Source of the DNA: an uncultured bacterium
GTDB lineage: Bacteria > Zixibacteria > MSB-5A5 > CAIYYT01
Assembly: GCA_963726455.1 (NCBI GenBank)
Contig: CAVSCK010000004.1
Span: forward strand, 448,001-512,000
Direction: 5' to 3'
DNA length: 64,000 nt
Part shown: piece after piece, positions 1 through 64,000 of the stretch
Position numbering within the stretch: the stretch's first letter is position 1
How the letters are laid out: every line of letters begins with the position of its first letter
Program-made: the position numbers and the translations under genes
The notes under the pieces: generated by a model
Told to the model about the DNA's origin: nothing
What the model saw: the letters and a program-made list of their open reading frames with translations, nothing else
The model's database searches: none

Positions 1-2
1 TC

Positions 3-650
3 GAAATCGCTGCACTGCAATTGACCTGCAAAGAAGTCGGCGGCGACTATTATGACTTTGTTGAGTTGGAGAGAGGGAAGATCGGCTTTCTTATCGGAGA
101 CGTCGCGGGCAAGGGAGTCTCGGCGTCTCTAATAATGTCCAACGTTCAGGCGATCTTCCGCAAGGAGGCTTCGCAACAGGAATCTCCGGCAGCCACGCTG
201 AAAACCATCAACGCCCATCTTAGCACCTTAAGCAGCGCGTCCGGGCGCTTCATCTCAATATTCTACGGAATACTGGACCCGGAAACCCTTCGTCTCACTT
301 ACAGTAATGGCGGACACTGCCGGCCGATTGTGCGCAACGCCGCTGGCAACGGCTACGAACTGGCTGAAGGGGGCCTCTTTGTCGGGCCGTTTCCCGATAT
401 GGAATGGAATGATACGAGTGTACAACTCAGCCGGGGAGATCTGCTCTGTTTCTACACGGACGGGGTTTCGGAGGCATACGATGTTGGGGAGCGCGAGCAA
501 TTCGGCGAGGAGAGAATTCTGGAATTCCTAAAGCAGACTACCGGCACGTCCGAAAAAGTTCTCCAATCACTGTTAGAGGCCTGTCAGTCATATGTTGGGA
601 CTCGCCCCTTTGCCGACGACTGGACTGTAATCATATTGAAATTGAAGTAG
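3..650 (+). CDS. PP2C/SpoIIE-family Ser phosphatase (RsbU-like), 5' end outside window
   Basis: VGGDYYDF, IGDVAGKGVSASLIM, YSNGGH, YTDGVSEA and DDWT motifs; frame is open to the window edge. Confidence 0.92.
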   Translation, partial: EIAALQLTCKEVGGDYYDFVELERGKIGFLIGDVAGKGVSASLIMSNVQAIFRKEASQQESPAATLKTINAHLSTLSSASGRFISIFYGILDPETLRLTYSNGGHCRPIVRNAAGNGYELAEGGLFVGPFPDMEWNDTSVQLSRGDLLCFYTDGVSEAYDVGEREQFGEERILEFLKQTTGTSEKVLQSLLEACQSYVGTRPFADDWTVIILKLK

Positions 651-1658
651 TCACTTCTCTGACAAGATTAGGCGGCAGAGATCACGTCGGCTAAATCGTA
701 GAAAGGGAGCCATGGCCAACTTGCCGGTTTGGCCAACGCTTTTCTCGAGAAACTTGAGCTCAATCAATTTGTCCTTGTCTTCCGATCCTCTGGGAACAGC
801 CAGTCCTGCCTCGCGCAACAGCATTGCTCCTTTCGCACGAATGGATAGTTCCAGATTAAGTCTCAGGAAACACAGCATGTCAACGATAACATGTGCTTCA
901 AATCGTCCCCGCAGTCTTTCCAGATAATTGCCGATGCGAGACTCGGACATGTCGCCGCTTGCAATGAGATCGAGTAGCTCCAACTCTTTGTCCAATCCAA
1001 TGCCCAGCCATCTGCGTGTCGCCTTCTCGCTTTCCGAAAAAACTATCACCGTCAACAGTGGTAAGATTGTCAACAGCACAGCAGTTGTTAGAACCGGAGG
1101 CAATATGAACTGATTGAACACAAAGTGAATCACAATTGCTGCCAATATACCCGGAATCAAGTTGGCCCAACCGAAAGACGGATACCTATCCAAGAAGCTC
1201 TTCGACATAAGCGCAAAAATTGCCATCGTGCTCCCGTGCATTGCGGCAGTCCCAAATCCTCTTACGATCCAGACCAATTGGCTGTAGTCGATGTACGCGA
1301 ACAAATAGGAGGCATTTTCGGCAAAGGCAAAGCCCGCGCCGACTGCGAAACCTTGTATGGCACTGTCGACCAGAAAGCCGAGCTTCCGTGCCCGCAGGAG
1401 ATAGACAACCCACACCGCCTTCAGAAGCTCCTCGACAAGAGGACTGACTTGCCTGACAAAATGGGATGGATCAAGCTTCGTGAAGTGGAGCAGGGTGGAG
1501 TTCACCAGATAGGCAAGGATGGCGACGAGACTTCCGACGAGCATGGACGTCAAGATCGCCCGGATTGATACGAGCTTGTAGCTATCCAGAAGAATCAGAA
1601 GAGTCAAGAAGGCAAGGACGGGCGCCAGGCTGAAGACAATGCTTAGGAAAGTGCTCAC
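651..1658 (-). CDS. prsW: PrsW-family intramembrane metalloprotease with C-terminal extension (copy 1)
   Basis: PLVEELLKA, GFAFAEN, MHGS and IHFVFN motifs; multiple TM helices. Confidence 0.88.
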   Translation of the reverse strand: MSTFLSIVFSLAPVLAFLTLLILLDSYKLVSIRAILTSMLVGSLVAILAYLVNSTLLHFTKLDPSHFVRQVSPLVEELLKAVWVVYLLRARKLGFLVDSAIQGFAVGAGFAFAENASYLFAYIDYSQLVWIVRGFGTAAMHGSTMAIFALMSKSFLDRYPSFGWANLIPGILAAIVIHFVFNQFILPPVLTTAVLLTILPLLTVIVFSESEKATRRWLGIGLDKELELLDLIASGDMSESRIGNYLERLRGRFEAHVIVDMLCFLRLNLELSIRAKGAMLLREAGLAVPRGSEDKDKLIELKFLEKSVGQTGKLAMAPFLRFSRRDLCRLILSEK

Positions 1659-1668
1659 AGCGCCGACA

Positions 1669-2445
1669 CTATTTTCCAGTACTCAGTGAGTCCTCGAACA
1701 GACCCTCAGCACTGACCAATCTAATCTTGAGATTCGACTCGGCGCTTTTTGTTTTGTCAAAAGTGAAGATATACTGATTCGTTCCATGATGCAGCAAGCG
1801 AATCTCATTTCGGCTCGCACTGAGTTCCTGATGGTGGGCTGAACTTTGAACGAACCCAGTGAAAACAAGGGCGAGTGAATCATACTGAAGCCGCACTTCA
1901 GCAGCGCCAGGCGCATTTACACTCAACTCTGCGGTCACGACACCCCGGCCGAACCTGGTCACAACCTCCCCCCGAATACCGTGCAATCCGATTTCCTTTC
2001 GCTCTGCAATTTCCAGATTGCCTTCCGGGCCTAGAACCATTGATCCTCTCATCTTGTCGAGCTCAGTTTGCCCCCTCTTGACGAATGTCTCCGGCATAAT
2101 TGCGAAAAGCAGAAATCCTACCAGAATTCCTCCCGCGACGCACAAAGTATACTTTACTGCCGGTCTGGGCTCCGCGACTCCAAATATTCTCCTGAACCAA
2201 CTCACCCTCCATGGGTGAGTCTCATGTATTGAACGGACCTGCAGCATCACGTCGTGCTTTAGATGCGTCGGTGGCTCCACCCCTTCTACTTGCTTCAACA
2301 TCATCGATACCTTAGTCAGCTCGTCCAATAGTCTCTGTGCCTCTGGAGTAACGCTAAGGTAGGACATCAAGTCCGTAAGTTCCTCCGGAGCTATGCTATT
2401 GTCAATCTTCTTATGGATCAAGACCAAGTACTTTTTGTCAATCAT
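1669..2445 (-). CDS. Single-pass anti-sigma factor (copy 1)
   Basis: ATG at 2445 overlaps the sigma stop; N-terminal anti-sigma-like domain (VEPPTHLKHDVM), one TM helix, beta-rich C-terminal domain; paralog of 21148-21936. Confidence 0.8.
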   Translation of the reverse strand: MIDKKYLVLIHKKIDNSIAPEELTDLMSYLSVTPEAQRLLDELTKVSMMLKQVEGVEPPTHLKHDVMLQVRSIHETHPWRVSWFRRIFGVAEPRPAVKYTLCVAGGILVGFLLFAIMPETFVKRGQTELDKMRGSMVLGPEGNLEIAERKEIGLHGIRGEVVTRFGRGVVTAELSVNAPGAAEVRLQYDSLALVFTGFVQSSAHHQELSASRNEIRLLHHGTNQYIFTFDKTKSAESNLKIRLVSAEGLFEDSLSTGK

Positions 2446-2986
2446 GAGTTTGTACGCCTCGCTTGACAAGTATGTCTCTTAACTGTTTCCTGGCCGAGAA
2501 CAGTCTTGACTTGACAGTCCGTTCGGGAATCTTCAGGACGCGGCCGATTTCCTCATAGGAGAGATCCTCAAAATGACGCAGGATAATGACCGACCTGTTG
2601 TCGGTGGTCAATTCCATGAGTGCCAATTGCACCGCGTCAGACAGCCGGCTCAACTCATACGATTTCTCGGGAGATTCGGAGTCTGGAGCTGACACTCCCT
2701 CGAGTGACTCAAAGTGGCGTTGCTGTTGCAGAAAATTGACCGCTTCATTAATGACTATTCGATATATCCAACTGAAAAATTTGAACTCGGGTTTGAATAA
2801 ATGGAGCTTCTGAAAAGCTTTGACAAAAGCAATTTGAGAAATGTCACATGCGTCATCACGACTGCCTATCATCCTGAACGCCACGTTGAAGAGAGGTTTC
2901 TGGTAGCGATCGACCAGTATCTCAAATGCATCCAGGTTGCCATCAATACATTCTTTCACGAGATCGGAATCGTCCCTTTCTATCAT
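2438..2986 (-). CDS. ECF (sigma-70 group 4) sigma factor
   Basis: Region 2 (DACDISQIAFVKAF, FFSWIYRIVIN) and region 4 (LSYEEIGRVLKIPERTVKSRLFSAR). Confidence 0.95.
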   Translation of the reverse strand: MIERDDSDLVKECIDGNLDAFEILVDRYQKPLFNVAFRMIGSRDDACDISQIAFVKAFQKLHLFKPEFKFFSWIYRIVINEAVNFLQQQRHFESLEGVSAPDSESPEKSYELSRLSDAVQLALMELTTDNRSVIILRHFEDLSYEEIGRVLKIPERTVKSRLFSARKQLRDILVKRGVQTHD

Positions 2987-3016
2987 AAGTACAATCTCGG
3001 CCTCACAAAGTTGATC
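2987..3016 (-). promoter_or_regulatory. Putative ECF promoter GATCAAC-N17-GTACTT
   Basis: Same motif and 17-nt spacing at 21082-21111 and 22323-22352; AAC -35 core is typical of ECF promoters. Confidence 0.6.
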
Positions 3017-3138
3017 CTCGAAATCTCAGATAATGTAATGAACCGATCCGCTCGGCACACTCGAATATAAGGTCATCACAGGTGAATAAAGTAATCTTTT
3101 CGCCCCGCGCTGGCAACTGAGCGTTTCAGCGGCATATC

Positions 3139-3423
3139 TCACCGCCCGGTAAACAGTTTGTCAAGTCCGGCTATTCGAAAGATGGTCTGTATATGTTGGT
3201 TCAAATTTTTTACTTCCAGCGTCTTTCCCAGCGCCGTTAATCGCCGATAAGTCTCGACGATAACCCATAAGCCGGCACTGGAGATATATTCGAGCCGTTG
3301 ACAATCGATAGTGCCGGAATCATTGAGTTTCTCCAACACCTCGCGTGCGCGTTCGGTCTGCGCTGCATCGAATCTACCCACAAGATAGACTACGTTCCGG
3401 TCGCTTATCTCTATCGTAAACAC
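3139..3423 (-). CDS. STAS-domain anti-anti-sigma factor (RsbV/SpoIIAA-like, copy 1)
   Basis: LEYISSAGL phosphorylatable-Ser motif, IFRIAGL; 94 aa. Confidence 0.92.
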   Translation of the reverse strand: MFTIEISDRNVVYLVGRFDAAQTERAREVLEKLNDSGTIDCQRLEYISSAGLWVIVETYRRLTALGKTLEVKNLNQHIQTIFRIAGLDKLFTGR

Positions 3424-3500
3424 TCTAGCTTGGCAGTCTCTTTCGCAGATTAACTACGTTTGCACCATTGTAATACTTGTAAGAGAAACTGCAACTGGCT

Positions 3501-6500
3501 TTACTTACACCCTTCACACGGCTGTGGGCCACTCGAGAAAATATACTGGATCAGATAGACGACGTCGGAGATGTCAACCGACTGGTCGCAATTGGCATCA
3601 CCGGACGCTACCGGTGACGGTGCCGGCCCGCCTGAAAAGATGTACTGAATCAGATAGACGGCATCGGAGATGTCGACTGCGGCATCAGCATTGGCATTAC
3701 CACAGAGATAGTTCAAGAGATAAGCTGCAAACGTCCGGGAGTAAATTCCCGGAGTTCCGCTTGTAACCGGACGGATGCGCCAGTAATACACCGAATCAGG
3801 CCCCAGCGGCTGCGGAATCTGGTATAGGGGAGAGGTTAGACCAGTCACACTGAAGATCGGCGATCGGAAGTCATAGTAACGATCCAACTGGAACTCATAG
3901 CTATCGGCTGTCAGTCCTTTGCTTGCCAAACCACTCCAGTTGAAGGTCGGTTGGGGATTGGCGGTGGGGTGTCCATTCGCAGGGTAGATCGATGATACCG
4001 GTTGCACCTGATAGTAGAAGACGAGACTGTCGCCCGGAGCCGGGGTCGGATAGTTCCGAAAGGCACAGTTGGCGGCGGTGCCGTCAATGCGGATGCCGGC
4101 GCTAAAACGGGCATCGCCGGGGATATTCGCCCGCGAGGTAATCACCACCTGATACTCGCCATATTGCAGATTGTAGTCGTAGGCGCTTTCGTCCAACACG
4201 CCGTTGTCGTCGGCATCGCTGCGCCAGTAGGCCGAGCCAGCCACGGTGCGCAGAAGTCGGGAGATCACCAACCCGAGAGGGTTCTCAACTCGCAGCGTCA
4301 CGTTGTTGTAGCCGGTAGTCACCATCTCGTCGGGAAGAATCGGATCTTCGGGAATCTCGCTCACGGCCAGCAATATGGGATTGCCCTCCTGCCCGCCGAT
4401 CACGAAGTCGGGCGCGCCATTACGGTCGACATCGGCGCTGATCAGCGCATACAGCGGACTCGTGCCGCTGCCCAGGGCGATACTCACCGGTGCCGCGAAG
4501 CTACCGGCACCGATGTTAACGCTGACCAATAAGGAGCGCGTGGTGGCATTGACCAGACTGATATCCAGGTCGCCATCCTTGTCAACATCCGCCAATGCTA
4601 AATTGAGCGCCGTGCCAACGATGCGAAGCGTGTCGCTGCTACCAACGCCGCCACTGCCGTTGCCCAGTGCAATGGTCACGACGCTGGTGTCATTCGTCCC
4701 GACCGTGTTGCCGGTCACGGTCACAAAATCGGAGTTGCCATCATGGTTCAAGTCCATACCGGCGACGATACTGGAGAAATCGTGCGCTAGATAACCAATG
4801 CGCAGCGCCGCCGAGCGCGTCATATTGCCGCTGCCGTTGTTCACATAGACTACTGCCGAATCACCTGAGGTGACAACGATGTCATCCGTCCCATTGCGGT
4901 CAAAGTCGCCGACTTCGACCGCGTCAAACGAGAATGGTAGAGTCATCGAAGTCGGGAAGCTTCCGCTGCCGTCCCCAAAGAGAATCTTGTTCTCGCTGAC
5001 CACGGCATCCAGATACGCATCGCCATTGAAGTACCCGGTGGCGATCGATGGAAAGACGCCACTGCGCTCAGTGTTCGAGCCCCAGCTTGATGAAAGACTT
5101 ACGGTCTGCGAGTCAATGCTGAAAGTGCGATTGCCGTTGTTGAGCAGAAGATAGACCTTCCCCGGCGTGTGAGCGACAATATCCAACAGGGAATCACCGT
5201 CGACGAAATCGACAGCCAATGCGGCCTTGGTCACCTTCAGGTAATTGCGCGGTGTCTCCAAAGTGCCGTCTGCCTTGCCATAAGCAATGTACAGACTATC
5301 CGACGTGTTGCCGGTATAGACCACATCCGCATAGTTGTCACCGTCAATGTCGGCCTGCCTGACATAAAAGACATCGGCCGTGTCGGGGGTCGGCGTGATC
5401 AGATATTCCTGAGATAATACCTCGACACTGATGTTATCGAGCCAGGCATCGGCAGTGACGGTTGTATAGGCGGCAAATCCCAGTTCCTGCAATTGATTAG
5501 GGACTATACTGGCATCGCTGACAACAGCATCGCAGACGACACTCCCGTCAGCGATCTTGACCGATTTGAATTGCAGTTGACCATCCCAGATCGTGACGGT
5601 ATTGCGATAGGCGGTATAGTCCACCGGGTATGCCTGTGTATAAAGAGGGTTATCCGGCGGATGTCCGCAATCATCAAAAATCCTTACGTCTGGCTGTCCC
5701 GGGCGCCAAATGCCGATCCCTACTCCCACAGTCACATGACAAGTACCCATCAGAAGATGTATACTGGTGCTCATTCCAGGATTGCTGTACGCAACATTGC
5801 CATCCCATTGCAGCTTGAATCCAATGGCGCTTCCCGACGGCGGTGGTGGAACCGTCCCCGTTCTTACTAGCTCCCAGTAGGCGTCGGTGTGATAAGCGTT
5901 AAGCTGGCCGTTCTGCAAGCCACCTGATCCATTGTGCTGGACTAGCTGCCACCCGGCAGGTACCTGGTTGTCATTTAGATCATAGGACTCGTTGCTGAAG
6001 TAGTTCTGTCCCGGCGGGTAGAAGCTTAGTCTGGATACAAACGCGTCGAAGCCACCATTGTAGCTCCCGTCGTACGCGCCCTGAGTTGTGGGGAAATGAG
6101 CAGATGTCGTGTAACCTGTCACATAAGCATTGCCACCGCCATCGACTGCAATAGCAGTAGCTTCATCGTGGCTTTCCCCGCCGAGGTAAGTGCTGTAGAT
6201 CAGGCTGCTCCCGGATGCGGAGAGCTTGGTGGCAAAAACATCAGCGGTGTCTCGATCAGTTTGGTAAGAGTTCAAAGTAGGAAAATCAGTTGACCAAGTT
6301 ACACCACCTAGTAATACGTTGCCACTGCTATCGAGAGCGACACCGTACGCAGCATCGTCGCCATTTCCACCAAGGTAAGTACAGTAGTTCAGCGTAGTGC
6401 CTGTCGAGTTCAATTGAGCCACGAACACATCTGCGCAACCCTGAAACGTTTGGTAGGGATTTTGAGTAGGGAAATTGGTTGATCGGGTATAGCCCGTCAC

Positions 6501-8129
6501 ATAAGCGTTGCCGCTGCCGTCGACTTCTATATCGTGGCCTGCATCGGCACTGTCTCCTCCAAGATAGGTGCTATAAACCAGCGCGTTTCCAGTTACACTC
6601 ATCTTGGTCACGAAAACATCAGTGGCGCCTTGGTCAGATTGAAGCGGATTTTCGGTCGGAAAGTCGACCGAGCCTGTGTGGCCAGTCACAAATGCGCTGC
6701 CACCCTGAACTGCAACGCTGGTGCCCCAATCGTAGCTGCTGCCACCAAGGTAGGTACAGTAATTCAGTGCGCTACCGCTTGGACTCATCTTGATGACATA
6801 TGCATCACCGTTGCCCCCGTAAGTTTGATAAGGATTCTCAGTCGGCAAGTCGGCTGAGAACGTAAGGCCCGTCACATAGGCACTGCCGCTCTCGTCTATA
6901 GCGATACTGCTGGGAGAGTCATCATCAGTTCCGCCAACATAAGTACTGTAAAGCATCGCATTGCCGGCGCTGTTTAATTTTGTAACTGCAACGTCGTAAA
7001 TGCCTTGGAATGTCTGGTATGGGTCCTGGATCGGGAAGTCGGTCGAATTGGTTCCGCTCGCTATGTAAACACATCCTAACCTGTCTACGGCTATACCCCT
7101 TCCCCCATCGCTGCCACTTCCCCCAATGTAAGTACTGTAAATTAGGCCGTCATTAGAACTGCTCAGTTTGGTAACGAATGCATCCGGACCTCCTTGGTCT
7201 GTCTGATAAGGATATTGGCCCGGGTAATTAGTGGACGTCGTATAACCTGTCAAGTATACTTGATTGATACTGTCAACTGCCACAGCACTGCTAGCATCGA
7301 ACCCGCTTCCGCCAAGATAAGTGCTGTAAGACAAAACAACTGACTGCGTCCCCAACGCCTGCCGACTTGAGGCTTGAGATCTGAATCCAATCGTCTTTTC
7401 CTCTGCCAGTGAGAGAGTAGCCGTGCCCGACAAATCACCATCCGCGGGGGCCTTGACAGCAGCCACCATGTCACCCCATTTCGTCCGCAGAATCATTCTG
7501 CCATCCGCATCAATTAAATTCTGTTCCGCTCCCTCGTATTCAACCTTGACCAGCGCCATATCCGCCCCCGGATTTGCGACAAACTCGTACGCTGCCTGAC
7601 CGTTACCGTCGCCGGAGTATTTCAGGTCGATTCCCGGATAGATGTCTTTGAGCGTGATCGACTCGTAGTTGGGCACGTCAGTGTGCCACTTGGCAGGGTC
7701 ATTGCCGATGAAGTAGTTGCACTTGTACTCCAACTCCCCTTCGGCGACAACCTCTGGATTCGGATTCGCCCCATTGAATCTGGCGATCAACACCAGCTGC
7801 TCGATGCTGTCCGGCTCCATTTCATTCCCGCGTCCCATGTCATTCCCGCGCAGGCGGGAATCCAGTCCTGCCACAGGGTCTTTGCCATTCCTGTCGTTAG
7901 ATCGGGTGAACTGATAAGTCACCCCGTCTTTTGTGAACCACATCGTGGCGCCGCCGGCGTTGGCGCGGAACAGCACTCGGCTATCCCACTGGCCCATGTT
8001 CTTCGTGAAAGTCAACGGCGTCTGGTTCAGTTGCTGAATCGTGGAGGAGCCCGGCGAACTAGCTGCCAACAGAGTGAGCTGTATCAACATCAACAAGACC
8101 AACAGGGTCAGGGCGTTTTTGCAGAACAC
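3501..8129 (-). CDS. Large secreted protein: SBBP beta-propeller repeats + FG-GAP repeats + C-terminal dockerin
   Basis: GTG at 8129 with GGAGG SD and signal peptide; YSTYLGG...AVDxxGNAYVTGxTxSxxFPT repeats; DxDxDGxxD repeats; GNANADAAVDISDAVYLIQYIF dockerin. Confidence 0.88.
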   Translation of the reverse strand: MFCKNALTLLVLLMLIQLTLLAASSPGSSTIQQLNQTPLTFTKNMGQWDSRVLFRANAGGATMWFTKDGVTYQFTRSNDRNGKDPVAGLDSRLRGNDMGRGNEMEPDSIEQLVLIARFNGANPNPEVVAEGELEYKCNYFIGNDPAKWHTDVPNYESITLKDIYPGIDLKYSGDGNGQAAYEFVANPGADMALVKVEYEGAEQNLIDADGRMILRTKWGDMVAAVKAPADGDLSGTATLSLAEEKTIGFRSQASSRQALGTQSVVLSYSTYLGGSGFDASSAVAVDSINQVYLTGYTTSTNYPGQYPYQTDQGGPDAFVTKLSSSNDGLIYSTYIGGSGSDGGRGIAVDRLGCVYIASGTNSTDFPIQDPYQTFQGIYDVAVTKLNSAGNAMLYSTYVGGTDDDSPSSIAIDESGSAYVTGLTFSADLPTENPYQTYGGNGDAYVIKMSPSGSALNYCTYLGGSSYDWGTSVAVQGGSAFVTGHTGSVDFPTENPLQSDQGATDVFVTKMSVTGNALVYSTYLGGDSADAGHDIEVDGSGNAYVTGYTRSTNFPTQNPYQTFQGCADVFVAQLNSTGTTLNYCTYLGGNGDDAAYGVALDSSGNVLLGGVTWSTDFPTLNSYQTDRDTADVFATKLSASGSSLIYSTYLGGESHDEATAIAVDGGGNAYVTGYTTSAHFPTTQGAYDGSYNGGFDAFVSRLSFYPPGQNYFSNESYDLNDNQVPAGWQLVQHNGSGGLQNGQLNAYHTDAYWELVRTGTVPPPPSGSAIGFKLQWDGNVAYSNPGMSTSIHLLMGTCHVTVGVGIGIWRPGQPDVRIFDDCGHPPDNPLYTQAYPVDYTAYRNTVTIWDGQLQFKSVKIADGSVVCDAVVSDASIVPNQLQELGFAAYTTVTADAWLDNISVEVLSQEYLITPTPDTADVFYVRQADIDGDNYADVVYTGNTSDSLYIAYGKADGTLETPRNYLKVTKAALAVDFVDGDSLLDIVAHTPGKVYLLLNNGNRTFSIDSQTVSLSSSWGSNTERSGVFPSIATGYFNGDAYLDAVVSENKILFGDGSGSFPTSMTLPFSFDAVEVGDFDRNGTDDIVVTSGDSAVVYVNNGSGNMTRSAALRIGYLAHDFSSIVAGMDLNHDGNSDFVTVTGNTVGTNDTSVVTIALGNGSGGVGSSDTLRIVGTALNLALADVDKDGDLDISLVNATTRSLLVSVNIGAGSFAAPVSIALGSGTSPLYALISADVDRNGAPDFVIGGQEGNPILLAVSEIPEDPILPDEMVTTGYNNVTLRVENPLGLVISRLLRTVAGSAYWRSDADDNGVLDESAYDYNLQYGEYQVVITSRANIPGDARFSAGIRIDGTAANCAFRNYPTPAPGDSLVFYYQVQPVSSIYPANGHPTANPQPTFNWSGLASKGLTADSYEFQLDRYYDFRSPIFSVTGLTSPLYQIPQPLGPDSVYYWRIRPVTSGTPGIYSRTFAAYLLNYLCGNANADAAVDISDAVYLIQYIFSGGPAPSPVASGDANCDQSVDISDVVYLIQYIFSSGPQPCEGCK
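7822..7865. repeat. REP/dRS3-like palindrome GTCATTCCCGCGCAGGCGGGAATCCAG inside a CDS, plus a partial second copy
   Basis: ATTCCC-N8-GGGAAT inverted repeat at 7842-7861; translated as LDSRLRGND; TCATTCCCGCG recurs 18 bp away. Confidence 0.7.
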
Positions 8130-8512
8130 GATTGCCTCCCTAAGATGCGAACGTGAGACGTTGCTATGTTTTGTCAGATCGTAAGATAGCACGATTAGAC
8201 CAGTTTGTCCAGCGAATTCATGCCCTCGGCACTTGCTGCCCTCCGGCGGTAAGCCGCCGTCTGCCTTGGCGATGAGTCGCCCGATTGCCCGCGTAAGCAG
8301 CAAGAGTATCACCGGCTCAGAAGAACGATGTGGTCCAGTCGCAAGAGGGTGAAGGTGGTTTGAACCGCACGACTAGTTCCCAGCCGTCCCGGGGCCGATT
8401 GCATCGCACCGTTATTGAACTTGTTCTCTGTCCGGCATTCTGTAAATTGATCATGACTGAAAGAGTACGGTCCCCGAGACCAGCAGATCACTCGAATCGA
8501 AGAGGGCAGAGT

Positions 8513-9787
8513 ATGGACGAGCACATAGATGAACATCTCGAACTAAAACGGGCGGTTGCGGAACTCAAAATTCTGAATGAAGTCAGCGTGGCAATCAGCG
8601 GAGCGATAGGGGTTGACGCTGTCACAAACCTGATTGTCAAGAAGTGCGTCGAGCACACCGGCGCCGAGCAGGGGGCTATCTGGCTGTTGGACCGCATGGA
8701 CAAGACAGCGGCTCCCAAAACCTTCCTGAGAGTCATGGATTCCGATCCCACTTCGATCCCCTTTAAGGTCGGCGCAAGTTTGACGGGATGGGTCACCAAG
8801 AATCGCGAACCCCTGATCGTAAATGACGTCGCCAGTGACAGAAGATTCGTGGACCTGGCTGGAGATTATTCCGGTCTTCACTGCCTGTTGGCCGTGCCGC
8901 TCCAGCTCAAAGATACTCTCGTCGGTGTACTTTGCCTATTGAACAAAGCCGGCGGTCAGGGATTCTCAAGTGATGACGCCCGGTTGCTGACTATTGTGGC
9001 GACGCAATCGGCCCAGACCATCGAAAATGCACGACTTTATGACGATGAACGCAGACTTCGATCCCTGGAGGAGGACCTGCGAACAGCGCGTCTGATTCAG
9101 TATTCCCTCCTGCCGCGTGAGAACCCGCAAGCGAACCACTTCGATATTGCCGGACTCTATGAACCGGCACAGATGATCGGCGGAGACTATTTCGATTTTA
9201 TCCCTATCGACAAAGATCACCTCGGAATTGCCATTGCCGACGTGTCTGGAAAAGGCACATCCGCGGCGCTACTGATGGCTAACTTGCAGTCCTGTCTGCG
9301 GGGACAGGCGATTCTTAACCAGAGTCCGAAAGAGACGATTAACAACATCAACTTCATACTGTCTCGATTCCTGATTTCCGGACGATTCATCACACTCATT
9401 TATGGCGTTTTGGATGTTCGTCGGAGCATTTTCACTTATGTCAATGCGGGACACTGCTACCCGTTTCTGACGGCCAAAGGGCGAATAGTGGAGCTGGAAG
9501 CGGGCGGAATCATCCTGGGCTTTTCTTCTGATTCTAAATACTCGGAAACTGAAGTTCCCCTTCAGGCAGGTGAGTCGATATTACTTTACACGGATGGCAT
9601 TACCGAGGCTGCCAACGCTTCAGGGGAGCTTTATGGCGAATCTCGCCTTCTTAACCTGGTGAGAGCAAATCGGACGCTATCCTCCGCTGAACTCGTGCGC
9701 CTGATCAAGGATTCTGTGGTGTGCTTTCAGGAAGAAGAACCGCAGAGCGATGATATCACGCTGGTTGCATTGAGAAATCCTTTGTAA
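8513..9787 (+). CDS. GAF-domain PP2C/SpoIIE phosphatase (RsbU/RsbP-like)
   Basis: N-terminal GAF (LIVNDVASDRRF, LAVPL); GGDYFDF, ADVSGKG, YTDGITEA, DDIT; start chosen at MDEH. Confidence 0.92.
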   Translation: MDEHIDEHLELKRAVAELKILNEVSVAISGAIGVDAVTNLIVKKCVEHTGAEQGAIWLLDRMDKTAAPKTFLRVMDSDPTSIPFKVGASLTGWVTKNREPLIVNDVASDRRFVDLAGDYSGLHCLLAVPLQLKDTLVGVLCLLNKAGGQGFSSDDARLLTIVATQSAQTIENARLYDDERRLRSLEEDLRTARLIQYSLLPRENPQANHFDIAGLYEPAQMIGGDYFDFIPIDKDHLGIAIADVSGKGTSAALLMANLQSCLRGQAILNQSPKETINNINFILSRFLISGRFITLIYGVLDVRRSIFTYVNAGHCYPFLTAKGRIVELEAGGIILGFSSDSKYSETEVPLQAGESILLYTDGITEAANASGELYGESRLLNLVRANRTLSSAELVRLIKDSVVCFQEEEPQSDDITLVALRNPL

Positions 9788-10025
9788 GGGAACCGGTTCC
9801 CGCAATCTTCGGTAAGAACGCCGGCGGACAAACGCGGAAGACGATTGGGTCGCGCTGGCAGCCGGGCTGAGGCAACCTTATCGCATTTTCCGCTTAACAA
9901 CGCAGTTTCCTTCTTGTTTGTCCGGCGTTGTCGATCTATTTTGTAAGCAGGGGATTTCGGCGTGTCCTTCGGAACGCGATCCGCGATGAATGGAAGATAC
10001 CCAGACTGCATTTCGGGAAAACCGC

Positions 10026-12440
10026 ATGTTTAGTATTGGATCTAATGTAGGCAGCTATCGAATCGTTAGACGACTTGGTGAAGGCGGAATGGGAGTCGTC
10101 TATGAGGCCGTCGATGAGCGACTTGATCGAACGGTTGCTCTCAAAGTAATTTCGGAAAAGTACGGTTGCGATCCGAAATACAGGGCAAGACTTTTCCACG
10201 AAGCCAAGAGCGCTGCCAAGATCAATACAGATCACGTTGTTAGGATTTGGGAATGCTCGGAATTCGAGGGCACTCCTTTCATTTCCTATGAGTACGCGCC
10301 GGGCCGCTGCCTGGACGAAGTGATGCAGAAACTCTCCTTCGATGAAAAGGTAAGAATCGCCCGCGAACTGGCAGAAGGTTTGCAGATTGCACATTCGCTT
10401 GGGGTCATCCATCGCGACTTGAAACCGGGAAACATCATTGTCTGCGACGGCGGTTCCATCAAGATTCTTGACTTCGGCCTGGCCAAAATCATTAACGCTG
10501 ATTCCGTTGACAGTCAGGGGAATATCGAGGGGACCCTTTTCTATATGTCTCCGGAGCAGATCTCAGGTGCAACGCAGACATCGTCCACCGATATTTATAG
10601 TTATGGCGTGATTCTATATGAGCTATTTACCGGCCACAAACCATTCGACGGCGAGTACTCCGCCGCCATCATTTACTCCATACTCCATGAGGATCCTGTA
10701 CCTCCCAGTGAACTAAATTCGTCGCTGCCGGAATGGGTCAATCCGCTAGTGCTGAGACTCCTGGCCAGAAATACCGCAGACCGCTTCCCAGACATGGGTT
10801 CGGTACTTGAATATCTTGATGCCACGCAGACAAGTCATGGCGCAGCCACCCGAATCGGTGCATACAAGACCCGCAAGCGAACGATAACGGTCACGCATCT
10901 CAGAAACCTCTCTGGTGATCCGTCGTGGGACTATTTCTGTGCAGGATTTACCGAGGATCTGATTCGTGAGATTTCGCTGCGTACTGACACCGTGGTGTCG
11001 GTTGAACCGGAGAGTTCGGGAGAACGAGAGATCGCGAGCATTTTCCGGAAGTGTCGATCAGATTATGTGCTCACAGGGACCCTGATGCGATGGCAAGAGG
11101 AGATCAAGCTCGGCCTAAGTGTCTATGGTGAGAACGGCGATAAGCTGATTTATGGCGAGCAGTTTCGCGGAGGGGTAAAGCAGTTGTTCGAACTGCTATC
11201 TCGCGCCGCCCGAAATGCCTCTGAGGCACTGGCCAAAGCCAGCGGCGCAGCTTTGGTCGATGTCGATCGCCTCCTGAATACGAATGTCCCTGCCTACGAT
11301 TTCTATCTGAAAGGCAGAAGCTATTACCATACCAGTAAACCAGAGGATTTGGAGTCTGCCATCAACATGTTCAACCGGGCGCTGGAGCTGGACCCGAATC
11401 TTGCGCTCGCGAAGACCGGGCTTTCCGATGTCCATGCGTTTCAGTACAATGCTTATTATGACCGCCGTCCTGAGAAGATCGAACTTGCGATTCAGGAGGC
11501 ACAACAGGCGCTGGCAATCGATTCCCTTCTTCCTGAAGCCCATCGTGCGTTAGGGCGGTGCTACATGTTTGTCGGGGACTTCGATAATGCCGAAAAATCA
11601 CTGATGAGATCTGTAGACATTGCTCCGAAGTTTGCCATGGGCTACCGATCGCTGGCCTGGCTCAAGGACATGGCGGGCGACGACGAGGCTGCCCTCGTCT
11701 GGGCCAAGAAGGCATTGGAATTGGCCCCTACCGATCTTGAGACGCTGTTGCTTCTGGGTCTGCTATATCTGGACATGCGCAAATTCACACTGGCAATGGC
11801 CACGCTTCAGCGCGCCGTGGAATTGGGTCCCGACTACGGCCGGGCCTATTACTATCTGGGCATTGTCTTCACGAAGCTAGGGGTACCGGACATCGCTGTC
11901 GAGAACTTGCAGTTGGCAATTAAGTACAAAGGAGATCCCAACAGCTACATTGACGCCGGATATGCTGATATGGTATTGCGAAACTATGGTCGCGCGAAGA
12001 CATTTTTCTGTGAATCACTCGAACGGGGCTATATGCCTTTTATCGCCCTCTACTTCCTCGGGCTGATCTGTCTAATTCAGGGCGACCAGGAGATGGCGAC
12101 GGGTTATTTTGAAGATTCTTCTCGCTCAGCAGAGGACTATCTCGCTCGCGACCCTACCAACTGTCACGTTGCAAGTTATCGTGCACTCGCGCTTGCCGCG
12201 AGCGGCAGAAAGACCGAAGCAATTGAGATACTGGAGAGGATGTCTAACAATCCCGCCTGCCAGGGGGATCTGCTACACAACGTCGCAAGATGTTACGCTC
12301 TTCTTGGCGATAAGGAGAAGGCCGAGCTATTCAAGACCAAAGCAATCGGGCACCATGCCGGGCCCACACTCAAGGAACTTGAGGGCGATCCTCACTTCCT
12401 GATTCACTTCAACTGCGGCGGCTTTCGTTCGCAGAATTAA
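10026..12440 (+). CDS. Hanks-type Ser/Thr kinase with TolB-N-like domain and TPR repeats
   Basis: LGEGGMGVVY, VALK, HRDLKPGN, DFG, DIYSYG; AYDFYLKGR followed by TPR helices; start could be 9990. Confidence 0.93.
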   Translation: MFSIGSNVGSYRIVRRLGEGGMGVVYEAVDERLDRTVALKVISEKYGCDPKYRARLFHEAKSAAKINTDHVVRIWECSEFEGTPFISYEYAPGRCLDEVMQKLSFDEKVRIARELAEGLQIAHSLGVIHRDLKPGNIIVCDGGSIKILDFGLAKIINADSVDSQGNIEGTLFYMSPEQISGATQTSSTDIYSYGVILYELFTGHKPFDGEYSAAIIYSILHEDPVPPSELNSSLPEWVNPLVLRLLARNTADRFPDMGSVLEYLDATQTSHGAATRIGAYKTRKRTITVTHLRNLSGDPSWDYFCAGFTEDLIREISLRTDTVVSVEPESSGEREIASIFRKCRSDYVLTGTLMRWQEEIKLGLSVYGENGDKLIYGEQFRGGVKQLFELLSRAARNASEALAKASGAALVDVDRLLNTNVPAYDFYLKGRSYYHTSKPEDLESAINMFNRALELDPNLALAKTGLSDVHAFQYNAYYDRRPEKIELAIQEAQQALAIDSLLPEAHRALGRCYMFVGDFDNAEKSLMRSVDIAPKFAMGYRSLAWLKDMAGDDEAALVWAKKALELAPTDLETLLLLGLLYLDMRKFTLAMATLQRAVELGPDYGRAYYYLGIVFTKLGVPDIAVENLQLAIKYKGDPNSYIDAGYADMVLRNYGRAKTFFCESLERGYMPFIALYFLGLICLIQGDQEMATGYFEDSSRSAEDYLARDPTNCHVASYRALALAASGRKTEAIEILERMSNNPACQGDLLHNVARCYALLGDKEKAELFKTKAIGHHAGPTLKELEGDPHFLIHFNCGGFRSQN

Positions 12441-12505
12441 CGATACGAAAAAACATAGCGTCTCCTTACCGACTTACCAGTAACGTAGCTCTAAACGACT
12501 TCCGC

Positions 12506-15163
12506 TTACTTACATGCTGCACAAGGCGCCGGACCACCGCTAAAGATGTAACTGATAATGTACACGGCATCCGAGATGTCAACGAAGCCGTCGCAGTTAG
12601 CATCGCCCACCACCTGGGGTATAGGCGCCGGACCGCCGGAGAAAATGTATGCAATCAGTGCGACTACGTCCGAGATATCGGTTGCGCCATCGCCGTTCGC
12701 ATCACCGCAGACTTGGGCTATCACATAGACTGCGTAGGGATGCGAATAGGGCGCGGCAACTCCACCCTGGAACGACCGCACGCGCCAATAAAACACCGAA
12801 TCAATGCCCAATGCCGATGTCGGTGTGTAAGTGGCAGTGGTTAAACCCCCGATATCGCAGATCGGCGCCCGAAAATCGAGATAGCGATCCAGTTGAAACT
12901 GAAAACTATCCGCCGCCATCGACTTCTGCGCGAGACCACTCCAGTTGAAGATCGGCCGCGCGGCCGGCAACGCCCGGCCATTGGCCGGATGTACCAAAGA
13001 GACCGGCTCCACATCATAATAGAATACCAGGCTGTCGCCCCGCGGAGGAATTCGATAACAATCCGCCAGATGCGCCGACGTCGTGCCGTCGATGCGGATC
13101 CCGACCTCGAACAGTGTGCCGTTCGAAGTGTCCGATCGCGGTTCGACAATTATGCGGTAGCCGCCATACTGCAAGTTATAATCGAAAGCCCGTTCATCCA
13201 ATGTGTCGTCGCCGTTAGCGTCCAACCGCCCGTAGGCCGAGCCGGCAACCGTCTGCAACGGTCTCGAGATAACAAGATTCAACGGGTTGACGATCCGCAA
13301 TGTTACGTTGCCGTAACCTGTGGTGACCATTTCGTCCGGTAGAATCGGATCGGCCGGCAGACCATTGATCGCCAAAACAATCGGGTTCCCTTGCTGTCCG
13401 CCGATCGCAAAGTCTGGTGCGCCGCTACGATCAAGATCCCCGGCAACCAGAGCGTATAGCGCACTCGTTCCGCTGCCCAAAGGAATGTTGGGCTGTGGAG
13501 TCAGATTCCCCAACCCATCGTTCTTGCAGATGACCAGTGCGCGCGTCTTTGCGTTGACAGCACTAACATCCAGGTCGCCGTCCTTTTCCACGTCGGACAA
13601 AGCCAGATTCAGCAGCGTCCCCGCGAATGCCAGCGTGTCACTGTTTGCGATCCCGCCGCTGCCATCACCCAGACATACCGTGACCACGCTGGTGTCATCG
13701 CCGAGAGTCGAATTGCCGGTGACCGCTACGAAATCACGTTTGCGGTCGCCGTTCAGATCGATGTCCGCTTTGACGGTCGCGAAGTCGAAGGCACGATAGC
13801 CAATTCGCACGGCGGCCGATCGCGTAAGATTGCCCGAACCGTCGTTCAGAAACATCTTGGCCGAGTCTCCGATCGTCGCCACAAAATCATCGTAGCCGTC
13901 ATTGTTGAAATCGGCTGCATCGACAGCGTCAAACGAGAACGTCAGAGTCGCGCTGGTCGGAAAAGCGCCTGTGCCGTTGCCATAGAGAATCTGGTTCTCG
14001 CTGACAATCAGATCCAGATAAGCATCGCGGTTGAAATAACCGGCTGCGATGGCCGGGAAGACCGTGCTGTTTAATGACCGAATCGCAGAGGAGGAATAGC
14101 TGACGGTTTGCGAATCGATAGCAAAATTGCGGGAGCCCTGGTTGAGCAGGATATAAATCTTGTCCGTTGTGTGGGCAACGATATCCAACAAAGAGTCACT
14201 GTCGACATAACCCACCGCCAGGGCCGCCTGTTTCACTTTCAGGTAGTTGCGCGGCGCCTCAAACGTGCCGTCGGACTTGCCATAGATCACGTAGAGGCTG
14301 TCATCGGTACGACCGGTGTAGACGATGTCCGCATAGTTGTCCTGATCCAAATCGGCCTGGCGCACATAGAAAACATCCACAGTGTCGGTGGTCGTGACGA
14401 CATCAAATCCCGGTTCGCACTTGACATATGCCGGGCGGATAGGACCTCCCGGGACAGTTGAGAACATGAAATCACCGGCGGGACCGACGAAGGCAGAGTC
14501 AAGATCGATAAACTGGGTGGGACTTCCGGCCAGAATACGCGCGTAAAGCGTGAAGAGCAACCCGTTATTCTGAGGATTAATTGGTTGCGATGCCATTATG
14601 TCAATCCAGCCAACCAAGACTTTATTGCTCGCCGGTACAAATTTCTTCTGAAGCGATCCCCCGGGAATAATTGAGCCAGTCGAACTCACACTCGTGATCT
14701 CGATGTCATTCGAAGCATAATGAAACCCAAGCGAAAACCCATTCAATCCCACCGTGTTATCAATGTATATTGGAATTGCCACGGAGTCGTTGTTTCCTGA
14801 ATACGGCCTGCAACCCATCCTTACCTTATTGCCGGCGACGGTTCCGTAATTGCAGCCCACGGGGACCGAGCACCCGGAGGGGGCCGGCCCGCCGCCGAAA
14901 ATGTATTTGCACAAGTATGCCGCGTCGGCCACGTTAACTCCGCAATCATTGTTGGCATTGCCCGACTCCAACGGGATTGGAGTCGAACCACCGCCAAAGA
15001 TATAATTGATGAGGTAGACTGCATCAGATATGTCGATGGTTCCGCTGGCATTCGCATCCCCGCAGGTCCAGGGCAGACGAGGATTCTGGCCCTTCAGCTC
15101 TACAGGTCTAGAGATGCAGAAGCCCGCGCAAATTGTCACGATCAGCATTAGTCTCTTAATCAT
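12506..15163 (-). CDS. Secreted dockerin - cohesin-like - FG-GAP - dockerin protein
   Basis: GGAGG SD and signal peptide; N- and C-terminal GDAN...DISDAVY dockerins; cohesin-like segment (VAIPIYIDN...GLLFTLY); FG-GAP module paralogous to 3501-5390. Confidence 0.85.
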   Translation of the reverse strand: MIKRLMLIVTICAGFCISRPVELKGQNPRLPWTCGDANASGTIDISDAVYLINYIFGGGSTPIPLESGNANNDCGVNVADAAYLCKYIFGGGPAPSGCSVPVGCNYGTVAGNKVRMGCRPYSGNNDSVAIPIYIDNTVGLNGFSLGFHYASNDIEITSVSSTGSIIPGGSLQKKFVPASNKVLVGWIDIMASQPINPQNNGLLFTLYARILAGSPTQFIDLDSAFVGPAGDFMFSTVPGGPIRPAYVKCEPGFDVVTTTDTVDVFYVRQADLDQDNYADIVYTGRTDDSLYVIYGKSDGTFEAPRNYLKVKQAALAVGYVDSDSLLDIVAHTTDKIYILLNQGSRNFAIDSQTVSYSSSAIRSLNSTVFPAIAAGYFNRDAYLDLIVSENQILYGNGTGAFPTSATLTFSFDAVDAADFNNDGYDDFVATIGDSAKMFLNDGSGNLTRSAAVRIGYRAFDFATVKADIDLNGDRKRDFVAVTGNSTLGDDTSVVTVCLGDGSGGIANSDTLAFAGTLLNLALSDVEKDGDLDVSAVNAKTRALVICKNDGLGNLTPQPNIPLGSGTSALYALVAGDLDRSGAPDFAIGGQQGNPIVLAINGLPADPILPDEMVTTGYGNVTLRIVNPLNLVISRPLQTVAGSAYGRLDANGDDTLDERAFDYNLQYGGYRIIVEPRSDTSNGTLFEVGIRIDGTTSAHLADCYRIPPRGDSLVFYYDVEPVSLVHPANGRALPAARPIFNWSGLAQKSMAADSFQFQLDRYLDFRAPICDIGGLTTATYTPTSALGIDSVFYWRVRSFQGGVAAPYSHPYAVYVIAQVCGDANGDGATDISDVVALIAYIFSGGPAPIPQVVGDANCDGFVDISDAVYIISYIFSGGPAPCAACK

Positions 15164-15375
15164 TGATGCCTCCTTTTTGGGATACCTTAACTGTAAAGTT
15201 CAGCGGTTGACTCTCAAAGTGAAGTAATTGCTGTAAGTACGATCAAAATCACAAACTGCAACAGATTGATTGGCGGACTGCCCATGACGCTCCCAGTCGC
15301 ATTTCTCAAATTGGTCGCAAGACCTTGAGTTAGTAAGAAACTTATTCCGTAAGATAGCATGCAATTGCCAGATTG

Positions 15376-16431
15376 TCAAGTGTTATTGCGCCTGCGAGAG
15401 TCGTGTTGCGGGGATTCTTCCGCCCATTTGTCAAGCATGAATCGCTGCCAGAGGTCCTTGCTGCTGGAACGGAAGAAGGGCAGAATTGCCAGCCTACCCG
15501 TCTTGCCGATGCTCTTCTCCAGGTACTTCAGTTCCGCAAATTTCTCCACAAGTTGTGGCTCCGGAGAAACAGGCAAGCCGAACTCTCGCATGAGCAGTAT
15601 GCCTTTGACCTGTAAAGACAGCTCGAGTTGGAGTCGCACAAGACAAAGCATGTCCGCAACAACCTCACCTCGGAATCGGCTCTTTAATGATTCGAGGTAG
15701 GCACCGATCTTGGTCTGCGAGATATTGCCGCTACAGATCAGATCCAACAACTCCATGTCAGCATCCAAACCAATTCCCAGCCACTTCTGGGTGGCTTTCT
15801 CGCTCTTTTCGAACACGAAAATCACCAACAGAGGTAAGCAAATCAGCAGAATGACGGTCGATAACAGTGGGGAGATGAGAAAATTGTTATAGACGGCATG
15901 GACAAGGATTGCCAAGCACAGACCTGGAAGGAAAACAACAATTCTGTGGGTTTGGTGGCGATCTGACAGATACTTGGAAATCATCCCCAGTATCGCCGCC
16001 GTGCTTCCGTGCATGACCGCAGTGCCGAAGCCACGAACGACCCAAAGGAGGATGTTAGAATTCGTTAGGGCGTTCAGGTAATAGATGTTTTCGACAAGAG
16101 CAAATCCGGCGCCGACTGCAAAACCATAGATTGCCGCATCGACCAGAAATCCGATTCGCGTCTTTCGCAACAGATAGATGACATAAGCGGCCTTCAGTAG
16201 TTCCTCAGTCAGCGGTGCAATGTACGCTGCGAGATTGGACACGCTGAGAGAGAAAATCCGGGTCAGCCCGGTGTTGAGAAACAGGCCGACTACGGCAACA
16301 AGACAGCCTGCAAATATGGCCCTTGTTGCCGATCGAAGACTAACCAGCTTGTAGCTGTCGAGGAAGATCAGCACAGCCAGAAAAACAAACACGGGAACTA
16401 AACTGACGAATACTTTGATGAGCTCGGTCAT
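15376..16431 (-). CDS. prsW: PrsW-family intramembrane metalloprotease with C-terminal extension (copy 2)
   Basis: APLTEELLKA, GFALVEN, MHGS, VHAVYN; ATGA overlap with the upstream gene. Confidence 0.88.
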   Translation of the reverse strand: MTELIKVFVSLVPVFVFLAVLIFLDSYKLVSLRSATRAIFAGCLVAVVGLFLNTGLTRIFSLSVSNLAAYIAPLTEELLKAAYVIYLLRKTRIGFLVDAAIYGFAVGAGFALVENIYYLNALTNSNILLWVVRGFGTAVMHGSTAAILGMISKYLSDRHQTHRIVVFLPGLCLAILVHAVYNNFLISPLLSTVILLICLPLLVIFVFEKSEKATQKWLGIGLDADMELLDLICSGNISQTKIGAYLESLKSRFRGEVVADMLCLVRLQLELSLQVKGILLMREFGLPVSPEPQLVEKFAELKYLEKSIGKTGRLAILPFFRSSSKDLWQRFMLDKWAEESPQHDSRRRNNT

Positions 16432-19400
16432 AACACTTTGAGCGAAAACATCAGCTCGGTAGATGCCTTTTCTCCCTTTTCAAATGCCGCAGCATAACCC
16501 ACCGACATCGTCATGTTGAGGTGTGACAACATGATCAAGCGAAAATCCAGTTGCGAACCGACGTTCAGTAATGATCTTCTTACTTGTTCACTGTCGAAAT
16601 CAGTGACAATTCCCGTGGAGAACAGAGCCAACCTCAACCAGGTGCCAAACAGCGATGGCGTTCCAAGTCGTCTGAACCTGATGGGTGGGAGCGACCATTC
16701 CGCCATCAGCTTGCCATAGTTGATACCTCCGATAGCGTTTAGCTCGACTCCCGGAAAGCTGTAATAGGCTCGGTATCTCCTTTCCGACTGGTAATCTACC
16801 CAGTTGTTTCCAAAACCTCCAAAGTAGAATCTTGCCAGAGGTTCGATCCGATTACTTGGGGAAAAACCTGCAGAACTTCTGAACCAAATCGAAGAATGGT
16901 TTATGGGAAGCGGTAGTCCCCAGTCAAACTTGGTGAAGAACCGTGGAAATATCTTGCGGTTGACGAACTTCGCGTTGGCGGCAATTTGACACGAAAGACC
17001 TTTCTCAAAGTCGACTGCTCCGAGAGAGGATCTCTGATTGCTGAAAAAGAGAACTGAATTGACGGCGATGAATCGATCGTACGAGGTGGTCACATTCTGG
17101 TACTCTGGCAGCCTCTGCAAATCGCCATATCTCGTGACACCGAAATTGCAGTCCATCTGTTTGGGGCCGTCAGACAGCAGCTTCTTTTGGTATTTGATTC
17201 CGAGAGAATATCCTTTTCGGCTGGTCTTGGTCGGACCGAAGAGATCATAGAAATCAGCGGCGTTGTACGCCAAGTCTGCTTCCCAGTTCGAGTAGCTGTA
17301 CCTCCAACTTGCGTGAACTCTCTCACTGCGGGGCAAAGCTCCTCCGGGGCTGTATGAAACGGAAAGTGCCGAGTTGTGTAAGGCAATCGGGTCGGAAAGG
17401 CTGAGATGTACTCCCACGGCGGCGTAATTCTGATAGCCTTCGACAATCGGATAAGCCGACACGAGTCTGATGTTCTTCAGACCGGAATACCCGCCGGAAT
17501 GCGTGGTAAGCGAGTCGATATTTACTGCGGCTGGGGATCCGGCGAGCCAGCCGGTCACTTCGGGATATTTTTCGACAATTTGCTGGCCCAGGTAGACAAT
17601 GGCGCTTACGTCTTCAATGGGCTTGTTGGCTATCATCACGGGAGAAAAGCCGCCACCCGAAAAGCGAAATACAATTAACGAGTCATCGGAGATCGGGACC
17701 GGCCGGAAGAATCCGGTTTCGCAATTGCTCAGAACCTCCATGGAGTCCGTTTCGATTGAGTATCTGAATATGTTCGAAACGCCGGTATAGTAGGACGATC
17801 CGTAGAGATATTTCCCGTCGGGGGAAAAGACGAAGCCAGCTGGATTGCTGTTCTCAAAATTGTGGAGGACCTCGTAAGTAGTGTCGCCAGCCAGAATCTT
17901 CGCCGTCTCCATTTTGATTAGACGCTGGCTGCCGTCAATCTCGGCAAGCGCGGCGGAAAGAAGAGTACCATCAGGCGAAATATCAATATCATAGATATCT
18001 CGACCATAAGGCCACGAGTAAACCTGATTCCACTCCTGGTAAGGATAGGGGATTTTGACTATCGTTGAGATACCGTTGAAGTGCCTTACACCCCAAATGG
18101 ACTTGTCGGAGGAACTAAACGCCAAGTCGCCGATTCTTGCGTCCTTCAGAAGAATCCTTTTCCTTCCTGAGGCAATCTCAACGACATTGAGGTCCCGCCA
18201 TTCGTCGTTGTCGGTAGTGAAAAAGAGCTTGCCCGACGAGGCGTCGAAGGCCAGCGAAGCTGCGTAGAACAGTGTGGCCCCCTTAATCTCGCAGATCGGC
18301 TTGGAACTGCCGTCTTCGATGCGGATCCCTGCCAGATGGGCAACTTGCCCGGGATAGTTGACCGCAGCATACAATGTTTTCGTTGCAGGATCGAAGTAGG
18401 CCCGCGAAACCGAACCGAGAGGGTTTCGCGATAGCATTCTATATGGAGTTGTGGGATACAGGCGAATCGAATCGAGGTTGGCCGCTTGAAACTGTTGTTC
18501 CCATTGAATCCATTGTGACCAAGCGTCGTCAAGAGATAATCTGTAAGTCTTCCGAAATTGCGAAGCGAAGTAGCTTTTCGTATCCGGACCGCGGGACACC
18601 CACTTTACTAATAGTTGCGGACCATATTGGTAGGCCAGATAACTCATGAATCGCGTACCGTAAAGGTAGGAATTCACGCCCACCTGAAAGTCAATCTTCG
18701 TACCTTCCGATTCCAATCCGATCAAATCGTAAATGTGACTACTGTCACGGACAAGCGTTCGGAAAACCATCTCGTCGTAAGCTCCCAGAGCCCTTCCCAA
18801 ACCCCCCGCCATCCAGGTTTCCATGAATACGGCAATACCTTCGTGATACCATCTGGGAGCGGATCGACGAGGAGTCGTGAGATGACTATAGAAGATCGAG
18901 AGTGGGTTTTCCGAGGTTTCGCTTACCTTGCCTCGAAAGAGTGTCCTGAAGAATCTATCACTTCGGGATGCTTTGTCTCCGGCGATGATGTGAACGATCT
19001 CGTGATTCATGATGGCATTCATTCGCTCATTCGCCGGAGCTGTTTCGTACACGTAACTGATCGGTGCTATCGCAACGGATATGCGATTGTTGGGAGCCGT
19101 GCTGGCGCCGGCATTGCCATAATCACCAAGATCATGCAAGAAGACGGTGATCTTTTGCGACGGCGCGTAATTCCAGAATTTCTTATGGAATGCCAGTGAG
19201 TTCTCGAAACAACGGGCCGCATGGGGAACCAGGTAGGACTCCGCCTGGCCGTAATAGACCAGCCTCAAGTCTTTGGTCTCAAGTGAATACAGTTGCGCGA
19301 AGAGAGAAGGCGCCGTGAAACTAATAGCCAACAGAAAAAAGACTTTCACACGAAGACTGGTCGACAACCAGCGACTTGAATCAGGGTTTGAATACCACAC
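16428..19400 (-). CDS. Exported protein: HExxH zinc-peptidase-like domain + TolB/PD40-like propeller + probable outer-membrane beta-barrel
   Basis: Signal peptide ending SLFA-Q; HEIVH...PRWYHEGIA; DISPDG and FSPDGKYLY; amphipathic C-terminal strands and FYFGG; start uncertain (19400 or 19349). Confidence 0.75.
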   Translation of the reverse strand: MWYSNPDSSRWLSTSLRVKVFFLLAISFTAPSLFAQLYSLETKDLRLVYYGQAESYLVPHAARCFENSLAFHKKFWNYAPSQKITVFLHDLGDYGNAGASTAPNNRISVAIAPISYVYETAPANERMNAIMNHEIVHIIAGDKASRSDRFFRTLFRGKVSETSENPLSIFYSHLTTPRRSAPRWYHEGIAVFMETWMAGGLGRALGAYDEMVFRTLVRDSSHIYDLIGLESEGTKIDFQVGVNSYLYGTRFMSYLAYQYGPQLLVKWVSRGPDTKSYFASQFRKTYRLSLDDAWSQWIQWEQQFQAANLDSIRLYPTTPYRMLSRNPLGSVSRAYFDPATKTLYAAVNYPGQVAHLAGIRIEDGSSKPICEIKGATLFYAASLAFDASSGKLFFTTDNDEWRDLNVVEIASGRKRILLKDARIGDLAFSSSDKSIWGVRHFNGISTIVKIPYPYQEWNQVYSWPYGRDIYDIDISPDGTLLSAALAEIDGSQRLIKMETAKILAGDTTYEVLHNFENSNPAGFVFSPDGKYLYGSSYYTGVSNIFRYSIETDSMEVLSNCETGFFRPVPISDDSLIVFRFSGGGFSPVMIANKPIEDVSAIVYLGQQIVEKYPEVTGWLAGSPAAVNIDSLTTHSGGYSGLKNIRLVSAYPIVEGYQNYAAVGVHLSLSDPIALHNSALSVSYSPGGALPRSERVHASWRYSYSNWEADLAYNAADFYDLFGPTKTSRKGYSLGIKYQKKLLSDGPKQMDCNFGVTRYGDLQRLPEYQNVTTSYDRFIAVNSVLFFSNQRSSLGAVDFEKGLSCQIAANAKFVNRKIFPRFFTKFDWGLPLPINHSSIWFRSSAGFSPSNRIEPLARFYFGGFGNNWVDYQSERRYRAYYSFPGVELNAIGGINYGKLMAEWSLPPIRFRRLGTPSLFGTWLRLALFSTGIVTDFDSEQVRRSLLNVGSQLDFRLIMLSHLNMTMSVGYAAAFEKGEKASTELMFSLKVL

Positions 19401-19512
19401 GTTGAATCTCCAAACGAAGCAAACGATCTTGGCGGGTCAAAGTGCACTTTACCGACTGGCCAGTGAAAGGATGATCTCTAGTCTTTGACAGACGTGTGTA
19501 AAGATAGTCGAA

Positions 19513-19544
19513 GGAGACGCCGCGACCGTAGCCGCAACATCTCC
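19513..19544 (-). terminator. 14-bp stem with UACG tetraloop after the repeat-protein gene (weak terminator or mRNA-stabilising stem)
   Basis: GGAGATGTTGCGGC-TACG-GTCGCGGCGTCTCC on the minus strand; no clean U-tract. Confidence 0.5.
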
Positions 19545-19585
19545 CCCGTAGCATATCATCCCGGTTACTGGCGGGGTCAGTATCC

Positions 19586-21019
19586 CTACTTTTCCGTGAC
19601 CTCGTCAGCCTTGGTTCTGCTGAAATCCATATTTGCGACCGCCGCGCTGAATTCGGGATAGGCGGTAGCCCGGTTAAATTCCTGGACTGCCATTGCCCGG
19701 CTGAGCTCCTGATTTGCCAGGCACTTCGCAAATTGAGGTTGTGCCATCGCTCTGCTGAATTCTTGCGATGCAATCACCTGGGAAAAGGATTGATCTGCGA
19801 CCAAATTGCGAAAATCTCCTGAAGCAAATGCGCGGGAAAACTCCTGATCTGCAATTGCTCTGCGAAATTCGGGCACGGCCATGGCTTTGGCAAAATCCTG
19901 ATTAGCCCACAGCCTACTGAACTCCGGAGTCGCAATCAGACTGACGAACTGCGGATTCGCGGCCAGTCTGCTAAATTCGGGAACGGCAAGCAGTTTCGCG
20001 AAGTCCGGGTTCGCAGCCACTCGGCTCATGTCCGGGTTGGCAAGCAGCTTGGCAAAGTCCGGACTGGACGCCATACGGCTCAGTTCGGCTGTAGCAAGCA
20101 ACTTCGCAAAATCCTGGTTGGCTGCCAACCTGCCGAATTCCGGGTTCGCAAGTAACTTGGCAAAGTCAGGATTGGGAGCAAGCCGGCTCAACTCTGCATT
20201 GTTCGCCAATTTGGCGTAATCAGGAACGGCCGATAGTCTGCTCATATCGGCGCTGGCAACTATTTTCGCAAATTCGGGATCCCGAGCCAGTCTGCTGAAA
20301 TCAGGGTTCGCGAGCAGCTTGGCAAAGTCAGGGGCGAGCGCCATTTTGGCGAATTCCTGACGGGCAACAACCTTGGCGAAATCGGGGTCCGGAGTGAGTC
20401 TGGCAAATTCCGCGTTAGCCAGTAGAGCGGCAAACTCCGGATTGGCTGAGAGTCTCCCGAACTCCGGCGTTATGAGCAGCTTGGCAAAGGAAGGTTCAGC
20501 TGCTAACCTGCTAAATTCGGGATTCGCGGCGAATTTAGCAAAGTCCGGGTTAGCCGAAATGCGACTGAAATCATGATTGGAAAGGATTTTGGCGAAATCC
20601 GGATAGAGAGCAAATCTGCTGAAGTCCGCATTGGCCATGGCTTTTGCAATGTCTGGATTCGCGAAAGCACGACTGAAATCCTGATTTGCCAATGCCGCGC
20701 GAATGTCAGGATTGGCCATCAGCCGGCTGAATTCCGAACTAGCCGCCATAGTGCGAAAGTTCTCATCCTTGAGTAGCGCCAGGACCTTGTCGTTCTGAAG
20801 CAGTGCCTGTAGCTCGCTGTTGCCTAGTACGACATCCTTATCGCTCATCTGGTTAGTACGATACTTCTTTGCGGCGCCGATCGTTCCTTGACTGTCCGTT
20901 TCTGATGGTGGGAAGCCCGTTAGGGCAAAGTATGCGATCACTACTACCACGACTATTATCCCGCTAAAAAGGATCTTAGCCTTGCCGCTACCGAGAAAAG
21001 ACTTTCGTGGTTCTGCCAT
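19586..21019 (-). CDS. Membrane-anchored 9-residue tandem-repeat protein, function unknown
   Basis: GGAGG SD; TM helix at about aa 16-34; 45 consecutive nonamers of the NPDFAKLLA/NPEFSRLAA type. Confidence 0.9.
   Translation of the reverse strand: MAEPRKSFLGSGKAKILFSGIIVVVVVIAYFALTGFPPSETDSQGTIGAAKKYRTNQMSDKDVVLGNSELQALLQNDKVLALLKDENFRTMAASSEFSRLMANPDIRAALANQDFSRAFANPDIAKAMANADFSRFALYPDFAKILSNHDFSRISANPDFAKFAANPEFSRLAAEPSFAKLLITPEFGRLSANPEFAALLANAEFARLTPDPDFAKVVARQEFAKMALAPDFAKLLANPDFSRLARDPEFAKIVASADMSRLSAVPDYAKLANNAELSRLAPNPDFAKLLANPEFGRLAANQDFAKLLATAELSRMASSPDFAKLLANPDMSRVAANPDFAKLLAVPEFSRLAANPQFVSLIATPEFSRLWANQDFAKAMAVPEFRRAIADQEFSRAFASGDFRNLVADQSFSQVIASQEFSRAMAQPQFAKCLANQELSRAMAVQEFNRATAYPEFSAAVANMDFSRTKADEVTEK
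19607..20821 (-). repeat. Coding tandem repeat, 45 x 27 bp with a 54-bp superperiod
   Basis: Manual parsing: 66 aa + 45x9 aa + 6 aa = 477 aa with no indel. Confidence 0.9.
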
Positions 21020-21081
21020 TGCAACCTCCTATGAATGGACGTGAATTACCGGGGTTACCTTGTCCCCAAACTTCTTTTACC

Positions 21082-21111
21082 AAGTACAGTTCAGTTCTCT
21101 AAGAGTTGGTC
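21082..21111 (-). promoter_or_regulatory. Putative ECF promoter GACCAAC-N17-GTACTT upstream of the repeat-protein gene
   Basis: Matches the motif upstream of both sigma copies. Confidence 0.65.
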
Positions 21112-21147
21112 AATCTTTCATTTCCTCCTCGCTCCATTGCCTTTTGA

Positions 21148-21936
21148 TCAGTGAGAGTGCTGTCTCGTATATAGAGTTTCCTCCCAAGAATCATCAGATG
21201 AACGAACGCGAAACTGCATTGCCGAGATATCATTGCTCTTGTCCTTGAAGAGGAGGAAATATTTCTCCTCCCCGTCCTGCGTAAGTCGGACTTGATTCTC
21301 GTTAATCTCCAATGTCTTGGGGACGTGACCTAGTTGTCTCATACCCTCAAGATCGAGATGTCGATTGTCAAAACTGATAGTCACCTCGACACCTCTGTTC
21401 GAAGTCAGATCTATCTCGGCGATGACAGTTCCCGTTGAATATTCTATCCTGACCGTGCCTTCAGCATTTCCGATTGTGAAATCTATCTGATCAGCAACCT
21501 GAACGCTGTCGACGGCGCCGCCCAGATAGATCGAACCAGCCAGACTGCGAATATTCCAAGGAGGGATTACTCCGATGCTGCCGACGAGCAGAGCAAATGA
21601 GAAGATGCCTACGACTATGCCCGCCAACAGGGAATAGGCATACTTGACATTTACCTTGAGGGCTAACGACCCGACGACGGACTCAGGAATGCCGCGATTC
21701 TTTCTCCCCGCGGATCCCTCAGCTCGAACCTGTCGCAAGACGGCGTGTTTCAGCTCCATGGGCGGATCTGCCTTTTGCTCCTGCGCCAACCATCGGAAGA
21801 GTTGGAGGAAACTGTCATATAGCATTTGCGCGTCAGGGTTTCGTCGGAGATACTCCTGCAACTTGAGACGTTGTCTGGGTTTGATCGTCCCATCAAGATA
21901 CTCACTCATAAGTCGAACATGTTTTTCGGAAGTCAT
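21148..21936 (-). CDS. Single-pass anti-sigma factor (copy 2)
   Basis: LMSEYLDG...ADPPMELKHAVL, one TM helix, C-terminal domain collinear with 1669-2445. Confidence 0.8.
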   Translation of the reverse strand: MTSEKHVRLMSEYLDGTIKPRQRLKLQEYLRRNPDAQMLYDSFLQLFRWLAQEQKADPPMELKHAVLRQVRAEGSAGRKNRGIPESVVGSLALKVNVKYAYSLLAGIVVGIFSFALLVGSIGVIPPWNIRSLAGSIYLGGAVDSVQVADQIDFTIGNAEGTVRIEYSTGTVIAEIDLTSNRGVEVTISFDNRHLDLEGMRQLGHVPKTLEINENQVRLTQDGEEKYFLLFKDKSNDISAMQFRVRSSDDSWEETLYTRQHSH

Positions 21937-22322
21937 CGGCCACCGTTCCCCTCTGTTTCACGGCTCGCTCAGCTAGCGTTTGGCGGTGAAGAGCCTTGAC
22001 TCGACGTTCTTCAAGAGAAATCTCAGTAAGTGAACAACCGTTTTGAGCGAGAAACCGTCGAAGTGCCTGACGAAATTCAGGACCTTCAGTTAGGTTGGCA
22101 GACCCCTCGCGCAATCCGGACGCCCTTACTTATTTCGTTGCCGACACGGTCTTCCTCCGGATATTTCGCCGCAGAGGCCCGGCCCTCGGCAAACTCTTGG
22201 CCTCCGATCAATCTCACCGGCGAGTTGACAGACGGTCTCCGTCATCCACCCAACATCTCAATTGACTTCAAATTGCCGTCAAGCCACTCCCTGATCATGA
22301 TGGGATCACCGTTGTCTGTCAT
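21933..22322 (-). pseudogene. Decayed ECF sigma factor, paralog of 2438-2986
   Basis: Fragments REWLDGNLKSIEML, *RRPSVNSPVRLIG, YPEEDRVGNEISKGVRIA and VRHFDGFS...KNVESRLFTAKR* align to the intact sigma; stops, a frameshift and an internal deletion. Confidence 0.85.
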
Positions 22323-22352
22323 AATTACATTTGATCCCCCGAAAAGTTGGTC
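22323..22352 (-). promoter_or_regulatory. Putative ECF promoter GACCAAC-N17-GTAATT
   Basis: Same position relative to the ATG as the motif at 2987-3016. Confidence 0.55.
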
Positions 22353-22648
22353 GTCACATTTCTACGTGAACGCTTTGGTACCAACAGAGTAGCGAGTCTC
22401 AGGCAGGTCGGCTTATACCTTCCTGTCGTCGAACCGCGTAATCGCGCCTATCGCGTCGAATCTCCGCCAGTTCCGTCGAAGTCGATGACCCGAACAAACC
22501 GGGTCGCACAAAGAGCCCTCTTAAGCGAATTTTCGTTTTGCATGCCCCCGAATGCAACTCGTTCCTGATGGAAATTATAATAGGAGATGTGCTCTTGAAA
22601 TGCAAGGCGAATTCTGGCAAGAACCTTTTCTGTATTTGAATTCGAATC

Positions 22649-22933
22649 TTAGTCGATTTGAAAAACCTGAAGCAGGCCGGAAATCTGGAAGACGTTTCTG
22701 ACGTGTTTGTTCATGTTTGTGAGTTTTACAGTCTTTCCCAGCTTCTCCAATCTATTGTGAGTAGCCACCAGTACACTCAGCCCCGCGCTGGAAATGTAAT
22801 CCAGATTCGTCAGGTCTACCGTGAGGGAATCGTCGATAGTCTCAAATATTGGCAGCGCTCTACTAACTTGCGAGGCGTCGAATCTGCCCGAAAGAAAGAT
22901 TTCCTTCTTGTCAGTCACCTTAATGTCCAACAT
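22649..22933 (-). CDS. STAS-domain anti-anti-sigma factor (copy 2)
   Basis: LDYISSAGL, VFQISGL; 94 aa. Confidence 0.92.
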   Translation of the reverse strand: MLDIKVTDKKEIFLSGRFDASQVSRALPIFETIDDSLTVDLTNLDYISSAGLSVLVATHNRLEKLGKTVKLTNMNKHVRNVFQISGLLQVFQID

Positions 22934-23339
22934 CGTTTTGCTCCAGGTGTTTGATCATGGTTATTGTGCTGGTGCGGTTAACATAATCATAATATACGTG
23001 ATCTACTATATTCCTGACCAGGTGCAAGCCCAATCCTCCCGCTTTTCTTTCTTGAACATCCCGGGCGTTATCCACTTCCTGCCACTTGGTTATGTCAAAT
23101 CGGTTGGAATCGGAATCAATCAGACGAATGGTCAAGTCATTTCCGCTCCTGACCAGGTCTATAAGGATGCCTGTCGAACCCATGGGATCATACTTGACGA
23201 GGTTCGTGAAGATCTCCTCGACTGCCAGGTTCACGGTATAAGCGACGTCTTGCAGCAACTCCTGCTGCAAGACGAAGTCCTGGATAAATTCGAAAATCTT
23301 CTCCAACGAATCGATCTGCCTGGGGAACACCTTCTCCAT
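22920..23339 (-). CDS. RsbW/SpoIIAB-like anti-sigma Ser kinase (HATPase_c_2)
   Basis: LAVEEIFTNLVKY, GGLGLHLV; overlaps the STAS gene. Confidence 0.9.
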   Translation of the reverse strand: MEKVFPRQIDSLEKIFEFIQDFVLQQELLQDVAYTVNLAVEEIFTNLVKYDPMGSTGILIDLVRSGNDLTIRLIDSDSNRFDITKWQEVDNARDVQERKAGGLGLHLVRNIVDHVYYDYVNRTSTITMIKHLEQNDVGH

Positions 23340-23579
23340 TGTACTCCTGGCTACAGTGACTATGATCCAATTATGGTGTCACATTTGCGAATGTACAACA
23401 AGATCCTCCGGGTGCGCAGGCGTTCATATTCCCCACGGTTGGAGCAATTGCTTTCAATCATTATTTAGTGCGCTAGTCTGCGCCGCCTTATGTCAAATTT
23501 GATTGGGGAAGTAGCACAAAAACGAGATACCCGGGGCTTAATGAGTCCGGGATGATATTCGTAAGTCATTGAATGATAA

Positions 23580-23665
23580 TGCCGGAGACCGGAATCGAAC
23601 CGGTACGTCCATTACTGAACGAGGGATTTTAAGTCCCTTGCGTCTACCAATTTCGCCACTCCGGC
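23580..23665 (-). tRNA. tRNA-Leu (anticodon UAA), CCA not encoded
   Basis: GCCGGAG acceptor stem, TGGTAGACGC D-arm, CT-TAA-AA loop, long variable arm, GGTTCGATTCC T-arm. Confidence 0.96.
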
Positions 23666-23675
23666 AGATCGAGCG

Positions 23676-23704
23676 AATATGAGAGTCATGTACGTTTAAG
23701 TCAA
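23676..23704 (-). promoter_or_regulatory. Sigma-70 promoter of tRNA-Leu
   Basis: TTGACT-N17-CATATT, 10 nt upstream of the tRNA. Confidence 0.65.
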
Positions 23705-23746
23705 GTGGGAATGCGAGCAATCACTAAGCGAACGTGCGAGGGCAGG

Positions 23747-24313
23747 TTAGTCGGGCTTAATACCATAGACGACCGGTTTCGGCAGAATCGTTTGAATGTG
23801 AACTTGCCCCGATTTGAATGCCGGCGCGTTTTCGACGACTTCCAAATTGATGTCAAAGAAATTGAACGGCATCCGCCAATAGTCGAAAGTATTCAGTACA
23901 AACGTCGTCTCCGGCGCATTGCCATGAACCCAGAAGTGCAAAGTTCCCAGCAGCCCTCTGCCGCTGGCAACCACAGCCGTATCATCCAAAGCCAGAACCA
24001 CAAGCGTGTCTCCATTCACAGAAGCCCGATTAAGCCCGAAATTAACGACCCGGCTTCCCACGAACGAGACTGAATCGAATCGCATTATGCTCGACGGAAA
24101 CAACATTGGCACGTTGACGGCAGCGAGCGTCACTTCATTGTCGAAATATAACGGAATACTGACATACTCTCCGCCCTTGGTCTCGGTCCGGTCAGGGGGA
24201 TATACTCTATTGGTCAACGGCTCTACTTTGGGCTCATTACCCTTGCTACAGCCGCCCAGAATGAGGACGCAAATTATGCCGCCGATCAGTAGAGTGGTAA
24301 TTGTCTTGCGCAT
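23747..24313 (-). CDS. Lipoprotein with a cohesin-like domain
   Basis: LILGGC lipobox; VSIPLYFDN...FDSVSFVGSR...GLLGTLHF resembles cohesin and the segment in 12506-15163. Confidence 0.72.
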   Translation of the reverse strand: MRKTITTLLIGGIICVLILGGCSKGNEPKVEPLTNRVYPPDRTETKGGEYVSIPLYFDNEVTLAAVNVPMLFPSSIMRFDSVSFVGSRVVNFGLNRASVNGDTLVVLALDDTAVVASGRGLLGTLHFWVHGNAPETTFVLNTFDYWRMPFNFFDINLEVVENAPAFKSGQVHIQTILPKPVVYGIKPD

Positions 24314-24488
24314 TATTCCCTCCTATGAACTTCAACCAATAATATGTTAACGACTCTGTGTAGGATTTGTCCAATGCTTTTTTTAGTGTTCCTGCCAAAT
24401 CTGGTTGACAGTTACGATCGGTGACTCGCAAATCCGATTGCCGCCCGTATCATAAATGATATCATGGTAAAGCAATTCCGGAGGTGAT

Positions 24489-25685
24489 ATGGAATCTGTT
24501 GAGTTGACGAAACATATATACTGGGTGGGGGCTGAAGACCCTGATCTGAGGATCTTTGACATAGTCGTAAACACTGAATTTGGAACGACCTACAATTCGT
24601 ACCTGGTTCTCGGTGAGAAGGTTGCTCTTATCGACGCTGTGAAGCAGGAGTTCGAGGAGAAGCTCTTCCGCAAAATCCAGGAGCACGTGCCGATTGATCG
24701 GGTCGACTACCTGATCGTGAATCACACCGAGCCCGACCATTCCGGAGCGATACGTTCACTACTTGCCCTGAATCCCAAGATCCGATTGGTCTGCAGCAAG
24801 CCGGCCGTGCCGTTCCTGCGCAACATCGTCAACGACGACTCAGTCCAGATCGACGGCGTCAAAGGCGGCGACACACTTGATCTCGGCGGGCTCACTCTCG
24901 AATTCATTTCTGCGCCGTTTACGCATTGGCCGGATACGATGTTTACTTTTTGCCGTGAGGAAGAGGTGCTGTTTCCATGTGATGCCTTTGCTGCTCATCT
25001 AGCGCCTCGGGGGTCAATCTTTGCGGAACGGGGAGATGCATTTCATGAGCAGGAGGCATTCCGCTATTACGACGCTATCATGCGGCCATACTCATCATAT
25101 TCTCGCAAAGCAGCGGAAGCTGTCATTAACCGCAATATCCGGATTGTTGCTCCATCGCACGGTCCCATAAGTAAGGATGAACCCAAGCGCATTATCGCGA
25201 AGTATCTGGAATGGACAGCGCCTAAGAGCGACGGCAACGACACTGCGATTCTGGTCGCATATTCCAGTTCATACGGCAATACACGAATCATGGCAGAGGA
25301 GATTGACAAGGCCTTGCGCAATGCCGGAGTCAAGACGTCCCTTGTCGATGTCACGAAAGTTACCGCCGGCCAGTTGCGCGATCACTACGAATCATCAGGG
25401 GCCATCTTGTTCGGAACGCCGACGTTCGTCGGGGATGTCGTCAAACCAATCTGGGATGCAGCACAATTGCTGATGAGTGTTGCCACTACCGGCAAAAAGA
25501 CCGCCGTCTTCGGATCGTATGCCTGGGGAGGGCAGGGGGTCGATATATTGGAGAATTATCTCGAAGGACTCAAACTCAAGGTGCGCAAACCCGGACTTAA
25601 AGCTCGGCTGGTTCCGTCTAAGACCGAACTGGAGGCGTGCCGGCAATTTGCCCTCGATTTCCTCAGTTTTGTCAAGGAGGGGTGA
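24489..25685 (+). CDS. fprA: Flavodiiron protein (class A flavoprotein, O2/NO reductase)
   Basis: GTTYNSYL, NHTEPDHSG, HWPD, PSHG; flavodoxin SSYGNT and FGSYAW. Confidence 0.95.
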   Translation: MESVELTKHIYWVGAEDPDLRIFDIVVNTEFGTTYNSYLVLGEKVALIDAVKQEFEEKLFRKIQEHVPIDRVDYLIVNHTEPDHSGAIRSLLALNPKIRLVCSKPAVPFLRNIVNDDSVQIDGVKGGDTLDLGGLTLEFISAPFTHWPDTMFTFCREEEVLFPCDAFAAHLAPRGSIFAERGDAFHEQEAFRYYDAIMRPYSSYSRKAAEAVINRNIRIVAPSHGPISKDEPKRIIAKYLEWTAPKSDGNDTAILVAYSSSYGNTRIMAEEIDKALRNAGVKTSLVDVTKVTAGQLRDHYESSGAILFGTPTFVGDVVKPIWDAAQLLMSVATTGKKTAVFGSYAWGGQGVDILENYLEGLKLKVRKPGLKARLVPSKTELEACRQFALDFLSFVKEG

Positions 25686-25693
25686 GAAAGAAC

Positions 25694-26479
25694 ATGTCCA
25701 AGTTATCAGATGCGCTAAAGGGGCTCGAAACAAACGATCTGAATACGATACTGAAGTCATTGTCGGATATCGAAAGCCAACTGCCGCAGGTCGGGCCGGA
25801 TCAACTGGCAGATATCGTTGGCGCCGTGAATGCACTCTTCTACTGCGACACCTATGAATACCCGCAGTTGCAGCCCGTGGTCGAGCGCGCAGTGGTGACG
25901 CTCTCCGCCGCCGGTGGACGTGTGATACCATATCTGCTCAAATTGCTGGGCGACTCCGACTATAAGGTGGAATTTCAGTACGCGTTAATCTTTGGCAGAT
26001 TGGGCGGGGCGGCGATTTCGCCGCTCCTTGAAGCTTATCGTGCGTCCTCAGATACTGTAGAACGCAGCTTCATTATCTATTCGCTGGGCAAAATCAAGTC
26101 CCCCGACGTCGTGAAAGCGGTTGCTGTGGTTCTGGCTCAACTGGATTCACCGGCGAAGGAAATTCGCGATTCGGCGGCGCGCACGCTTGGCAAGTTCGTC
26201 GAGAACATCTCTCCTGAACAAATGGAAGCTCAGGCCGGACGAGAAATGTTCGAGCGTCTTTCGGCTGCTCTCCGGGACGCTCATTCGGGTGTGCGAGCGA
26301 AGGCCTGCCGCTCGCTTGGCAAGATGTCAAAGCGCGGATTCCTAGACGAGGCAGAAATGGGCCGCCTGGCGAGCGAAATCGACCGGCTCCTGGGCAAAGG
26401 CACGGAATCCTGGGACGATGCCTTTATTGTGCGCAAGGAAGCTATCGAGGTGGAAGGCATTCTCAAACGAAATCTGTAA
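25694..26479 (+). CDS. HEAT-repeat protein
   Basis: IRDSAARTLGK and VRAKACRSLGK; starts 8 bp after fprA. Confidence 0.8.
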   Translation: MSKLSDALKGLETNDLNTILKSLSDIESQLPQVGPDQLADIVGAVNALFYCDTYEYPQLQPVVERAVVTLSAAGGRVIPYLLKLLGDSDYKVEFQYALIFGRLGGAAISPLLEAYRASSDTVERSFIIYSLGKIKSPDVVKAVAVVLAQLDSPAKEIRDSAARTLGKFVENISPEQMEAQAGREMFERLSAALRDAHSGVRAKACRSLGKMSKRGFLDEAEMGRLASEIDRLLGKGTESWDDAFIVRKEAIEVEGILKRNL

Positions 26480-27036
26480 TCGCTACAGATTTCGTCCCGT
26501 CAAGATTAATCATTTCGGAACCGATAACGTATAAGATGTATATTGGTAGTTGGTTAGCTGCCTGTGTGGCTGCCAAAGGGTAGAGAAATTGCTTGACATA
26601 ATGCGAAAAAATGTTATTGTTCGTTTACTGACGGCGGTTGATGCCGTTGGAATTGACAGTTTTTCCGGGATTTATCTGCTGAGTTATCCATCGACATTGT
26701 CTGTGACGAGGCCTGCTTCCTTAGTGCATCTCAAAGTGTCTAAAAGCTTTGGCCGACATCTGGAAAGCGCTAGTAAATCGGTACAATCTCGGGTGAATCG
26801 TTCACCTCTCTATGGTGCACCAAACGCTTTGATTTCGATTTAAGACTTCCCCTTGACCGCATTGGATTGTCAGCGAACGCGCGGTATATTGCGTCAGCGA
26901 CGCTGGCTATTGCTGTGTGATGGGGAGTCGAAAGGAGCAGGCAGACACCGAGTAGCAGACCTTAAGTAGAAACAGAACAAATGAAGTACGGTGGCCAGGT
27001 GGTTCACCGGTATTTTATCACTTTTTGGAGGACCAA

Positions 27037-27372
27037 ATGAATATCTACGTGGGAAACCTCTCACACGACGCGACTGAAGACGAATTGAAGGCCATCTTTT
27101 CTGAATTCGGTCAGGTCTCAAGAGTATCTATTCTGAAGGACAGACTTAGCGGTGAGCCGCGCGGATTCGGTTTCGTCGAGATGGCGTCAGCGGAAGAGGC
27201 GAAAGCTGCTATTGCCGGCGCCAACGGCAGACAGCTTAAGGGCCAGTCGATCCGCGTTAATGAAGCGCGTCCGCGGGAGGACAACCCAGCCCGTGGTGGT
27301 GGCGGTGGTGGTGGCGATCGCCCGAGACGCCCCGGTGGTGGTGGTGGCGGCGGTGGCCGTCGCGGCTGGTAA
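27037..27372 (+). CDS. RRM RNA-binding protein with Gly-rich tail
   Basis: RNP2 IYVGNL, RNP1 RGFGFVEM, VNEARPRE; GGAGG SD. Confidence 0.96.
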   Translation: MNIYVGNLSHDATEDELKAIFSEFGQVSRVSILKDRLSGEPRGFGFVEMASAEEAKAAIAGANGRQLKGQSIRVNEARPREDNPARGGGGGGGDRPRRPGGGGGGGGRRGW

Positions 27373-27420
27373 TCCGTAGTATCGAAAACAACCCGCCGTG
27401 ACGGCGGCTGAAAGATACCG

Positions 27421-27454
27421 CGCCGTACCTCAAGGATTGAGGTACGGCGTTTTT
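27421..27454 (+). terminator. Intrinsic terminator
   Basis: CGCCGTACCTCAA-GGA-TTGAGGTACGGCG followed by TTTTT. Confidence 0.88.
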
Positions 27455-28895
27455 ATTTGCGTGAGGAAGCGTGTTCTGCCTGTCGCGAAGTTGGGACAGG
27501 TGAATTTACCAGAGTCCGCTCGAAAGTTACGGCGTCAAGATAGGAGTCGATGTAGAAATAATTCTCCGCGCGAAACGGCGCATAGAACAACAATATCTTC
27601 TCGCAATTGATCTCAGGACAGTGCCTCTGCAGGGGAGTGCCTTGCTCCACGAGATTCCGTGTCAGCACCACCTGTGCTAGCGCGATTGCCTCGGCACTAC
27701 TCAATGTTGCAGCGCGAAATTGCTGCCCGGCATCGCAACTGCCTTCCATGCTGAATCTCGTGACCGAACCGGTGATCCGCTTTACCAGTCGATACATGGC
27801 TTCGAAATTGCCGATTCGAAATGCGGGCACAACCAGAGTATCGGCGTTTTCTCCCCGACTGCGATATCCACTTTCCTGCAATTGGCCCGGCGGAAAAGTC
27901 AACATCCAGAAAGGGAAGAAAGTTTCTTCCGCGATTCCTTTTCCTGCCACGACAGAAATCGTATTACTGATCGCCGGATTCTCTTCAAGCATTTGCACGT
28001 GTTGGCAATTCCGGCACACGTAGGCATATGATTTGTCGTCTGGAAGCTGCTCTCCGCAATTTCGGCACTTGTGCATCTCAATTCCGACGCTCATGTGCTC
28101 AGTCGCATCGTCTTCGCTCTCGCCAAGCGAGCCCGAAATCAGATCGTCTTCACATTCGTACACGACCCGGCCGGTAAGCCCGTCGACGAGCAAGTGGCCG
28201 CCGCCGTCGTCCGAAATCATTTTCACATGCACATAGGGGAAGTATATCAGCGACAGCAGCGGTCTCAGTAATTGTGTGATGTTAGCGCCGAATTCGCCGC
28301 CATCAATACAATTAATCTGCTGAACGGCCTTGGTGGCATTTGTGATCGCGTCTTGCCAGCTTGATTTGACCGGCTGACAGTGAAACCTCTCCTGAAGCAG
28401 CTGTTCGGCGAACGGTACCGTCTTGACAAAATCGACACGTTCTCCCAGATTCCAGGGAATCGCTTTTGAAGGACTTCCGGACGCAATCGTGATATCGTAT
28501 GGCGACAACGTTGTTTCAACCTTGATCTGTTCAGTCGTCGCTTCAGTGTCAGTGGCTTCGTTGAAATAGACTCGCGTATCCTTACGGTGGCGTAGGCGGA
28601 GCAGGATACCATCGATTTTCCAGTAGGGGTAGTAGAACCGGCGAACGACGCTGAGTGAATCGGTCAAATGTTTCTGGTTCAACTTGAGGTGACGGTCAAC
28701 ATGGAAGCGCACGTTGGAGTCGAGTATTTTGGCGCGAACAACATACGCGGGTGGCACATTGGGTAGCGTTATTCGCAATACTGAACTGCAACTTGCGCAG
28801 GTAACCGTGAGGAAGTCCTGCCCCAACTCCAGCGTCGCGCCGCAACCGGGGCAGGTTACTTCAATCTGAAAACCGCCTCTAGCTTTGTCCGGCAT
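27453..28895 (-). CDS. Zinc-ribbon-containing protein, function unknown
   Basis: CPGC/CASC and CRNC/CRNC pairs; FYYPYW and FFPFW duplicated motif; overlaps the SPFH gene. Confidence 0.75.
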
Positions 28896-30012
28896 CGTCC
28901 CGCTTCACTGCTTTGCCGCACTTGCCGCAGAACTTCGAACCCGGAATAAGCTCCGCCTGGCAATTCGGACAGAGTTCCTTGGCCGCGAGCTTGTGCCCGC
29001 AGAACAGGCAATAGGACGCCTCGGTCGGTAACTCTCGGTGACAGGACGGGCAGATATTCTGCGTAATCATCTGATGTCCGCAGCGATAGCAGTAGCGTGA
29101 CTGTTCTGGCGTGTCGGTGTGGCATTTCGGACAAGTCACCGTTGCCACTGCCGCTTTTCGCAGTTCGTGCTGATCCGGCGCAAAGACCTTATCCAGCATC
29201 GACGGCACCATTACGCCGACTCCGGCGGCCATTCCCAGCATATTACCAGTAGCGCCCGCCACGCCTGAAGATGACAGACCTTTGGCCATCTCGAACTTGA
29301 AGAACTTGTCGATGTCGCCGATGGCGTTCATTCCAGATCGCTGATCGATCAATCTGCCGACTTCGTCCGGTGGCGTAATGGACGAAATGAAGAAGTCTAT
29401 GAGTTCGAGTCCGTATTTCGAAAACTCGACGCCGACTTCCCTTTTGAATTCCTCCGCGAGCTGGGCATATTTACCCGGTAGGTCAAGAATCGAATCCAGT
29501 TTCTCACCCAGCAGATCGTTCAAACGGGCGATAATCACGTCACGAAGATAGTTCTGCACATCATCGGTCGTGTACAGCGCCTGTCTGCCGACTATGGAAT
29601 TGAGAAACAGCAGGGGATGAGTGATCTTGATTGTATACGCCCCGTTGCCGCGCAAGCGTACCAATCCCAACTTGCTGTCCTGGAACGCGACCGGATCCTT
29701 GGTGCCCCATTTCAAATTCGTGAAGACTTTCAGGTTGACGAAGTAAACTTCCGCCCGAAACGGGGAGGTAAACCCAAAGGGGAACGACAGCAATCTGGTC
29801 AGGATCGGAATGTTCAGCGTCGTCAGCGTATGGCGGCCGGTACTGAACGAATCGCAAGCATGGCCATCCTTGAAGAAGATCGCCAACTGGCTATCGCGAA
29901 CTATCAACTGTGCTCCCAGTTTGAAATCAGCCGAACCTTCCTGGGGAAGACGATACAGCATTTCATCGCCGGATGGATCCATCCACTCAATTAGCTCGAT
30001 TAACAGGGACAT
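28879..30012 (-). CDS. SPFH/band-7 (YdjI-like) protein with C-terminal zinc ribbons
   Basis: [40 protein letters not shown]; three CxxC-CxxC ribbons. Confidence 0.88.
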
Positions 30013-30030
30013 CTTCACTCCTTGCCGGTT

Positions 30031-30047
30031 AATAGAATTATTCTATT
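30031..30047. promoter_or_regulatory. Perfect 8-1-8 palindrome, Fur/PerR-family-like operator
   Basis: AATAGAAT-T-ATTCTATT between the divergent SPFH and ferritin genes. Confidence 0.55.
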
Positions 30048-30192
30048 CATCAAATTCGTCAAAGATGGCCTGCCACTTGAACCGCCGCCTGTCGGCCCGA
30101 AGACGCTACCGCCGACAGTATCAAAACCCGCGTATCAGTATCAACAGTGGCCAATTGGTCAGATTGATAAACTATTGCAAGGAGAAGCAGTT

Positions 30193-30687
30193 ATGATGAT
30201 CTCAGAGAATATGGCAGCGCGGCTGAATCAGCAGGTCAAAGAGGAGTTCTTTTCTTACTGGACTTACGTCGCCATGGCGTTCGCTTTTGAAACAATGGGG
30301 CTGAAGGGATTCGCCAAATGGTATTTGCTACAGGCCGACGAGGAGAAGAAACATGCCATGAAGATTGCAGCCTATTTGGTCGATCAGGGAGCTGCCGTCA
30401 AGCTGACAGCGTTGGATGCTCCCAAGAGCAATTATGCATCGGTCAGGGAGATTGCGCAGGAGACGCTCGATCACGAAATCCTGATCACGCGCCTGATCAA
30501 TGATCTTGTCAACGTGGCCAACAAAGAGGGCGATCACGCCACCGCAAGTTTCCTGACCTGGTTTGTCGACGAACAGGTGGAGGAAGTCTCGACATCTCAG
30601 CAGCTACTTGACATGGTCAAATTCGCCGGTGACAAGGTCCAGCTATTGATGATCGAATCTCGGATCTTTGCTTTACGCAAGGAGTGA
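30193..30687 (+). CDS. ftnA: Non-heme ferritin
   Basis: LNQQVKEEFFS, QADEEKKHA, HE, FLTWFVDEQVEE ferroxidase residues. Confidence 0.93.
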   Translation: MMISENMAARLNQQVKEEFFSYWTYVAMAFAFETMGLKGFAKWYLLQADEEKKHAMKIAAYLVDQGAAVKLTALDAPKSNYASVREIAQETLDHEILITRLINDLVNVANKEGDHATASFLTWFVDEQVEEVSTSQQLLDMVKFAGDKVQLLMIESRIFALRKE

Positions 30688-30701
30688 GCGGGCGGTAAAG
30701 T

Positions 30702-31259
30702 CTAGGTGGCCTGTTTCCGCCGTCGCCAATCCACTAGTGCGAGTGTTATGACTACGCTCGAAAGCAAGGAGAAAAAGATCGCGGCGGAGATTTGCATGAA
30801 TACATTCCACGGCGGACTGATCCGCAGACGTGAATCGGCGACATTGTCGGGATTGTAGTGGACTGTCACTCGTTTCCCCGGCGGATTGGCGGCCACGATT
30901 TTCTGTGCGACATCCATGCGGGCTGACTTGTTGCCGAACCCCGGCACGCCCATATCAGTTGAGCCGGAGTAGATCTGTCCATTTACGTCGTACTGATAGG
31001 TTATCTTTGGTTCATAGGCGAGCTTGCCCACGACCTCCGCGGCGAGCACCTTCCCGGGTACGCCGGGCCAATGTTCGATGGGCAGATACCGCTCTAAGCG
31101 GCGAATCTCCGAATAGCCAAGGATCGCCATGCCGATGAAGACTACTATGCTGATCCATCTGAGCAACGAAGTGACCCGCTGCGTTCTGGCTCGCATGACC
31201 ACCAGCGTTACGATGCTCGTGACGATCAGCAATCCAACCCAGACAAGAACTATCGCCAT
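30702..31259 (-). CDS. DUF3592-like membrane protein
   Basis: WPGVPGKV, YQYDVNGQIY, GKRVTVHYNPDN flanked by TM helices. Confidence 0.78.
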   Translation of the reverse strand: MAIVLVWVGLLIVTSIVTLVVMRARTQRVTSLLRWISIVVFIGMAILGYSEIRRLERYLPIEHWPGVPGKVLAAEVVGKLAYEPKITYQYDVNGQIYSGSTDMGVPGFGNKSARMDVAQKIVAANPPGKRVTVHYNPDNVADSRLRISPPWNVFMQISAAIFFSLLSSVVITLALVDWRRRKQAT

Positions 31260-31421
31260 CGTGAATCCCTAAACTACCTCTATTCTCTGCGCCAGTTTGT
31301 CGGTTTGCTTTGATCTTGTCAACCAGCATTTCCAGTTATGTGCTCTGCCGACAGGCCGTATTTCATAAGGGTTTGACATGTGGCGGTTATTCCATATCTT
31401 GGACGCCGGTAAGTTTGATCG

Positions 31422-32945
31422 ATGATAACAAAGATTCTTATTGCCAATCGGGGCGAAATCGCCGTCCGAATCATCCGCGCCTGTCGCCATCTCGGAATTG
31501 AGAGCGTGGCGGTCTTCTCTGATGCTGACCGCGCTGCCTTGCACGTTCAGATGGCTGATGAGGCCTACCATATCGGGAAATCGCCCGCGACCCAAAGTTA
31601 TCTTGTTGCCGACCGATTGATAGAAGTTGCCCGGAAAGCCGGCGCCGATGCAATTCATCCCGGCTATGGTTTCCTGGCGGAAAATTGGCAATTTGCCAAG
31701 GCCGTCACCGATGCCGGCCTTGTTTTCATTGGCCCGCCGGCGGAGGCAATCCGTTTGCTTGGTGATAAGCTCGAAGCTCGCCAACTGGCAGAGAAGTCAG
31801 GAGTGCCTGTCATTCCCGGTGGAGCCGTTCATCCCGACCAACTCGACTTCGCCAAAGATTTCGCGAAGAAGTGCGGCTACCCGATTTTGGTGAAGGCCGT
31901 CGCCGGTGGTGGTGGCAAAGGTATGCGCGTTGTCACCAACGCCGACGATCTTGGCAAGGCGCTGGCAACTGCCGGCAGTGAAGCCAAATCCGCTTTTGGT
32001 GATGACCGTGTCTACATCGAAAAACTGATCGACCGGCCGCGCCATATTGAAATGCAGATAGCGCGCGATCGTTTCGGCAACAGCGTTTACTTCGGCGAAA
32101 GAGAATGCTCCATTCAAAGACGACATCAGAAATTGATTGAAGAGGCGCCCTCTGTCCTCGTGGATAGCGACATGCGCCGCAAGATGGGTAAGGTCGCAAT
32201 CAATGCGATCACCGCTGCGGATTATTCCAATCTTGGCACCGTGGAATTCCTGGTGGATTCCGACCGTAAGTTCTACTTCCTCGAAGTCAACACGCGCCTT
32301 CAGGTCGAACATCCTGTCACCGAATTGGTGACCGGCGTTGATCTGGTAAAGGAACAAATTCGCCTCGCCTCCGGTGAAAAGCTGTCAATCACTCAGGATC
32401 AAATTCAAATCCGAGGGCATGCGATCGAATGCCGCATTTGTGCCGAGGACCCCGCAGCGGACTTTCTGCCGAGCGCCGGAACGATAAACGAATATCGCAT
32501 GCCTGCCGGACCCGGAGTGCGTGTCGATTCCGGTTTCATAAAGGGATCGGAAGTTCCCCCATACTATGATTCCTTGCTCGCCAAACTTATTACTTTTGGC
32601 GCCACGCGAGCCGAGGCAATTGCGCGTATGCAGCAGGCTCTGGCCGAATTTCGTATGACGGGCATTGCCACCAACCTTTGTTTCCATGAATCGGTCATGG
32701 AAAATCCCGCGTTCGCTGCCGGCGACTTGTCGACGAGTTTCGTCGCCGATCATTTTTCAGGTGCGCGTTGCGGTGGGCCGCCTGATCGCTCACTTGCGGA
32801 AGCCGCCGCCGTAGCCGCTGCGCTCTATCATTATTATGATTCGAAGCGACTGAAGCAAATCAACCTGGCAAACGGGTCAACAACCCAGTGGGGCAAACAA
32901 GGCCGCCTTGACGCCTTGCGCACGGACCATCGGGGCAAGCCATGA
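31422..32945 (+). CDS. accC: Acetyl/propionyl-CoA carboxylase biotin carboxylase subunit
   Basis: KILIANRGEIA, HPGYGFLAEN, GGGGKGMR, RECSIQRRHQK, EVNTRLQVEH. Confidence 0.96.
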   Translation: MITKILIANRGEIAVRIIRACRHLGIESVAVFSDADRAALHVQMADEAYHIGKSPATQSYLVADRLIEVARKAGADAIHPGYGFLAENWQFAKAVTDAGLVFIGPPAEAIRLLGDKLEARQLAEKSGVPVIPGGAVHPDQLDFAKDFAKKCGYPILVKAVAGGGGKGMRVVTNADDLGKALATAGSEAKSAFGDDRVYIEKLIDRPRHIEMQIARDRFGNSVYFGERECSIQRRHQKLIEEAPSVLVDSDMRRKMGKVAINAITAADYSNLGTVEFLVDSDRKFYFLEVNTRLQVEHPVTELVTGVDLVKEQIRLASGEKLSITQDQIQIRGHAIECRICAEDPAADFLPSAGTINEYRMPAGPGVRVDSGFIKGSEVPPYYDSLLAKLITFGATRAEAIARMQQALAEFRMTGIATNLCFHESVMENPAFAAGDLSTSFVADHFSGARCGGPPDRSLAEAAAVAAALYHYYDSKRLKQINLANGSTTQWGKQGRLDALRTDHRGKP

Positions 32946-33454
32946 AATATCTAGTTACGATTGATGATCTATCATTCAATATCGACGTCAGCGATGTGCG
33001 CGGCGAACTCACTCTCAAGATCGATGGGCGCGAAATCGGCACTTCGGTCGTCACCGATCAGGATCATCGCCGTTTTCTCATGCTGCTCGATTCTCGGTCA
33101 TTCGATTCCGAGGTCGCCCACAGTAACGGCGTGACGTCAGTGCTGCTCGCCGGAAGAGAATTCGAGTGTGTCGTCGAAGATGAACGTCTGGTCTCAATAC
33201 GAAAAGTTGCGGGGATTGCCGCCACGAGCCATGAGACTCACGTTAAGGCGCCGATGCCGGGCCTGATCGTAAAGCTCTTGAAAAATGTCGGCGACCACGT
33301 CAAGAAAGGGGAGAGCTTGCTGTTGATTGAAGCCATGAAAATGGAAAACGAATTGAAAGCTCCGGCGGACGGCGTTGTCAGAGAAATCAATGCCCAAGCC
33401 GGAAGACCTGTTGACAAAGGGCAAGTTCTGATCACATTGTCTGGGCATGACTAA
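32942..33454 (+). CDS. Biotin carboxyl carrier protein
   Basis: APMPG and EAMKMEN biotinylation motif. Confidence 0.95.
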
Positions 33455-35000
33455 GAAATTCCGAACCGACAAGGACAATCCGCACTTCGACTACCGCGAG
33501 CAACTCGGCGATCCCGGCGAATTTCCGTTTACGCGCGGCATCTATCCCGGCATGTACACGGAGCGTCTCTGGACGATGCGCCAGTATGCCGGCTATGCCA
33601 CCGCACAGGAATCCAACCAGCGCTACCGATACCTTCTCGAACATGGCCAAACCGGGCTGTCTGTCGCATTCGATCTTCCCACTCAAATCGGTTATGACTC
33701 CGATCATCCGATGGCCGTCGGCGAAGTCGGACGCACCGGAGTAGCGATCGACACGCTTGCCGACTTTGAATTGCTTTTCGACTCAATTCCACTCGGCAAA
33801 GTTTCAACATCGATGACTATCAACGCGACCGCAGCTATTCTTCTGTGCATGTACATCGCAGTTGCGAAGAAACAAGGTGTGACGCCGGATCAAATTACCG
33901 GCACGGTGCAGAATGATATTCTCAAGGAATTCATCGCGCGAGGTACCTACATCTATCCGCCCAAGCCGTCGATGCGATTGGTAACTGATATTTTCGCTTA
34001 CGCCAAGGATCACCTTTCGCGCTACAACACCATCTCTATCTCGGGCTATCACATTCGCGAAGCCGGCGCCACCGCGGTGCAGGAAATTGCCTTCACACTG
34101 GCGAATGCCATTGAGTACGTGAATCACGCGTTGCAGGCCGGGCTGGAGATCGATCAGTTTGCGCCGCGATTATCGTTCTTCTTTTGCGCGCAGCAGAATC
34201 TGCTGGAGGAAGTCGCCAAGTTCCGCGCGGCTCGTCGTATCTGGGCAAGAATCATGAAGGACCGCTTTAGAGCAACGAATCCCTCGTCTCTGATGCTGCG
34301 CTTTCACACACAGACTGCGGGAGTCTCGCTAACGGCGCAGCAGCCGGAGGTCAACACAGTGCGCACGACACTGGAAGCGCTCTCTGCAGTCCTTGGTGGC
34401 ACACAGTCTTTGCATACCAACGCTCATGATGAAGCTCTGGCGTTACCGTCGGCGGAATCAGCCCAGCTTGCACTTCGAATTCAGCAGGTACTGGGCTACG
34501 AAACCGGACTTGCAGATGCCGTCGATCCGATGGCGGGCAGCTATTATATAGAGGCGAAAACCGACGAAATCGAAGCCGGAGTATTGGGGTATCTCAAACG
34601 CGTCGACGATCTCGGCGGTTCGCTAAAAGCTATCGAGGAGGGTTTTTTCCAGAAAGAGATTCAGGCCTCGGCATACGATTTCCAATTGCAGGTCGAAAAG
34701 GGTGAACGGGTAATCGTCGGCGTCAACAAATTCCGATCCGGCGGCAAGGTCGACATACGCATGCAGAAGATTCCCGATCAGGTTCGTGAGGATCAAGTGA
34801 AGCGCCTGAACGAGATCAGGAAAAGACGCAATTCCGAAGCGGTTTTGCGTAACTTGCAGCGAGTCAGGGATGCAGCCGAGTCAGATCAAAACCTGTTGCC
34901 GTTAATATTGGATTGCGTAGAATCTTACGCGACGGTAGGGGAAATATCAGACGCGCTTCGCGCCGTCTGGGGTGAATACCGCGAATCGGTTGTTATTTAA
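33447..35000 (+). CDS. Methylmalonyl-CoA mutase, substrate-binding subunit (split type)
   Basis: [52 protein letters not shown]; no B12-binding domain. Confidence 0.95.
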
Positions 35001-35405
35001 ATGAAGAAATCAATTCAACACATAGCCATCGCCGTGCGCGATATCGAAAAAGCCAAGCAACTATATTCTGGTCTGGCCGGCGTATCAGCAACAGGAACCA
35101 TGGATGTTCCGAGTCAGAAGGTGAAGGTCTGTTTTATCGAGATGCCGAATGCACGCATTGAGTTGATTTCGCCGACCGCCGGCAACGAGAGTCTCAGTCG
35201 ATTTATTGATAAGCATGGCGAGGGTTTGCATCATATTTGTCTTGGTGTCTCCGATATTTCCGCCGAACTCGAACGCCTCAAGTTGCAGGGGACACGCCTG
35301 ATTGACCAGCAACCTCGTATCGGCGGCAGAGGCCACAAAGTCGCATTCATCCATCCCGAAGCTACGGGCGGCGTACTGATTGAGCTTGAGGAAACTCAAG
35401 ACTAG
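35001..35405 (+). CDS. mce: Methylmalonyl-CoA epimerase
   Basis: HIAIAV, IELISP, GEGLHHI, VAFIHP...GGVLIEL. Confidence 0.94.
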   Translation: MKKSIQHIAIAVRDIEKAKQLYSGLAGVSATGTMDVPSQKVKVCFIEMPNARIELISPTAGNESLSRFIDKHGEGLHHICLGVSDISAELERLKLQGTRLIDQQPRIGGRGHKVAFIHPEATGGVLIELEETQD

Positions 35406-35559
35406 TTAATGGGTGCGATGACTTCGCCCCAAAGCAATCAAAGAGACCTGACGCGTCCGACAAACGATTCATTCGGTTATCCACATAGAGGATATCATCT
35501 TGGCAAATATGCGGCTCCTAGTTTCGGGAGAAGAATGGAGATTTCTGGGAATAAGATTC

Positions 35560-35588
35560 TTGACAAAGTGTATTTAGTGGTGTAGAGT
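35560..35588 (+). promoter_or_regulatory. Putative sigma-70 promoter
   Basis: TTGACA-N17-TAGAGT. Confidence 0.5.
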
Positions 35589-35716
35589 ATAGATTATGAA
35601 GATGTGATGACGAATGGCCCGCGACACAGTAATCCCGCAGAGCTGGGGTTCTCCCTCAGGTGCCGAGAATGGCATTGTGAGCAATAGTACGCTGGTATGA
35701 GGAGGTGATTCGAAAC

Positions 35717-35788
35717 ATGCCATTACCTGCTGAGCATCATCATAACGGGGAAGAACACTGCTCGTTGAAGAAGGAGATACATATATGA
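35717..35788 (+). CDS. Putative 23-aa His-rich leader ORF (MPLPAEHHHNGEEHCSLKKEIHI)
   Basis: AGGAGGTGA SD 8 nt upstream; stop overlaps the next start (ATGA). Confidence 0.35.
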   Translation: MPLPAEHHHNGEEHCSLKKEIHI

Positions 35789-37719
35789 AATGGATGTTTG
35801 CTACCTTGGCGTACTTGGTAATCTGGTCTGGCTTCACATCACGTTTGCTATACTCAGCCGACCGAGAGATGCTGTCTCCAATTGAGGTAGGGAGTGTGAG
35901 TGCTGACACCATTGGAGAAGGAGTTGTATCCACGATCTCGCTCAAAGTACTCTGCTGGCCAAATCAACTGAGTAAAGTAACCGCCAGAATTGTACCGGGA
36001 ACCGGCTACGAAGTCGTGGGTCAGCCGCCGGATTCATACGAGAGGCCGGACATTGAAGCGGTCGTATTCAGAGCTACGATTCGCGCAACCTCTCACGGTA
36101 TCTGGGAGGTCGGGGTCGAAGTTTCGGGTGGCTGGTCCGACACTACGAGGTTGTCAGTTAATTCGCATTTCTACATTCAAGTGAACGATTCTTCGAGTCG
36201 AGTCCTCAGTGCCGCAGAGTATTCCTCCCTCCAAGGCGATGCAGGCAAAGTGACAAAGAACCCTACTAGGAGCAGTAAGTCAATCCCGCACAATACAGGG
36301 AAGATGTCGAAGCCGAGAATCCTTTCAACAAGACAAGACTCTGTTGCTAGGATTCGGAAAGAAGAGAAGATCAACGATACGACCCGGCACAAGAGCGAAG
36401 CGCCGTCCTCTATTGATACATCGAAAGCAAAAGAAGGCGACACGCGAAAAATGATTGGAACCTTTGATTTGTGCGGCTCTCTTTCGTACCATGATTCACG
36501 CGACCCGCAAGGATGGACAAGACCTGCCGTAAACGTCATGGTAGAGGTTTGGAACGAAAACGAATACGACATTCCGCCATCCGGCGATCAACTACTCGGA
36601 ACTGGTATAACCGATTGGACCGGCTCCTATACGTTCTCGTTCTTAGATAACACTGACGAGGACGGAACAGCAGACCCGTACATCGTCTGGCGAAGCGATA
36701 ACGCAGACTGGGAGGTGAGACGTCCCAATGCGGGAGACATATACAGATGGTATTCGCAAATTATGCGCGATGCCGCCGATGACGAGACAGTTGAGTTCGG
36801 CGATCATACTATTCAGAGCTATCCCGAGGCTATGTAGTGCTTTCAGTTTGTCAACCTTGGTTGGAATGAAGCCGACTACGTTGGGCCTGACCCTGGATTT
36901 GTTTCGTGCATTTGGCCAGACGCCTCTACTTACACCAGCAATCTTGGTGATGTGATTCATATCACGTCGGATTATGCTCGAGCGATAGACGTTGTAAACC
37001 ACGAGTATGGGCACGCAATGATGATGCAGCACTATTACAATAGTGTCGTTTGGGGGTGCAACCAGACGGGGATAAATGTTATCTCATGTCCGAGCACTGC
37101 ATGGAGAGAAGGGTGGGCCACGTTCTTCGCCCTAGTTGTGACGCCCGACGGCGTGATGGACTACGACATCCCGGGACAGGGGGTACATTTCCCAATCGAA
37201 ATCCCGCAGTTTACTCCTTTCGAGCAAGGTCCATCCGTTACAGGTAGGGTTGCTGGGGCCCTCCTCGATGTCTGGGATACGAATAACGATAATTTGGATC
37301 AGAACTCGTCCAACCCAGTGAGTTTTGGGACATTGTACACCTGGGGGGTTCAGAATCATGTAGACACCTTTTTTTACGCATACTGGACCTATTTACGTTA
37401 TAATGAACTCAGCAGTCAACAGGTAGCTGCCGGACTTCAGTCCATAGCCAACAACACTATCGATTACAGTTGCACTTTGTGCGGCGATGCAAACAGTGAC
37501 GGAACCATAGACGTTTCAGATGCAGTGTTCTTGATTCAATACATTTTTGCAGGTGGCGCCGCTCCCGGCTCATGCAGTTACCCCCTCGGAAAGGGCGACG
37601 CTGACGGCACTGGCACTGTAGATATCTCGGATGCTTCGTTTCTAGTTTCGCACATTTTTGCCGACGGTCCCTGTCCACATTGTCTCGGAGCACCTGAACT
37701 ACCTCAGCCATGCCCCTGA
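35785..37719 (+). pseudogene. Secreted HExxH metalloprotease with C-terminal dockerin, interrupted by one in-frame TAG (36835-36837)
   Basis: ORFs 35785-36837 and 36952-37719 are in the same frame with no other stop; HEYGH...AWREGWA; dockerin GDANSDGTIDVSDAVFLIQYIF. Confidence 0.8.
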
Positions 37720-37870
37720 GTCGAAGCATCATTTCAGAACCAAGTATCGACATGCCTATCTTAGGTTGCCGGGGAATCAGCATCTTGATCGCCCGCACGC
37801 CGAAATCGATTCACCACGTAACTTCCGAGAGAAATGCTTCCGCACCTTGTTGCTGGCCTAATAAATATAC

Positions 37871-37898
37871 TTGACACGCTTGTGAAAAAAATTACATT
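37871..37898 (+). promoter_or_regulatory. nuo promoter with overlapping Rex-like operator
   Basis: TTGACA-N16-TACATT; TTGTGAA-AAAA-ATTACAT at 37880-37897. Confidence 0.6.
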
Positions 37899-37924
37899 GC
37901 CCCGCAATAGTTTCGGAGGTTGAT

Positions 37925-38287
37925 CTGAGTAGTTTCGAAACATATTTCCCGATCTTCTTCCAGATCGTTCTGGCCATCATCATCGGGGCGTTCATGTTCG
38001 GCCTCTCGGCATCGCTCGGAAAGCGTTCGCGCAGCATTGTCAAAGATGAAGCTTACGAATGTGGCATCGAAGCTACCACCGATACCCGCCAACGTTTCTC
38101 GGTAAAATTCTATCTCGTTGCCATACTATTTATTGTCTTCGATCTCGAGACAATATTTCTCTTTCCGTGGGCGGTTAATTTCAAACAACTCGGACTATTC
38201 GGACTCGTGGAGATGGTCATCTTCATCCTGATCCTCCTTGTCGGTTACGTATATATCGTGAAGAAAGGAGCGATCAAATGGGATTAG
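37925..38287 (+). CDS. nuoA: NADH-quinone oxidoreductase subunit A (probable CTG start)
   Basis: [24 protein letters not shown]; first TM helix begins upstream of ATG 37994; GGAGGT precedes CTG 37925. Confidence 0.92.
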
Positions 38288-38769
38288 AAGAAAAAATCCC
38301 GGACGGGATAGTTTTGGCGACGGCAGAGAAGCTCGTCAATTGGGCGCGCAAACGGTCAACCTGGCCCTTCGGCTTCGGGCTGGCTTGTTGTGCGATCGAG
38401 ATGATGTCTTCCTTCGGGCCCAAGTATGACCTCTCGCGCTTCGGAATGGAAGTTATGCGCGCCTCGCCGCGTCAGGCCGATCTTATGATTGTCGCCGGCA
38501 GAGTATCGAACAAGATGGCGCCGGTACTCAAACGTCTTTACGATCAAATGCCCAATCCGAAATGGGTAATCGCCATGGGCGCCTGTGCGTCCTGTGGCGG
38601 GGTATTCAACAACTACGCGATTCTTCAGGGCGTTGATAAGATCGTGCCCGTGGATATATACGTGCCCGGTTGTCCGCCGCGGCCCGAACAACTGATTGAC
38701 GGTATCGTCAAACTGGAGAAGTTGATCGAACAGGAGAAGCTCAAAGGCGAATCGAAACAAAGCGCTTGA
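38278..38769 (+). CDS. nuoB: NADH-quinone oxidoreductase subunit B
   Basis: [28 protein letters not shown]. Confidence 0.97.
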
Positions 38770-38804
38770 GCATAGCAACAAAGGATCGTAGCTAAGTTTA
38801 CTTG

Positions 38805-39305
38805 ATGAATAACGTCACTCAAGAGCGGGTCAAGTCTCAATTCGGGGATCGAATACTGGAAACAGTAGTCGCCTACGACGAATTGACTTTCGTCGTGGAC
38901 AAGTCTGCTGTTGTCGAGCTGGCCCGTTTTCTCCGCGACGATAATTCCCTCAAGTACCTGCATCTCTCCGACATTACTGCGACTGACTGGCCCGCACGTC
39001 CGAAAAGATTCGAGGTCGTTTATCATCTGATGTCGTTCGATCTCAAGGATTATGTCCGCCTCAAAGTTCGCGTTGGCGAAGACGAACCCGTGCCAACTCT
39101 GACGGGCGAATGGGACACCGCGAACTGGCTCGAACGCGAAGTCTACGACATGTTCGGCATCAAATTCGCCGGTCATCCGGACATGCGCCGCATTCTCATG
39201 TGGGATGAATTCGAAGGCCATCCACTGCGCAAGGATTATCCGCTGACCTACGAGGTGCCACAGTTTACCTACAATAAGGATTTGCCGCCGGAGGTCATCA
39301 AGTAA
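38805..39305 (+). CDS. nuoC: NADH-quinone oxidoreductase subunit C
   Basis: ANWLEREVYDMFGI, GHPLRKDYPL. Confidence 0.96.
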   Translation: MNNVTQERVKSQFGDRILETVVAYDELTFVVDKSAVVELARFLRDDNSLKYLHLSDITATDWPARPKRFEVVYHLMSFDLKDYVRLKVRVGEDEPVPTLTGEWDTANWLEREVYDMFGIKFAGHPDMRRILMWDEFEGHPLRKDYPLTYEVPQFTYNKDLPPEVIK

Positions 39306-40474
39306 TGCGCACCGAGACGATGACCGTCAATCTCGGTCCGCAACATCCCGCGACTCACGGGGTGCTTCGTGTCGTGCTTGAACTCGATGGCGAAATCGTG
39401 GTGAAATGCACGCCGGAAATCGGCTACCTGCACACCGGTATCGAAAAGACCGCCGAAGCCAAGCTCTATTACAAAGTCATTCCTTTGACTGACCGCATGG
39501 ACTATCTCGCACCCATGTCGAATAATCTCGGCTATTGCCTGGCGGTGGAGAAGCTTTTCGGCGTTGAAGCCCCGCCCAAAGCGCAATGGGCGCGTGTACT
39601 CCTGACCGAAATCACCCGACTGAATTCACATATCGTCTGGCTGGGAACTCACGCGCTGGATATCGGCGCCATGAGTATGCTGCTTTACACCTTCCGCGAA
39701 CGCGAGGATTTGCTCTATATATATGAAGCTGTTTCCGGCCAGCGAATGATGTCCACGTATTTTCGTATCGGCGGCCTGGCTGCCGACCTGCCGGAGGATT
39801 TCGAAAAGCGTGTCCGCCGAGTCCTGGATACTTTCCCGGGGCGCTTCGAAGAATATGAGAACATTCTGACGAACAACCGCATTTGGCGCAACCGCACCAT
39901 CGGCGTCGGCGTGATCAGTAAGGAAGAGGCGCTTACGTCGGGGCTCACCGGTCCGCTGTTGCGCGCTGCCGGCGTCAAATACGATCTGCGTAAAGCCAGG
40001 CCGTATTCGAGCTACGAAAAATTCGATTTCGAGATTCCGACCCGCGAAGCTTCTGATTGTTTCGCACGGTACGAAGTTCGCCTCGAGGAAATGCGCCAAA
40101 GTTTGCGCATCATCAAGCAGGCGCTGGAAGGTATGCCGGAAGGACGTTATCGCGCCGATGCACCCGGTATCGTGAATCCGACCAAGGAAGAAGCGCTCTA
40201 TCAGATGGAAGCCATGATCTATCACTTCAAGCTGACGACCGAAGGTTTCCATCCTCCCAAAGGCGAAGTCTACGTGACCATCGAATCGCCCAAAGGTGAA
40301 CTCGGATACTACATCGTTTCCGATGGCGGCACGCGGCCATACCGCATGCGCGTGCGTCCGCCAAGCTTTGTGAATATCGCGGCGTTGTCGAAGCTGGTGG
40401 TTGGCAGACTGCTGGCGGACGTCATTGCCTGTATCGGATCGGTGGACATCGTACTGGGTGAGGTGGACAGATGA
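39305..40474 (+). CDS. nuoD: NADH-quinone oxidoreductase subunit D
   Basis: NLGPQHPATHGVLR, RMDY, ESPKGE, DIVLGEVDR. Confidence 0.97.
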   Translation: MRTETMTVNLGPQHPATHGVLRVVLELDGEIVVKCTPEIGYLHTGIEKTAEAKLYYKVIPLTDRMDYLAPMSNNLGYCLAVEKLFGVEAPPKAQWARVLLTEITRLNSHIVWLGTHALDIGAMSMLLYTFREREDLLYIYEAVSGQRMMSTYFRIGGLAADLPEDFEKRVRRVLDTFPGRFEEYENILTNNRIWRNRTIGVGVISKEEALTSGLTGPLLRAAGVKYDLRKARPYSSYEKFDFEIPTREASDCFARYEVRLEEMRQSLRIIKQALEGMPEGRYRADAPGIVNPTKEEALYQMEAMIYHFKLTTEGFHPPKGEVYVTIESPKGELGYYIVSDGGTRPYRMRVRPPSFVNIAALSKLVVGRLLADVIACIGSVDIVLGEVDR

Positions 40475-40947
40475 TCTTATCAGATGCGGCTAAGTTAAAA
40501 ATTTCACAAGCTGGCAAGAAATATCCAAAGATAAAGTCTGCTATTTTGCCGGCTCTGCATATTGCCTACGAAGAGCATGGTTATCTTAGCGACCAAATGT
40601 ACGAGGAGATCTCGCAAATACTTGGACTGAAATTTATCGAGGTTGCCGAGGCCGCCTCATTCTATACGATGTTTCCCAAGGCCAAACGCGGCAAGTACCT
40701 GTTGCAGGTCTGCCGCAATATTTCGTGCGCCTTATTGGGTTCGCATCATTTACGAGACTACCTGCTCGAAAAGCTGGGCGTGCGACTTGGAGAGACCACC
40801 GCCGACGGTCTGTTCACCGTGGTCGAGGTCGAATGCCTCGGCAGTTGTACGACCGCTCCGATGATGCAGGTCAACCAACATTACTATGAGAATCTCACGG
40901 TTGAGAAAGTCGACCGCCTGATTGAGGAATTCCGGGGCCGGAAATAG
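40471..40947 (+). CDS. nuoE: NADH-quinone oxidoreductase subunit E
   Basis: CRNISC and ECLGSC 2Fe-2S ligands. Confidence 0.96.
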   Translation: MILSDAAKLKISQAGKKYPKIKSAILPALHIAYEEHGYLSDQMYEEISQILGLKFIEVAEAASFYTMFPKAKRGKYLLQVCRNISCALLGSHHLRDYLLEKLGVRLGETTADGLFTVVEVECLGSCTTAPMMQVNQHYYENLTVEKVDRLIEEFRGRK

Positions 40948-40952
40948 ATCTG

Positions 40953-42243
40953 ATGGAAACGAAGATACTCACTGAGTTTGTCAGCGATCCGCAACAGCAC
41001 ACAATTGACCGTGCCATTGAGCATGGCGCCTATCAGGCATGGCAGAAAGTGCTCAAGGATATCAAGCCCGACGAACTTGATTCAAATGGTCAAGGACTCC
41101 GGCTTGCGCGGTCGCGGCGGCGCGGGATTCCCGACTGGAATGAAGTGGAGCTTCGTTCCCAAAAACTCGCCCAAACCGAAATACCTTTGCTGCAACGCCG
41201 ACGAATCCGAGCCCGGCACCTGCAAGGATCGTGTTTTGCTCGAAGGTGATCCGCACGCAGTTGTCGAGGGAATGGCAATTGCCTCGTATGCCATCGATTG
41301 TCATACGGCATTCTTCTATATCCGCGGCGAATATGACGTCAGCCAGGTTCGCATGTCCAAAGCAATCGAGGACGCCTACGCCAAAGGATATCTCGGCAAA
41401 AACATTTTTGGCACCGGCTATGATCTTGACATCGTCGTGCACCGTGGTGGCGGCGCATATATATGTGGCGAAGAAACCGCGCTGCTCAGTTCGCTTGAAG
41501 GCGACAAAGGGCTGGCGCGTTTGAAACCTCCGTTCCCGGCGGTCGAGGGCCTGTACAATTGCCCGACCATCATCAACAACGTCGAAACCCTTGCCAATTT
41601 GCCCCGCATTGTAATGAAGGGCGCGCAGTGGTTCGCCAGCCTGGGTACCGAAAAATCCAAAGGCACGAGAATCTTCTCGGTCTCCGGCCATGTAAAGAAG
41701 CCGGGTAACTACGAGTTGGAGCTTGGCTATTCATTGCGCGATCTCGTTTACGGCCTCGCCGGGGGCATCAAGGATGACAAGCAACTCAAGGCGATTATTC
41801 CCGGCGGCTCATCCACACCGATTCTTTTGCCCGACAAGCTCGACACCAAATTGGATTTCGAATCGGTCGCCGCAGCGGGTTCCATGCTCGGTTCCTGTGC
41901 CGTCATCGTGATGGACGAGGACACTTGCATCGTCTGGATCGCCGAAATTCTGGCGCACTTCTATATGCACGAATCCTGCGGCAAGTGCACTCCCTGCCGG
42001 CAGGGTACCGGCTGGATGTATGAAATCATCCGCCGCATTGAAGCAGGCAAGGGCAAAATGGAAGACCTGGACACGCTGATGGATATCGCTAAGAATATCG
42101 AAGGGAACACGATTTGCCCGCTGGGCGACGCAGCCGCAGTCCCGGTCATTTCTGCGCTAAGTCTATTCCGGGATGAATTTGTTTATCACATCGAGAACGG
42201 CAGATGCAAGGCGCCGACTCGATTTCGCATGAGAGAGAAATGA
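40953..42243 (+). CDS. nuoF: NADH-quinone oxidoreductase subunit F (+1 frameshift near 41077, probable sequence error)
   Basis: GLRGRGGAGFPTG, NADESEPGT, YICGEETAL, SCGKCTPCR; N-terminus lies in the adjacent frame. Confidence 0.93.
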
Positions 42244-44840
42244 GCGATTTCAATATAACAGTCAACGGCCAGCAGGTTCCGGTTGTCAAAGGCCAGACGG
42301 TGCTTCAGGCATCTTTGGCTGCGGGCATCGATATTCCGGTGTTCTGCTGGCACCCGCAACTTGTTCCTGTAGGCGCCTGTCGTATCTGCCTCGTGGAAAT
42401 TGAGAAGTTCCCCAAGCTGCAGGTTGCTTGTGCTACTGTTGCCACGGACGGCATGATTGTTCACACGGAATCGCCCAAGACCATCAAAGCCCGCCAGAGT
42501 GTCCTTGAGTTCATTCTCGCTCATCATCCGCTCGATTGCCCAACCTGCGACAAGGGCGGCGAATGCGATCTGCAAAACATCACGTTCAAGTACGGCCTCG
42601 ATTACAGCCGGCAGCTCGAGCCGAAACACCGCTTTATCGTCGATCCAACATCAACCTTCGACGACTGGCGCATTGGTCCCGAGGTGATTCGCAATCAGAA
42701 TCGCTGCATCCATTGTTTTCGTTGCACGCGCATCGTAAATGAAATCGCCTTTGAGGATGACCTCGGCGCCTATCAGCGCGGATATCACACCGAAATTCTG
42801 CCGCCGCCCGGACGCGAAATTCACAATCTGTATTCTGGAAACGTCGTTGAATACTGTCCTGTCGGCGCTCTGACTAATACCGATTGGCGTTACAAAGTGC
42901 GCGTCTGGCTCACCAAGCAGGCAAACACGATTTGTCCGCACTGCCCGGACGGCTGCAACATGAAGCTCTGGACGTTCCACAACAAGTTGTTCCGGGCAAC
43001 CTCTAATGCCAACGAAGACATTGACTGCGGCTTCCTATGCGATATCGGTCGCTATGGTTATCAGTATGTTCAGAGTCCTGACCGCATCAAGCGGCCCATG
43101 GTCCGACGCAAGGGTGAACTGGTCGAGACCTCATGGGATGAAGCGCTTGGCTTGATCAAACGCCAGACTGATGACATTAAATCCAAGTTGTCAGGTAGTG
43201 GCTTCTTCGGCTTTATCGGCGACATCAGGACTGACGAAGAGGTCTATTCCTTCCAGCGATTCCTGCGCCGCGTTATCGGCTCGAACAACATCGATCACCG
43301 CTTCCATCGCCGCCGTCGGCTTTCGCCTGGTGAGGAAGTCGCCATGCGCGGTATTGGCTCGGATGACCTTGAATTCAAAGATATCGAAAACGCCGATGTC
43401 ATCGTGATTTTCGGATCCGACTTGCACTCCGAGGACCCGATTACTTCGCTGCGTGTCAAGCGGGCTGTCTTCCGTCACAATGCCAAAGTGGTTTTGCTCA
43501 ACCCGTTGCCGACGCCACTGAACAAACGCACGGCCACGCTGGAAGTAATCTATAAACCGGGCACCGGCGCCGTGCTTCTGCATGGCATTATTGACACGAT
43601 TATGAATCTGCCACAGTTCGATCCGGCAGCGGTCGGTCTTGATGCCAACGAACTGGCGGAATTTCGTAAAGCTAATGCTTCATATACGGCGGCTCAGACG
43701 GCGAATATCTGCAGCGTCGAACTTGAAACCTTGTCTCAGGCCGCCCAGTTCATTTTTGGCGCACGGAATCTCGTCATTATTGGCGGAAGCTACGTCGAAC
43801 GCGACGCCTTCCGCGACTCGCTGCATTTGGCAGTTGCGAATCTGCAACGGTTCTGCAAATCAGCGAAGAAACTATTTCTGCCGCCAGACAGCAATACGAT
43901 GGGCGCGTCCTTCTTCGGCGCCGAGCCAGGATTCCTCCCGGGCAAGCAGCCCTGGTCGAAAAAATCCTTCTACGAAGATCTCTGGCACGGCCCGATACCC
44001 GAAATGGCGGGGAAGGACACAATCGGCATTCTTGAAGCTATCGACGAAGATGAAATCGAATGCGGCTTCGTGTTCAATGCCGATCCGGTGCGCTTGTTCC
44101 CGGACGGCAATTATGTCCGGTCGGTTATGGAGAAGCTGAAGTTGCTCGTGGTGGTGGACAGCTTCATGACTGAGACCGCGCGTCTTGCCGATGTCATTCT
44201 GCCGATGTCGACTTTCGCCGAGACTGAGGGTACGCGCGTCAATTGGGAATATCGTCTGCAATACTCACAACGGGCAATTCCTCCGTTGTATGAATCAAAA
44301 CCCGGCTGCGAAATCGTTGAGCTGTTGGCAGACAAACTTGGTGTTAAGTTCAGCCAACCGGGGCCGTCCGATGTCTTCAAAGAAATGGCGCGCTGTCTGC
44401 CCGCAAACGCGCCGACAACATTCGCTGCTTTCGGCAAGGCCGGATACCTGATTCGTTCTGCCGATGCGAAGAAACCCGCGAAACTTGCCGAGATCAAATT
44501 CACGCCGCCGGCCATCGATACCGAATATCGGTTTGCGTTATTGATCGGTAATGCTGATCATCACCGCGGCATGTTGACGGAGCGTAATGAATCCCTGCTA
44601 AAATTCACCGGTGAGCCGTTCGTCGGCATCAGTGAAGCCGACGCCACTGAACTTGCGGTATCTGACGGTGACCTCGTCAAAGTCGAATCCAAGAACGGCA
44701 AGGTCATCGGTAAGGCACAGATTCTTTCCGGTTTCCCGAAACGGCGCGTGTTGTTGCCGGAGAACTTCAGCGAAATGACCACGAATTCCTTGATGAGTCG
44801 CCAGGACAAGATCGATTTCGTCAAGTTGGTGAAGATGTAG
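42240..44840 (+). CDS. nuoG: NADH-quinone oxidoreductase subunit G
   Basis: GACRICLVE, HPLDCPTCDKGGECDLQ, RCIHCFRC, CPVGAL, CPHCPDGC. Confidence 0.96.
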   Translation: MSDFNITVNGQQVPVVKGQTVLQASLAAGIDIPVFCWHPQLVPVGACRICLVEIEKFPKLQVACATVATDGMIVHTESPKTIKARQSVLEFILAHHPLDCPTCDKGGECDLQNITFKYGLDYSRQLEPKHRFIVDPTSTFDDWRIGPEVIRNQNRCIHCFRCTRIVNEIAFEDDLGAYQRGYHTEILPPPGREIHNLYSGNVVEYCPVGALTNTDWRYKVRVWLTKQANTICPHCPDGCNMKLWTFHNKLFRATSNANEDIDCGFLCDIGRYGYQYVQSPDRIKRPMVRRKGELVETSWDEALGLIKRQTDDIKSKLSGSGFFGFIGDIRTDEEVYSFQRFLRRVIGSNNIDHRFHRRRRLSPGEEVAMRGIGSDDLEFKDIENADVIVIFGSDLHSEDPITSLRVKRAVFRHNAKVVLLNPLPTPLNKRTATLEVIYKPGTGAVLLHGIIDTIMNLPQFDPAAVGLDANELAEFRKANASYTAAQTANICSVELETLSQAAQFIFGARNLVIIGGSYVERDAFRDSLHLAVANLQRFCKSAKKLFLPPDSNTMGASFFGAEPGFLPGKQPWSKKSFYEDLWHGPIPEMAGKDTIGILEAIDEDEIECGFVFNADPVRLFPDGNYVRSVMEKLKLLVVVDSFMTETARLADVILPMSTFAETEGTRVNWEYRLQYSQRAIPPLYESKPGCEIVELLADKLGVKFSQPGPSDVFKEMARCLPANAPTTFAAFGKAGYLIRSADAKKPAKLAEIKFTPPAIDTEYRFALLIGNADHHRGMLTERNESLLKFTGEPFVGISEADATELAVSDGDLVKVESKNGKVIGKAQILSGFPKRRVLLPENFSEMTTNSLMSRQDKIDFVKLVKM

Positions 44841-44841
44841 G

Positions 44842-45825
44842 ATGCTGCTATTCATCCTTATCACGGTTATCAAGTCCCTGGTCATTCTGACCGTGCTGCT
44901 CTTGACCTGTGCCTGGATGACTTATGCCGAACGCAAATTTGTCGCGTTCATGCAATCGCGCATCGGGCCGAATGTCGCCGGTTGGTATGGATTGCTCCAG
45001 CCGGTAGCCGATTTGGTCAAGCTCTTGCTTAAGGAAGAAGTGCTTCCCGGTGGCGCCAACCGGACTCTGTATTTGTTGGCTCCGCTTATGGTGTTTATCC
45101 CGGCGATGTTGCCGATCGCGATGATACCAATCGGTAAGGATATAACGCTTTTCGGTCACACGATCCCGCTGGTAATATCTAATTTCAATCTTGGCCTGTT
45201 GTTCGTATTCGCCATCACTTCGCTCGGAGTCTACGGGATTGTAATGGCCGGCTGGTCGGCCAACAGCAAGTATTCTTTGCTGGGTGGTCTGAGATCCTCC
45301 GCGCAGATGGTTTCCTACGAGATCGGGCTCGGCATGTCCGTAATCGGTCTGCTCGTGCTGGCGGGAACCTTGAATCTTGTCGAAATTGTAAACCAGCAAA
45401 GCGTCTGGTACAAATGGTATATCTTCCGTCAGCCGCTTGGCTTCCTGCTCTATTTTATCTGCGCGATCGCGGAGACCAATCGTTCGCCGTTTGACCTGCC
45501 GGAAGCGGAATCCGAATTAGTTGCCGGTTACTTTACCGAATATTCGTCCATGCGTTTCGGCCTGTTCTTCGTCGGCGAGTATGCCAACATGGTTACCGTC
45601 GCCGCGGTCGCTACGACATTATTCCTCGGCGGCTGGCAGGGTCCATTCTTGCCGCCGGTGTTGTGGTTTATTATCAAGGCCGCCGCGTTGCTCTTTTGCT
45701 ACATCTGGATTCGCGCCAGTTTGCCGCGATTCCGTTACGACCAGTTGATGAAATTCGGCTGGTATGTCGTCATCCCGCTGGCACTCGCCAATATTCTGGT
45801 GACGGCACTGATAGCGTTGCTCTAG
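44842..45825 (+). CDS. nuoH: NADH-quinone oxidoreductase subunit H
   Basis: ERKFVAFMQSRIGPN, AETNRSPFDLPEAESEL, PRFRYDQLM. Confidence 0.97.
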   Translation: MLLFILITVIKSLVILTVLLLTCAWMTYAERKFVAFMQSRIGPNVAGWYGLLQPVADLVKLLLKEEVLPGGANRTLYLLAPLMVFIPAMLPIAMIPIGKDITLFGHTIPLVISNFNLGLLFVFAITSLGVYGIVMAGWSANSKYSLLGGLRSSAQMVSYEIGLGMSVIGLLVLAGTLNLVEIVNQQSVWYKWYIFRQPLGFLLYFICAIAETNRSPFDLPEAESELVAGYFTEYSSMRFGLFFVGEYANMVTVAAVATTLFLGGWQGPFLPPVLWFIIKAAALLFCYIWIRASLPRFRYDQLMKFGWYVVIPLALANILVTALIALL

Positions 45826-45835
45826 GAGGTTAGAG

Positions 45836-46345
45836 TTGTTCAGGATACTCAAACAGATCGTCATCGCCATCCCGATCGGGATGTACACCGTGCTGAAACA
45901 GATGTTTCGCAAGCCGGTGACGATTCAATATCCGTTCGAGAAAGAGCCGATGATGCCGCGCTATCGCGGACTGCACTTTCTCGAACGCTACGAGGACGGC
46001 TCCGAGCGCTGCGTCTGCTGTGGCCTCTGTGCGGCTTCGTGCCCGGCGGATGCGATATATATGGAGCCGGGCGAGACCGAGAGGGGAGAGCGCTACGCGA
46101 AAGTCTATGAGATCAACGAACTCCGCTGCATCTTCTGCGGCTTCTGCGAAGAGGCCTGTCCGGAGGAAGCGATCTTCCTCGGCAAGGAATATGAATTTGC
46201 CGACTCGCGGCGTGACAAATTCATCTATACGAAAGAGGATTTGCTGGTGAAGTGGCCGCGCGAAAAGCCGTCTGAGGTCAAATTCATCCGCAAGGACCGG
46301 CGCGTCAATTGGGATGACGTGCCGGAAATCAAGGAGCAGGAATAA
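45836..46345 (+). CDS. nuoI: NADH-quinone oxidoreductase subunit I
   Basis: TIQYP, CVCCGLCAASCP, CIFCGFCEEACP. Confidence 0.97.
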   Translation: MFRILKQIVIAIPIGMYTVLKQMFRKPVTIQYPFEKEPMMPRYRGLHFLERYEDGSERCVCCGLCAASCPADAIYMEPGETERGERYAKVYEINELRCIFCGFCEEACPEEAIFLGKEYEFADSRRDKFIYTKEDLLVKWPREKPSEVKFIRKDRRVNWDDVPEIKEQE

Positions 46346-46349
46346 GCTC

Positions 46350-46850
46350 ATGGGTCTGGCAATCTTTTTCATCACTGCCGCCGTCGCAATCGTCGCCGCG
46401 GTCTTGGTGATTGTGCAACGCAACCCGATTTCCTCAGTGATGTATCTGGTAGTGACCTTCGTGGCTCAGGCCGTCCTGTTCATTCAACTTCAGGCCGCCT
46501 TCATCGCCATGCTCCAGGTTATCGTATACGCCGGAGCGATTATGGTGCTATTCCTGTTTGTGATCATGTTGCTCAATTTGCGCCGCGAGGAATTCGGCAA
46601 AGATGTCAAACTGAAATTCAAACCCGTGGCGATTGCTTTCGCCGTGGTGTTGTTGATAGAAACGATAGTCGTGATCAACGCTTCACTGATGCCCGCGCAG
46701 CCCGCCGCCGAATTGTCGGCAACCTTCGGTTCCGTTCAGGAAGTCGGCAAAGAGTTGTTCACGACCTATCTATATCCTTTTGAACTGACCTCAGTGTTGC
46801 TGATCGTCGCGATTCTCGGCGCTGTGGTCATGGCGAAGAAGAAGCTGTAG
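46350..46850 (+). CDS. nuoJ: NADH-quinone oxidoreductase subunit J
   Basis: QVIVYAGAIMVLFLFVIMLL, PFELTSVLL. Confidence 0.96.
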   Translation: MGLAIFFITAAVAIVAAVLVIVQRNPISSVMYLVVTFVAQAVLFIQLQAAFIAMLQVIVYAGAIMVLFLFVIMLLNLRREEFGKDVKLKFKPVAIAFAVVLLIETIVVINASLMPAQPAAELSATFGSVQEVGKELFTTYLYPFELTSVLLIVAILGAVVMAKKKL

Positions 46851-46853
46851 ACT

Positions 46854-47156
46854 ATGGTTCCGCTGGAATATTATCTGATTGTCGCCGGAATGATCTTCAC
46901 GATCGGTATGATCGGCGTGATCATTGCCCGCAACATCATAATCATTTTCATGTCGGTCGAGTTGATGCTCAACGCCGCCAATCTGGCGATGATCGCCTTC
47001 TCGCGTAATCTCGGCTCGATGGGCGGACACGTTATGGTCTTTATGATTATGACGGTCGCTGCGGCGGAAGCTGCGGTCGGCCTGTCGATTATTATCGCGC
47101 TGTTTCGCAATCGCGACAGCGCCAACATTGATGAAGTCAACCTGTTGAAGTGGTAG
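46854..47156 (+). CDS. nuoK: NADH-quinone oxidoreductase subunit K
   Basis: MSVELMLNA, VAAAEAAVGL. Confidence 0.97.
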   Translation: MVPLEYYLIVAGMIFTIGMIGVIIARNIIIIFMSVELMLNAANLAMIAFSRNLGSMGGHVMVFMIMTVAAAEAAVGLSIIIALFRNRDSANIDEVNLLKW

Positions 47157-47169
47157 CGCCGAAGGTACG

Positions 47170-49102
47170 ATGGAATTGATCTGGCTCATACCGCTTGTCC
47201 CGCTCGCCGGCTTCATACTCAACGGCCTGTTCGGCAAGAATTTCAGCAAGCCGGTCATCAATACTATTGCCTGCGGCTCCGTAGCGGTTTCGTTCCTGCT
47301 TTCCCTGAATGCTTTCTTCGGCCTCCTGCGTCTTGATCCCGAGGCCCGAAGTTTCGAATACATTTTGTTCTCGTGGATTCCTTCGGGCAACTTCAGTGCC
47401 GACATTGGATTTTTGCTCGATCCGCTATCGGCCGTCATGATTCTTGTCGTCACCGGCGTCGGTCTGTTGATCCACATCTATTCCATCGGCTACATGGCCC
47501 ACGACGAGGGCTATCCGCGCTTCTTCACTTACATGAATTTGTTCATGGCCTCGATGTTGACGCTTGTCCTTGCCAACAACTTCGTGCTCATGTACGTCGG
47601 CTGGGAAGGCGTCGGCCTCTGCTCATACTTGCTGATTGGTTTCTGGTACGAAAAGAAGTCCGCTACCGATGCCGGCAAAAAAGCGTTCATCGTCAACCGC
47701 ATCGGCGATTTCGGATTTGCTCTCGGAATAATGCTATTGTTCTGGACGCTCGGTTCGGTGCATTTTTCGACCGTTTTCAATTTGGCTCCCCAACAACTTG
47801 CTTACGGTGGGGGAGTGGTCACGGCGGCGACGCTGCTGTTATTCCTCGGCGCTACCGGTAAGTCTGCTCAGGTGCCGTTGTACGTCTGGCTTCCTGACGC
47901 TATGGAGGGCCCGACCCCGGTCTCCGCATTGATTCACGCCGCGACGATGGTCACTGCCGGTGTCTACATGGTCGCGCGCTGTAATGTGCTGTACGTGATG
48001 GCTCCGACGACGTTACTTGTGGTCGCCATTGTCGGCATCTTCACCGCCTTCTACGCCGCGACAATCGGTCTCTTCCAGAACGACATTAAGCGTGTGCTTG
48101 CCTATTCCACCATCAGTCAGCTTGGTTATATGTTCGCTGCCTGCGGTGTCGCCGCTTTCGGCGCGGGTATCTTCCATCTTATGACGCATGCTTTCTTCAA
48201 AGCTTTGTTGTTCCTGGGCGCCGGTTCGGTGATTCACGCCATGAGTGGCGAGCAGGACATGCGTCGCATGGGTGGTCTCAAAGGCAAACTGCCCGCGACC
48301 TACACGACCATGATAATTGCGACGCTGGCAATTGCCGGCATCCCGTTGTTCTCCGGCTTCTTCTCAAAAGACGAAATTCTCTGGCAGGCGTTTTCCTCGC
48401 CGTTCGGCTCTCCGATTCTCTGGGTTGTCGGCCTGATCACCGCCGGTCTGACTGCGTTCTACATGTTCCGCCTGATTTACATGACTTTCTTCGGTGAGCG
48501 CCGCTACGACGACCACACGGCCGCGCATCTGCACGAATCACCTCGCGTTATGACCGTGCCGTTGATGATTCTCGGCGTTCCTGTCGCTGGTCGGCGGCTA
48601 CGTCGGCCTTCCCAAGGCACTCCTTGGCGGCGCTTGGTTCGAGCATTTCTTGCATCCGGTATTTGCCAGGGGCGCCGAAATCGGCAAGCTCGCGGAAGCG
48701 GCAGGGGAGTCGCATGCGACTGAATACATCCTCATGATTGTCGCTGTCGCATTGGTGGTCGTCATGATTCTGACTGCCAAGCGTTTCTATCTTGATCGCG
48801 CCAAACAGTCAGAGCAATTTGAGCAGGGCTTCGGCGGGCTCTATAAGCTGATTTATCACAAGTATTACATAGATGAACTGTACGACAAGGCCATCGTCAA
48901 TCCCATGGTCAAAGGATCAAATTTCCTCTGGCAGAAATTCGATGTCCTGATTATCGACGGCGCGGTGAACGGCGCCGCCTGGCTGATCGGCCAATGGGCG
49001 ATGGGCTTCCGCAAACTGCAAACCGGCATGGTGCGCAGTTACGCCTTCGTCTTTCTCGGCGGCGCGATCTTTGTGATCGGCTATTTGATTTTGAGCAGGT
49101 AG
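47170..49102 (+). CDS. nuoL: NADH-quinone oxidoreductase subunit L (+1 frameshift near 48578, probable error)
   Basis: [34 protein letters not shown]; C-terminus ([12 protein letters not shown]) lies in the next frame. Confidence 0.93.
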
Positions 49103-49104
49103 CA

Positions 49105-50662
49105 ATGAACGAACAGATATTGACCATCGTAACTTTCCTTCCCACAGTGGGCGCGATCATATTGCTCCTGCTGCGCGAACAGATGAAGCAGGCGATCAAA
49201 GTGACCGCGCTGGCAACATCGGTGGTCACGTTCCTGTTCTCCACCTATCTTTATTTCAATTTCCAACCCGGCACTGCCGCCATGCAATTCGTCGTTCACA
49301 AACCCTGGATTCCGGCGCTCGGTGTCACCTATCACCTGGGCATTGACGGCATCAGTCTGTTTCTCGTTCTCTTGACCACTCTGCTCACTGCGATCTCGAT
49401 ACTATCCGCCTGGACGGCCGTGGCCGACCGCGTCAAGGGATTCATGGTCTCGCTACTGATCCTGGAAACCGGCATGCTCGGCGTCTTTGTGTCGCTCGAT
49501 CTGTTCCTGTTCTATGTCTTCTGGGAAGTCATGCTGGTTCCGATGTACTTCCTCATCGGCATCTGGGGCGGCATCAACCGCATCTATGCAGCCATCAAAT
49601 TTGTCTTGTTCACGATGTTCGGCTCGCTCCTGATGTTGGTCGCCATCGTGGCGCTATACATTATTCGTTATAAGGCAACCGGAGTTTGGTCGTTCGACCT
49701 CTTATCATATTATGATTTGCGAATCCCACTCGGCGCTCAGAATTGGCTTTTCATCGCCTTTGCGCTGGCGTTCCTGATCAAAGTCCCGATGTTCCCGTTC
49801 CATACCTGGTTACCGGATGCCCACGTACAAGCGCCGACCGCCGGCTCCGTGATTCTGGCTGGGGTGCTGCTGAAAATGGGCACCTATGGTTTCCTGCGTT
49901 ATTGCATACCGATGTTCCCAAATGCCTTTGACGCCTTCATGCCGCTGTTGGCGGTGCTGGCACTGATCGGCATCATTTACGGTGCGCTCGTGGCGATGGT
50001 GCAGAAGGATGTCAAATCGTTGGTCGCATTTTCATCCGTCGCCCACATGGGATTTGTCATGATCGGAATGTTCGCCCTCAACATGCAGGGTGTGCAGGGT
50101 TCAATTCTGCAAATGCTCAATCATGGCATCTCGACCGGAGCCCTGTTCCTGGTCGTCGGCATGATCTACGAACGACGGCACACGCGCTTGATCGATGATT
50201 TCGGAGGCATCTTCAAGGTCATGCCTGTCTTTACGACATTCTTCATGATCATAACTTTGTCATCAATCGGTTTGCCCGGCACCAACGGTTTCGTCGGCGA
50301 GTTCCTGATTCTGCTCGGCACTTTCGGCATGAACAAGGTCTACGCCGTGATCGCCACCTCCGGCATCATCCTGGCCGCTGTCTACATGCTCTGGATGTTC
50401 CAGCGTGTGATGTTCGGCAAGTGCGAAAAACCGGAGAATCTCAAGCTGACCGATATCAATCTCCGCGAAAAACTCGTACTGATCCCGCTTGATCGTCCTG
50501 ATCTTCTGGATCGGACTCTACCCGAAACCATTCCTCGACGCGATGGCGCCTTCGGTGCAGAATCTGATCGAGCAGACCAATGGGAAACGTATGCACCTTT
50601 CGCAGAGTTTCACGCCTGACAGAGAATGGGTTATTGCCACTGCGACGGCGGTGGAGGAGTAA
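49105..50662 (+). CDS. nuoM: NADH-quinone oxidoreductase subunit M (+1 frameshift near 50490, probable error)
   Basis: [30 protein letters not shown]; last helix IFWIGLYP lies in the next frame. Confidence 0.93.
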
Positions 50663-50667
50663 ACGAC

Positions 50668-50892
50668 ATGGCCAATGTAAAGATCTACACCAAGGTTGGC
50701 TGTCCTTACTGCGCCAAAGCTAAAGAGGATTTCAAAAAGCGTGGCGTCGACTTTGAAGAAATCGACGTCCATAATGTTCCCGGTGCCGCCGAGGAGGCGG
50801 CGAAATACGCCAAAGGCCAGAAAGTCGTGCCGGTGATTGTCGAGAATGGCAAGGTCACCCTCGGCTACGGCGGCGGGTCATGAGGATTCTAA
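50668..50892 (+). CDS. UXX-star family glutaredoxin-like selenoprotein (TGA 50881-50883 = Sec)
   Basis: GCPYC, VPVIVENG, C-terminus GYGGGS-TGA-GGA-TTC-TAA (U-G-F-stop); GGAG SD; downstream hairpin. Confidence 0.85.
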
Positions 50893-50917
50893 CCGACGGC
50901 AGTTTGTCGTCTTAGGA
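50887..50917 (+). promoter_or_regulatory. Putative bacterial SECIS element
   Basis: TTCTAA-cc-GACGGCA-GTT-TGTCGTC-TTAGGA; 11 nt separate the UGA from the upper stem; G in the apical loop. Confidence 0.7.
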
Positions 50918-50939
50918 TGAAACATTAAAGAGATACTTG

Positions 50940-52395
50940 ATGAATATTCCGAACGTTGATTTCGCCCTGTTGTCGCCCTCGTTGATAGTCTGTATCACCG
51001 GGTTGCTGACGATGGTCATGGTGCCGTTCCTGAGTGAACGGCGGCAGGTTATCGTCGCGCATGTCAGTTGGCTGGGTTTGGCTATCGCTCTGGTCGCCGT
51101 GTCACAACAGATCGGCAAGAACGCCACGACCTTCGACGGCATGTTCCTCGGCGATGACTTCAGCCAGTTCTTCAACGGCATCTTTATTGTCGCCTCGATG
51201 CTGACGATTTTCACGTCGATCGATTACCTTCGCCGCAAGGAGAACGAGCACGGGGAATACTATCCGCTTATTCTCTTCGCCACCTACGGCATGATGGTCA
51301 TGGCATCGACTGCGAATTTGCTCGTGATCTTCCTTGGCCTCGAAATTATGTCGGTGGCACTGTACGTTCTCGCCGGTTTTGCGCGCACCGAATTGAAATC
51401 AACTGAGGCCGCTGTCAAGTATTTCTTGCTGGGCGCCTTTGCGACCGGATTCACCGTTTTCGGTATTGCCTTCATCTACGGCGCGACCGGTACTTTCGAC
51501 ATCGCGCGCATCGCAGGTGTTGCCTTCGGTTCGTCCAGTGTCGATACCTTCTTGACTGATCGGTGGCGCCTTGTTGGCGATTGGGTTTGGCTTCAAAGTC
51601 TCCGCCGTGCCGTTCCACATGTGGACTCCGGACGCCTACGAAGGTGCTCCCTCACCGATAACCGGCTTTATGTCCGCCGGTCCCAAGGCCGCCGCCTTTG
51701 CCGCCATGTTACGCATCTTCATCGTCGGATATGCCGGCGTCGGCGCTCATATTCAGACGTTGTTCTGGATTCTGTCGGTCGCCACCATGACGGTTGGCAA
51801 CATCATGGCGCTTCGGCAAAGCAACATCAAACGCATGCTCGCTTTTTCGTCAATCGCGCATGCCGGCTACATTCTCATCGCCCTGGCAGTCAGTAGCAGC
51901 GAATCTTCGTCTGCCGCTGCATTATACTTGTTGGCGTACGCGCTGACTAATCTCGGCGCCTTTATGGTCATTGCTCTGGTAGATTCCGCCTCGCAGCACG
52001 ATGAGTTCACGACAATTGATTCTTTCACCGGCCTCGCACGTAAACGTCCTTATTTGGGACTGGCGCTCACGCTGTTTCTGTTGTCGCTGGCCGGATTCCC
52101 GCCGACTGCGGGTTTTATGGGTAAGTTCGTGCTCTTCAAAGCCGCTGTTGATCAGGGCTATTACATGCTGGTTGTCATCGCCGTGATGAACAGCTTGGTA
52201 TCGGTGTTCTACTACTTGCGCGTTGTCGTGAAGATGTTCATGAGCGATGCGGAAGAGCAGGCCGTTGAGGTACCCGCCGTTCCCGCGTTCCTTATGGTGG
52301 CACTGGTATTTGCTGTGGCGGCTGTATTCCTGATCGGTGTCTATCCGCAGGCCTGGTTCAATTTCGCCGGGCTGTCAATCCTCGGCGGCAACTGA
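50940..52395 (+). CDS. nuoN: NADH-quinone oxidoreductase subunit N (+1 frameshift near 51555, probable error)
   Basis: [51 protein letters not shown]. Confidence 0.93.
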
Positions 52396-53632
52396 CGCGC
52401 CGCCTCCCATATTCATTCCCGCAATCCATCCCGTCGTCCACGCGCTCTGAAAATTGTATCCGCCGGTGATTCCGTCGATATCGAGTATCTCTCCAGCCAA
52501 ATACAATCCCGGACAGACCCGGCTCTCCATCGTGCCGAAAATCAACTTCTTTCAGTTTCACTCCGCCGCAAGTTACGAATTCCTCTTTGAATTCGCCCTT
52601 GCCGATAATCGCGAATTCTCCTTGGCACAACTCTGACGAGATCCGTGCCAGTCCGTCCCTGGTAATATGCGACCACGTTACCGAATCATCGACTCCCGCC
52701 GTGCTCACAATGCGTTCCCAGAATCTGCGTGGCAGGGGCAGGAGACTGCTTGTCATCACAAACTTCGTTGGATTCTCTTCGCGGTACGCTCGCATGGCAG
52801 CAAGCACCGACTCTGCATCATGGTCGGCGATCCAATTGATTTGCAGTTTGGCTTGATACCGACTCTCGAAGAGTTTGCGCGCGCCCCAGGCCGATAATTT
52901 CAGTACCGCCGGGCCGCTCAATCCCCAGTGTGTAATCAGAACCGGACCCGCTTGCTCGAAACATTTCTTGCCGTCAATTGATAGCATCAACTTTGAGTTG
53001 GGAAAACTCAATCCCTGCAACTGATCGAGCCGTGCATCCTTAATCTTGAAGGTGAACAACGACGGGACAGGGGGGATGATCGAATGACGAAGCGACGCCG
53101 CGATCCTGTAACCTTGCTCGCTCGATCCCGTGGCCAGCATCACGCAATCAAAAAGTTCAGTTGCACCATCTTTGAGATGAATCGCAAATCGCCGTCCGAT
53201 GGAGTCGTCCGAAATCTTAACGTCAACTACGCGCGCGCCAAGCCGTTCTTGCACTCGCGCTTCGCGGGCACTCTTTCTCAGACATTCGATGATTGTCGCT
53301 GACAGATCGCTGACAGGGAACATGCGGCCGTCCTCTTCTGCTTTGAGTTCGACGCCGTACTTATTAAACCAGTTCACCGTATCGCGTGGCTGAAACTTGC
53401 GAAACGCCCCCAATAATTCCTTGCTACCGCGCGGATATCCTTCCACCATGAGTTCAGGATCGAAACAATGATGCGTGACATTGCATCTGCCACCGCCGGA
53501 GATTCCCACCTTATATAGCGGTTGATGCGTCCCCTCGAAAATCGTCACCTCTACGTTGTCGTAATGTTCCGCACAGGCAATAGCGCCGAAGTATCCCGCA
53601 GCGCCACCCCCGACCACAGCCACTCGTACCAC
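52375..53632 (-). CDS. HI0933/YhiN/BaiN-family flavoprotein (+1 frameshift near 52535, probable error)
   Basis: [38 protein letters not shown]; the shifted frame gives [19 protein letters not shown]. Confidence 0.9.
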
Positions 53633-53808
53633 TGCAGGTTTTTCATGCCTCGGGAAGTCATGCCTGTCAATGTAGGGAAGTTGATGCCATTTCGCCCGTG
53701 TTTTGCATCAGCGTCGGGAAACCCGCATCGAAGACTCTCACGTTCGGCTGCCGTCGCAAGATTAAATAAAGATCGAGTGGGTGGCCTTTCCTGCCAGTTA
53801 TAGTGTCT

Positions 53809-54858
53809 TTACCGAGCTTTCAACGACGCGATATCGATCACGAAACGGTACTTGACATCACTCTTCACCACGCGATCGTAGGCCTCGTTGACCTTCTGGA
53901 TCGGAATCAGTTCAATGTCGCTCGTGACATTGTGCTTGCCGCAAAAGTCGAGCATCTCCTGCGTCTCGGCAATTCCGCCGATCATCGATCCGGCCAGAGT
54001 GTGGCGATGAGGCACCAGCGAAAACGCGCCGATTGGTATCGGCTTGTCCGGGATTCCGACCACGACAAATGCGCCGTCTACTCTCAAGAGCGATAGGTAT
54101 TGGTTCCAATCGATTTCCGCTGACACCGTGCAGACGATCAGATCAAAATAACCGCGCAACTTCGTAAACGTCTCCGGATCGGCTGTCGCGTAAAAGAAAT
54201 CCGCTCCCAGACGTTTGCCGTCCGCCTGTTTCGTAAGTGAATGACTCAGCACGGTGACCTCAGCGCCCAGCGCATGGCCAATTTTCACCCCCATGTGTCC
54301 CAATCCGCCCAAACCCACAATACCTACCTTCTTGCCCGGTCCGGCGTGCCAGTGCCGAAGCGGGGAGTAGAGCGTAATGCCGGCGCACAAAAGCGGCGCC
54401 GCTGCGTCCAGCGGAAGGTTATCCGGTATGTGCAGCACGTAATCTTCCTTGACCACAATTTTGTCGGAGTAGCCGCCATATGTCAAAGTACCGTCGTACT
54501 CTTTGCCATTGTAGGTGAACACCGCTCCCACATTGCAGTATTGCTCCAAACCTTGTTGGCATTGGGGACAGGTGCGGCACGAATCGACAAAGCAGCCGAC
54601 GCCGGCCTGGTCGCCTACTTTGAACTTGCTGACTTTCTTTCCGACCGCCGTGACGATTCCGGCGATCTCGTGGCCGGGAACCATGGGGAAGATCGCGTCT
54701 CCCCATTCCTCGCGCGCCTGATGAATATCCGAATGGCAAATTCCGCAGTACTTGATCTCGATCGCCACATCATTGTCTCGCGGTTCTCTCCGCTCAAACG
54801 AAAATGGTTTCAATGGCGCCTTGGCTGCGACAGCAGCATAACCTTGAGTCTTTAGCAT
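53809..54858 (-). CDS. Zn-dependent NAD(P) alcohol dehydrogenase (cinnamyl-ADH/YahK-like)
   Basis: CGICHSD, GHE, CRTCPQC...[23 protein letters not shown]. Confidence 0.95.
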
Positions 54859-55088
54859 TTCACATCCTTTTCTACGAACTTGTCTCCCCGAATAACAATG
54901 ATACGAAACTGCCTTCCATAAATGTAGTCCCGGCTGACTCCAATAACAACTATCTGTTACTGCGAACGGCCTTGCCACAAGATGCCTACGACGGTGGCGT
55001 CTTCAGGCGTTTCCAGGCATTCTGAACGAGGATACATTTGCTTACGTATACAAGAATTTCCACTTGATACAAAGTGCCGCTTGCAAAA

Positions 55089-55122
55089 ATCCCCTCTTGA
55101 GAGGGGATAATAGGGGTGTGTT
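55089..55122. repeat. REP-like palindrome downstream of purF, possible terminator
   Basis: ATCCCCTC-TTGA-GAGGGGAT followed by GGGGTGTGTT; TTTT follows the stem on the minus strand. Confidence 0.5.
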
Positions 55123-55137
55123 CTTGATCCTTCCTGC

Positions 55138-56601
55138 TTATGTCGACGCTTTAACCTTCGGCTTTGATTTCTTGCCGTCGGCGTTCGCCTTTTGATCGGC
55201 GTCGCTTTCCAGCGCCAGTTTCCCGTTACGATTTTCTATTTTCGTGGGATATTTGCCCGAAAAACAGGCTACGCAGAAGTCTTCCTTCGGCAGGGAATGC
55301 ATGGACAGCATTGCGTCTATGGAGAGATAACCAATTGAATCGACTCCCAAGTATTTGCCGATCTCCTCAACCGTCATATGTGACGCGATCAATTCTTCCT
55401 TCGTCGGCATATCGATTCCGTAAAAACAGGGCGATATGATCGGCGGGGAAGAGATCCGCAGATGAATTTCCTTCGCGCCCGCCTCACGCAACATCTGAAT
55501 CAGCTTCTTCATCGTCGTCCCGCGCACCACTGAGTCATCCACGATCACGACGCGCTTATCCTTCAACACACCCTTGACCGGATTGAATTTCACTTTGACG
55601 TCCAGATCGCGGATATCCTGTTTGGGATCGATAAACGTTCTCCCAACATAGTGATTGCGAATAAACCCGAATTCAAACGGTATCTTGGATTGTTCCGAAA
55701 ATCCCAGCGTCGCCGTGTTGGACGAGTCCGGCACCGAAATTACGATATCTGCATCTGCGGGATGCTGCAGCGCCAGATACCGTCCCAGCCGCCGTCTCAC
55801 CTTGTCGACGTTCTCGCCGAATATTTTCGAATCAGGCCGCGCAAAATAGATGAACTCAAAAATACAGAAGGCGTGCTTGGTTTCCTTGAACGGGAAATGT
55901 GACTTCAGCCCGCTCTCATTAATCTCTATGATTTCCCCCGGCAGAACATCGCGCACATATTCGGCGCCGATCAGGTCGAAAGAGCACGTTTCCGATGCCA
56001 CCACCCAACTCTGTCCCAGCTTGCCAAGTGCCAGCGGCCGAAATCCATGCGGATCGCGGGCCGCTACGAGCGTCTCTTTCGTAAGGAACAGCATGCAGTA
56101 AGCGCCCTGCACCTTCCGCAACGCATCACCGATCATCTCGACCAGCGTCGGCTTCTTGCTCTTGGCGATCAGGTGCAATGGTATTTCAGTATCCGAGGTC
56201 GTCTGGAATATCGAACCCGCGTCTTCCAGACCTTTCTTGAGCGATTCCGCATTGGTCAGATTGCCGTTGTGCGCCGCCGCCAGCTTTTCGCCCTTGAAAT
56301 TTATCACGAGCGGCTGGACGTTGCGCAGGGAAGATGAGCCCGCCGTCGAATAGCGATTGTGGCCGATGGCTCGGTCGCCTTTAAGAACGGACAGCTTTTC
56401 CTGTCGCCCAAAGACTTCGGCAACTTCACCTTGGCCACGAACTTCATTCAGGGTGTTGCCGTCGAAGGTGACAATTCCTGCCCCTTCCTGACCCCGATGT
56501 TGCAGCGCATACAGACCGAAGTAGGTTAACTCGGCGGCGTTCCTCGCCCCGAAAATCCCAAATACGCCGCATTCACAATAGATGTCTTCTGACACGTTCA
56601 C
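55138..56601 (-). CDS. purF: Amidophosphoribosyltransferase
   Basis: ECGVFG, LQHRGQE, GHNRYST, CIFEFIYFARPDS, VDDSVVRGTT, PCFYGID. Confidence 0.97.
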   Translation of the reverse strand: MNVSEDIYCECGVFGIFGARNAAELTYFGLYALQHRGQEGAGIVTFDGNTLNEVRGQGEVAEVFGRQEKLSVLKGDRAIGHNRYSTAGSSSLRNVQPLVINFKGEKLAAAHNGNLTNAESLKKGLEDAGSIFQTTSDTEIPLHLIAKSKKPTLVEMIGDALRKVQGAYCMLFLTKETLVAARDPHGFRPLALGKLGQSWVVASETCSFDLIGAEYVRDVLPGEIIEINESGLKSHFPFKETKHAFCIFEFIYFARPDSKIFGENVDKVRRRLGRYLALQHPADADIVISVPDSSNTATLGFSEQSKIPFEFGFIRNHYVGRTFIDPKQDIRDLDVKVKFNPVKGVLKDKRVVIVDDSVVRGTTMKKLIQMLREAGAKEIHLRISSPPIISPCFYGIDMPTKEELIASHMTVEEIGKYLGVDSIGYLSIDAMLSMHSLPKEDFCVACFSGKYPTKIENRNGKLALESDADQKANADGKKSKPKVKAST

Positions 56602-56616
56602 TCCAGAAAGGAAGTC

Positions 56617-56644
56617 AATGTATCGTTCTCCCTCTCGCTGTCAA
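56617..56644 (-). promoter_or_regulatory. Sigma-70 promoter of purF
   Basis: TTGACA-N16-TACATT. Confidence 0.6.
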
Positions 56645-56907
56645 GCGTTTAACCTCCTGACCGGTATAAAGAATACGTATGCCGTTGGAGGTAGTCGCTG
56701 CAGCAAATATGAATTGCTCTGCACATCTCTTAGGTTTTATACGTCTAGAATACTATATTCACGCCGCCTGACCGCCGATCGGGCGCCCTATTGTATTGAT
56801 ATTGAATGGGATACCGGAGGCAGTTCAGTTATTGAACAGCCGTGTCGGAACCCGTTTGTATAACCGTCTACGGCATAGAGTTTGCGCTTTGACGTTTCGT
56901 GAGCACG

Positions 56908-57648
56908 ATGGAGAATAAAGACAGTCTAAAGTACCGTTCGCTACGTACTATACTTTCTGCGCCACAAGAGCCCCAGGAAGCACAGGCGATATTGCATGAG
57001 GCCCTGGCGACCGCTCTCGACGCTTTGGGTATAGCTGCAGGCTCAATTGCGATCCTCAGCAAGGACGGCAAGGAGCTCGTCGATGTCCGCCACGGCGATT
57101 CCGTTCTGCTCGGCCAGCTTGGCGCACTCGAACAACGGATGCTCGCTTCGTTGCGCAATAACTTCGGTCTTGAAAATATCTACTCAACTTTGAACTACGA
57201 AGGCGAGAAATCCCTTTTCTCGTACATGATCAAAGCCGGCAACGATAACCTTGGCGCTGTCTCCGGGATCTGCATCGGCAGCCGCAACATCGCACTCGAA
57301 GAGGAATTCATCGCGGTCATTGCCACCGCACTTCGGCTGCTTTTTGGTCAGGCCGGCCAACTCGATACCGTGCGGGTCGAGGCCGTAAAGGAAACTACCA
57401 TCACGCTAAATCACGAGATCAATAACCCCTTGACCGCCGTGCTGGGCAACGTTCAGTTGTTACTTATGAAGGGGAAGGACCTGCCCGAGGATGTTCGCAC
57501 GCGACTGCTGATGATCGAACAAAGCAGTCTTCGCATTCGCGATGCGGTCTCCAAGCTTCTGAATCTGAAAGAAGCCAAGTCGACAACCTACCTCGACGAC
57601 ACGAAGATGATTGATCTTCAGGATTCTGAAGGCGGCGAAGGCAAGTAG
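56908..57648 (+). CDS. GAF-like + HisKA phosphoacceptor protein lacking a HATPase domain
   Basis: TLNHEINNPLTAVLG H-box; the protein ends without N/G boxes. Confidence 0.8.
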   Translation: MENKDSLKYRSLRTILSAPQEPQEAQAILHEALATALDALGIAAGSIAILSKDGKELVDVRHGDSVLLGQLGALEQRMLASLRNNFGLENIYSTLNYEGEKSLFSYMIKAGNDNLGAVSGICIGSRNIALEEEFIAVIATALRLLFGQAGQLDTVRVEAVKETTITLNHEINNPLTAVLGNVQLLLMKGKDLPEDVRTRLLMIEQSSLRIRDAVSKLLNLKEAKSTTYLDDTKMIDLQDSEGGEGK

Positions 57649-58016
57649 CCGCGATCGTTTTCCGCCCGCGCGTGCTTACGATATAGCAGATGAAATAGTA
57701 TCAGCCCGATCCCAATGAACAATGGCACCATCGCGATAACTACCTCGCCCCCGATCGGGTCGTTGGCCGCCGACGACTGAAACGCCATCCCGACTAGAAG
57801 TCCTATGCCTGCTGCCGCGGAAACAATTCCTGCCTTCAGACTGCCATAGCTCTCCCGCTCCAGCGGCAGACTCATGCCCTGTTTGATCATCGCCAGTCGT
57901 ATCTCGTGGTTCATCTGAATTCGCTTATATACGAACATGTAAACCAAATAGGCGATCAGGGCAAAGAACCCCAGGCCCAGAACGATTCCGGCAAACATTC
58001 CCATCATATCAGACAT
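57618..58016 (-). CDS. DUF6249-like membrane protein
   Basis: EIRLAMIKQG, LKAGIV...GIGL, PLFIGIGLI; divergent from an ECF sigma. Confidence 0.75.
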   Translation of the reverse strand: MSDMMGMFAGIVLGLGFFALIAYLVYMFVYKRIQMNHEIRLAMIKQGMSLPLERESYGSLKAGIVSAAAGIGLLVGMAFQSSAANDPIGGEVVIAMVPLFIGIGLILFHLLYRKHARAENDRGYLPSPPSES

Positions 58017-58051
58017 ATTAACTCGCCACATATTTTGTCCTCGCTGCCAAT

Positions 58052-58115
58052 TTTGACTCGCGGAGTGACTCTTTTGTTTCATTCGTGCAACTTTCTTCCT
58101 CTAACTTCAGTCTAT
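58052..58115. promoter_or_regulatory. Back-to-back ECF promoters
   Basis: Minus strand TGAAAC-N18-GTCAAA (58081-58052); plus strand TGCAAC-N18-GTCTAT (58086-58115). Confidence 0.65.
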
Positions 58116-58123
58116 ATATCTGT

Positions 58124-58696
58124 ATGGAGTCAACGATAATCGACCAGGACCGCGAACTGCTTGAACGCGCTCGACAGGGACAGCGGCTCGCCCTGACGGC
58201 TCTCACCAACAAATATCGTGCACGCGTCTACACATTGATCAGCCGCATGGTCGACGACTCCGGCCGCGCCGAGGAATTGGCGCTCGAAACTTTCATCCGC
58301 GCGTTCAAAAACCTCAAGAACTTCCGTGGCGACGCCAAATTCTCAAGCTGGCTATATCGCATCGCCGTCAATACCGCTCTGGCCGAAAGGGCCAAAAAAC
58401 GGCTGGACCAGGTCTCTCTCGAATCTATCGAATATCTTCCGGCTGACTGCTCAACTCAACCCGATCATGTGTATCAGGGACTGTTCTGCAGCAAGGTCGT
58501 CGATGAGGCGCTGGCTCAGTTGCCGCCACATTATGCGATTGCCTTGCGACTGTTCTACCTGAAAGGCGTCGGCTACGTCGAGATCGCCGAGATGATGAAG
58601 ATTCCGATCGGCACCGTTAAGACATACTTGCACCGGGGCAAACAAGCTCTGCGCGCGGTAATCTCGGGCAAGTATTCGCGGGAGGATTTGTTGTGA
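58124..58696 (+). CDS. ECF sigma factor
   Basis: FRGDAKFSSWLYRIAVN, EIAEMMKIPIGTVKTYLHRGK. Confidence 0.94.
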   Translation: MESTIIDQDRELLERARQGQRLALTALTNKYRARVYTLISRMVDDSGRAEELALETFIRAFKNLKNFRGDAKFSSWLYRIAVNTALAERAKKRLDQVSLESIEYLPADCSTQPDHVYQGLFCSKVVDEALAQLPPHYAIALRLFYLKGVGYVEIAEMMKIPIGTVKTYLHRGKQALRAVISGKYSREDLL

Positions 58697-59223
58697 TGCG
58701 CTGTTCCGATGTTCATAGGAATTTGCCAGCGTTCCTCGACGGTTCACTCGAGGCCACCGAAAACGAATCGATTCGCGCGCATCTCGACCGCTGTCCGTCT
58801 TGTGCCGGCGCAATCACTAACGAACGGCTGCTCGGTGCTGCTGAATTGGAGGACGTCAGTTCTCCCGGTCTCTTCACCGAGAAACTCCTTGGTAATTTCG
58901 CTGAGCCGACAATTTCGCTGATACTATTCCGCTATTTCTGCGCAATCTTCGCCGCCAGCGCCGGATTGGGAGTGTCGATTTTTGCTTTCTGGCGGCATTT
59001 CTCGCAGCCCAAACAGACCGCCGTTGCCCGACTCGACTGGGATTCACTCGCAAATCTGCCGACGTCTCTTCCTTGGCTTGAACAGATTACAGCCAGTCCT
59101 GCGTTTCATTACGCCCTTTGGGCTCTTGCCGCAACTATCCTGAGCGCTCTGCTGATCGTGCTCGTAGACTTGCCGCGTCGTCGCCGGCTCGATCCGATTC
59201 ATCTTTACAAGCACCACAACTAG
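58693..59223 (+). CDS. zf-HC2 (ZAS) anti-sigma factor with two TM helices
   Basis: AFLDGSL...HLDRCPSC; GTGA overlap with the sigma gene. Confidence 0.9.
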   Translation: MMRCSDVHRNLPAFLDGSLEATENESIRAHLDRCPSCAGAITNERLLGAAELEDVSSPGLFTEKLLGNFAEPTISLILFRYFCAIFAASAGLGVSIFAFWRHFSQPKQTAVARLDWDSLANLPTSLPWLEQITASPAFHYALWALAATILSALLIVLVDLPRRRRLDPIHLYKHHN

Positions 59224-59230
59224 TCATAGA

Positions 59231-59264
59231 AAAGCGAAGGCAACCACCTCGTGAATGGTTGCCC
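59231..59264 (-). terminator. Hairpin between convergent genes
   Basis: GGCAACCA/TGGTTGCC stem followed by TTCGCTTTT on the minus strand. Confidence 0.55.
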
Positions 59265-59294
59265 TGTATTCAGTCTCTGGTAGAACTCCCTACT

Positions 59295-60830
59295 TTACTT
59301 ACCGCATGCCGGCGCCCAAACCTCTGCTCCACACGGCGCGGGACCGCCGCTGAAGATGTATGCTATAATGTAGACTGCATCCGAAATATCAACGCTGCAA
59401 TCGCAGTTGGCATCTCCCGAGCAAATAGCGAACGGTGCCGGCGCCGGTCCGCCCGCAAAGATGTACTGTATTATGTATACCGCGTCTGAGATATCAACCG
59501 ACAGATCGGCATTGGCGTCGCCAACCACGCAACTGTTGGTTATCGGCGCTCGGCAAGTGCAGGTAACCGGCGGCGGTCCACCCTGAAAGATGCTCGCCTT
59601 CAGGTAATTCAAATCCGCCATCGTAATAAAACAGTCGCCGTTTACGTCTCCGTTGGCCAATGGAACCGGAGAAGGTCCCTGTTGGAAGAGATACTCCCCT
59701 AGATACGTTATGTCGCCGACGTCAATGATTCCGTCACTATTGACATCTCCCGGCTTCTGATAGGCGCACGTGTCGCAAAGTGCAGGATTGACGCAAGTAC
59801 ATGTTACCGGCGGCTGGCCTCCCTGAAATACGAAACGCCGCAGGAAATTCACGTCATTCGTGTCAATACAGCAGTCACCATTAGGATCACCATTAGCGCG
59901 CGGCACTGGCGCCGGGCCGACTCCAACCAGGTAATCGACGAGAAAGCTAATGTCGCTGATATCGATTGTGCCGCTACCATCCGCGTCTCCCGGTTTCTGA
60001 TATGCACAGGTGTCGCACAGAGCAGGATTAATGCACGTACAAGTTACCGGCGGCGGGCCTCCCTGAAATACGAAACGCCGCAGGAAGTTCACGTCATTCG
60101 TGTCAATACAGCAGTCACCGTTCGGATCGCCGTTTGCGCGCGGCACAGGCGCTGGGCCGACTCCAGTCAAGTATTCGACCAGGAAGTTTATGTCGCTGAT
60201 ATCTATTGTGCCGCTGCCATCTGCGTCTCCCGGCTTCTGGTAGGCGCAAGTGTCACACAGTGCCGGATTCATGCAGGTACACGTCACCGGCGGCTGGCCT
60301 CCTTGGAACACAAAACGCCGTAGAAAATTGACGTCATTCGTGTCAATACAGCAATCACCGTTGGGATCGCCGTTGGCACGAGGATCGGGCGCGGGACCGA
60401 TCCCGACTAAGTAGGCGACCAGGAAGTTTATGTCACTGATGTCAATTGAACCGCTGCCGTCTGCATCTCCCGGCTTCTGAATTGCACAAGTGTCAATGAA
60501 TATCGTGTCTTTCATGGTCGCGGGATGAATGGCACAATGATAGGGAAACGGACCCAGCCCATCAGACTTGGTAAACACTACACTGAAAGTTTGGCCCACG
60601 CTCAGGTTTCCCGAATTCCATGCTTTCGGTGATGTCACATCGGACGTTGTCGTATGTAAGGTGCCGCCGACCATCGTCCATTTGACGGTATCGTTCCAGG
60701 CAACCTTCGTATTCGCCGGCGTAAACGCGAAGTCACTGATGCTAATTTGATGCGTCGTGGCAAGAACTTGCGCTACGAGTAGACACCAAATCATCATCGT
60801 TAGTGGCAATAGCTTGACTCTTGCTGACAT
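59295..60830 (-). CDS. Secreted cupredoxin (type-1 Cu) with five dockerin domains
   Basis: GGAGGT SD and signal peptide; HTTT and YHCAIHPATM ligands; four 80-aa dockerin units plus a terminal dockerin. Confidence 0.87.
   Translation of the reverse strand: MSARVKLLPLTMMIWCLLVAQVLATTHQISISDFAFTPANTKVAWNDTVKWTMVGGTLHTTTSDVTSPKAWNSGNLSVGQTFSVVFTKSDGLGPFPYHCAIHPATMKDTIFIDTCAIQKPGDADGSGSIDISDINFLVAYLVGIGPAPDPRANGDPNGDCCIDTNDVNFLRRFVFQGGQPPVTCTCMNPALCDTCAYQKPGDADGSGTIDISDINFLVEYLTGVGPAPVPRANGDPNGDCCIDTNDVNFLRRFVFQGGPPPVTCTCINPALCDTCAYQKPGDADGSGTIDISDISFLVDYLVGVGPAPVPRANGDPNGDCCIDTNDVNFLRRFVFQGGQPPVTCTCVNPALCDTCAYQKPGDVNSDGIIDVGDITYLGEYLFQQGPSPVPLANGDVNGDCFITMADLNYLKASIFQGGPPPVTCTCRAPITNSCVVGDANADLSVDISDAVYIIQYIFAGGPAPAPFAICSGDANCDCSVDISDAVYIIAYIFSGGPAPCGAEVWAPACGK
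59535..60494 (-). repeat. Coding tandem repeat, 4 x 240 bp dockerin units
   Basis: DTCAxQKPGD starts at 60494, 60254, 60014 and 59774. Confidence 0.9.
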
Positions 60831-60968
60831 GATACCTCCACTGGCGGGGATACAATCCTGCCCTGTCATCGAACGCGCTCATTCGACGATCGGCTTTAGA
60901 ACACTTTCTTGTCTTACTGTTATAAGATAGCCCCAAGTGCCGGTTTTGTCAAGTGGGCAGAACGCAGT

Positions 60969-61769
60969 TTAGCGGCCTTCGTTCGGTTTTAAGTAGCGGA
61001 CAATCCTGCTGCCCAGTTCCTGCGAAAGTTCCGGTTGCGTGAGCAGCAGCATATTGCCGTAATGGTAGGAATTATAGACCTTGACGTCCAGCGGTCGCGG
61101 CAGGAGATCTGATAACAAGGTACAGGACTCCAGCGAGTAGACATCTTTGTCGGAGGTTGCGATGAACAGCGGACGGTCACCATACTTCTTGATTGGTTCA
61201 GCTATCCGCAGGCCGTTGTATTCCAGCGCCGGTGAAATTAAACCGGTGAATTTCACGTTCGGATGATTGGCGGCGAAGATCATCGCGGTATTGGCCCCCA
61301 GCTCAGCGCCTACAATCGCGATATTGTTTGAATCAATCATGTTGCCATGCTTCAGCAGCACCTGTTGCAGCATCTGCTCCACGTCTCCCGGATACTTGGA
61401 AAACTCACCGACATAGAATGTATTCGGCGGCCGATTACGCTGGGTGCGGAAGTCGAAAATCGAGTAACCATATCCGCGCATATCCATCGCAAATACTACC
61501 AGCCCCTTATTGCAAAGCGGTTCTTCGAATTCCTTCCACGTGGCATGTGTCTCGGTAGATTGGTGCAGCAATATGACCAGCGGCAACTTTGCCTTCCCGA
61601 TCGTCTTGGGAAAATACAGTTGCCCCACCAACTCCAGACTGTCGGGCGACATTACCGTGATCTCTGCCGAGTCCGGTGCCGGGAACTGTCTGCCGTCGGC
61701 TACTTCCGCCATGCCGATGCCGACTGCAATTGCCAGGAGGAGCGTGATGAGGGAACGAAAGGTAAGCAT
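60969..61769 (-). CDS. Secreted alpha/beta-hydrolase-fold protein with a degenerate nucleophile motif
   Basis: VILLH, DMRGYGYS, IAIVGAELGAN, LISP. Confidence 0.8.
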   Translation of the reverse strand: MLTFRSLITLLLAIAVGIGMAEVADGRQFPAPDSAEITVMSPDSLELVGQLYFPKTIGKAKLPLVILLHQSTETHATWKEFEEPLCNKGLVVFAMDMRGYGYSIFDFRTQRNRPPNTFYVGEFSKYPGDVEQMLQQVLLKHGNMIDSNNIAIVGAELGANTAMIFAANHPNVKFTGLISPALEYNGLRIAEPIKKYGDRPLFIATSDKDVYSLESCTLLSDLLPRPLDVKVYNSYHYGNMLLLTQPELSQELGSRIVRYLKPNEGR

Positions 61770-61775
61770 ATTAGG

Positions 61776-62924
61776 TTAGATCACTGTGCTTTCATCGCGC
61801 AACGCCGTTTCGACGAAACGATGCGGCGATAGGGGGGATATATCGAAAGAAGTCTTTTCACCGCAGACCAATTCTGACGTCACAATTCCGGCGGCCGGCG
61901 CGTGCATAAAACCATGTCCGGAAAATCCGGTGCAGTGGAACAGCCGGGGAAATGCGCCGCTTGATCCAATTATGGCGTGATGATCCGGCGTCGTCTCATA
62001 CAGGCCGCCCCAGGCCGCCTTGATCTCCGCCGTCTCCAACTGAGGAATTCGATCCAGCCCCTTCATCAGAATCGTATCCGTATATTCCGGATCCGTCGAT
62101 TCGTCGTAACCTTCGGGAGTGTCCTTATCCGCCCAACCCAGTAACAACCCGCCCGATTCCTTGTGAGTGTAAAGCCCCGAGCCGATATCAACCACCATCG
62201 GAAATGATGAGCCGATAAAATCCAGCGGCGCTGTCGTGACGATCTGGCGCTTGATCGGCGCCACCGGTAGGTCAATTCCCACGAATGCGGCTATCTGCCG
62301 TGAATAGGGACCTGCGGCATTGATCACGGTATCGGTGATCAGTTCGCCATTGTTCGTTGTCACCGATGATATCTTGTCTCCCGATGTCTTGATCCCGGTC
62401 GCTTCTGTTTCCAGCAAAAACTTGACACCCAACCGGCGGGCGGCGCTGACATACCCCTGCGTAAATTGATGCGGATCGCCAATCCCATCCTTCTTCGAAT
62501 ACGTGCCGGCAATTATATCATCCACGCGCAACGGAGGCGCCAGCTTCGCAATATCATCGCGCGACATCCACTGGGCCGGAACTCCCAAACGTTTCCACAT
62601 ATCGAATTGCGAGCGAAACGTCCTGACCTGATCCTCGGAGGTTAAGACAAATAGGTAACCCACCTGATCGAATTCCACTTCAGCATCCATATCCCTGGCG
62701 AAGGTTTCGAATTTGTCCTCGGATAAAAGCGACATCCGAACGTTAATTTCCGAACTGAACTGCGCCCTGATTCCACCCGCGCATTTTGCGGTCGAGCCGT
62801 TGCCCAGATATTGCTCTTTCTCGACAACCGCGATTCTGCCGACCTTTTTCGCCGCCAGGTGATATGCCGTTGCCACACCGATTATTCCGCCACCTATTAT
62901 CACGACATCATAACTATCAGACAT
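61776..62924 (-). CDS. FAD-dependent oxidoreductase (DAO / sarcosine oxidase beta-like)
   Basis: DVVIIGGGIIG, GSTAKCAGGIRAQF, TPDHHAIIG, GFSGHGFMHAP. Confidence 0.92.
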   Translation of the reverse strand: MSDSYDVVIIGGGIIGVATAYHLAAKKVGRIAVVEKEQYLGNGSTAKCAGGIRAQFSSEINVRMSLLSEDKFETFARDMDAEVEFDQVGYLFVLTSEDQVRTFRSQFDMWKRLGVPAQWMSRDDIAKLAPPLRVDDIIAGTYSKKDGIGDPHQFTQGYVSAARRLGVKFLLETEATGIKTSGDKISSVTTNNGELITDTVINAAGPYSRQIAAFVGIDLPVAPIKRQIVTTAPLDFIGSSFPMVVDIGSGLYTHKESGGLLLGWADKDTPEGYDESTDPEYTDTILMKGLDRIPQLETAEIKAAWGGLYETTPDHHAIIGSSGAFPRLFHCTGFSGHGFMHAPAAGIVTSELVCGEKTSFDISPLSPHRFVETALRDESTVI

Positions 62925-63101
62925 TACAATCCTCCTCCAGAGGTCAGGCAGTATTCTAGCCAATTACCGTCTGGAGTCAAGTAATTTCAGGTCGCGCGCA
63001 TGCGCTGCATCGAAGCAATTTAGACATTCAAAGTCGTCTCTCAGTGACACTAGATTCATGATCAGAAATTGACTGAATGAGCATCGGAGACTGCTACCGG
63101 A

Positions 63102-63552
63102 TTAATATGCCAGTGCCAGTATTTCGCTGACCTGTTCCAGAAACCGCTTGTCCTGATCAGTGAATGCAGCCGGAGTACGTCGAGTCGATGTCAATTTCAC
63201 CGACAACCTTGCCGTCTTTGAAGATCGGCACGACAATTTCCGATTTCGTTTCTATTGAGCAAGCCAGATAGCGCGGGTCTGCATTCACATCGTCGACGAT
63301 CAGTGTCTCTTCCGATTCAACCGCTGCGCCGCAGATTCCCGAACCCACTTTAATCCGCGTATGTGGTGACGGCTTGCCGAGAAACGGTCCCAACACCAGG
63401 ACATCGTCCGGCTTGAGATCGTAAATTCCCACCCAATTGTAGCTGGAGAAATTCTCCTTCAGCAGCCTGACCGCCTCCAGAGGAAGCTTTTTGACTGCAT
63501 CATTATCTGCGGAAATCACCCTCAAACGGGCGAGGATTTCTGACTGTGTCAC
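63102..63552 (-). CDS. msrC: GAF-domain protein, free methionine-R-sulfoxide reductase-like (+1 frameshift near 63177, probable error)
   Basis: NWVGIY, LGPFLG, GICG, YLACS...SEIVVP, IDIDS; the shifted frame gives PAAFTDQDKRFLEQV. Confidence 0.78.
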
Positions 63553-63718
63553 CTGACTTTTCGTCTCCTAATCTGCACGATTCCGGTAGTGATTCTAATT
63601 CCTTCATATTCTACGACATAGCCGCCGCAAATGTGCCAGCAATTTAGCTCGAAATCCCGCCTTGTCAACCCCGCTCACGGGCTTCAGCACAATGCAACAC
63701 CTGCCGATGCCTTAATGT

Positions 63719-64000
63719 ATGAGCAAAATTCCACGGATTCTCGTTGTCGACGACGAAGATTCCATGTGCAACTTCATGGAAATCATGCTGAAGAAAGAGG
63801 GCTATTCCGTCTCCACAGCGCAATCCGGAGCTGACGCCTTGGATCGCATCGCCAACGACAATCCCGACCTGGTGATCTCCGACATCATGATGCCGGAAAT
63901 GTCCGGTATCGAGTTGTTGACTGAAGTCAGAAAGCGCCGCGATGACCTGCATTTCATCGTCATGACCGCCTTTGCCTCTGTCGATTCGGCCGTGGAAGCG
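63719..64000 (+). CDS. Response regulator receiver domain (probably NtrC-type), truncated by window end
   Basis: RILVVDDE, DLVISDIMMPEMSG, FIVMTAFAS; not in the ORF track. Confidence 0.92.
   Translation, partial: MSKIPRILVVDDEDSMCNFMEIMLKKEGYSVSTAQSGADALDRIANDNPDLVISDIMMPEMSGIELLTEVRKRRDDLHFIVMTAFASVDSAVEA

Follow-up and report, generated by a model that had tools for sequence, protein, structure and literature searches.

Described partner switches include RsbU/RsbP-RsbV-RsbW with sigma-B, SpoIIE-SpoIIAA-SpoIIAB with sigma-F, and BtrU/W/V with the ECF sigma BtrS of Bordetella. In the E. coli sigma-E/RseA/RseB/DegS/RseP and FecA-FecR-FecI systems, envelope or outer-membrane events act on an inner-membrane anti-sigma. 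B. subtilis PrsW is the site-1 protease of RsiW, and anti-sigma cleavage is the only experimentally known PrsW role (both from PMC10202637). The WD40-Omp85 subfamily belongs to the Omp85/TpsB superfamily (Heinz and Lithgow 2014, PMC4104836).

The window (the whole stretch of 64,000 nucleotides analysed) holds the seven co-directional minus-strand genes of the original prediction, at the positions it gave, in the order RsbW - STAS - ECF (dead) - anti-sigma - REP - BIG - PrsW. The features of this main cluster and its surroundings are:

22920..23339, minus strand: RsbW-like serine kinase / anti-sigma-type GHKL protein, 139 aa (PF13581, HATPase_c_2, E 9.9e-18)
22649..22933, minus strand: STAS anti-sigma antagonist, 94 aa, ISSAG motif (PF01740 E 3.9e-11; PF13466 E 1.4e-10)
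22320..22353, minus strand: ECF-type promoter motif CCAACTTTT-N13-TGTAATT, abutting the ATG of the dead ECF gene (PWM 31.4 bits, best in the whole genome)
about 21902..22322, minus strand: ECF sigma pseudogene with region 2 deleted, stops and frameshifts (tblastn with the sister ECF and the ECF of relative L099; nucleotide alignment to L099)
21148..21936, minus strand: single-pass anti-sigma factor, 262 aa, directly after ECF (NCBIfam antisigma E 2.2e-6, below its cut-off)
21079..21112, minus strand: second copy of the ECF-type promoter motif, 60 nt upstream of REP (PWM 23.1 bits, second-best in the genome)
19586..21019, minus strand: REP, with an N-in membrane anchor, a GTIGAAKKY juxtamembrane motif and 45 x 9-aa repeats (repeat register and column counts)
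16428..19400, minus strand: BIG, 990 aa, with a signal peptide, HExxH+E peptidase-like domain, TolB-type 6-blade propeller and C-terminal beta-barrel
15376..16431, minus strand: PrsW-family intramembrane protease, 351 aa, cytoplasmic C-terminal helical domain (PF13367 E 6.5e-24)
9990..12440, plus strand: Ser/Thr kinase with TPR repeats (Pkinase E 1.7e-46)
8330..9787, plus strand: GAF-SpoIIE (PP2C) phosphatase (SpoIIE E 1.2e-46; GAF_2 E 3.4e-17)
1..650, plus strand: 3' part of a CHASE2-SpoIIE (PP2C) membrane phosphatase, cut by the window edge (whole gene G000:C4:446743-448650)

The STAS and RsbW reading frames overlap by 14 nt, and the BIG and PrsW genes share an ATGA. The last three features are the two PP2C phosphatases and the Ser/Thr kinase that had been placed near the cluster, identified again here by Pfam and coordinates.

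The cluster comprises seven to eight genes, which remain grouped in hundreds of bacteria from the Fibrobacter-Chlorobi-Bacteroidota (FCB) group. The order RsbW-STAS-ECF-antisigma-REP-BIG-PrsW recurs in most of the 160 loci fetched, so the grouping is far beyond chance. The original prediction had taken the genes as one unit and named failure of their homologues to co-occur in other genomes as evidence against this; we found them together and adjoining across many phyla. Of the 61 loci whose flank is long enough, 59 have PrsW no more than 1.5 kb downstream of BIG, and in the remaining two PrsW heads the cluster. Among loci with at least 5.5 kb upstream (n=42), the detection rates are ECF 42/42, REP 41/42, anti-sigma 39/42, STAS 38/42 and RsbW 36/42; the full set of seven genes occurs in 30 of the 35 loci with both flanks. 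The anti-sigma is directly downstream of ECF in 46 relatives as well. Across 285 genomes of the phylum (two genome lists compared), 35 have BIG and PrsW, 3 BIG only, 14 PrsW only and 233 neither.

We propose, with moderate confidence, that FCB-group bacteria share a conserved, self-regulating circuit in which an ECF sigma and its anti-sigma are controlled by PrsW-dependent proteolysis, with positive feedback and a phospho-switch input. The anti-sigma would keep the ECF at the membrane. The PrsW-family protease would act first, cutting the anti-sigma in its extracytoplasmic juxtamembrane part, and would cut REP too, making REP a co-substrate or competitor; BIG, assumed to be an outer-membrane-anchored gated metallopeptidase, would strip protective outer parts before the PrsW cut or trim them afterwards, and an unlinked M50 site-2 protease would complete the proteolysis. 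Once free, the sigma would switch on both its own operon and REP-BIG-PrsW, a positive feedback loop. A cytoplasmic phosphorylation input would come from RsbW, STAS and the GAF-PP2C phosphatase, with the ECF itself or the cytoplasmic C-domain of this PrsW subfamily as candidate targets. In this genome the sister ECF, described below, would drive both operons.

One ECF-type motif, CCAACTTTT-N13-TGTAwTT, lies upstream of both ECF-antisigma and REP-BIG-PrsW and before no other cluster gene. CAAC-N17-GTA is found upstream of ECF in 41/61 loci and of REP in 56/79, while in the shuffled-sequence control the best dyad reached only 21/62 (ECF) and 22/80 (REP). Over 2.0 Mb of loci, PWM matches above 16 bits numbered 145 on the gene strand vs 1 on the opposite strand, with none in the upstream regions of RsbW (0/65), STAS (0/72), BIG (0/134) or PrsW (0/140); the PWM was trained on the loci in which ECF and REP matches were counted, making those two rows circular. 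A whole-genome PWM search (3.64 Mb) gave 14 matches, the top three being the dead ECF, REP and the sister ECF. Transcription of REP-BIG-PrsW is thus predicted to be driven by the ECF sigma, and the promoter evidence would make these genes sigma output, i.e. a feedback or effector operon. The original prediction had an outer-membrane protease/sensor, REP and PrsW relaying a signal to the anti-sigma, a direction of flow that the present data leave as a hypothesis. Control of PrsW by the sigma is as compatible with an effector operon as with a signalling one. We consider it unlikely that REP-BIG-PrsW is the product that the sigma exists to make, with PrsW cutting REP, not the anti-sigma, off its membrane anchor at GTIG, Omp85-related BIG then processing REP or handing it to the cell surface, and the ECF and anti-sigma setting the expression level only (in fusions, consumption of the cargo would free the sigma). 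That the operon has its own promoter copy, almost the sole strong target in the genome, speaks for such a role.

REP carries 45 nonamers in perfect register (residues 66-470), with the consensus A-N-P-D/E-F-S/A-R/K-L-L/A. The anti-sigma (21148-21936), which has no Pfam match, consists of an N-terminal anti-sigma domain, a TM segment, a juxtamembrane AGSIYLG and an extracytoplasmic domain of about 130 aa. Both proteins cross the membrane once, N-in, and some 10-14 residues beyond it each carries a related GTIG motif. The pattern G[TSA][IVLM][GAYT] within 40 aa after the TM occurs in 76/80 REPs, 20/47 anti-sigmas and 204/5000 random segments, the 20/47 being separate anti-sigmas counted by regular expression (the alignment column for G is at about 90%); its far greater strength in REP would suit cleavage of REP as cargo. 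Roughly one locus in five has the anti-sigma domain and REP joined in a single protein; 11 of 57 ORFs after ECF are 372-561 aa long, and the ten long fused ORFs inspected, which overlap with these 11, all contain the anti-sigma domain, TM, GTIG and repeats. Among homologues REP ranges from 144 to 816 aa and its repeat period varies (9, 18, 12, 7, 10, 11, 16 and others), which disfavours a fixed ruler or specific fold. REP scores 65.7 bits with Pfam STI1-HOP_DP (PF17830; cut-off 29.1) and shares with that domain short helical D/N-P-x-x repeats, but it gives five partial matches at profile positions 5-28 of 55, and other REPs, with periods of 12, 7, 10, 11 or 16, lack the NP motif; the repeats resemble each other, with homology unsupported.

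The HExxH+E residues of BIG (H133/E134/H137/E187) are invariant in 17/17 aligned homologues. Its predicted model (pLDDT 68) combines an N-terminal helical domain with a propeller of 6 blades and a barrel of ~16 strands, and matches TolB 1c5k_A (Z 23.0, rmsd 2.8, 240 aligned). By hhalign (99.5% probability, 780 columns) BIG aligns with the Peptidase_MA_2-PD40-Omp85 family, and on this profile evidence is a divergent member of the peptidase-propeller-Omp85 class. The likeness to the WD40-Omp85 subfamily lies in this alignment with one-ORF proteins of Peptidase_MA_2, PD40-type propeller and Omp85, found in this genome and relatives, and in a TolB-like propeller (PMC4104836). BIG differs in that its own sequence is unmatched by the Pfam Omp85 and Peptidase_MA_2 models, in its C-terminus (...SLKVL, no aromatic end residue), and in the PrsW and ECF association, confined to the BIG branch. 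For delivery of REP to the surface, homology over those 780 columns to proteins with a Pfam Omp85 barrel counts in favour, as does protein translocation by Omp85/TpsB members; against it, the BIG profile compared directly with BamA-type barrels gives a probability of 0.2%, POTRA domains are absent from BIG by Pfam, and BamA and TamA barrels are closed (for translocation and closure, PMC4104836).

Eight PrsW residues (E76, E77, K80, E114, N115, H141, H178, N182) are invariant in 33/33 sequences. The model (pLDDT 84.5) has 7 TM helices and a helical domain at 222-339, with Z 14.4 vs APH-1. In each of the 509 representative clusters that have this C-terminal domain, it forms the C-terminus of a PrsW-like protein. 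The genome has two PrsW genes (main cluster and sister module) and encodes M50 proteases elsewhere. The main PrsW scores 39.9 bits with the NCBIfam B. subtilis-type PrsW equivalog (cut-off 225), which rules it out as that equivalog. A comparative genomics study reportedly linked PrsW peptidases to the release of membrane-anchored secreted proteins, again as expected if REP were cargo; set against this are the one experimentally known PrsW role, given above, and the fact that ECF-antisigma-PrsW remain linked where REP-BIG is absent, namely in the sister module and, in permuted order, in G040.

The suspected "(pseudo)ECF" is a real pseudogene. Compared with the intact 183-aa ECF of the closest relative, L099 (78.5% nucleotide identity over 6.8 kb), its region 2 is missing through a ~150-nt internal deletion, and it further carries stop codons in frame and two or more 1-nt deletions; the other six main-cluster ORFs are full length and 60-86% identical to their L099 counterparts. 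The sister module, predicted as STAS-ECF-anti-sigma-PrsW, was recovered at its coordinates, with no REP, BIG or RsbW gene at its locus:

3139..3423, minus strand: sister STAS (STAS_2 E 9.6e-13)
2984..3017, minus strand: sister promoter with the main-cluster motif, abutting the ECF ATG (PWM 22.6 bits, third-best in the genome)
2438..2986, minus strand: sister ECF sigma, intact, 182 aa (Sigma70_r2 E 9.9e-14; r4_2 E 6.3e-16; TIGR02937 99.3 vs cut-off 42.9)
1669..2469, minus strand: sister anti-sigma, 266 aa (NCBIfam antisigma E 5.8e-4, below its cut-off; 30% identity to the L099 anti-sigma)
651..1658, minus strand: sister PrsW, 335 aa, C-terminal domain like that of the main PrsW (PF13367 E 7.5e-18; 50% identity to main PrsW)

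With the main-cluster ECF dead, any signalling in this genome must go via the sister ECF. Because its promoter carries the identical motif, the sister ECF should recognise the main-cluster promoters, and it probably drives the main operon. The dead ECF and the lack of BIG or PrsW in all three same-genus genomes indicate that the system is dispensable. It is nevertheless very improbable that the main cluster is here a functionless, decaying relic beside a sister module that alone works: the pseudogene and the patchy occurrence (0/3 same-genus and 3/18 same-family genomes with the cluster) would fit, but six ORFs remain full length at the identities just given, both main promoter motifs are intact and the two best matches genome-wide, the sister ECF should recognise them, and REP, BIG and RsbW are missing from the sister module.

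The RsbW-like kinase matches NCBIfam RsbW at E 1.6e-7, below its cut-off, and E42, N46, G101 and G104 are invariant in 28 orthologues. The STAS protein scores 50.4 with TIGR00377 (cut-off 53.45), and 37/43 STAS orthologue ORFs have the [ILVMF]S[ST][ASTG]G motif. The GAF-PP2C gene type adjoins the cluster in 45/160 loci; a Ser/Thr kinase like 9990..12440 is near it in 14/160, a looser association. The GAF-SpoIIE gene 8330..9787 is likely the phosphatase of the switch, and since this type recurs beside the cluster the partner-switch set is complete, in agreement with the original prediction. The genome has at least 5 HATPase_c_2, at least 6 STAS_2 and at least 9 SpoIIE genes, so cross-talk is possible. 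Tentatively, the RsbW-like protein could be a second, cytoplasmic anti-sigma of the ECF, freed by dephosphorylated STAS as in sigma-B/sigma-F, although we doubt it; activation would then need proteolysis and a phosphatase signal together. RsbW-STAS is directly upstream of ECF in 36-38/42 loci, and a place beside their own sigma is usual for such pairs; conservation extends to the N-box and G2-box residues of the kinase and to the serine of the STAS ISSAG motif, and GAF-PP2C is recurrent. However, the part of sigma-F that SpoIIAB contacts, region 3, is absent from ECF sigmas, the sister module pairs no kinase with its STAS, no RsbW is detectable in 4/35 full loci, the gene numbers above allow cross-talk, and the cytoplasmic C-domain of the PrsW subfamily is an alternative target. 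This idea concerns one step and is compatible both with the proteolysis circuit and with REP-BIG-PrsW as an effector or export operon.

For the proteolysis circuit we count synteny, phyletic pattern, the promoter, the GTIG motif, the fusions, the PrsW and BIG catalytic residues, M50, the RsiW precedent and GAF-PP2C; against it we count the GTIG-like motif in just 20/47 separate anti-sigmas by regular expression, the variability of REP length and period, the main PrsW score below the equivalog cut-off, and dispensability.

A literature and ECF-group search gave no described group or paper with this composition (PMC7826278 with part of its supplement), and the statement that no such system is described holds for the searchable papers. 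What is novel here is the shared ECF promoter, by which REP-BIG-PrsW is predicted to be sigma-driven. The cluster as a whole couples a stress sigma factor with a membrane-anchored repeat protein and two proteases of the envelope. Like RsbU/RsbP-RsbV-RsbW, SpoIIE-SpoIIAA-SpoIIAB and BtrU/W/V, the cluster has a PP2C, a STAS with a serine motif and a small GHKL kinase near a sigma gene; unlike them, it sits beside an ECF sigma that has a membrane anti-sigma of its own, and the order is kinase-STAS, not STAS-kinase. With the E. coli sigma-E and FecA systems (in part tabulated in PMC10202637) it would share the stepwise proteolysis by which envelope events reach an inner-membrane anti-sigma, but it has no DegS-type PDZ protease or TonB-dependent transducer; the outer-membrane partner would be a peptidase-propeller-barrel protein and the first protease of PrsW type. 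To B. subtilis sigma-W/RsiW/PrsW/RasP, with which C. difficile CsfT/CsfU-RsiT/RsiU-PrsW is grouped as a RIP system of the same likeness (PMC7826278 supplement), it corresponds in the ECF, the single-pass anti-sigma, the PrsW catalytic motifs and M50 elsewhere, and the second-best NCBIfam match of the sister ECF is the SigW model. It differs from sigma-W in scores far below both the PrsW and SigW equivalog cut-offs, a diderm host, a PrsW gene that lies within the operon and is predicted to be under the promoter of the sigma itself, a further conserved cytoplasmic domain (about 145 aa) on the main PrsW, an attached partner-switch set, and a repeat protein and a putative outer-membrane peptidase-propeller-barrel protein as obligatory neighbours.

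We found all seven co-directional genes of the original prediction on the minus strand where it had placed them: an RsbW-like kinase, a STAS protein, an ECF pseudogene, an anti-sigma factor, a membrane-anchored nonamer-repeat protein with a GTIGAAKKY motif (here REP), a 990-aa HExxH/TolB-propeller/beta-barrel protein (BIG) and PrsW. The sister module that it described (STAS-ECF-anti-sigma-PrsW) was likewise found, at 651-3423, and its two PP2C phosphatases and Ser/Thr kinase near the cluster are real. Features with their window coordinates are:

22920-23339 (-), RsbW-like kinase; HATPase_c_2 E 9.9e-18
22649-22933 (-), STAS protein; STAS match E 3.9e-11
21148-21936 (-), anti-sigma, 262 aa, single-pass; NCBIfam 'antisigma' E 2.2e-6, sub-threshold
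19586-21019 (-), REP, 477 aa; basic N-terminus, one TM helix, GTIGAAKKY, repeats
16428-19400 (-), BIG, 990 aa; HExxH, propeller, barrel
15376-16431 (-), PrsW, 351 aa; PF13367 E 6.5e-24
8330-9787, GAF-SpoIIE phosphatase
3139-3423, sister STAS
2438-2986, sister ECF
1669-2469, sister anti-sigma
651-1658, sister PrsW

The kinase and STAS genes overlap by 14 nt, and the PrsW start and BIG end have ATGA in common. The genome (3.64 Mb in 5 contigs, 100% complete) has only two PrsW genes, those of the main cluster and the sister module. Between the cluster and the methylmalonyl-CoA/nuo region lie ordinary genes, unrelated to the cluster, for a flavodiiron-type ODP-flavodoxin protein (24489-25685, +), a bacterial RRM-domain protein (27025-27372, +; E 4.3e-23) and an SPFH/Band-7 protein with double zinc ribbons (28879-30018, -).

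Among 8000 candidates scored, 6172 were relatives of BIG with E ≤0.001; apart from a single 'YncE family' entry, the named ones in the best 120 are all 'hypothetical'. Scanning one genome per species confirmed at least 631 BIG loci; the best 80 of these, with 80 more from a metagenome scan, make up our set of 160 loci. In the first 80, tblastn places PrsW at most 1.5 kb downstream of BIG in 59 of the 61 loci whose flank is 1.3 kb or longer; the two exceptions, loci L006 and L012, have PrsW at the cluster head, in front of RsbW. Where 5.5 kb or more of upstream sequence is available (42 loci), ECF was found every time, REP 41 times, anti-sigma 39, STAS 38 and RsbW 36. The neighborhood survey bears out the original prediction in that the homologs co-occur: by tblastn, all seven genes are present in 30 of the 35 loci with both flanks. 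In the other five (L015, L028, L049, L064 and L080) right-sized ORFs are present, so that the missed anti-sigma and REP genes, at least, reflect a lack of search sensitivity. The loci and genomes compared here and below are relatives, not independent, and their counts carry no test statistic.

By submitter labels the best 80 of the at least 631 loci comprise 16 Eisenbacteria, 14 Bacteroidota-type, 12 Ignavibacteria, six Zixibacteria, six Calditrichia, three Chlorobiaceae, two KSB1, two Acidobacteria, 15 unlabelled, and one each of Latescibacterota, Krumholzibacteriia, Fibrobacteraceae and Dormiibacterota. Of 285 sampled genomes from the window's own phylum, 38 have BIG and 49 a PrsW match; 35 have both and 233 neither. 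The three BIG-only genomes are 78-84% complete or have a truncated BIG. Among the 14 PrsW-only genomes, nine have weak matches, three another PrsW type and two the cluster type, one of these with its gene at a contig end. The system is accessory, being carried by none of three same-genus and three of 18 same-family genomes.

Gene order is REP-BIG-RsbW-STAS-ECF-antisigma-PrsW in one genome (G040:C22:30000-44000, locus L221), so the two halves are permutable and ECF-antisigma-PrsW, of which the window's sister module is also made up, is a natural sub-unit. In another genome, G064, a short module of ECF, anti-sigma and PrsW was rejected, as PrsW there lies at a contig end. In locus L067, REP and BIG are separated by three additional ORFs of 303, 100 and 368 aa.

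The main PrsW scores 85 bits and the sister PrsW 65.2 bits against PF13367 (cut-off 23.5). E76, E77, K80, E114, N115, H141, H178 and N182 are invariant in 33/33 aligned sequences, and we take these to be the PrsW catalytic motifs EExxK, FxxxE(N), H and HxxxN. The structure model (pLDDT 84.5) has seven TM helices and a multi-pass helical fold of CPBP/APH-1 type; the best solved match is APH-1 (8oqz_C, Z 14.4, rmsd 5.2, 195 aligned), the next having Z 11.4. A C-terminal helical domain (222-339) is predicted to be cytoplasmic by the positive-inside rule. Foldseek gave no match to it at E ≤0.001, and the VIA-align matches, to helical bundles of BAG and spectrin-like type, reached only Z ~7 and are uninformative. 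When 1.84 billion representatives were searched, the domain turned up in 509 clusters; among the full-length matches listed it is always C-terminal in PrsW-like proteins of ~335 aa, with one 568-aa exception, and by these matches it marks a long PrsW subfamily. The sister PrsW is unplaced in a quick-method tree, on a long branch, and may be either an old duplicate or a transfer.

The anti-sigma is less readily recognized. In the window it has no Pfam match, reaches 27.8 bits against the NCBIfam antisigma cut-off of 100, and matches zf-HC2 at E 0.14 with the Cys/His ligands absent. Its gene position and topology are those of class I anti-sigma factors: an ORF of 232-283 aa starts -60 to +120 nt from the ECF end in 46 of 57 loci, and hydropathy gives the anti-sigma a single TM.

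REP stood up as the TM-anchored protein of 45 9-aa repeats that had been predicted: the 45 nonamers (residues 66-470) run in perfect register with no indel, after one TM helix. Their nine columns count, of 45, A33, N22, P24, D/E39, F35, S/A35, R/K36, L22 and L/A24. At the DNA level TRF detects only a 27/54-nt array (19985-20190); it is the protein repeat that is conserved, rather than its DNA. The STI1/HOP DP model (PF17830) gives REP 65.7 bits in total, but in five repeated matches that each cover only part of the domain (profile positions 5-28 of 55). Across REP orthologs, conservation is limited to the N-terminal anchor and to a motif, [FY]PP-x5-6-G[TA]IGG[AV]KKYRxEQIxD, which lies ~10 residues outside the membrane and is present in 76 of 80 REPs; as a control, a loose form of it occurs in 204 of 5000 random 40-residue segments. 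Array length (144-816 aa) varies by lineage, and the best period (n=87) is 9 in 28 REPs, 18 in 23, 12 in 15 and others in 21. REPs of 585-834 aa with 12-residue periods were seen in Latescibacterota, Krumholzibacteriia and Eisenbacteria-type loci (L016, L045, L051, L067, L073, L077 and others).

In separate anti-sigmas a weaker form, G[TS][IM]G, lies ~14 residues past the TM; the pattern was found in 20 of 47, with a G column at ~90% in the alignment, and the window's anti-sigma copies read AGSIYLG and RGSMVLG at this site. A short conserved motif in proteins that otherwise run free resembles a protease or docking site, and we propose the GTIG juxtamembrane motif as the putative PrsW site. Two things, the conserved adjacency and this shared motif, suggest that PrsW may be the site-1 protease of the neighboring anti-sigma. 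The ORF behind ECF is longer in 11 of the 57 loci, at 372-561 aa. Ten long fused ORFs were read (a set overlapping these 11), and all consist of an anti-sigma domain followed by a REP-type TM, GTIG and repeats; the fusion loci lack both a stand-alone REP and the anti-sigma beta-domain. The fusions prove the topology, placing the REP repeats outward, and tie REP functionally to the anti-sigma.

We examined the regions upstream of the cluster genes with an unbiased 4-mer/3-mer dyad count. CAAC-N17-GTA precedes ECF in 41 of 62 cases and REP in 54 of 80, against best dyads of 21 and 22, respectively, in shuffled sequences; the same count gave no comparable dyad upstream of BIG. The full motif, aCCAACTTTT-N13-TGTAwTT, has its spacing fixed in 40/41 (ECF) and 51/56 (REP) instances; as CCAACTTTT-N13-TGTAwTT it forms the ECF and REP promoters. 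The ECF start codon follows directly at the motif end, with 0 nt between, in 30 of 41 instances, which suggests a very short or absent ECF mRNA leader. A weight matrix (PWM) for the motif gave, in 2.0 Mb, 145 matches >16 bits on the gene strand and one on the opposite strand; matches precede ECF in 76 of 87 cases and, >16 bits in the same 2.0 Mb, never RsbW, STAS, BIG or PrsW. The matrix was trained on these same loci, which leaves the zeros and the strand asymmetry as the only independent results among these counts. The whole genome has 14 sites >14 bits, the top three being those of the dead ECF (31.4), REP (23.1) and the sister ECF (22.6). Typical ECF promoters have an AAC core at -35 and GT(A/C) at -10. 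From the motif sites and this ECF-typical core, ECF-antisigma and REP-BIG-PrsW would form the sigma's own regulon, with RsbW-STAS outside it.

Other sites were noted as well. The fourth-best match (21.7 bits; contig C4 of this genome, 439009-439042, -) is outside the window, before a gene for an 849-aa SBBP/DUF7948/dockerin protein. Large paralogous SBBP/FG-GAP/dockerin surface proteins flank both modules (window 3501-8312, -, and 12506-15163, -), and such surface proteins may be further regulon members. Beside the sister module is a CHAT/phosphatase gene set (G000:C4:441630-448650, in this genome; L179:7630-14650) reaching into window 1-650. It encodes a CHAT protein of 314 aa, a TPR-CHAT protein of 1014 aa, a 335-aa protein without Pfam match and a CHASE2-SpoIIE membrane phosphatase of 635 aa, and a weak motif copy (17.1 bits) precedes the TPR-CHAT gene. 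On these weaker PWM matches (17-22 bits) the SBBP/DUF7948/dockerin and TPR-CHAT genes were not accepted as regulon members.

The data show linkage, promoters, motif, fusions and conserved active sites, and on this basis we read the cluster as a PrsW-dependent regulated-proteolysis circuit with positive feedback, a reading that we hold to be moderately probable. We infer which protease acts on which substrate and in what sequence, what BIG does and what the phospho-switch acts on. The strength of the GTIG motif in REP and the sigma dependence of the REP-BIG-PrsW operon would also suit a different arrangement, where PrsW sets REP free as cargo, the Omp85-related BIG handles it and the sigma only sets expression; ECF-antisigma-PrsW units persist without REP-BIG, however, and we consider this cargo role rather unlikely.

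ECF orthologs in relatives are intact, at ~180 aa. The sister ECF matches Sigma70_r2 and r4_2, having just regions 2 and 4 as group 4 sigma-70 factors do, and scores 99.3 against the TIGR02937 cut-off of 42.9; the SigW and RpoE equivalog cut-offs are not reached by ECF, NCBIfam SigW- and RpoE-like matches being sub-cut-off only. The closest relative among the loci fetched, metagenome locus L099 (78.5% nucleotide identity to the window over 6.8 kb, 86% BIG protein identity), has the same seven genes with ECF intact at 183 aa. Aligned to it, the window ECF retains promoter and ATG, and has a ~150-nt internal deletion covering most of region 2, in-frame stops made by substitution and at least two single-base deletions. 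The reading frame is not intact, as the '(pseudo)ECF' of the original prediction had it, and on this alignment we regard the gene as dead. Substitution stops and a 150-nt deletion are not what long-read homopolymer slips produce.

With its ECF dead the main cluster might be a relic without function in this genome. The remaining six genes, however, are full length and 60-86% identical to their L099 counterparts, and two promoters are intact; the relic reading is thus weakened, and we judge it very unlikely. Instead, the degenerate main copy is probably rescued by the paralogous sister sigma: the sister ECF promoter has the same motif, and the sister ECF therefore most likely also drives the main-cluster REP-BIG-PrsW. 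This genome is a natural experiment, its cluster sigma dead and a paralogous sigma with the same promoter motif 19 kb off.

BIG has a signal peptide, and its model (mean pLDDT 68, the N-domain partly of low confidence) has ~16 long C-terminal strands. H133, E134, H137 and E187 are invariant in 17/17 sequences, so that the N-domain has the gluzincin (MA clan) pattern of HExxH with a downstream Glu ligand and is a predicted metallopeptidase. The propeller is six-bladed and TolB-like (1c5k_A, Z 23.0, rmsd 2.8, 240 aligned, model residues 318-573; Foldseek, TolB 6pnv, E 2.6e-9), and propellers fill the matches in whole-model fold searches. The N-domain and barrel went unrecognized by Pfam, with no match of Peptidase_MA_2 or Omp85 to BIG at E ≤10; the genome has nine Omp85 and four Peptidase_MA_2 matches, and BIG is in neither set. 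The BIG profile gave only three matches to PDB sequences, at E 0.15 or worse, and hhalign to BamA-type Omp85 barrels a probability of 0.2%. Three other genome proteins of ~1000 aa (920-1040 aa) have Peptidase_MA_2, a PD40-type propeller and an Omp85 barrel:

G000:C5:326738-329857, Peptidase_MA_2-PD40-Omp85 paralog
G000:C4:1327276-1330368, Peptidase_MA_2-PD40-Omp85 paralog
G000:C4:581898-584651, Peptidase_MA_2-PD40-Omp85 paralog

A profile was made of 11 proteins of this family, whose ORFs have Pfam Peptidase_MA_2 and Omp85 in one ORF. By hhalign the BIG profile aligns to it at 99.5% probability (E 1.7e-22, 780 columns; BIG profile 32-910 to template 44-946), HExxH falling on HExxH and (H)EG aligned, and the link of BIG to Omp85 runs solely through this intermediate family. 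Since its profile aligns full length to Peptidase_MA_2/Omp85 proteins, we assign BIG to a divergent branch of the WD40-Omp85 class, which the portion of Heinz and Lithgow (PMC4104836) available to us lists without function. The three paralogs have a conserved FGKNKVQY at the start and F at the end, and they occur in 12/12 relatives searched. The protein that matches Omp85 best in this genome (G000:C3:107002-107985, -; L185), presumably BamA, has an open frame of 925 aa with one in-frame TAG; misassembly, gene decay or recoding may account for it.

ORF clustering of the 160 loci gave, besides the seven families, one recurrent family, in 45 loci, which is a GAF-SpoIIE PP2C phosphatase by Pfam (single member scanned). 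In ten members the gene starts 10-361 nt past PrsW on the same strand, and in 21 loci it is 7.6-11.9 kb upstream of the PrsW end, i.e., adjoining RsbW. The window's GAF-SpoIIE gene is of this recurrent kind and so completes the partner-switch set, all three types (HATPase_c_2, STAS and GAF-SpoIIE) being in the window. A Ser/Thr kinase with TPR repeats recurs in 14 of 160 loci. STAS has an ISSAG-type motif in 37 of 43 orthologs, and E42, N46, G101 and G104 of the RsbW-like kinase are invariant across 28 sequences; presumably the ISSAG serine is the phospho-site and the kinase residues are the N and G2 boxes. The cluster would connect an ECF sigma to a serine-phosphorylation switch. Genome-wide there is a large serine-phosphorylation network, with at least five HATPase_c_2 (above cut-off), six STAS_2 and nine SpoIIE, including a 949-aa RsbW-SpoIIE fusion (C4:565273-567174).

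A joint reading would make REP-BIG-PrsW a new envelope machine with the sigma circuit wired to its substrate flow, and the PrsW C-domain gated by RsbW/STAS/PP2C; we think this improbable as a whole. PrsW would free the membrane-anchored helical-repeat protein REP at the GTIG site, and the Omp85-related BIG would process or export the released REP. Each round of processing would free sigma, ordering replacement parts, because the anti-sigma shares that site with REP or, in a fifth of lineages, forms one polypeptide with it. The phospho-switch would gate the protease via the cytoplasmic C-domain. If true, this would be the first partner switch to act on an intramembrane protease, not a sigma factor.

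The original prediction knew of no described system with this composition, and none was found in the literature searched: judged by titles and abstract openings, no paper treats such a cluster, or the Omp85, peptidase and propeller combination within one. In the available part of PMC7826278, PrsW is mentioned only for Clostridioides groups and STAS only for ECF19 subgroups, and no ECF group has a PrsW and STAS context or a CCAACTT/TGTA promoter; its remaining supplement and group HMMs could hold a match. What the original prediction observed is confirmed, and its interpretation is supported in part. The cluster is apparently a widespread, undescribed variant of ECF/anti-sigma proteolytic signaling, with three new obligatory parts and an attached phospho-switch. 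It offers a first functional handle on three role-less kinds of protein (the WD40-Omp85 class, hypervariable helical-repeat membrane proteins and the long PrsW subfamily), and sharp, cheap predictions, with a defined promoter, a candidate cleavage motif, catalytic residues and natural fusions.

PrsW-dependent anti-sigma proteolysis is, to our knowledge, known almost only from Firmicutes. Unlike the B. subtilis PrsW equivalog (NF033739), for which the main PrsW scores only 39.9 bits against a cut-off of 225, the PrsW described here has an extra C-terminal domain of ~145 aa. The cluster would be a diderm version of a PrsW-type circuit. Its FCB-group carriers number at least 631 species-level genomes, which by submitter labels include Zixibacteria, Eisenbacteria, Ignavibacteria, Calditrichia, KSB1, Latescibacteria, Fibrobacteres, Chlorobi-type and other Bacteroidota.

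Follow-up and report, generated by a model that had tools for sequence, protein, structure and literature searches.

In two-partner secretion, the Omp85 protein TpsB and its partner TpsA are encoded by adjacent genes, and the partner joins a constant N-terminal part to a variable, repeat-rich tail. TamB carries a conserved C-terminal Omp85-binding domain and is of constant length, and in FecIRA cell-surface signalling an ECF sigma factor and a transmembrane (TM) anti-sigma factor are combined with a TonB-dependent outer-membrane barrel. The intramembrane protease PrsW cuts the anti-sigma factor RsiW (PMC10202637), and a role for PrsW as a peptidase in export and processing has also been proposed (PMC3482391). 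WD40-Omp85 proteins form a subfamily that is described but untested (PMC4104836). Here, we analyse a stretch of 64,000 nucleotides from an uncultured bacterium (the window), in which a 477-aa signal-anchored repeat protein, REP (19586..21019, minus strand), belongs to a module with the gene order RsbW-STAS-ECF sigma-anti-sigma-REP-OMP-PrsW. The reading that we tentatively prefer, with a chance that falls a little short of even, is that PrsW would cut both REP and the anti-sigma factor at a shared motif, and that the freed rod would be the cargo of the peptidase-Omp85 protein OMP.

REP is an array of 45 phased nonamers

An earlier note on this DNA had described REP as a TM-anchored protein with 45 phased 9-residue repeats, and the open reading frame bears this out. 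It contains one hydrophobic helix, at residues 16-34 (20918..20974, minus strand; Kyte-Doolittle 19-mer maximum 2.77), and the 45 nonamers cover residues 67-471 (19607..20821, minus strand) with zero indels required. The nonamer columns (n = 45) contain N (22), D (5) or S (5) at position 1, P (24), Q (9) or A (5) at position 2, D (20) or E (19) at position 3, F (35) at position 4, R (21) or K (15) at position 6, and A (34) at position 9. The first three to four units are degenerate, and the sole Cys lies inside the unit formed by residues 427-435. At lags 9 and 18, autocorrelation was 0.325 and 0.474, respectively, where 2000 shuffles gave no value above 0.163, and K and R units formed 26 adjacent alternating pairs versus 4 pairs of the same type, which was reached by 0 of 10000 permutations. 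This agrees with the largely alternating FAK and FSR units, with a superperiod of 18 residues, of the earlier note. Codon identity at identical residues of unit pairs was 0.375, which equals the 0.369 expected from the codon usage of the gene, so that synonymous sites are saturated, while the residue match between units is still 36%. It follows from this saturation that the repeat phase is maintained at the protein level, as had been suspected from the divergence of the DNA copies. Tandem Repeats Finder marked only a 200-nt patch of the gene.

AlphaFold2 (AF2) modelled REP with a mean pLDDT of 64 without an alignment, and of 75.7 (pTM 0.56) with an alignment of 39 sequences, in which case pLDDT was 77-87 across residues 71-430. 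Residues 38-58 were of low confidence (pLDDT <50) in both monomer models. In both, nearly every unit forms a 7-residue helix followed by a 2-residue linker, in agreement with the two-turn helices envisaged before, and the tail is predicted to be a short-helix solenoid or rod in which each nonamer is one two-turn helix. Foldseek found no match to the models above a query TM of 0.29. The best VIA-align scores, Z 6.7 and 6.3, were both to designed repeat proteins, as were the best rows in general (Z 5-6.7, rmsd 4-12), and these scores are within background for helical repeats. Neither STI1 nor GerD was among the matches listed by these two whole-chain searches, which single domains can escape, and no natural fold was matched to REP. 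Since the nearest structural matches, weak as they are, are de novo designs, the tail, as modelled a natural 9-residue short-helix solenoid, is of interest for the evolution and design of repeat proteins.

The likeness to STI1/DP helices that the earlier note had seen stands at the level of the motif and not as a domain. The Pfam family STI1-HOP_DP (PF17830) matches REP with 65.7 bits versus a cut-off of 29.1, a score summed over partial repeat matches, of which the best single stretch covers positions 5-28 of 55 (24/55) and not the full domain. The family was above cut-off in 5 of the 15 homologues scanned as well, and a profile match to the STI1 structure 2llw had an E value of 0.004. These matches would fit a STI1/DP-like holdase, or a periplasmic protein released by signal peptidase, with Phe/Leu grooves that bind hydrophobic clients of the Omp85 protein and with PrsW serving the anti-sigma factor only. 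However, the hits are partial, and homologues with periods of 11, 12 and 13 residues keep the head of the protein and the operon without having such repeats, so that we regard this as the least probable of the explanations considered here, and as improbable in itself. The suggested likeness to GerD was not upheld at family level: the GerD HMM (PF17898) had no REP match at E<=1, and REP has no lipoprotein Cys anchor, a Cys near the TM end being present in 3 of 79 homologues. A single homologue matched the GerD HMM at E 0.0026, with 18.2 bits, below the cut-off of 29.5. NCBIfam matches to YdhT and TPR_END were below cut-off, and the ESM Atlas returned only unnamed clusters with a minority of STI1/UBQLN1 labels (recognition was low at 1300). 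The sole PDB sequence match, coagulation factor V (E 8e-29), was rejected as reflecting a common 9-residue period, since only the repeats align; the factor V B-domain carries such repeats. A profile match to 9e5c_0q was set aside on the same ground.

A constant head and a variable tail

A word-based homologue search gave three relatives with full REP, two shorter ones and 20 with the head profile, and because these were few, genome searches were required. When the first 120 residues of REP were compared with 201 genomes of the window's phylum, 22 had a match, and of these, 20 besides that of the window were real. One candidate carrier, G009 (E 3e-4), was dropped, as its locus L051 contains neither REP nor its neighbour and the profile missed this genome. 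In species genomes, 94 relatives were confirmed by a pattern scan, and 80 loci were retained. By genome titles the 80 loci, all metagenome-assembled, span about nine phyla, the titles including Zixibacteria, Bacteroidota/Ignavibacteria, Acidobacteriota, Eisenbacteria, Latescibacterota, Krumholzibacteria, Gemmatimonadetes, Binatia and Hyphomicrobiales. The phylum set and the 80-locus set overlap and contain near-identical genomes, so their loci are not independent. The family is unnamed, and in many phyla it sits beside genes for a peptidase-channel protein and a membrane protease.

What is constant across the 80 loci is the TM helix and the head, residues 45-66 of REP (20822..20887, minus strand; G45-T-I-G-A-A-K-K-Y...Q57...D62-V63), with the motif G[TA]IGAAxxY. 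In the 20 relatives that were collected without a pattern, G45, I47, G48 and Q57 never vary. The earlier note had seen in this region a short stalk after the TM helix; a stretch of this kind is there, but it is actually where the family is most conserved, and it is a candidate protease site and a candidate partner-binding motif. Averaged over residues 45-66, conservation is 0.68, compared with 0.28 over residues 201-400 and 0.08 at the C-terminus, where it is lowered in part by alignment gaps. Judged from these alignments, conservation in the family is lowest in the repeats. Among 63 complete proteins, which exclude loci that are truncated or contain N as well as four that are prone to frameshifts, the tail ranges five-fold in length, from 153 to 772 aa. 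The repeat periods of the 80 relatives range from 6 to 27: period 9 occurs in 36, period 13 in 6, periods 11, 12 and 6 in 5 each, period 27 in 3 and period 18 in 2, the remainder being three single cases, 10 weak ones and 5 that are too short. The perfect nonamers of the window's REP are therefore a single example of a passenger that has been expanded anew on repeated occasions.

Some tails contain Pro/Gly-rich units inserted within the helical array. In five Eisenbacteria/Binatia homologues (L085, L086, L094, L082 and L072), near-perfect Pro/Gly-rich repeats of 11-13 residues, apparently recent expansions, lie between nonamer-type helical ends. A clade with 12-residue repeats (L099, L114, L118-L120, L125, L129, L131; P0008-P0026) retains head and operon, and many of its database proteins have precomputed MgtE_N (PF03448) matches, which likely reflect the repeats.

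The variability of the tail bears on the possibility that REP is an uncut structural rod, such as a TamB-like strut, a ruler or a GerD-like trimeric rope, which links the inner membrane to the Omp85 protein or clusters the complex. A signal anchor followed by a solenoid that is predicted to be elongated, with an Omp85 gene alongside, is what such a rod would look like, its repeat phase is strictly maintained, and the one weak GerD match among the homologues points the same way, since GerD clusters receptors as a trimeric superhelical rope (PMC11841064). However, the five-fold variation in length, the poor conservation of the distal end and the Pro/Gly-rich 11-13-mers within the helical array of some tails all argue against it, and it leaves the head motif and PrsW unexplained. 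A fixed-length ruler or periplasm-spanning strut is accordingly disfavoured, although the earlier note had named a ruler and a span of the periplasm among the possible roles, and we hold an uncut rod of any kind to be quite unlikely.

REP, OMP and PrsW form a conserved core

The gene that follows REP encodes OMP (16428..19400, minus strand), a protein of 990 aa with a zinc-peptidase domain, a PD40 beta-propeller and an Omp85-like C-terminal barrel, assigned by motif and weak Pfam matches. The peptidase motif HExxH...E (H133, E134, H137 and E187 in ORF numbering) is invariant in 49/49 OMP sequences. Of these 49 members, 22 had weak Pfam matches to PD40, 15 to Omp85_2 (best E 2.4e-4) and 5 to Peptidase_MA_2; POTRA was absent from the 11 Pfam families that matched them. 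Neighbours in the ESM Atlas were likewise PD40/Omp85, and the barrel is weakly assigned as Omp85-like. Next comes the PrsW-family intramembrane protease (copy 1; 15376..16431, minus strand), which scores 85 versus a cut-off of 23.5 bits in Pfam and 39.9 versus 225 bits for the NCBIfam equivalog, and whose motifs EExxK, FxxxEN and HxxxN are invariant in 49/49 sequences. Upstream lie a STAS anti-anti-sigma factor (22649..22933, minus strand) and an RsbW-like HATPase_c_2 kinase/anti-sigma factor (22920..23339, minus strand), both found by domain search.

Among loci with enough flank, OMP follows REP in 63/64, PrsW is found downstream in 52/54, an ECF sigma gene precedes REP in 66/70, and RsbW plus STAS do so on the same strand in 50/65; genes beyond PrsW are not conserved among REP loci. 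In the 201 phylum genomes the counts were 21 for REP, 23 for OMP, 24 for PrsW and 21 for the cognate ECF, and each of the two OMP-only genomes has a REP-like tail at a contig edge before OMP. A stem-loop of 18 pairs between REP and OMP (19509..19548, minus strand) is terminator-like with a weak T tail, and the number of terminator-like sites overall was not above that in shuffles (11 vs 9.8); the sigma-70 promoter and terminator scans were near chance. In two loci (L050, L102) the module is rearranged, with REP-OMP ahead of RsbW-STAS-ECF, and in L035 (G169, 84% complete) OMP is truncated at 716 aa and no PrsW was found in the genome. A literature search that covered the ECF group surveys in part found no description of this gene module.

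REP-OMP-PrsW is retained in three loci (L087, L115 and L126) without ECF or anti-sigma, where STAS abuts REP and ends 238-288 nt before the REP motif. Of five genomes with ECF-less loci, assemblies of unstated completeness, three had no match to the cognate ECF at E<=1e-25, the fourth had one with only 38% identity and the fifth a partial match of 43%. PrsW is therefore retained where an anti-sigma substrate is absent.

Two cassettes and one promoter motif

The window contains two related cassettes. The one at 15376-23339 has REP and OMP, together with an anti-sigma factor (copy 1; 21148..21936, minus strand) that consists of a cytoplasmic anti-sigma domain, one TM helix and a periplasmic domain, and its ECF gene has decayed to a pseudogene (21967..22322, minus strand) with stops, a frameshift and a deletion, in which remnants of the N-terminus and of region 4 are left. 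The other, at 651-3017, lacks REP and OMP. It encodes an intact cognate ECF (2438..2986, minus strand), an anti-sigma factor (copy 2; 1669..2469, minus strand) with a G-S-M motif after its TM helix, and PrsW copy 2 (651..1658, minus strand). The two anti-sigma factors are 25% identical and the two PrsW copies 50%. From this gene content, the module in the window is split by duplication, and since PrsW stands with ECF and anti-sigma in the second cassette, where REP and OMP are absent, it can accompany an anti-sigma factor alone. The best NCBIfam scores of the ECF, which is paired with a single-TM anti-sigma factor, include SigW, below cut-off.

The pair of cassettes is flanked by two large dockerin/FG-GAP surface proteins of 1603 and 885 aa (3501-8312 and 12506-15163, minus strand), which have closely similar C-terminal halves; in L034 and L036, the module likewise has related genes as neighbours. 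Two SpoIIE/PP2C-like phosphatase ORFs, recognised by eye, and a Ser/Thr kinase-TPR protein (3-650, 8330-9787 and 9990-12440), situated around the cassettes and between them, may feed the RsbW/STAS switch. Further away are a tandem repeat at 59746-60494 (240 bp, 3.1 copies, 84% matches) and a region of about 10 kb with strongly negative AT skew (44000-54000, down to -0.215), perhaps a long minus-strand gene cluster.

An ECF-type promoter motif, CCAAC-N16-TGTA, lies upstream of REP (21079..21112, minus strand; PWM 24.3, the site being in the training set). The pattern CAAC-N16-NGT[AC] was present in 39 of 81 REP leaders, compared with a mean of 1.15 and a maximum of 5 in shuffles, 0 on the reverse strand and 0-4 with other spacers. 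A matrix trained on REP-leader sites only was then applied to ECF leaders, which had been outside the training; it gave a score of >=12, the threshold, in 63/66 of them, and in 0 when the reverse strand was scanned. The strict motif was found at 36/55 loci with separate genes, 0/15 fusions and 0/6 loci without an adjacent ECF. There are three strong sites in the window, the other two lying before the ECF pseudogene (22320..22353, minus strand; PWM 26.8) and before the intact ECF (2984..3017, minus strand; PWM 23.7), and the whole genome has only 8 sites scoring >=16. These predicted sites suggest that the ECF is autoregulated and has a small regulon, and the intact ECF likely drives the REP promoter in trans. 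The five further sites score 18.8-23.0 (G000 C4 439042(-), 412091(-), 1161105(+) and 1295233(+), and C5 58609(-)); the first precedes another SBBP-repeat surface protein (L134) by about 0.8 kb, and that at 412091(-) coincides, on the other strand, with a ftsK/lolA-like gene junction (L135).

REP and the anti-sigma factor share a juxtamembrane motif

In 53 of 54 full-length anti-sigma factors, G-[TSA]-[IMLV] occurs 5-20 residues after the TM helix, versus 2-10 of 54 in six control windows, and its Gly is the best-conserved residue of the periplasmic part. In copy 1 this is a G-S-I motif (G134; 21529..21537, minus strand), of the same type as the G-T-I of REP, and in the REP family G-[TA]-I lies 10-12 residues past the TM end in 65/79. 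Thus, two single-TM proteins of one PrsW operon share a motif, which by analogy with RsiW may be the PrsW site. The earlier note had listed protease substrate among the possible roles of REP; the neighbouring PrsW gene and the shared motif support this, and cleavage itself is putative. A three-residue motif could instead be a packing or turn motif. Signal peptidase I follows a -3/-1 rule, and the REP residues T/V/A/S-x-G agree with this pattern, as expected of an ordinary secreted protein. However, the usual c-region of a signal peptide is shorter than the 10-12 residues found here, and in the anti-sigma factors the equivalent -3 position is often taken by L, F or M.

At 15 loci the anti-sigma factor lacks its own TM and periplasmic part, and in 12 of these the reading frame continues from its cytoplasmic domain into REP; the assemblies of the three exceptions all contain other frameshifts. 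A further three fusions were recognised by eye, and the databases hold two fusion proteins. On a quick tree of OMP the fusions need two origins, and a test on 25 of the 49 rows rejected a single fusion clade (p-AU 6e-25); the anti-sigma domain has been fused to REP at least twice. RBS-like sequence persists before the old REP start codon, so that the free form is probably still made. A statistical check of this retention was discounted as circular, because the starts had been picked by RBS score. The fusion protein P0007 has a precomputed Pfam PF27957 match.

These fusions are one ground for seeing REP as an envelope-resident co-anti-sigma factor, sensor or decoy, whose head competes for PrsW in a feedback on the ECF while nothing is exported; as in cell-surface signalling, a signal from outside would be passed on or degraded by the OMP peptidase. 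The repeated origin of the fusions and the ECF promoter and anti-sigma-type motif of REP fit such a role, and ECF21 anti-sigma factors are likewise fused to, or lie beside, a beta-barrel (PMC7826278). However, the REP-OMP-PrsW core survives without ECF and anti-sigma, a sensor should retain its sensing surface, yet the tail is swapped for unrelated repeats, and the fusions seem to have kept the free form. We consider this role unlikely.

Possible mechanism

In the preferred reading, in which PrsW cuts REP and OMP takes up the freed rod, the ECF would transcribe itself and REP-OMP-PrsW, and PrsW would make the site-1 cut at the shared motif in both the anti-sigma factor and REP. The first cut would lead, via an M50 protease, to release of the ECF from the anti-sigma stub, and the second would free the REP ectodomain from the inner membrane. 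The exposed head would then dock on the peptidase-propeller part of OMP, where it may be trimmed or held, and the barrel would export or display the tail, a passenger free to drift in sequence and length. An M50 protease is encoded in the genome of the window. One promoter motif precedes both the ECF gene and REP, and the catalytic motifs of both proteases are intact (49/49 each). The reading is favoured by the signal-plus-passenger logic of a constant N-terminal head and a variable tail, by the tight pairing of REP with OMP and by the survival of REP-OMP-PrsW at loci that lack ECF and anti-sigma. It is weakened by the second cassette, where PrsW is kept without REP, by the weak assignment of the barrel and by the shortness of the motif, which in REP also suits signal peptidase I. 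A literature search found no precedent for export of a folded helical rod by an Omp85 protein.

It is also possible, though we rate it on the doubtful side, that the module represents an undescribed export pathway, in which PrsW would serve in trans as a dedicated sorting protease that reads a juxtamembrane G-[TSA]-hydrophobic signal, and the zinc-peptidase/propeller/Omp85 protein would recognise the released head and display an alpha-solenoid. The same PrsW cut on the anti-sigma factor would couple export to ECF activation, and the repeat unit of the passenger would have been re-invented many times.

REP would provide a candidate substrate and a candidate function for an uncharacterised class of Omp85 proteins of peptidase-propeller-barrel architecture. 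G-[TSA]-hydrophobic is proposed as a PrsW recognition motif common to two substrates; none was found in the literature examined. The promoter and the small predicted regulon define an ECF group in mostly uncultured diderm phyla.

Comparison with known systems

As in TpsA, REP combines a constant N-terminal part with a variable repeat tail, and the adjacent gene encodes a putative Omp85-superfamily barrel. Unlike TpsA, it is TM-anchored and has neither a TPS domain nor a beta-helical passenger, according to Pfam, NCBIfam and the all-alpha model, and unlike TpsB, OMP has no POTRA match and carries an HExxH peptidase, and a dedicated intramembrane protease is co-encoded. REP differs from TamB in its poorly conserved C-terminus and in its tails of very different length. 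It shares with STI1/HOP DP and GerD short N-capped amphipathic [DN]-P-x-F helices; it differs from the former in having continuous units rather than a compact domain, to which its matches are partial, and from the latter in the lack of a lipoprotein Cys. As in FecIRA and ECF21, an ECF, a TM anti-sigma factor and an outer-membrane barrel are found in one locus, but the barrel of the module is Omp85-like with a peptidase and not TonB-dependent. ECF21 also has anti-sigma fusions, and its promoter is given as GCAACC/CGTCT (PMC7826278), compared with CCAAC-N16-[TG]GTA for the module.

OMP has the propeller-Omp85 architecture of the WD40-Omp85 proteins, and its peptidase is of the HExxH type, unlike the 'Metallo' class (PF00149) described in the same source (PMC4104836). 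In the PrsW-dependent export proposed for polymorphic toxins (PMC3482391), PrsW would likewise process or release a passenger at the membrane; there it is described as fused to the passenger, mainly in Gram-positive bacteria, whereas in the module it would act in trans, on a passenger without a toxin domain, and an Omp85 protein is added. The closest likeness is to SigW-RsiW-PrsW-RasP of Bacillus subtilis (PMC10202637), with which the module shares an ECF sigma factor, a single-TM anti-sigma factor, a PrsW with intact motifs, an M50 protease in the genome and, at motif level, a predicted autoregulatory ECF-type promoter. Unlike that system, the hosts of the module are diderm, PrsW is inside the operon, REP is a second single-TM candidate substrate, a peptidase-Omp85 protein is added and the core outlives the loss of the ECF pair. 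On the gene content described here, the REP module would work like a SigW-RsiW-PrsW unit joined to a two-partner-like export pair.

Follow-up and report, generated by a model that had tools for sequence, protein, structure and literature searches.

In small redoxins, a CP(Y/H/F)C motif combined with Val-Pro is the typical signature of a dithiol oxidoreductase, and the classical NrdH and glutaredoxin proteins continue past their last strand into a helix. Selenocysteine (Sec) close to a C-terminus is found in mammalian thioredoxin reductase, which ends in a Gly-Cys-Sec-Gly arm. The Uxx-star families were reportedly defined by gene neighbourhood, in work by Haft and Tolstoy in 2025. An excerpt of a 2026 review (PMC13188914) describes the function of the Uxx-star family as uncharacterised and its role as unresolved, and lists for UXX-star family 1 (NF041114) two Sec and a motif other than that of the redoxin reported here. 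With respect to complex I, Grx2 acts on thiols of the mitochondrial enzyme, according to part of PMC2529008. Below we compare these systems with a locus in a 64,000-nucleotide stretch of DNA (the window) from an uncultured member of the Zixibacteria; coordinates without a contig name are positions in the window.

A Uxx-star redoxin gene inside the nuoA-N operon

The redoxin gene lies between nuoM and nuoN, with the following features.

37925..52395, + strand: nuoA-N complex I operon of 14 genes including nuoEFG, into which the redoxin gene is inserted; single frame breaks near 41075 (nuoF), 48577 (nuoL), 50490 (nuoM) and 51555 (nuoN)
49105..50662, + strand: nuoM; compared with two same-genus genomes it carries a surplus base near 50490, and after correction of the frame its stop is the TAA at 50660-50662
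50653..50659, + strand: Shine-Dalgarno-like GGAGGAG inside the last nuoM codons, recognised by sequence
50668..50892, + strand: Uxx-star glutaredoxin-like gene, very probably for a selenoprotein of 74 aa with Sec72 (family profile, synteny, hairpin, Cys homologs)
50701..50712, + strand: CPYC motif; its two cysteines, Cys12 and Cys15, are unchanged in all 23 Zixibacteria copies aligned
50881..50883, + strand: in-frame TGA, very likely Sec72 (TGA in 100 of 100 copies, Cys in 8 homologs)
50886..50918, + strand: hairpin of the bacterial SECIS type, in which 50895-50901 pairs with 50905-50911 as the upper stem around a GUU loop at 50902-50904, overlapping the true stop TAA at 50890-50892
50940..52395, + strand: nuoN, with its frame break near 51555

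An earlier note, made from the sequence alone, had described a CPYC glutaredoxin ending S-U-G-F-stop, had assigned it to the UXX-star proteins, and had placed its start 5 bp beyond the stop that nuoM has once its frame is corrected, in an otherwise canonical nuoA-N operon. This reading holds in all its parts. From the ATG at 50668 the frame reaches the TGA after GGGS, followed by Gly, Phe and TAA; the 5-bp distance results once the nuoM base that is extra relative to the two same-genus genomes is corrected, and the operon is complete from nuoA to nuoN, though with single breaks in four of its genes. In profile searches the redoxin scored 107.6 bits on NF041212 (cut-off 66) over model positions 1-70 of 70, and still 103.8 bits when cut at the TGA. 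A match to PF00462 (59.2 bits), the structure model and fold searches all identified a glutaredoxin-like fold with an N-terminal Cys motif. The Uxx-star pattern of Sec or Cys, two residues and a stop is present as U-G-F-stop, and it recurs in 100 of 100 copies. The redoxin thus resembles the NF041212 family in its full-length match, in combining a CxxC motif with Sec as the third-last residue, and in its size of about 70 aa, and it is a new member of this catalogued family. Unlike the family as a whole, no named sub-family fits well: NF041114 gave 76.4 bits with Cys for Sec and 71.7 for the truncated protein (cut-off 72), while NF041211 (UXX-star family 2; 77.8 versus 100) and NF047338 (family 3; 68.8 versus 97) stayed below their cut-offs. 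A further family model, NF045501, describes a fusion. The Shine-Dalgarno-like GGAGGAG at the end of nuoM suggests that translation of the redoxin gene may be coupled to that of nuoM.

Since frame breaks also hit one selD copy and one nuoF-like gene elsewhere in the genome, those in the operon are most likely long-read assembly errors. A further single break lies at about 34250 in an upstream gene, and the nuoM and nuoN breaks adjoin GATC. The genome also holds a second complex I-like cluster (C3:455800-465200), with matches to nuoB-D and nuoH-N, no nuoEFG, and nothing inserted between nuoM and nuoN. Contigs C1, C4 and C5 carry nuoEF(G)-like modules apart from it, and genes resembling those of antiporters, NuoD and NuoB form another cluster at C4:1722300-1729400.

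The in-frame TGA is very probably read as selenocysteine

The lower stem of the hairpin pairs 50886-50892 with 50912-50918, and is followed by a 2-nt bulge and a 7-bp upper stem. This upper stem begins at 50895, 11 nt past the TGA, just as the earlier note had stated when it proposed a bacterial SECIS geometry, and the geometry itself was also borne out. The bSECIS criteria given in an excerpt of PMC13188914 are a loop of 3-9 nt with a G in its first two positions, a stem of 4-16 bp, a spacing of 16-37 nt and a minimum free energy of at most -7.5; the hairpin has a 3-nt loop starting with GU, 7 bp, a spacing of 18 nt and -12.8 kcal/mol. Taken as a single sequence, the hairpin stands out only modestly (z -2.2 to -2.7). 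A comparison covered 100 distinct nuo-linked copies, which are kin, so that all counts from them overstate independence. A test for a stem with a G-loop at SECIS distance was passed by 90 of these copies. Shuffling, repeated 200 times, gave a mean of 2.1 and never more than 7, and among 480 other TGA stops of this genome 14 passed. The stem positions switch among pair types across the copies. All 100 have TGA as their first stop. The second, three codons on, is TAA in 62, TGA in 22 and TAG in 16, and the two codons in between encode GF (69), GI (16), GY (10), DF (4) or HI (1), with free third positions.

The Sec machinery, which the earlier note had proposed to look for, is encoded in the genome: selA, selB and selD score over cut-off and the tRNA-Sec (selC) reaches 70.9 bits. 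The genes for tRNA-Sec, selA and selB are clustered on contig C3, and selD lies elsewhere. There are two selD matches, one split across two frames (C3:645393-646257) and one with an in-frame TGA (C4:1791814-1792734), which on account of that TGA is likely to be a selenoprotein itself. Homologs with Cys at the U position, also proposed as a check, do exist: one among the 120 closest database proteins and seven among 148 cluster representatives. All eight pass NF041212, with the Cys aligning at residue 72. Cys12 is invariant in them while seven of the eight have lost the second CxxC cysteine, which points to a pair formed by Cys12 and the tail residue.

Taken together, these sequence patterns lead us to infer that the TGA is very probably read through, directed by SelB via the hairpin, and that translation would end at the TAA two codons later. 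The opposite reading is that the TGA is a true stop, giving a 71-residue redoxin with the hairpin as an mRNA stability element. Databases do end the protein at the TGA, but this reading has to contend with a TGA that is constant while the next stop varies, with two conserved codons between the stops and a G-loop hairpin at SECIS spacing, as well as with the Cys homologs at U72, the lack of a U-tract terminator at the hairpin and the better-ordered model obtained with the tail (see below); we regard it as very improbable indeed. The redoxin would accordingly be a selenoprotein whose database entries are cut short in most of the phylum; the top database matches end at the TGA.

Predicted structure and chemistry of the tail

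We compared two AlphaFold runs based on the same 23 sequences. With the tail included (Cys for Sec), pLDDT was 91.9 and strand was assigned at residues 53-54 and 72-73; for the protein cut at the TGA, pLDDT was 87.7 and the strand at 53-54 was gone. Because this strand vanishes without the tail, it follows by elimination that residues 72-73 probably pair with Val53-Val54 beside the conserved Pro55, which would place Sec72 near Cys12. The site beside Pro55 is where a classical glutaredoxin holds the cysteine of glutathione.

The top fold neighbours were BC3987/NrdH-type redoxins (Z 10.3-10.8, rmsd 1.5-1.9, 65-67 aligned residues), nearly tied with classical glutaredoxins, and none of the fold matches extends past residue 69-70 of the redoxin. 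The redoxin shares CPYC, Val-Pro and its core fold (Z 9.4-10.8, 65-69 residues) with the NrdH-redoxins, including BC3987 of Bacillus cereus, and with the dithiol glutaredoxins E. coli Grx3, cGrx1 and cGrx2. Unlike these proteins, which continue after the last strand, the redoxin model has a short Sec tail at that point. The arm of mammalian thioredoxin reductase is alike in that its Sec also lies close to the C-terminus, on a mobile tail rich in Gly. It differs in its fold, in its vicinal Cys, and in that the predicted partner of Sec72 in the redoxin is Cys12 of the same domain.

In the mechanism that we propose, the Gly-Ser-Sec-Gly-Phe tail would fold into the redoxin's own glutathione groove. 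The first step would be attack by Cys12 on a disulfide or mixed disulfide of the substrate. Sec72 would then resolve the intermediate as glutathione does, and Cys15 together with a cellular reductant would recycle the redoxin. The Cys-tail homologs that keep Cys12 but mostly lack Cys15, the fold matches that stop short of the tail, and the thiol genes of the host (see below) agree with such a mechanism. The protein is likely a self-contained Cys12/Sec72 redoxin.

Low-molecular-weight thiols of the host

A classical glutathione-dependent glutaredoxin would call for a host that makes glutathione. The redoxin's own genome, which is 100% complete, contains no match to the glutathione synthesis models TIGR01380 (gshB), PF04107 (GCS2) and PF04262 (Glu-Cys ligase). 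It does encode bshA, bshB1 and bshC over cut-off, and the bacillithiol genes bshC-bshA-bshB1 run directly into selC-selA-selB (C3:128061-134924, minus strand). For the bacillithiol disulfide reductase YpdA, the best match (168 bits) lies below the cut-off of 340. In 19 hand-paired genomes, bshC lies within 5.2 kb of selA in 11 and 10-70 kb away in the other eight. Throughout the phylum, bshC was found in 203 of 239 genomes. We considered whether it tracks the redoxin and discarded this idea, with families f8, f9 and f18 having bshC and no redoxin, and family f11 having the redoxin with bshC in 0 of 4 genomes.

A conserved but accessory operon variant in Zixibacteria

Matches to the redoxin (E 1e-12 or better) occur in 163 of 239 Zixibacteria genomes and in 11 of the 19 families of the phylum, with none in the other eight families. 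In agreement with the synteny that the earlier note had suggested checking, the gene comes after nuoM in every one of the 63 carriers inspected. In 61 of them nuoN is next, and in the other two the contig ends there. These carriers span 10 families, among which the N-terminal halves of NuoN are only about 40% identical.

An obligate complex I subunit or assembly factor would be present wherever the operon is intact, whereas in 32 genomes the orthologous nuoM is joined straight to nuoN with nothing between. We inspected 30 genomes without a match, of which 26 have nuoM and nuoN joined, one has a frame-broken copy in place, two are cut by contig ends and one shows only the paralog. In a separate set of 11 genomes, six join nuoM and nuoN, one is a carrier, and four are contig-cut or show only the paralog. 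Neither of two simple causes accounts for the losses. Loss of the Sec machinery does not fit, as nearly all gene-less genomes keep it (selB in 28 of 30 searched, selA in 6 of 6 of another gene-less set). Loss of nuoEFG does not fit either: nuoB-L with nuoEFG lies upstream in 20 of 20 carriers and in 16 of 20 inspected gene-less genomes. This retention of the same operon also disfavours an essential form of the assembly role that the earlier note had raised. The remaining four gene-less genomes (families f9 and f19) show only nuoJKL upstream within the 14 kb fetched, with nuoJKLMN apart from nuoA-I.

We mapped presence and absence onto a NuoM tree, made by a quick method from 83 rows with none dropped (46 carriers, 32 non-carriers, 5 paralogs), and without relying on its rooting. 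This gave 9-10 changes, with at least five gains or losses forced by well-supported branches, and some changes concern single genera within carrier families. The redoxin is accessory and dispensable to the operon. Its position between nuoM and nuoN in most Zixibacteria, with several lineages lacking it, is a conserved but accessory operon variant.

Seventeen nuo-linked loci bear Ignavibacteria or Deferrimicrobium titles, and transfer to these groups was considered and rejected. Eight of them are DNA-identical to genomes of the window's own class, and the rest are 70-87% identical. All were treated as mis-titled, and for this reason we make no cross-phylum claim.

Homologs in other phyla

Among the best 80 genome matches, 60 are nuo-linked and 20 come from other phyla. 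None of these 20 has a nuo operon around it, and 18 of them also end TGA-X-X-stop. At 15 non-Zixibacteria loci that were scanned, a heavy-metal P1B ATPase occurs near five (directly upstream in four, nearby in one), and other neighbours include aldehyde dehydrogenases, an AhpC/TSA protein and PAS kinases. In four loci titled Thermoleophilia or Actinomycetota, the Uxx-star gene is directly downstream of the P1B ATPase on the same strand.

In Chloroflexota, the Uxx-star domain is fused C-terminally to C-GCAxxG-C-C proteins. Dozens of proteins of 200-202 aa, several of them from Chloroflexota/Dehalococcoidia, combine the PF09719 C-GCAxxG-C-C domain with a C-terminal Uxx-star domain ending FGGG, and are probably truncated selenoproteins. 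Fusions of EamA to the Uxx-star domain also occur (two proteins).

Complex I as a possible client

The Uxx-star family has no assigned function, and the locus offers two hypotheses for it, namely a Sec tail that stands in for glutathione within the molecule, and complex I as the client. The best explanation as a whole, which we put forward tentatively, is that of a Sec72 redoxin with its tail in the glutathione groove, serving as an accessory thiol repair enzyme made together with complex I. The redoxin would be translated along with complex I, and its preferred clients would be exposed thiols of the NADH-oxidising arm. This choice of client is possible on an argument purely from gene order, because the position is invariant, the gene appears coupled to the nuoM stop and is restricted to the operon with the NADH module, and Grx2 provides a precedent. 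As a working analogy, the Grx2 system outlined in part of PMC2529008 also has a glutaredoxin-fold enzyme handling complex I thiols; unlike the redoxin, Grx2 is glutathione-dependent, is no selenoprotein and is not co-encoded with its target, and no equivalent target cysteine was picked out here. In NuoA-L, no cysteine separated carriers from non-carriers; the best contrasts, both confounded by kinship, were NuoF C82 (15/20 versus 5/16) and NuoH C23 (15/20 versus 6/15). No convincing in-frame TGA was found in NuoA-L either.

The main competitor keeps the same selenoprotein and chemistry, but sees in it a redoxin of general use in the cytoplasm, which profits by hitch-hiking from a nuo transcript that is strong and tied to respiration; complex I would not be its client. 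We consider this account nearly as likely. Repeated clean losses that leave the operon unchanged are what it would lead one to expect, as are the absence of a co-varying Cys in NuoA-L, the unrelated neighbours in other phyla and the C-GCAxxG-C-C fusion in Chloroflexota; moreover, a small gene in an essential operon is presumably easier to delete than to move. It fits less well with the fact that relocation was seen in 0 of 63 inspected carriers across 10 families, with the tight coupling to the nuoM stop, and with the absence of a redoxin gene from this genome's paralogous nuo cluster. If hitch-hiking is all there is, the locus still yields a correction of the annotation on good support, and an operon variant that is conserved.

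Another idea is that Cys12, Cys15 and Sec72, instead of cycling disulfides, together coordinate either a metal (Cu, Hg) or an Fe-S cluster, and thereby protect the complex I clusters or help to load them. The P1B ATPases near five of the 15 non-Zixibacteria loci are in line with it, and so is the suggestion, in an excerpt of PMC13188914, that the Sec of the Uxx-star family may be a metal ligand. Yet Cys15 is missing in seven of the eight Cys-tail homologs, no metal-handling gene lies beside the redoxin in the nuo context, and the CP(Y/H/F)C and Val-Pro elements are typical of dithiol oxidoreductases, so that metal binding seems improbable to us. Returning to thiol repair of complex I, its most specific form is a selenoenzyme devoted to this task, whose Sec tail serves as a built-in glutathione and which repairs or de-bacillithiolates thiols of the NADH arm in most Zixibacteria. 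This form is, on balance, unlikely; if true, it would be a bacterial, glutathione-free counterpart of the mitochondrial Grx2 control and would give the Uxx-star family its first client. A redoxin fixed inside nuoA-N was not found in the literature searched, which excluded the paper defining Uxx-star families by neighbourhood, and we provisionally regard the nuo context as undescribed.

In-frame fusions of NuoM to the redoxin occur in one genome (G202) and in two database proteins; within them, the start codon of the redoxin and its ribosome-binding site are preserved. The C-terminus of NuoM should face the periplasm. We did not accept these fusions as Rosetta-stone evidence and judged them to be incidental stop losses; the sister genome of G202 has a stop at this point, and both genomes retain the ribosome-binding site and ATG of the redoxin.
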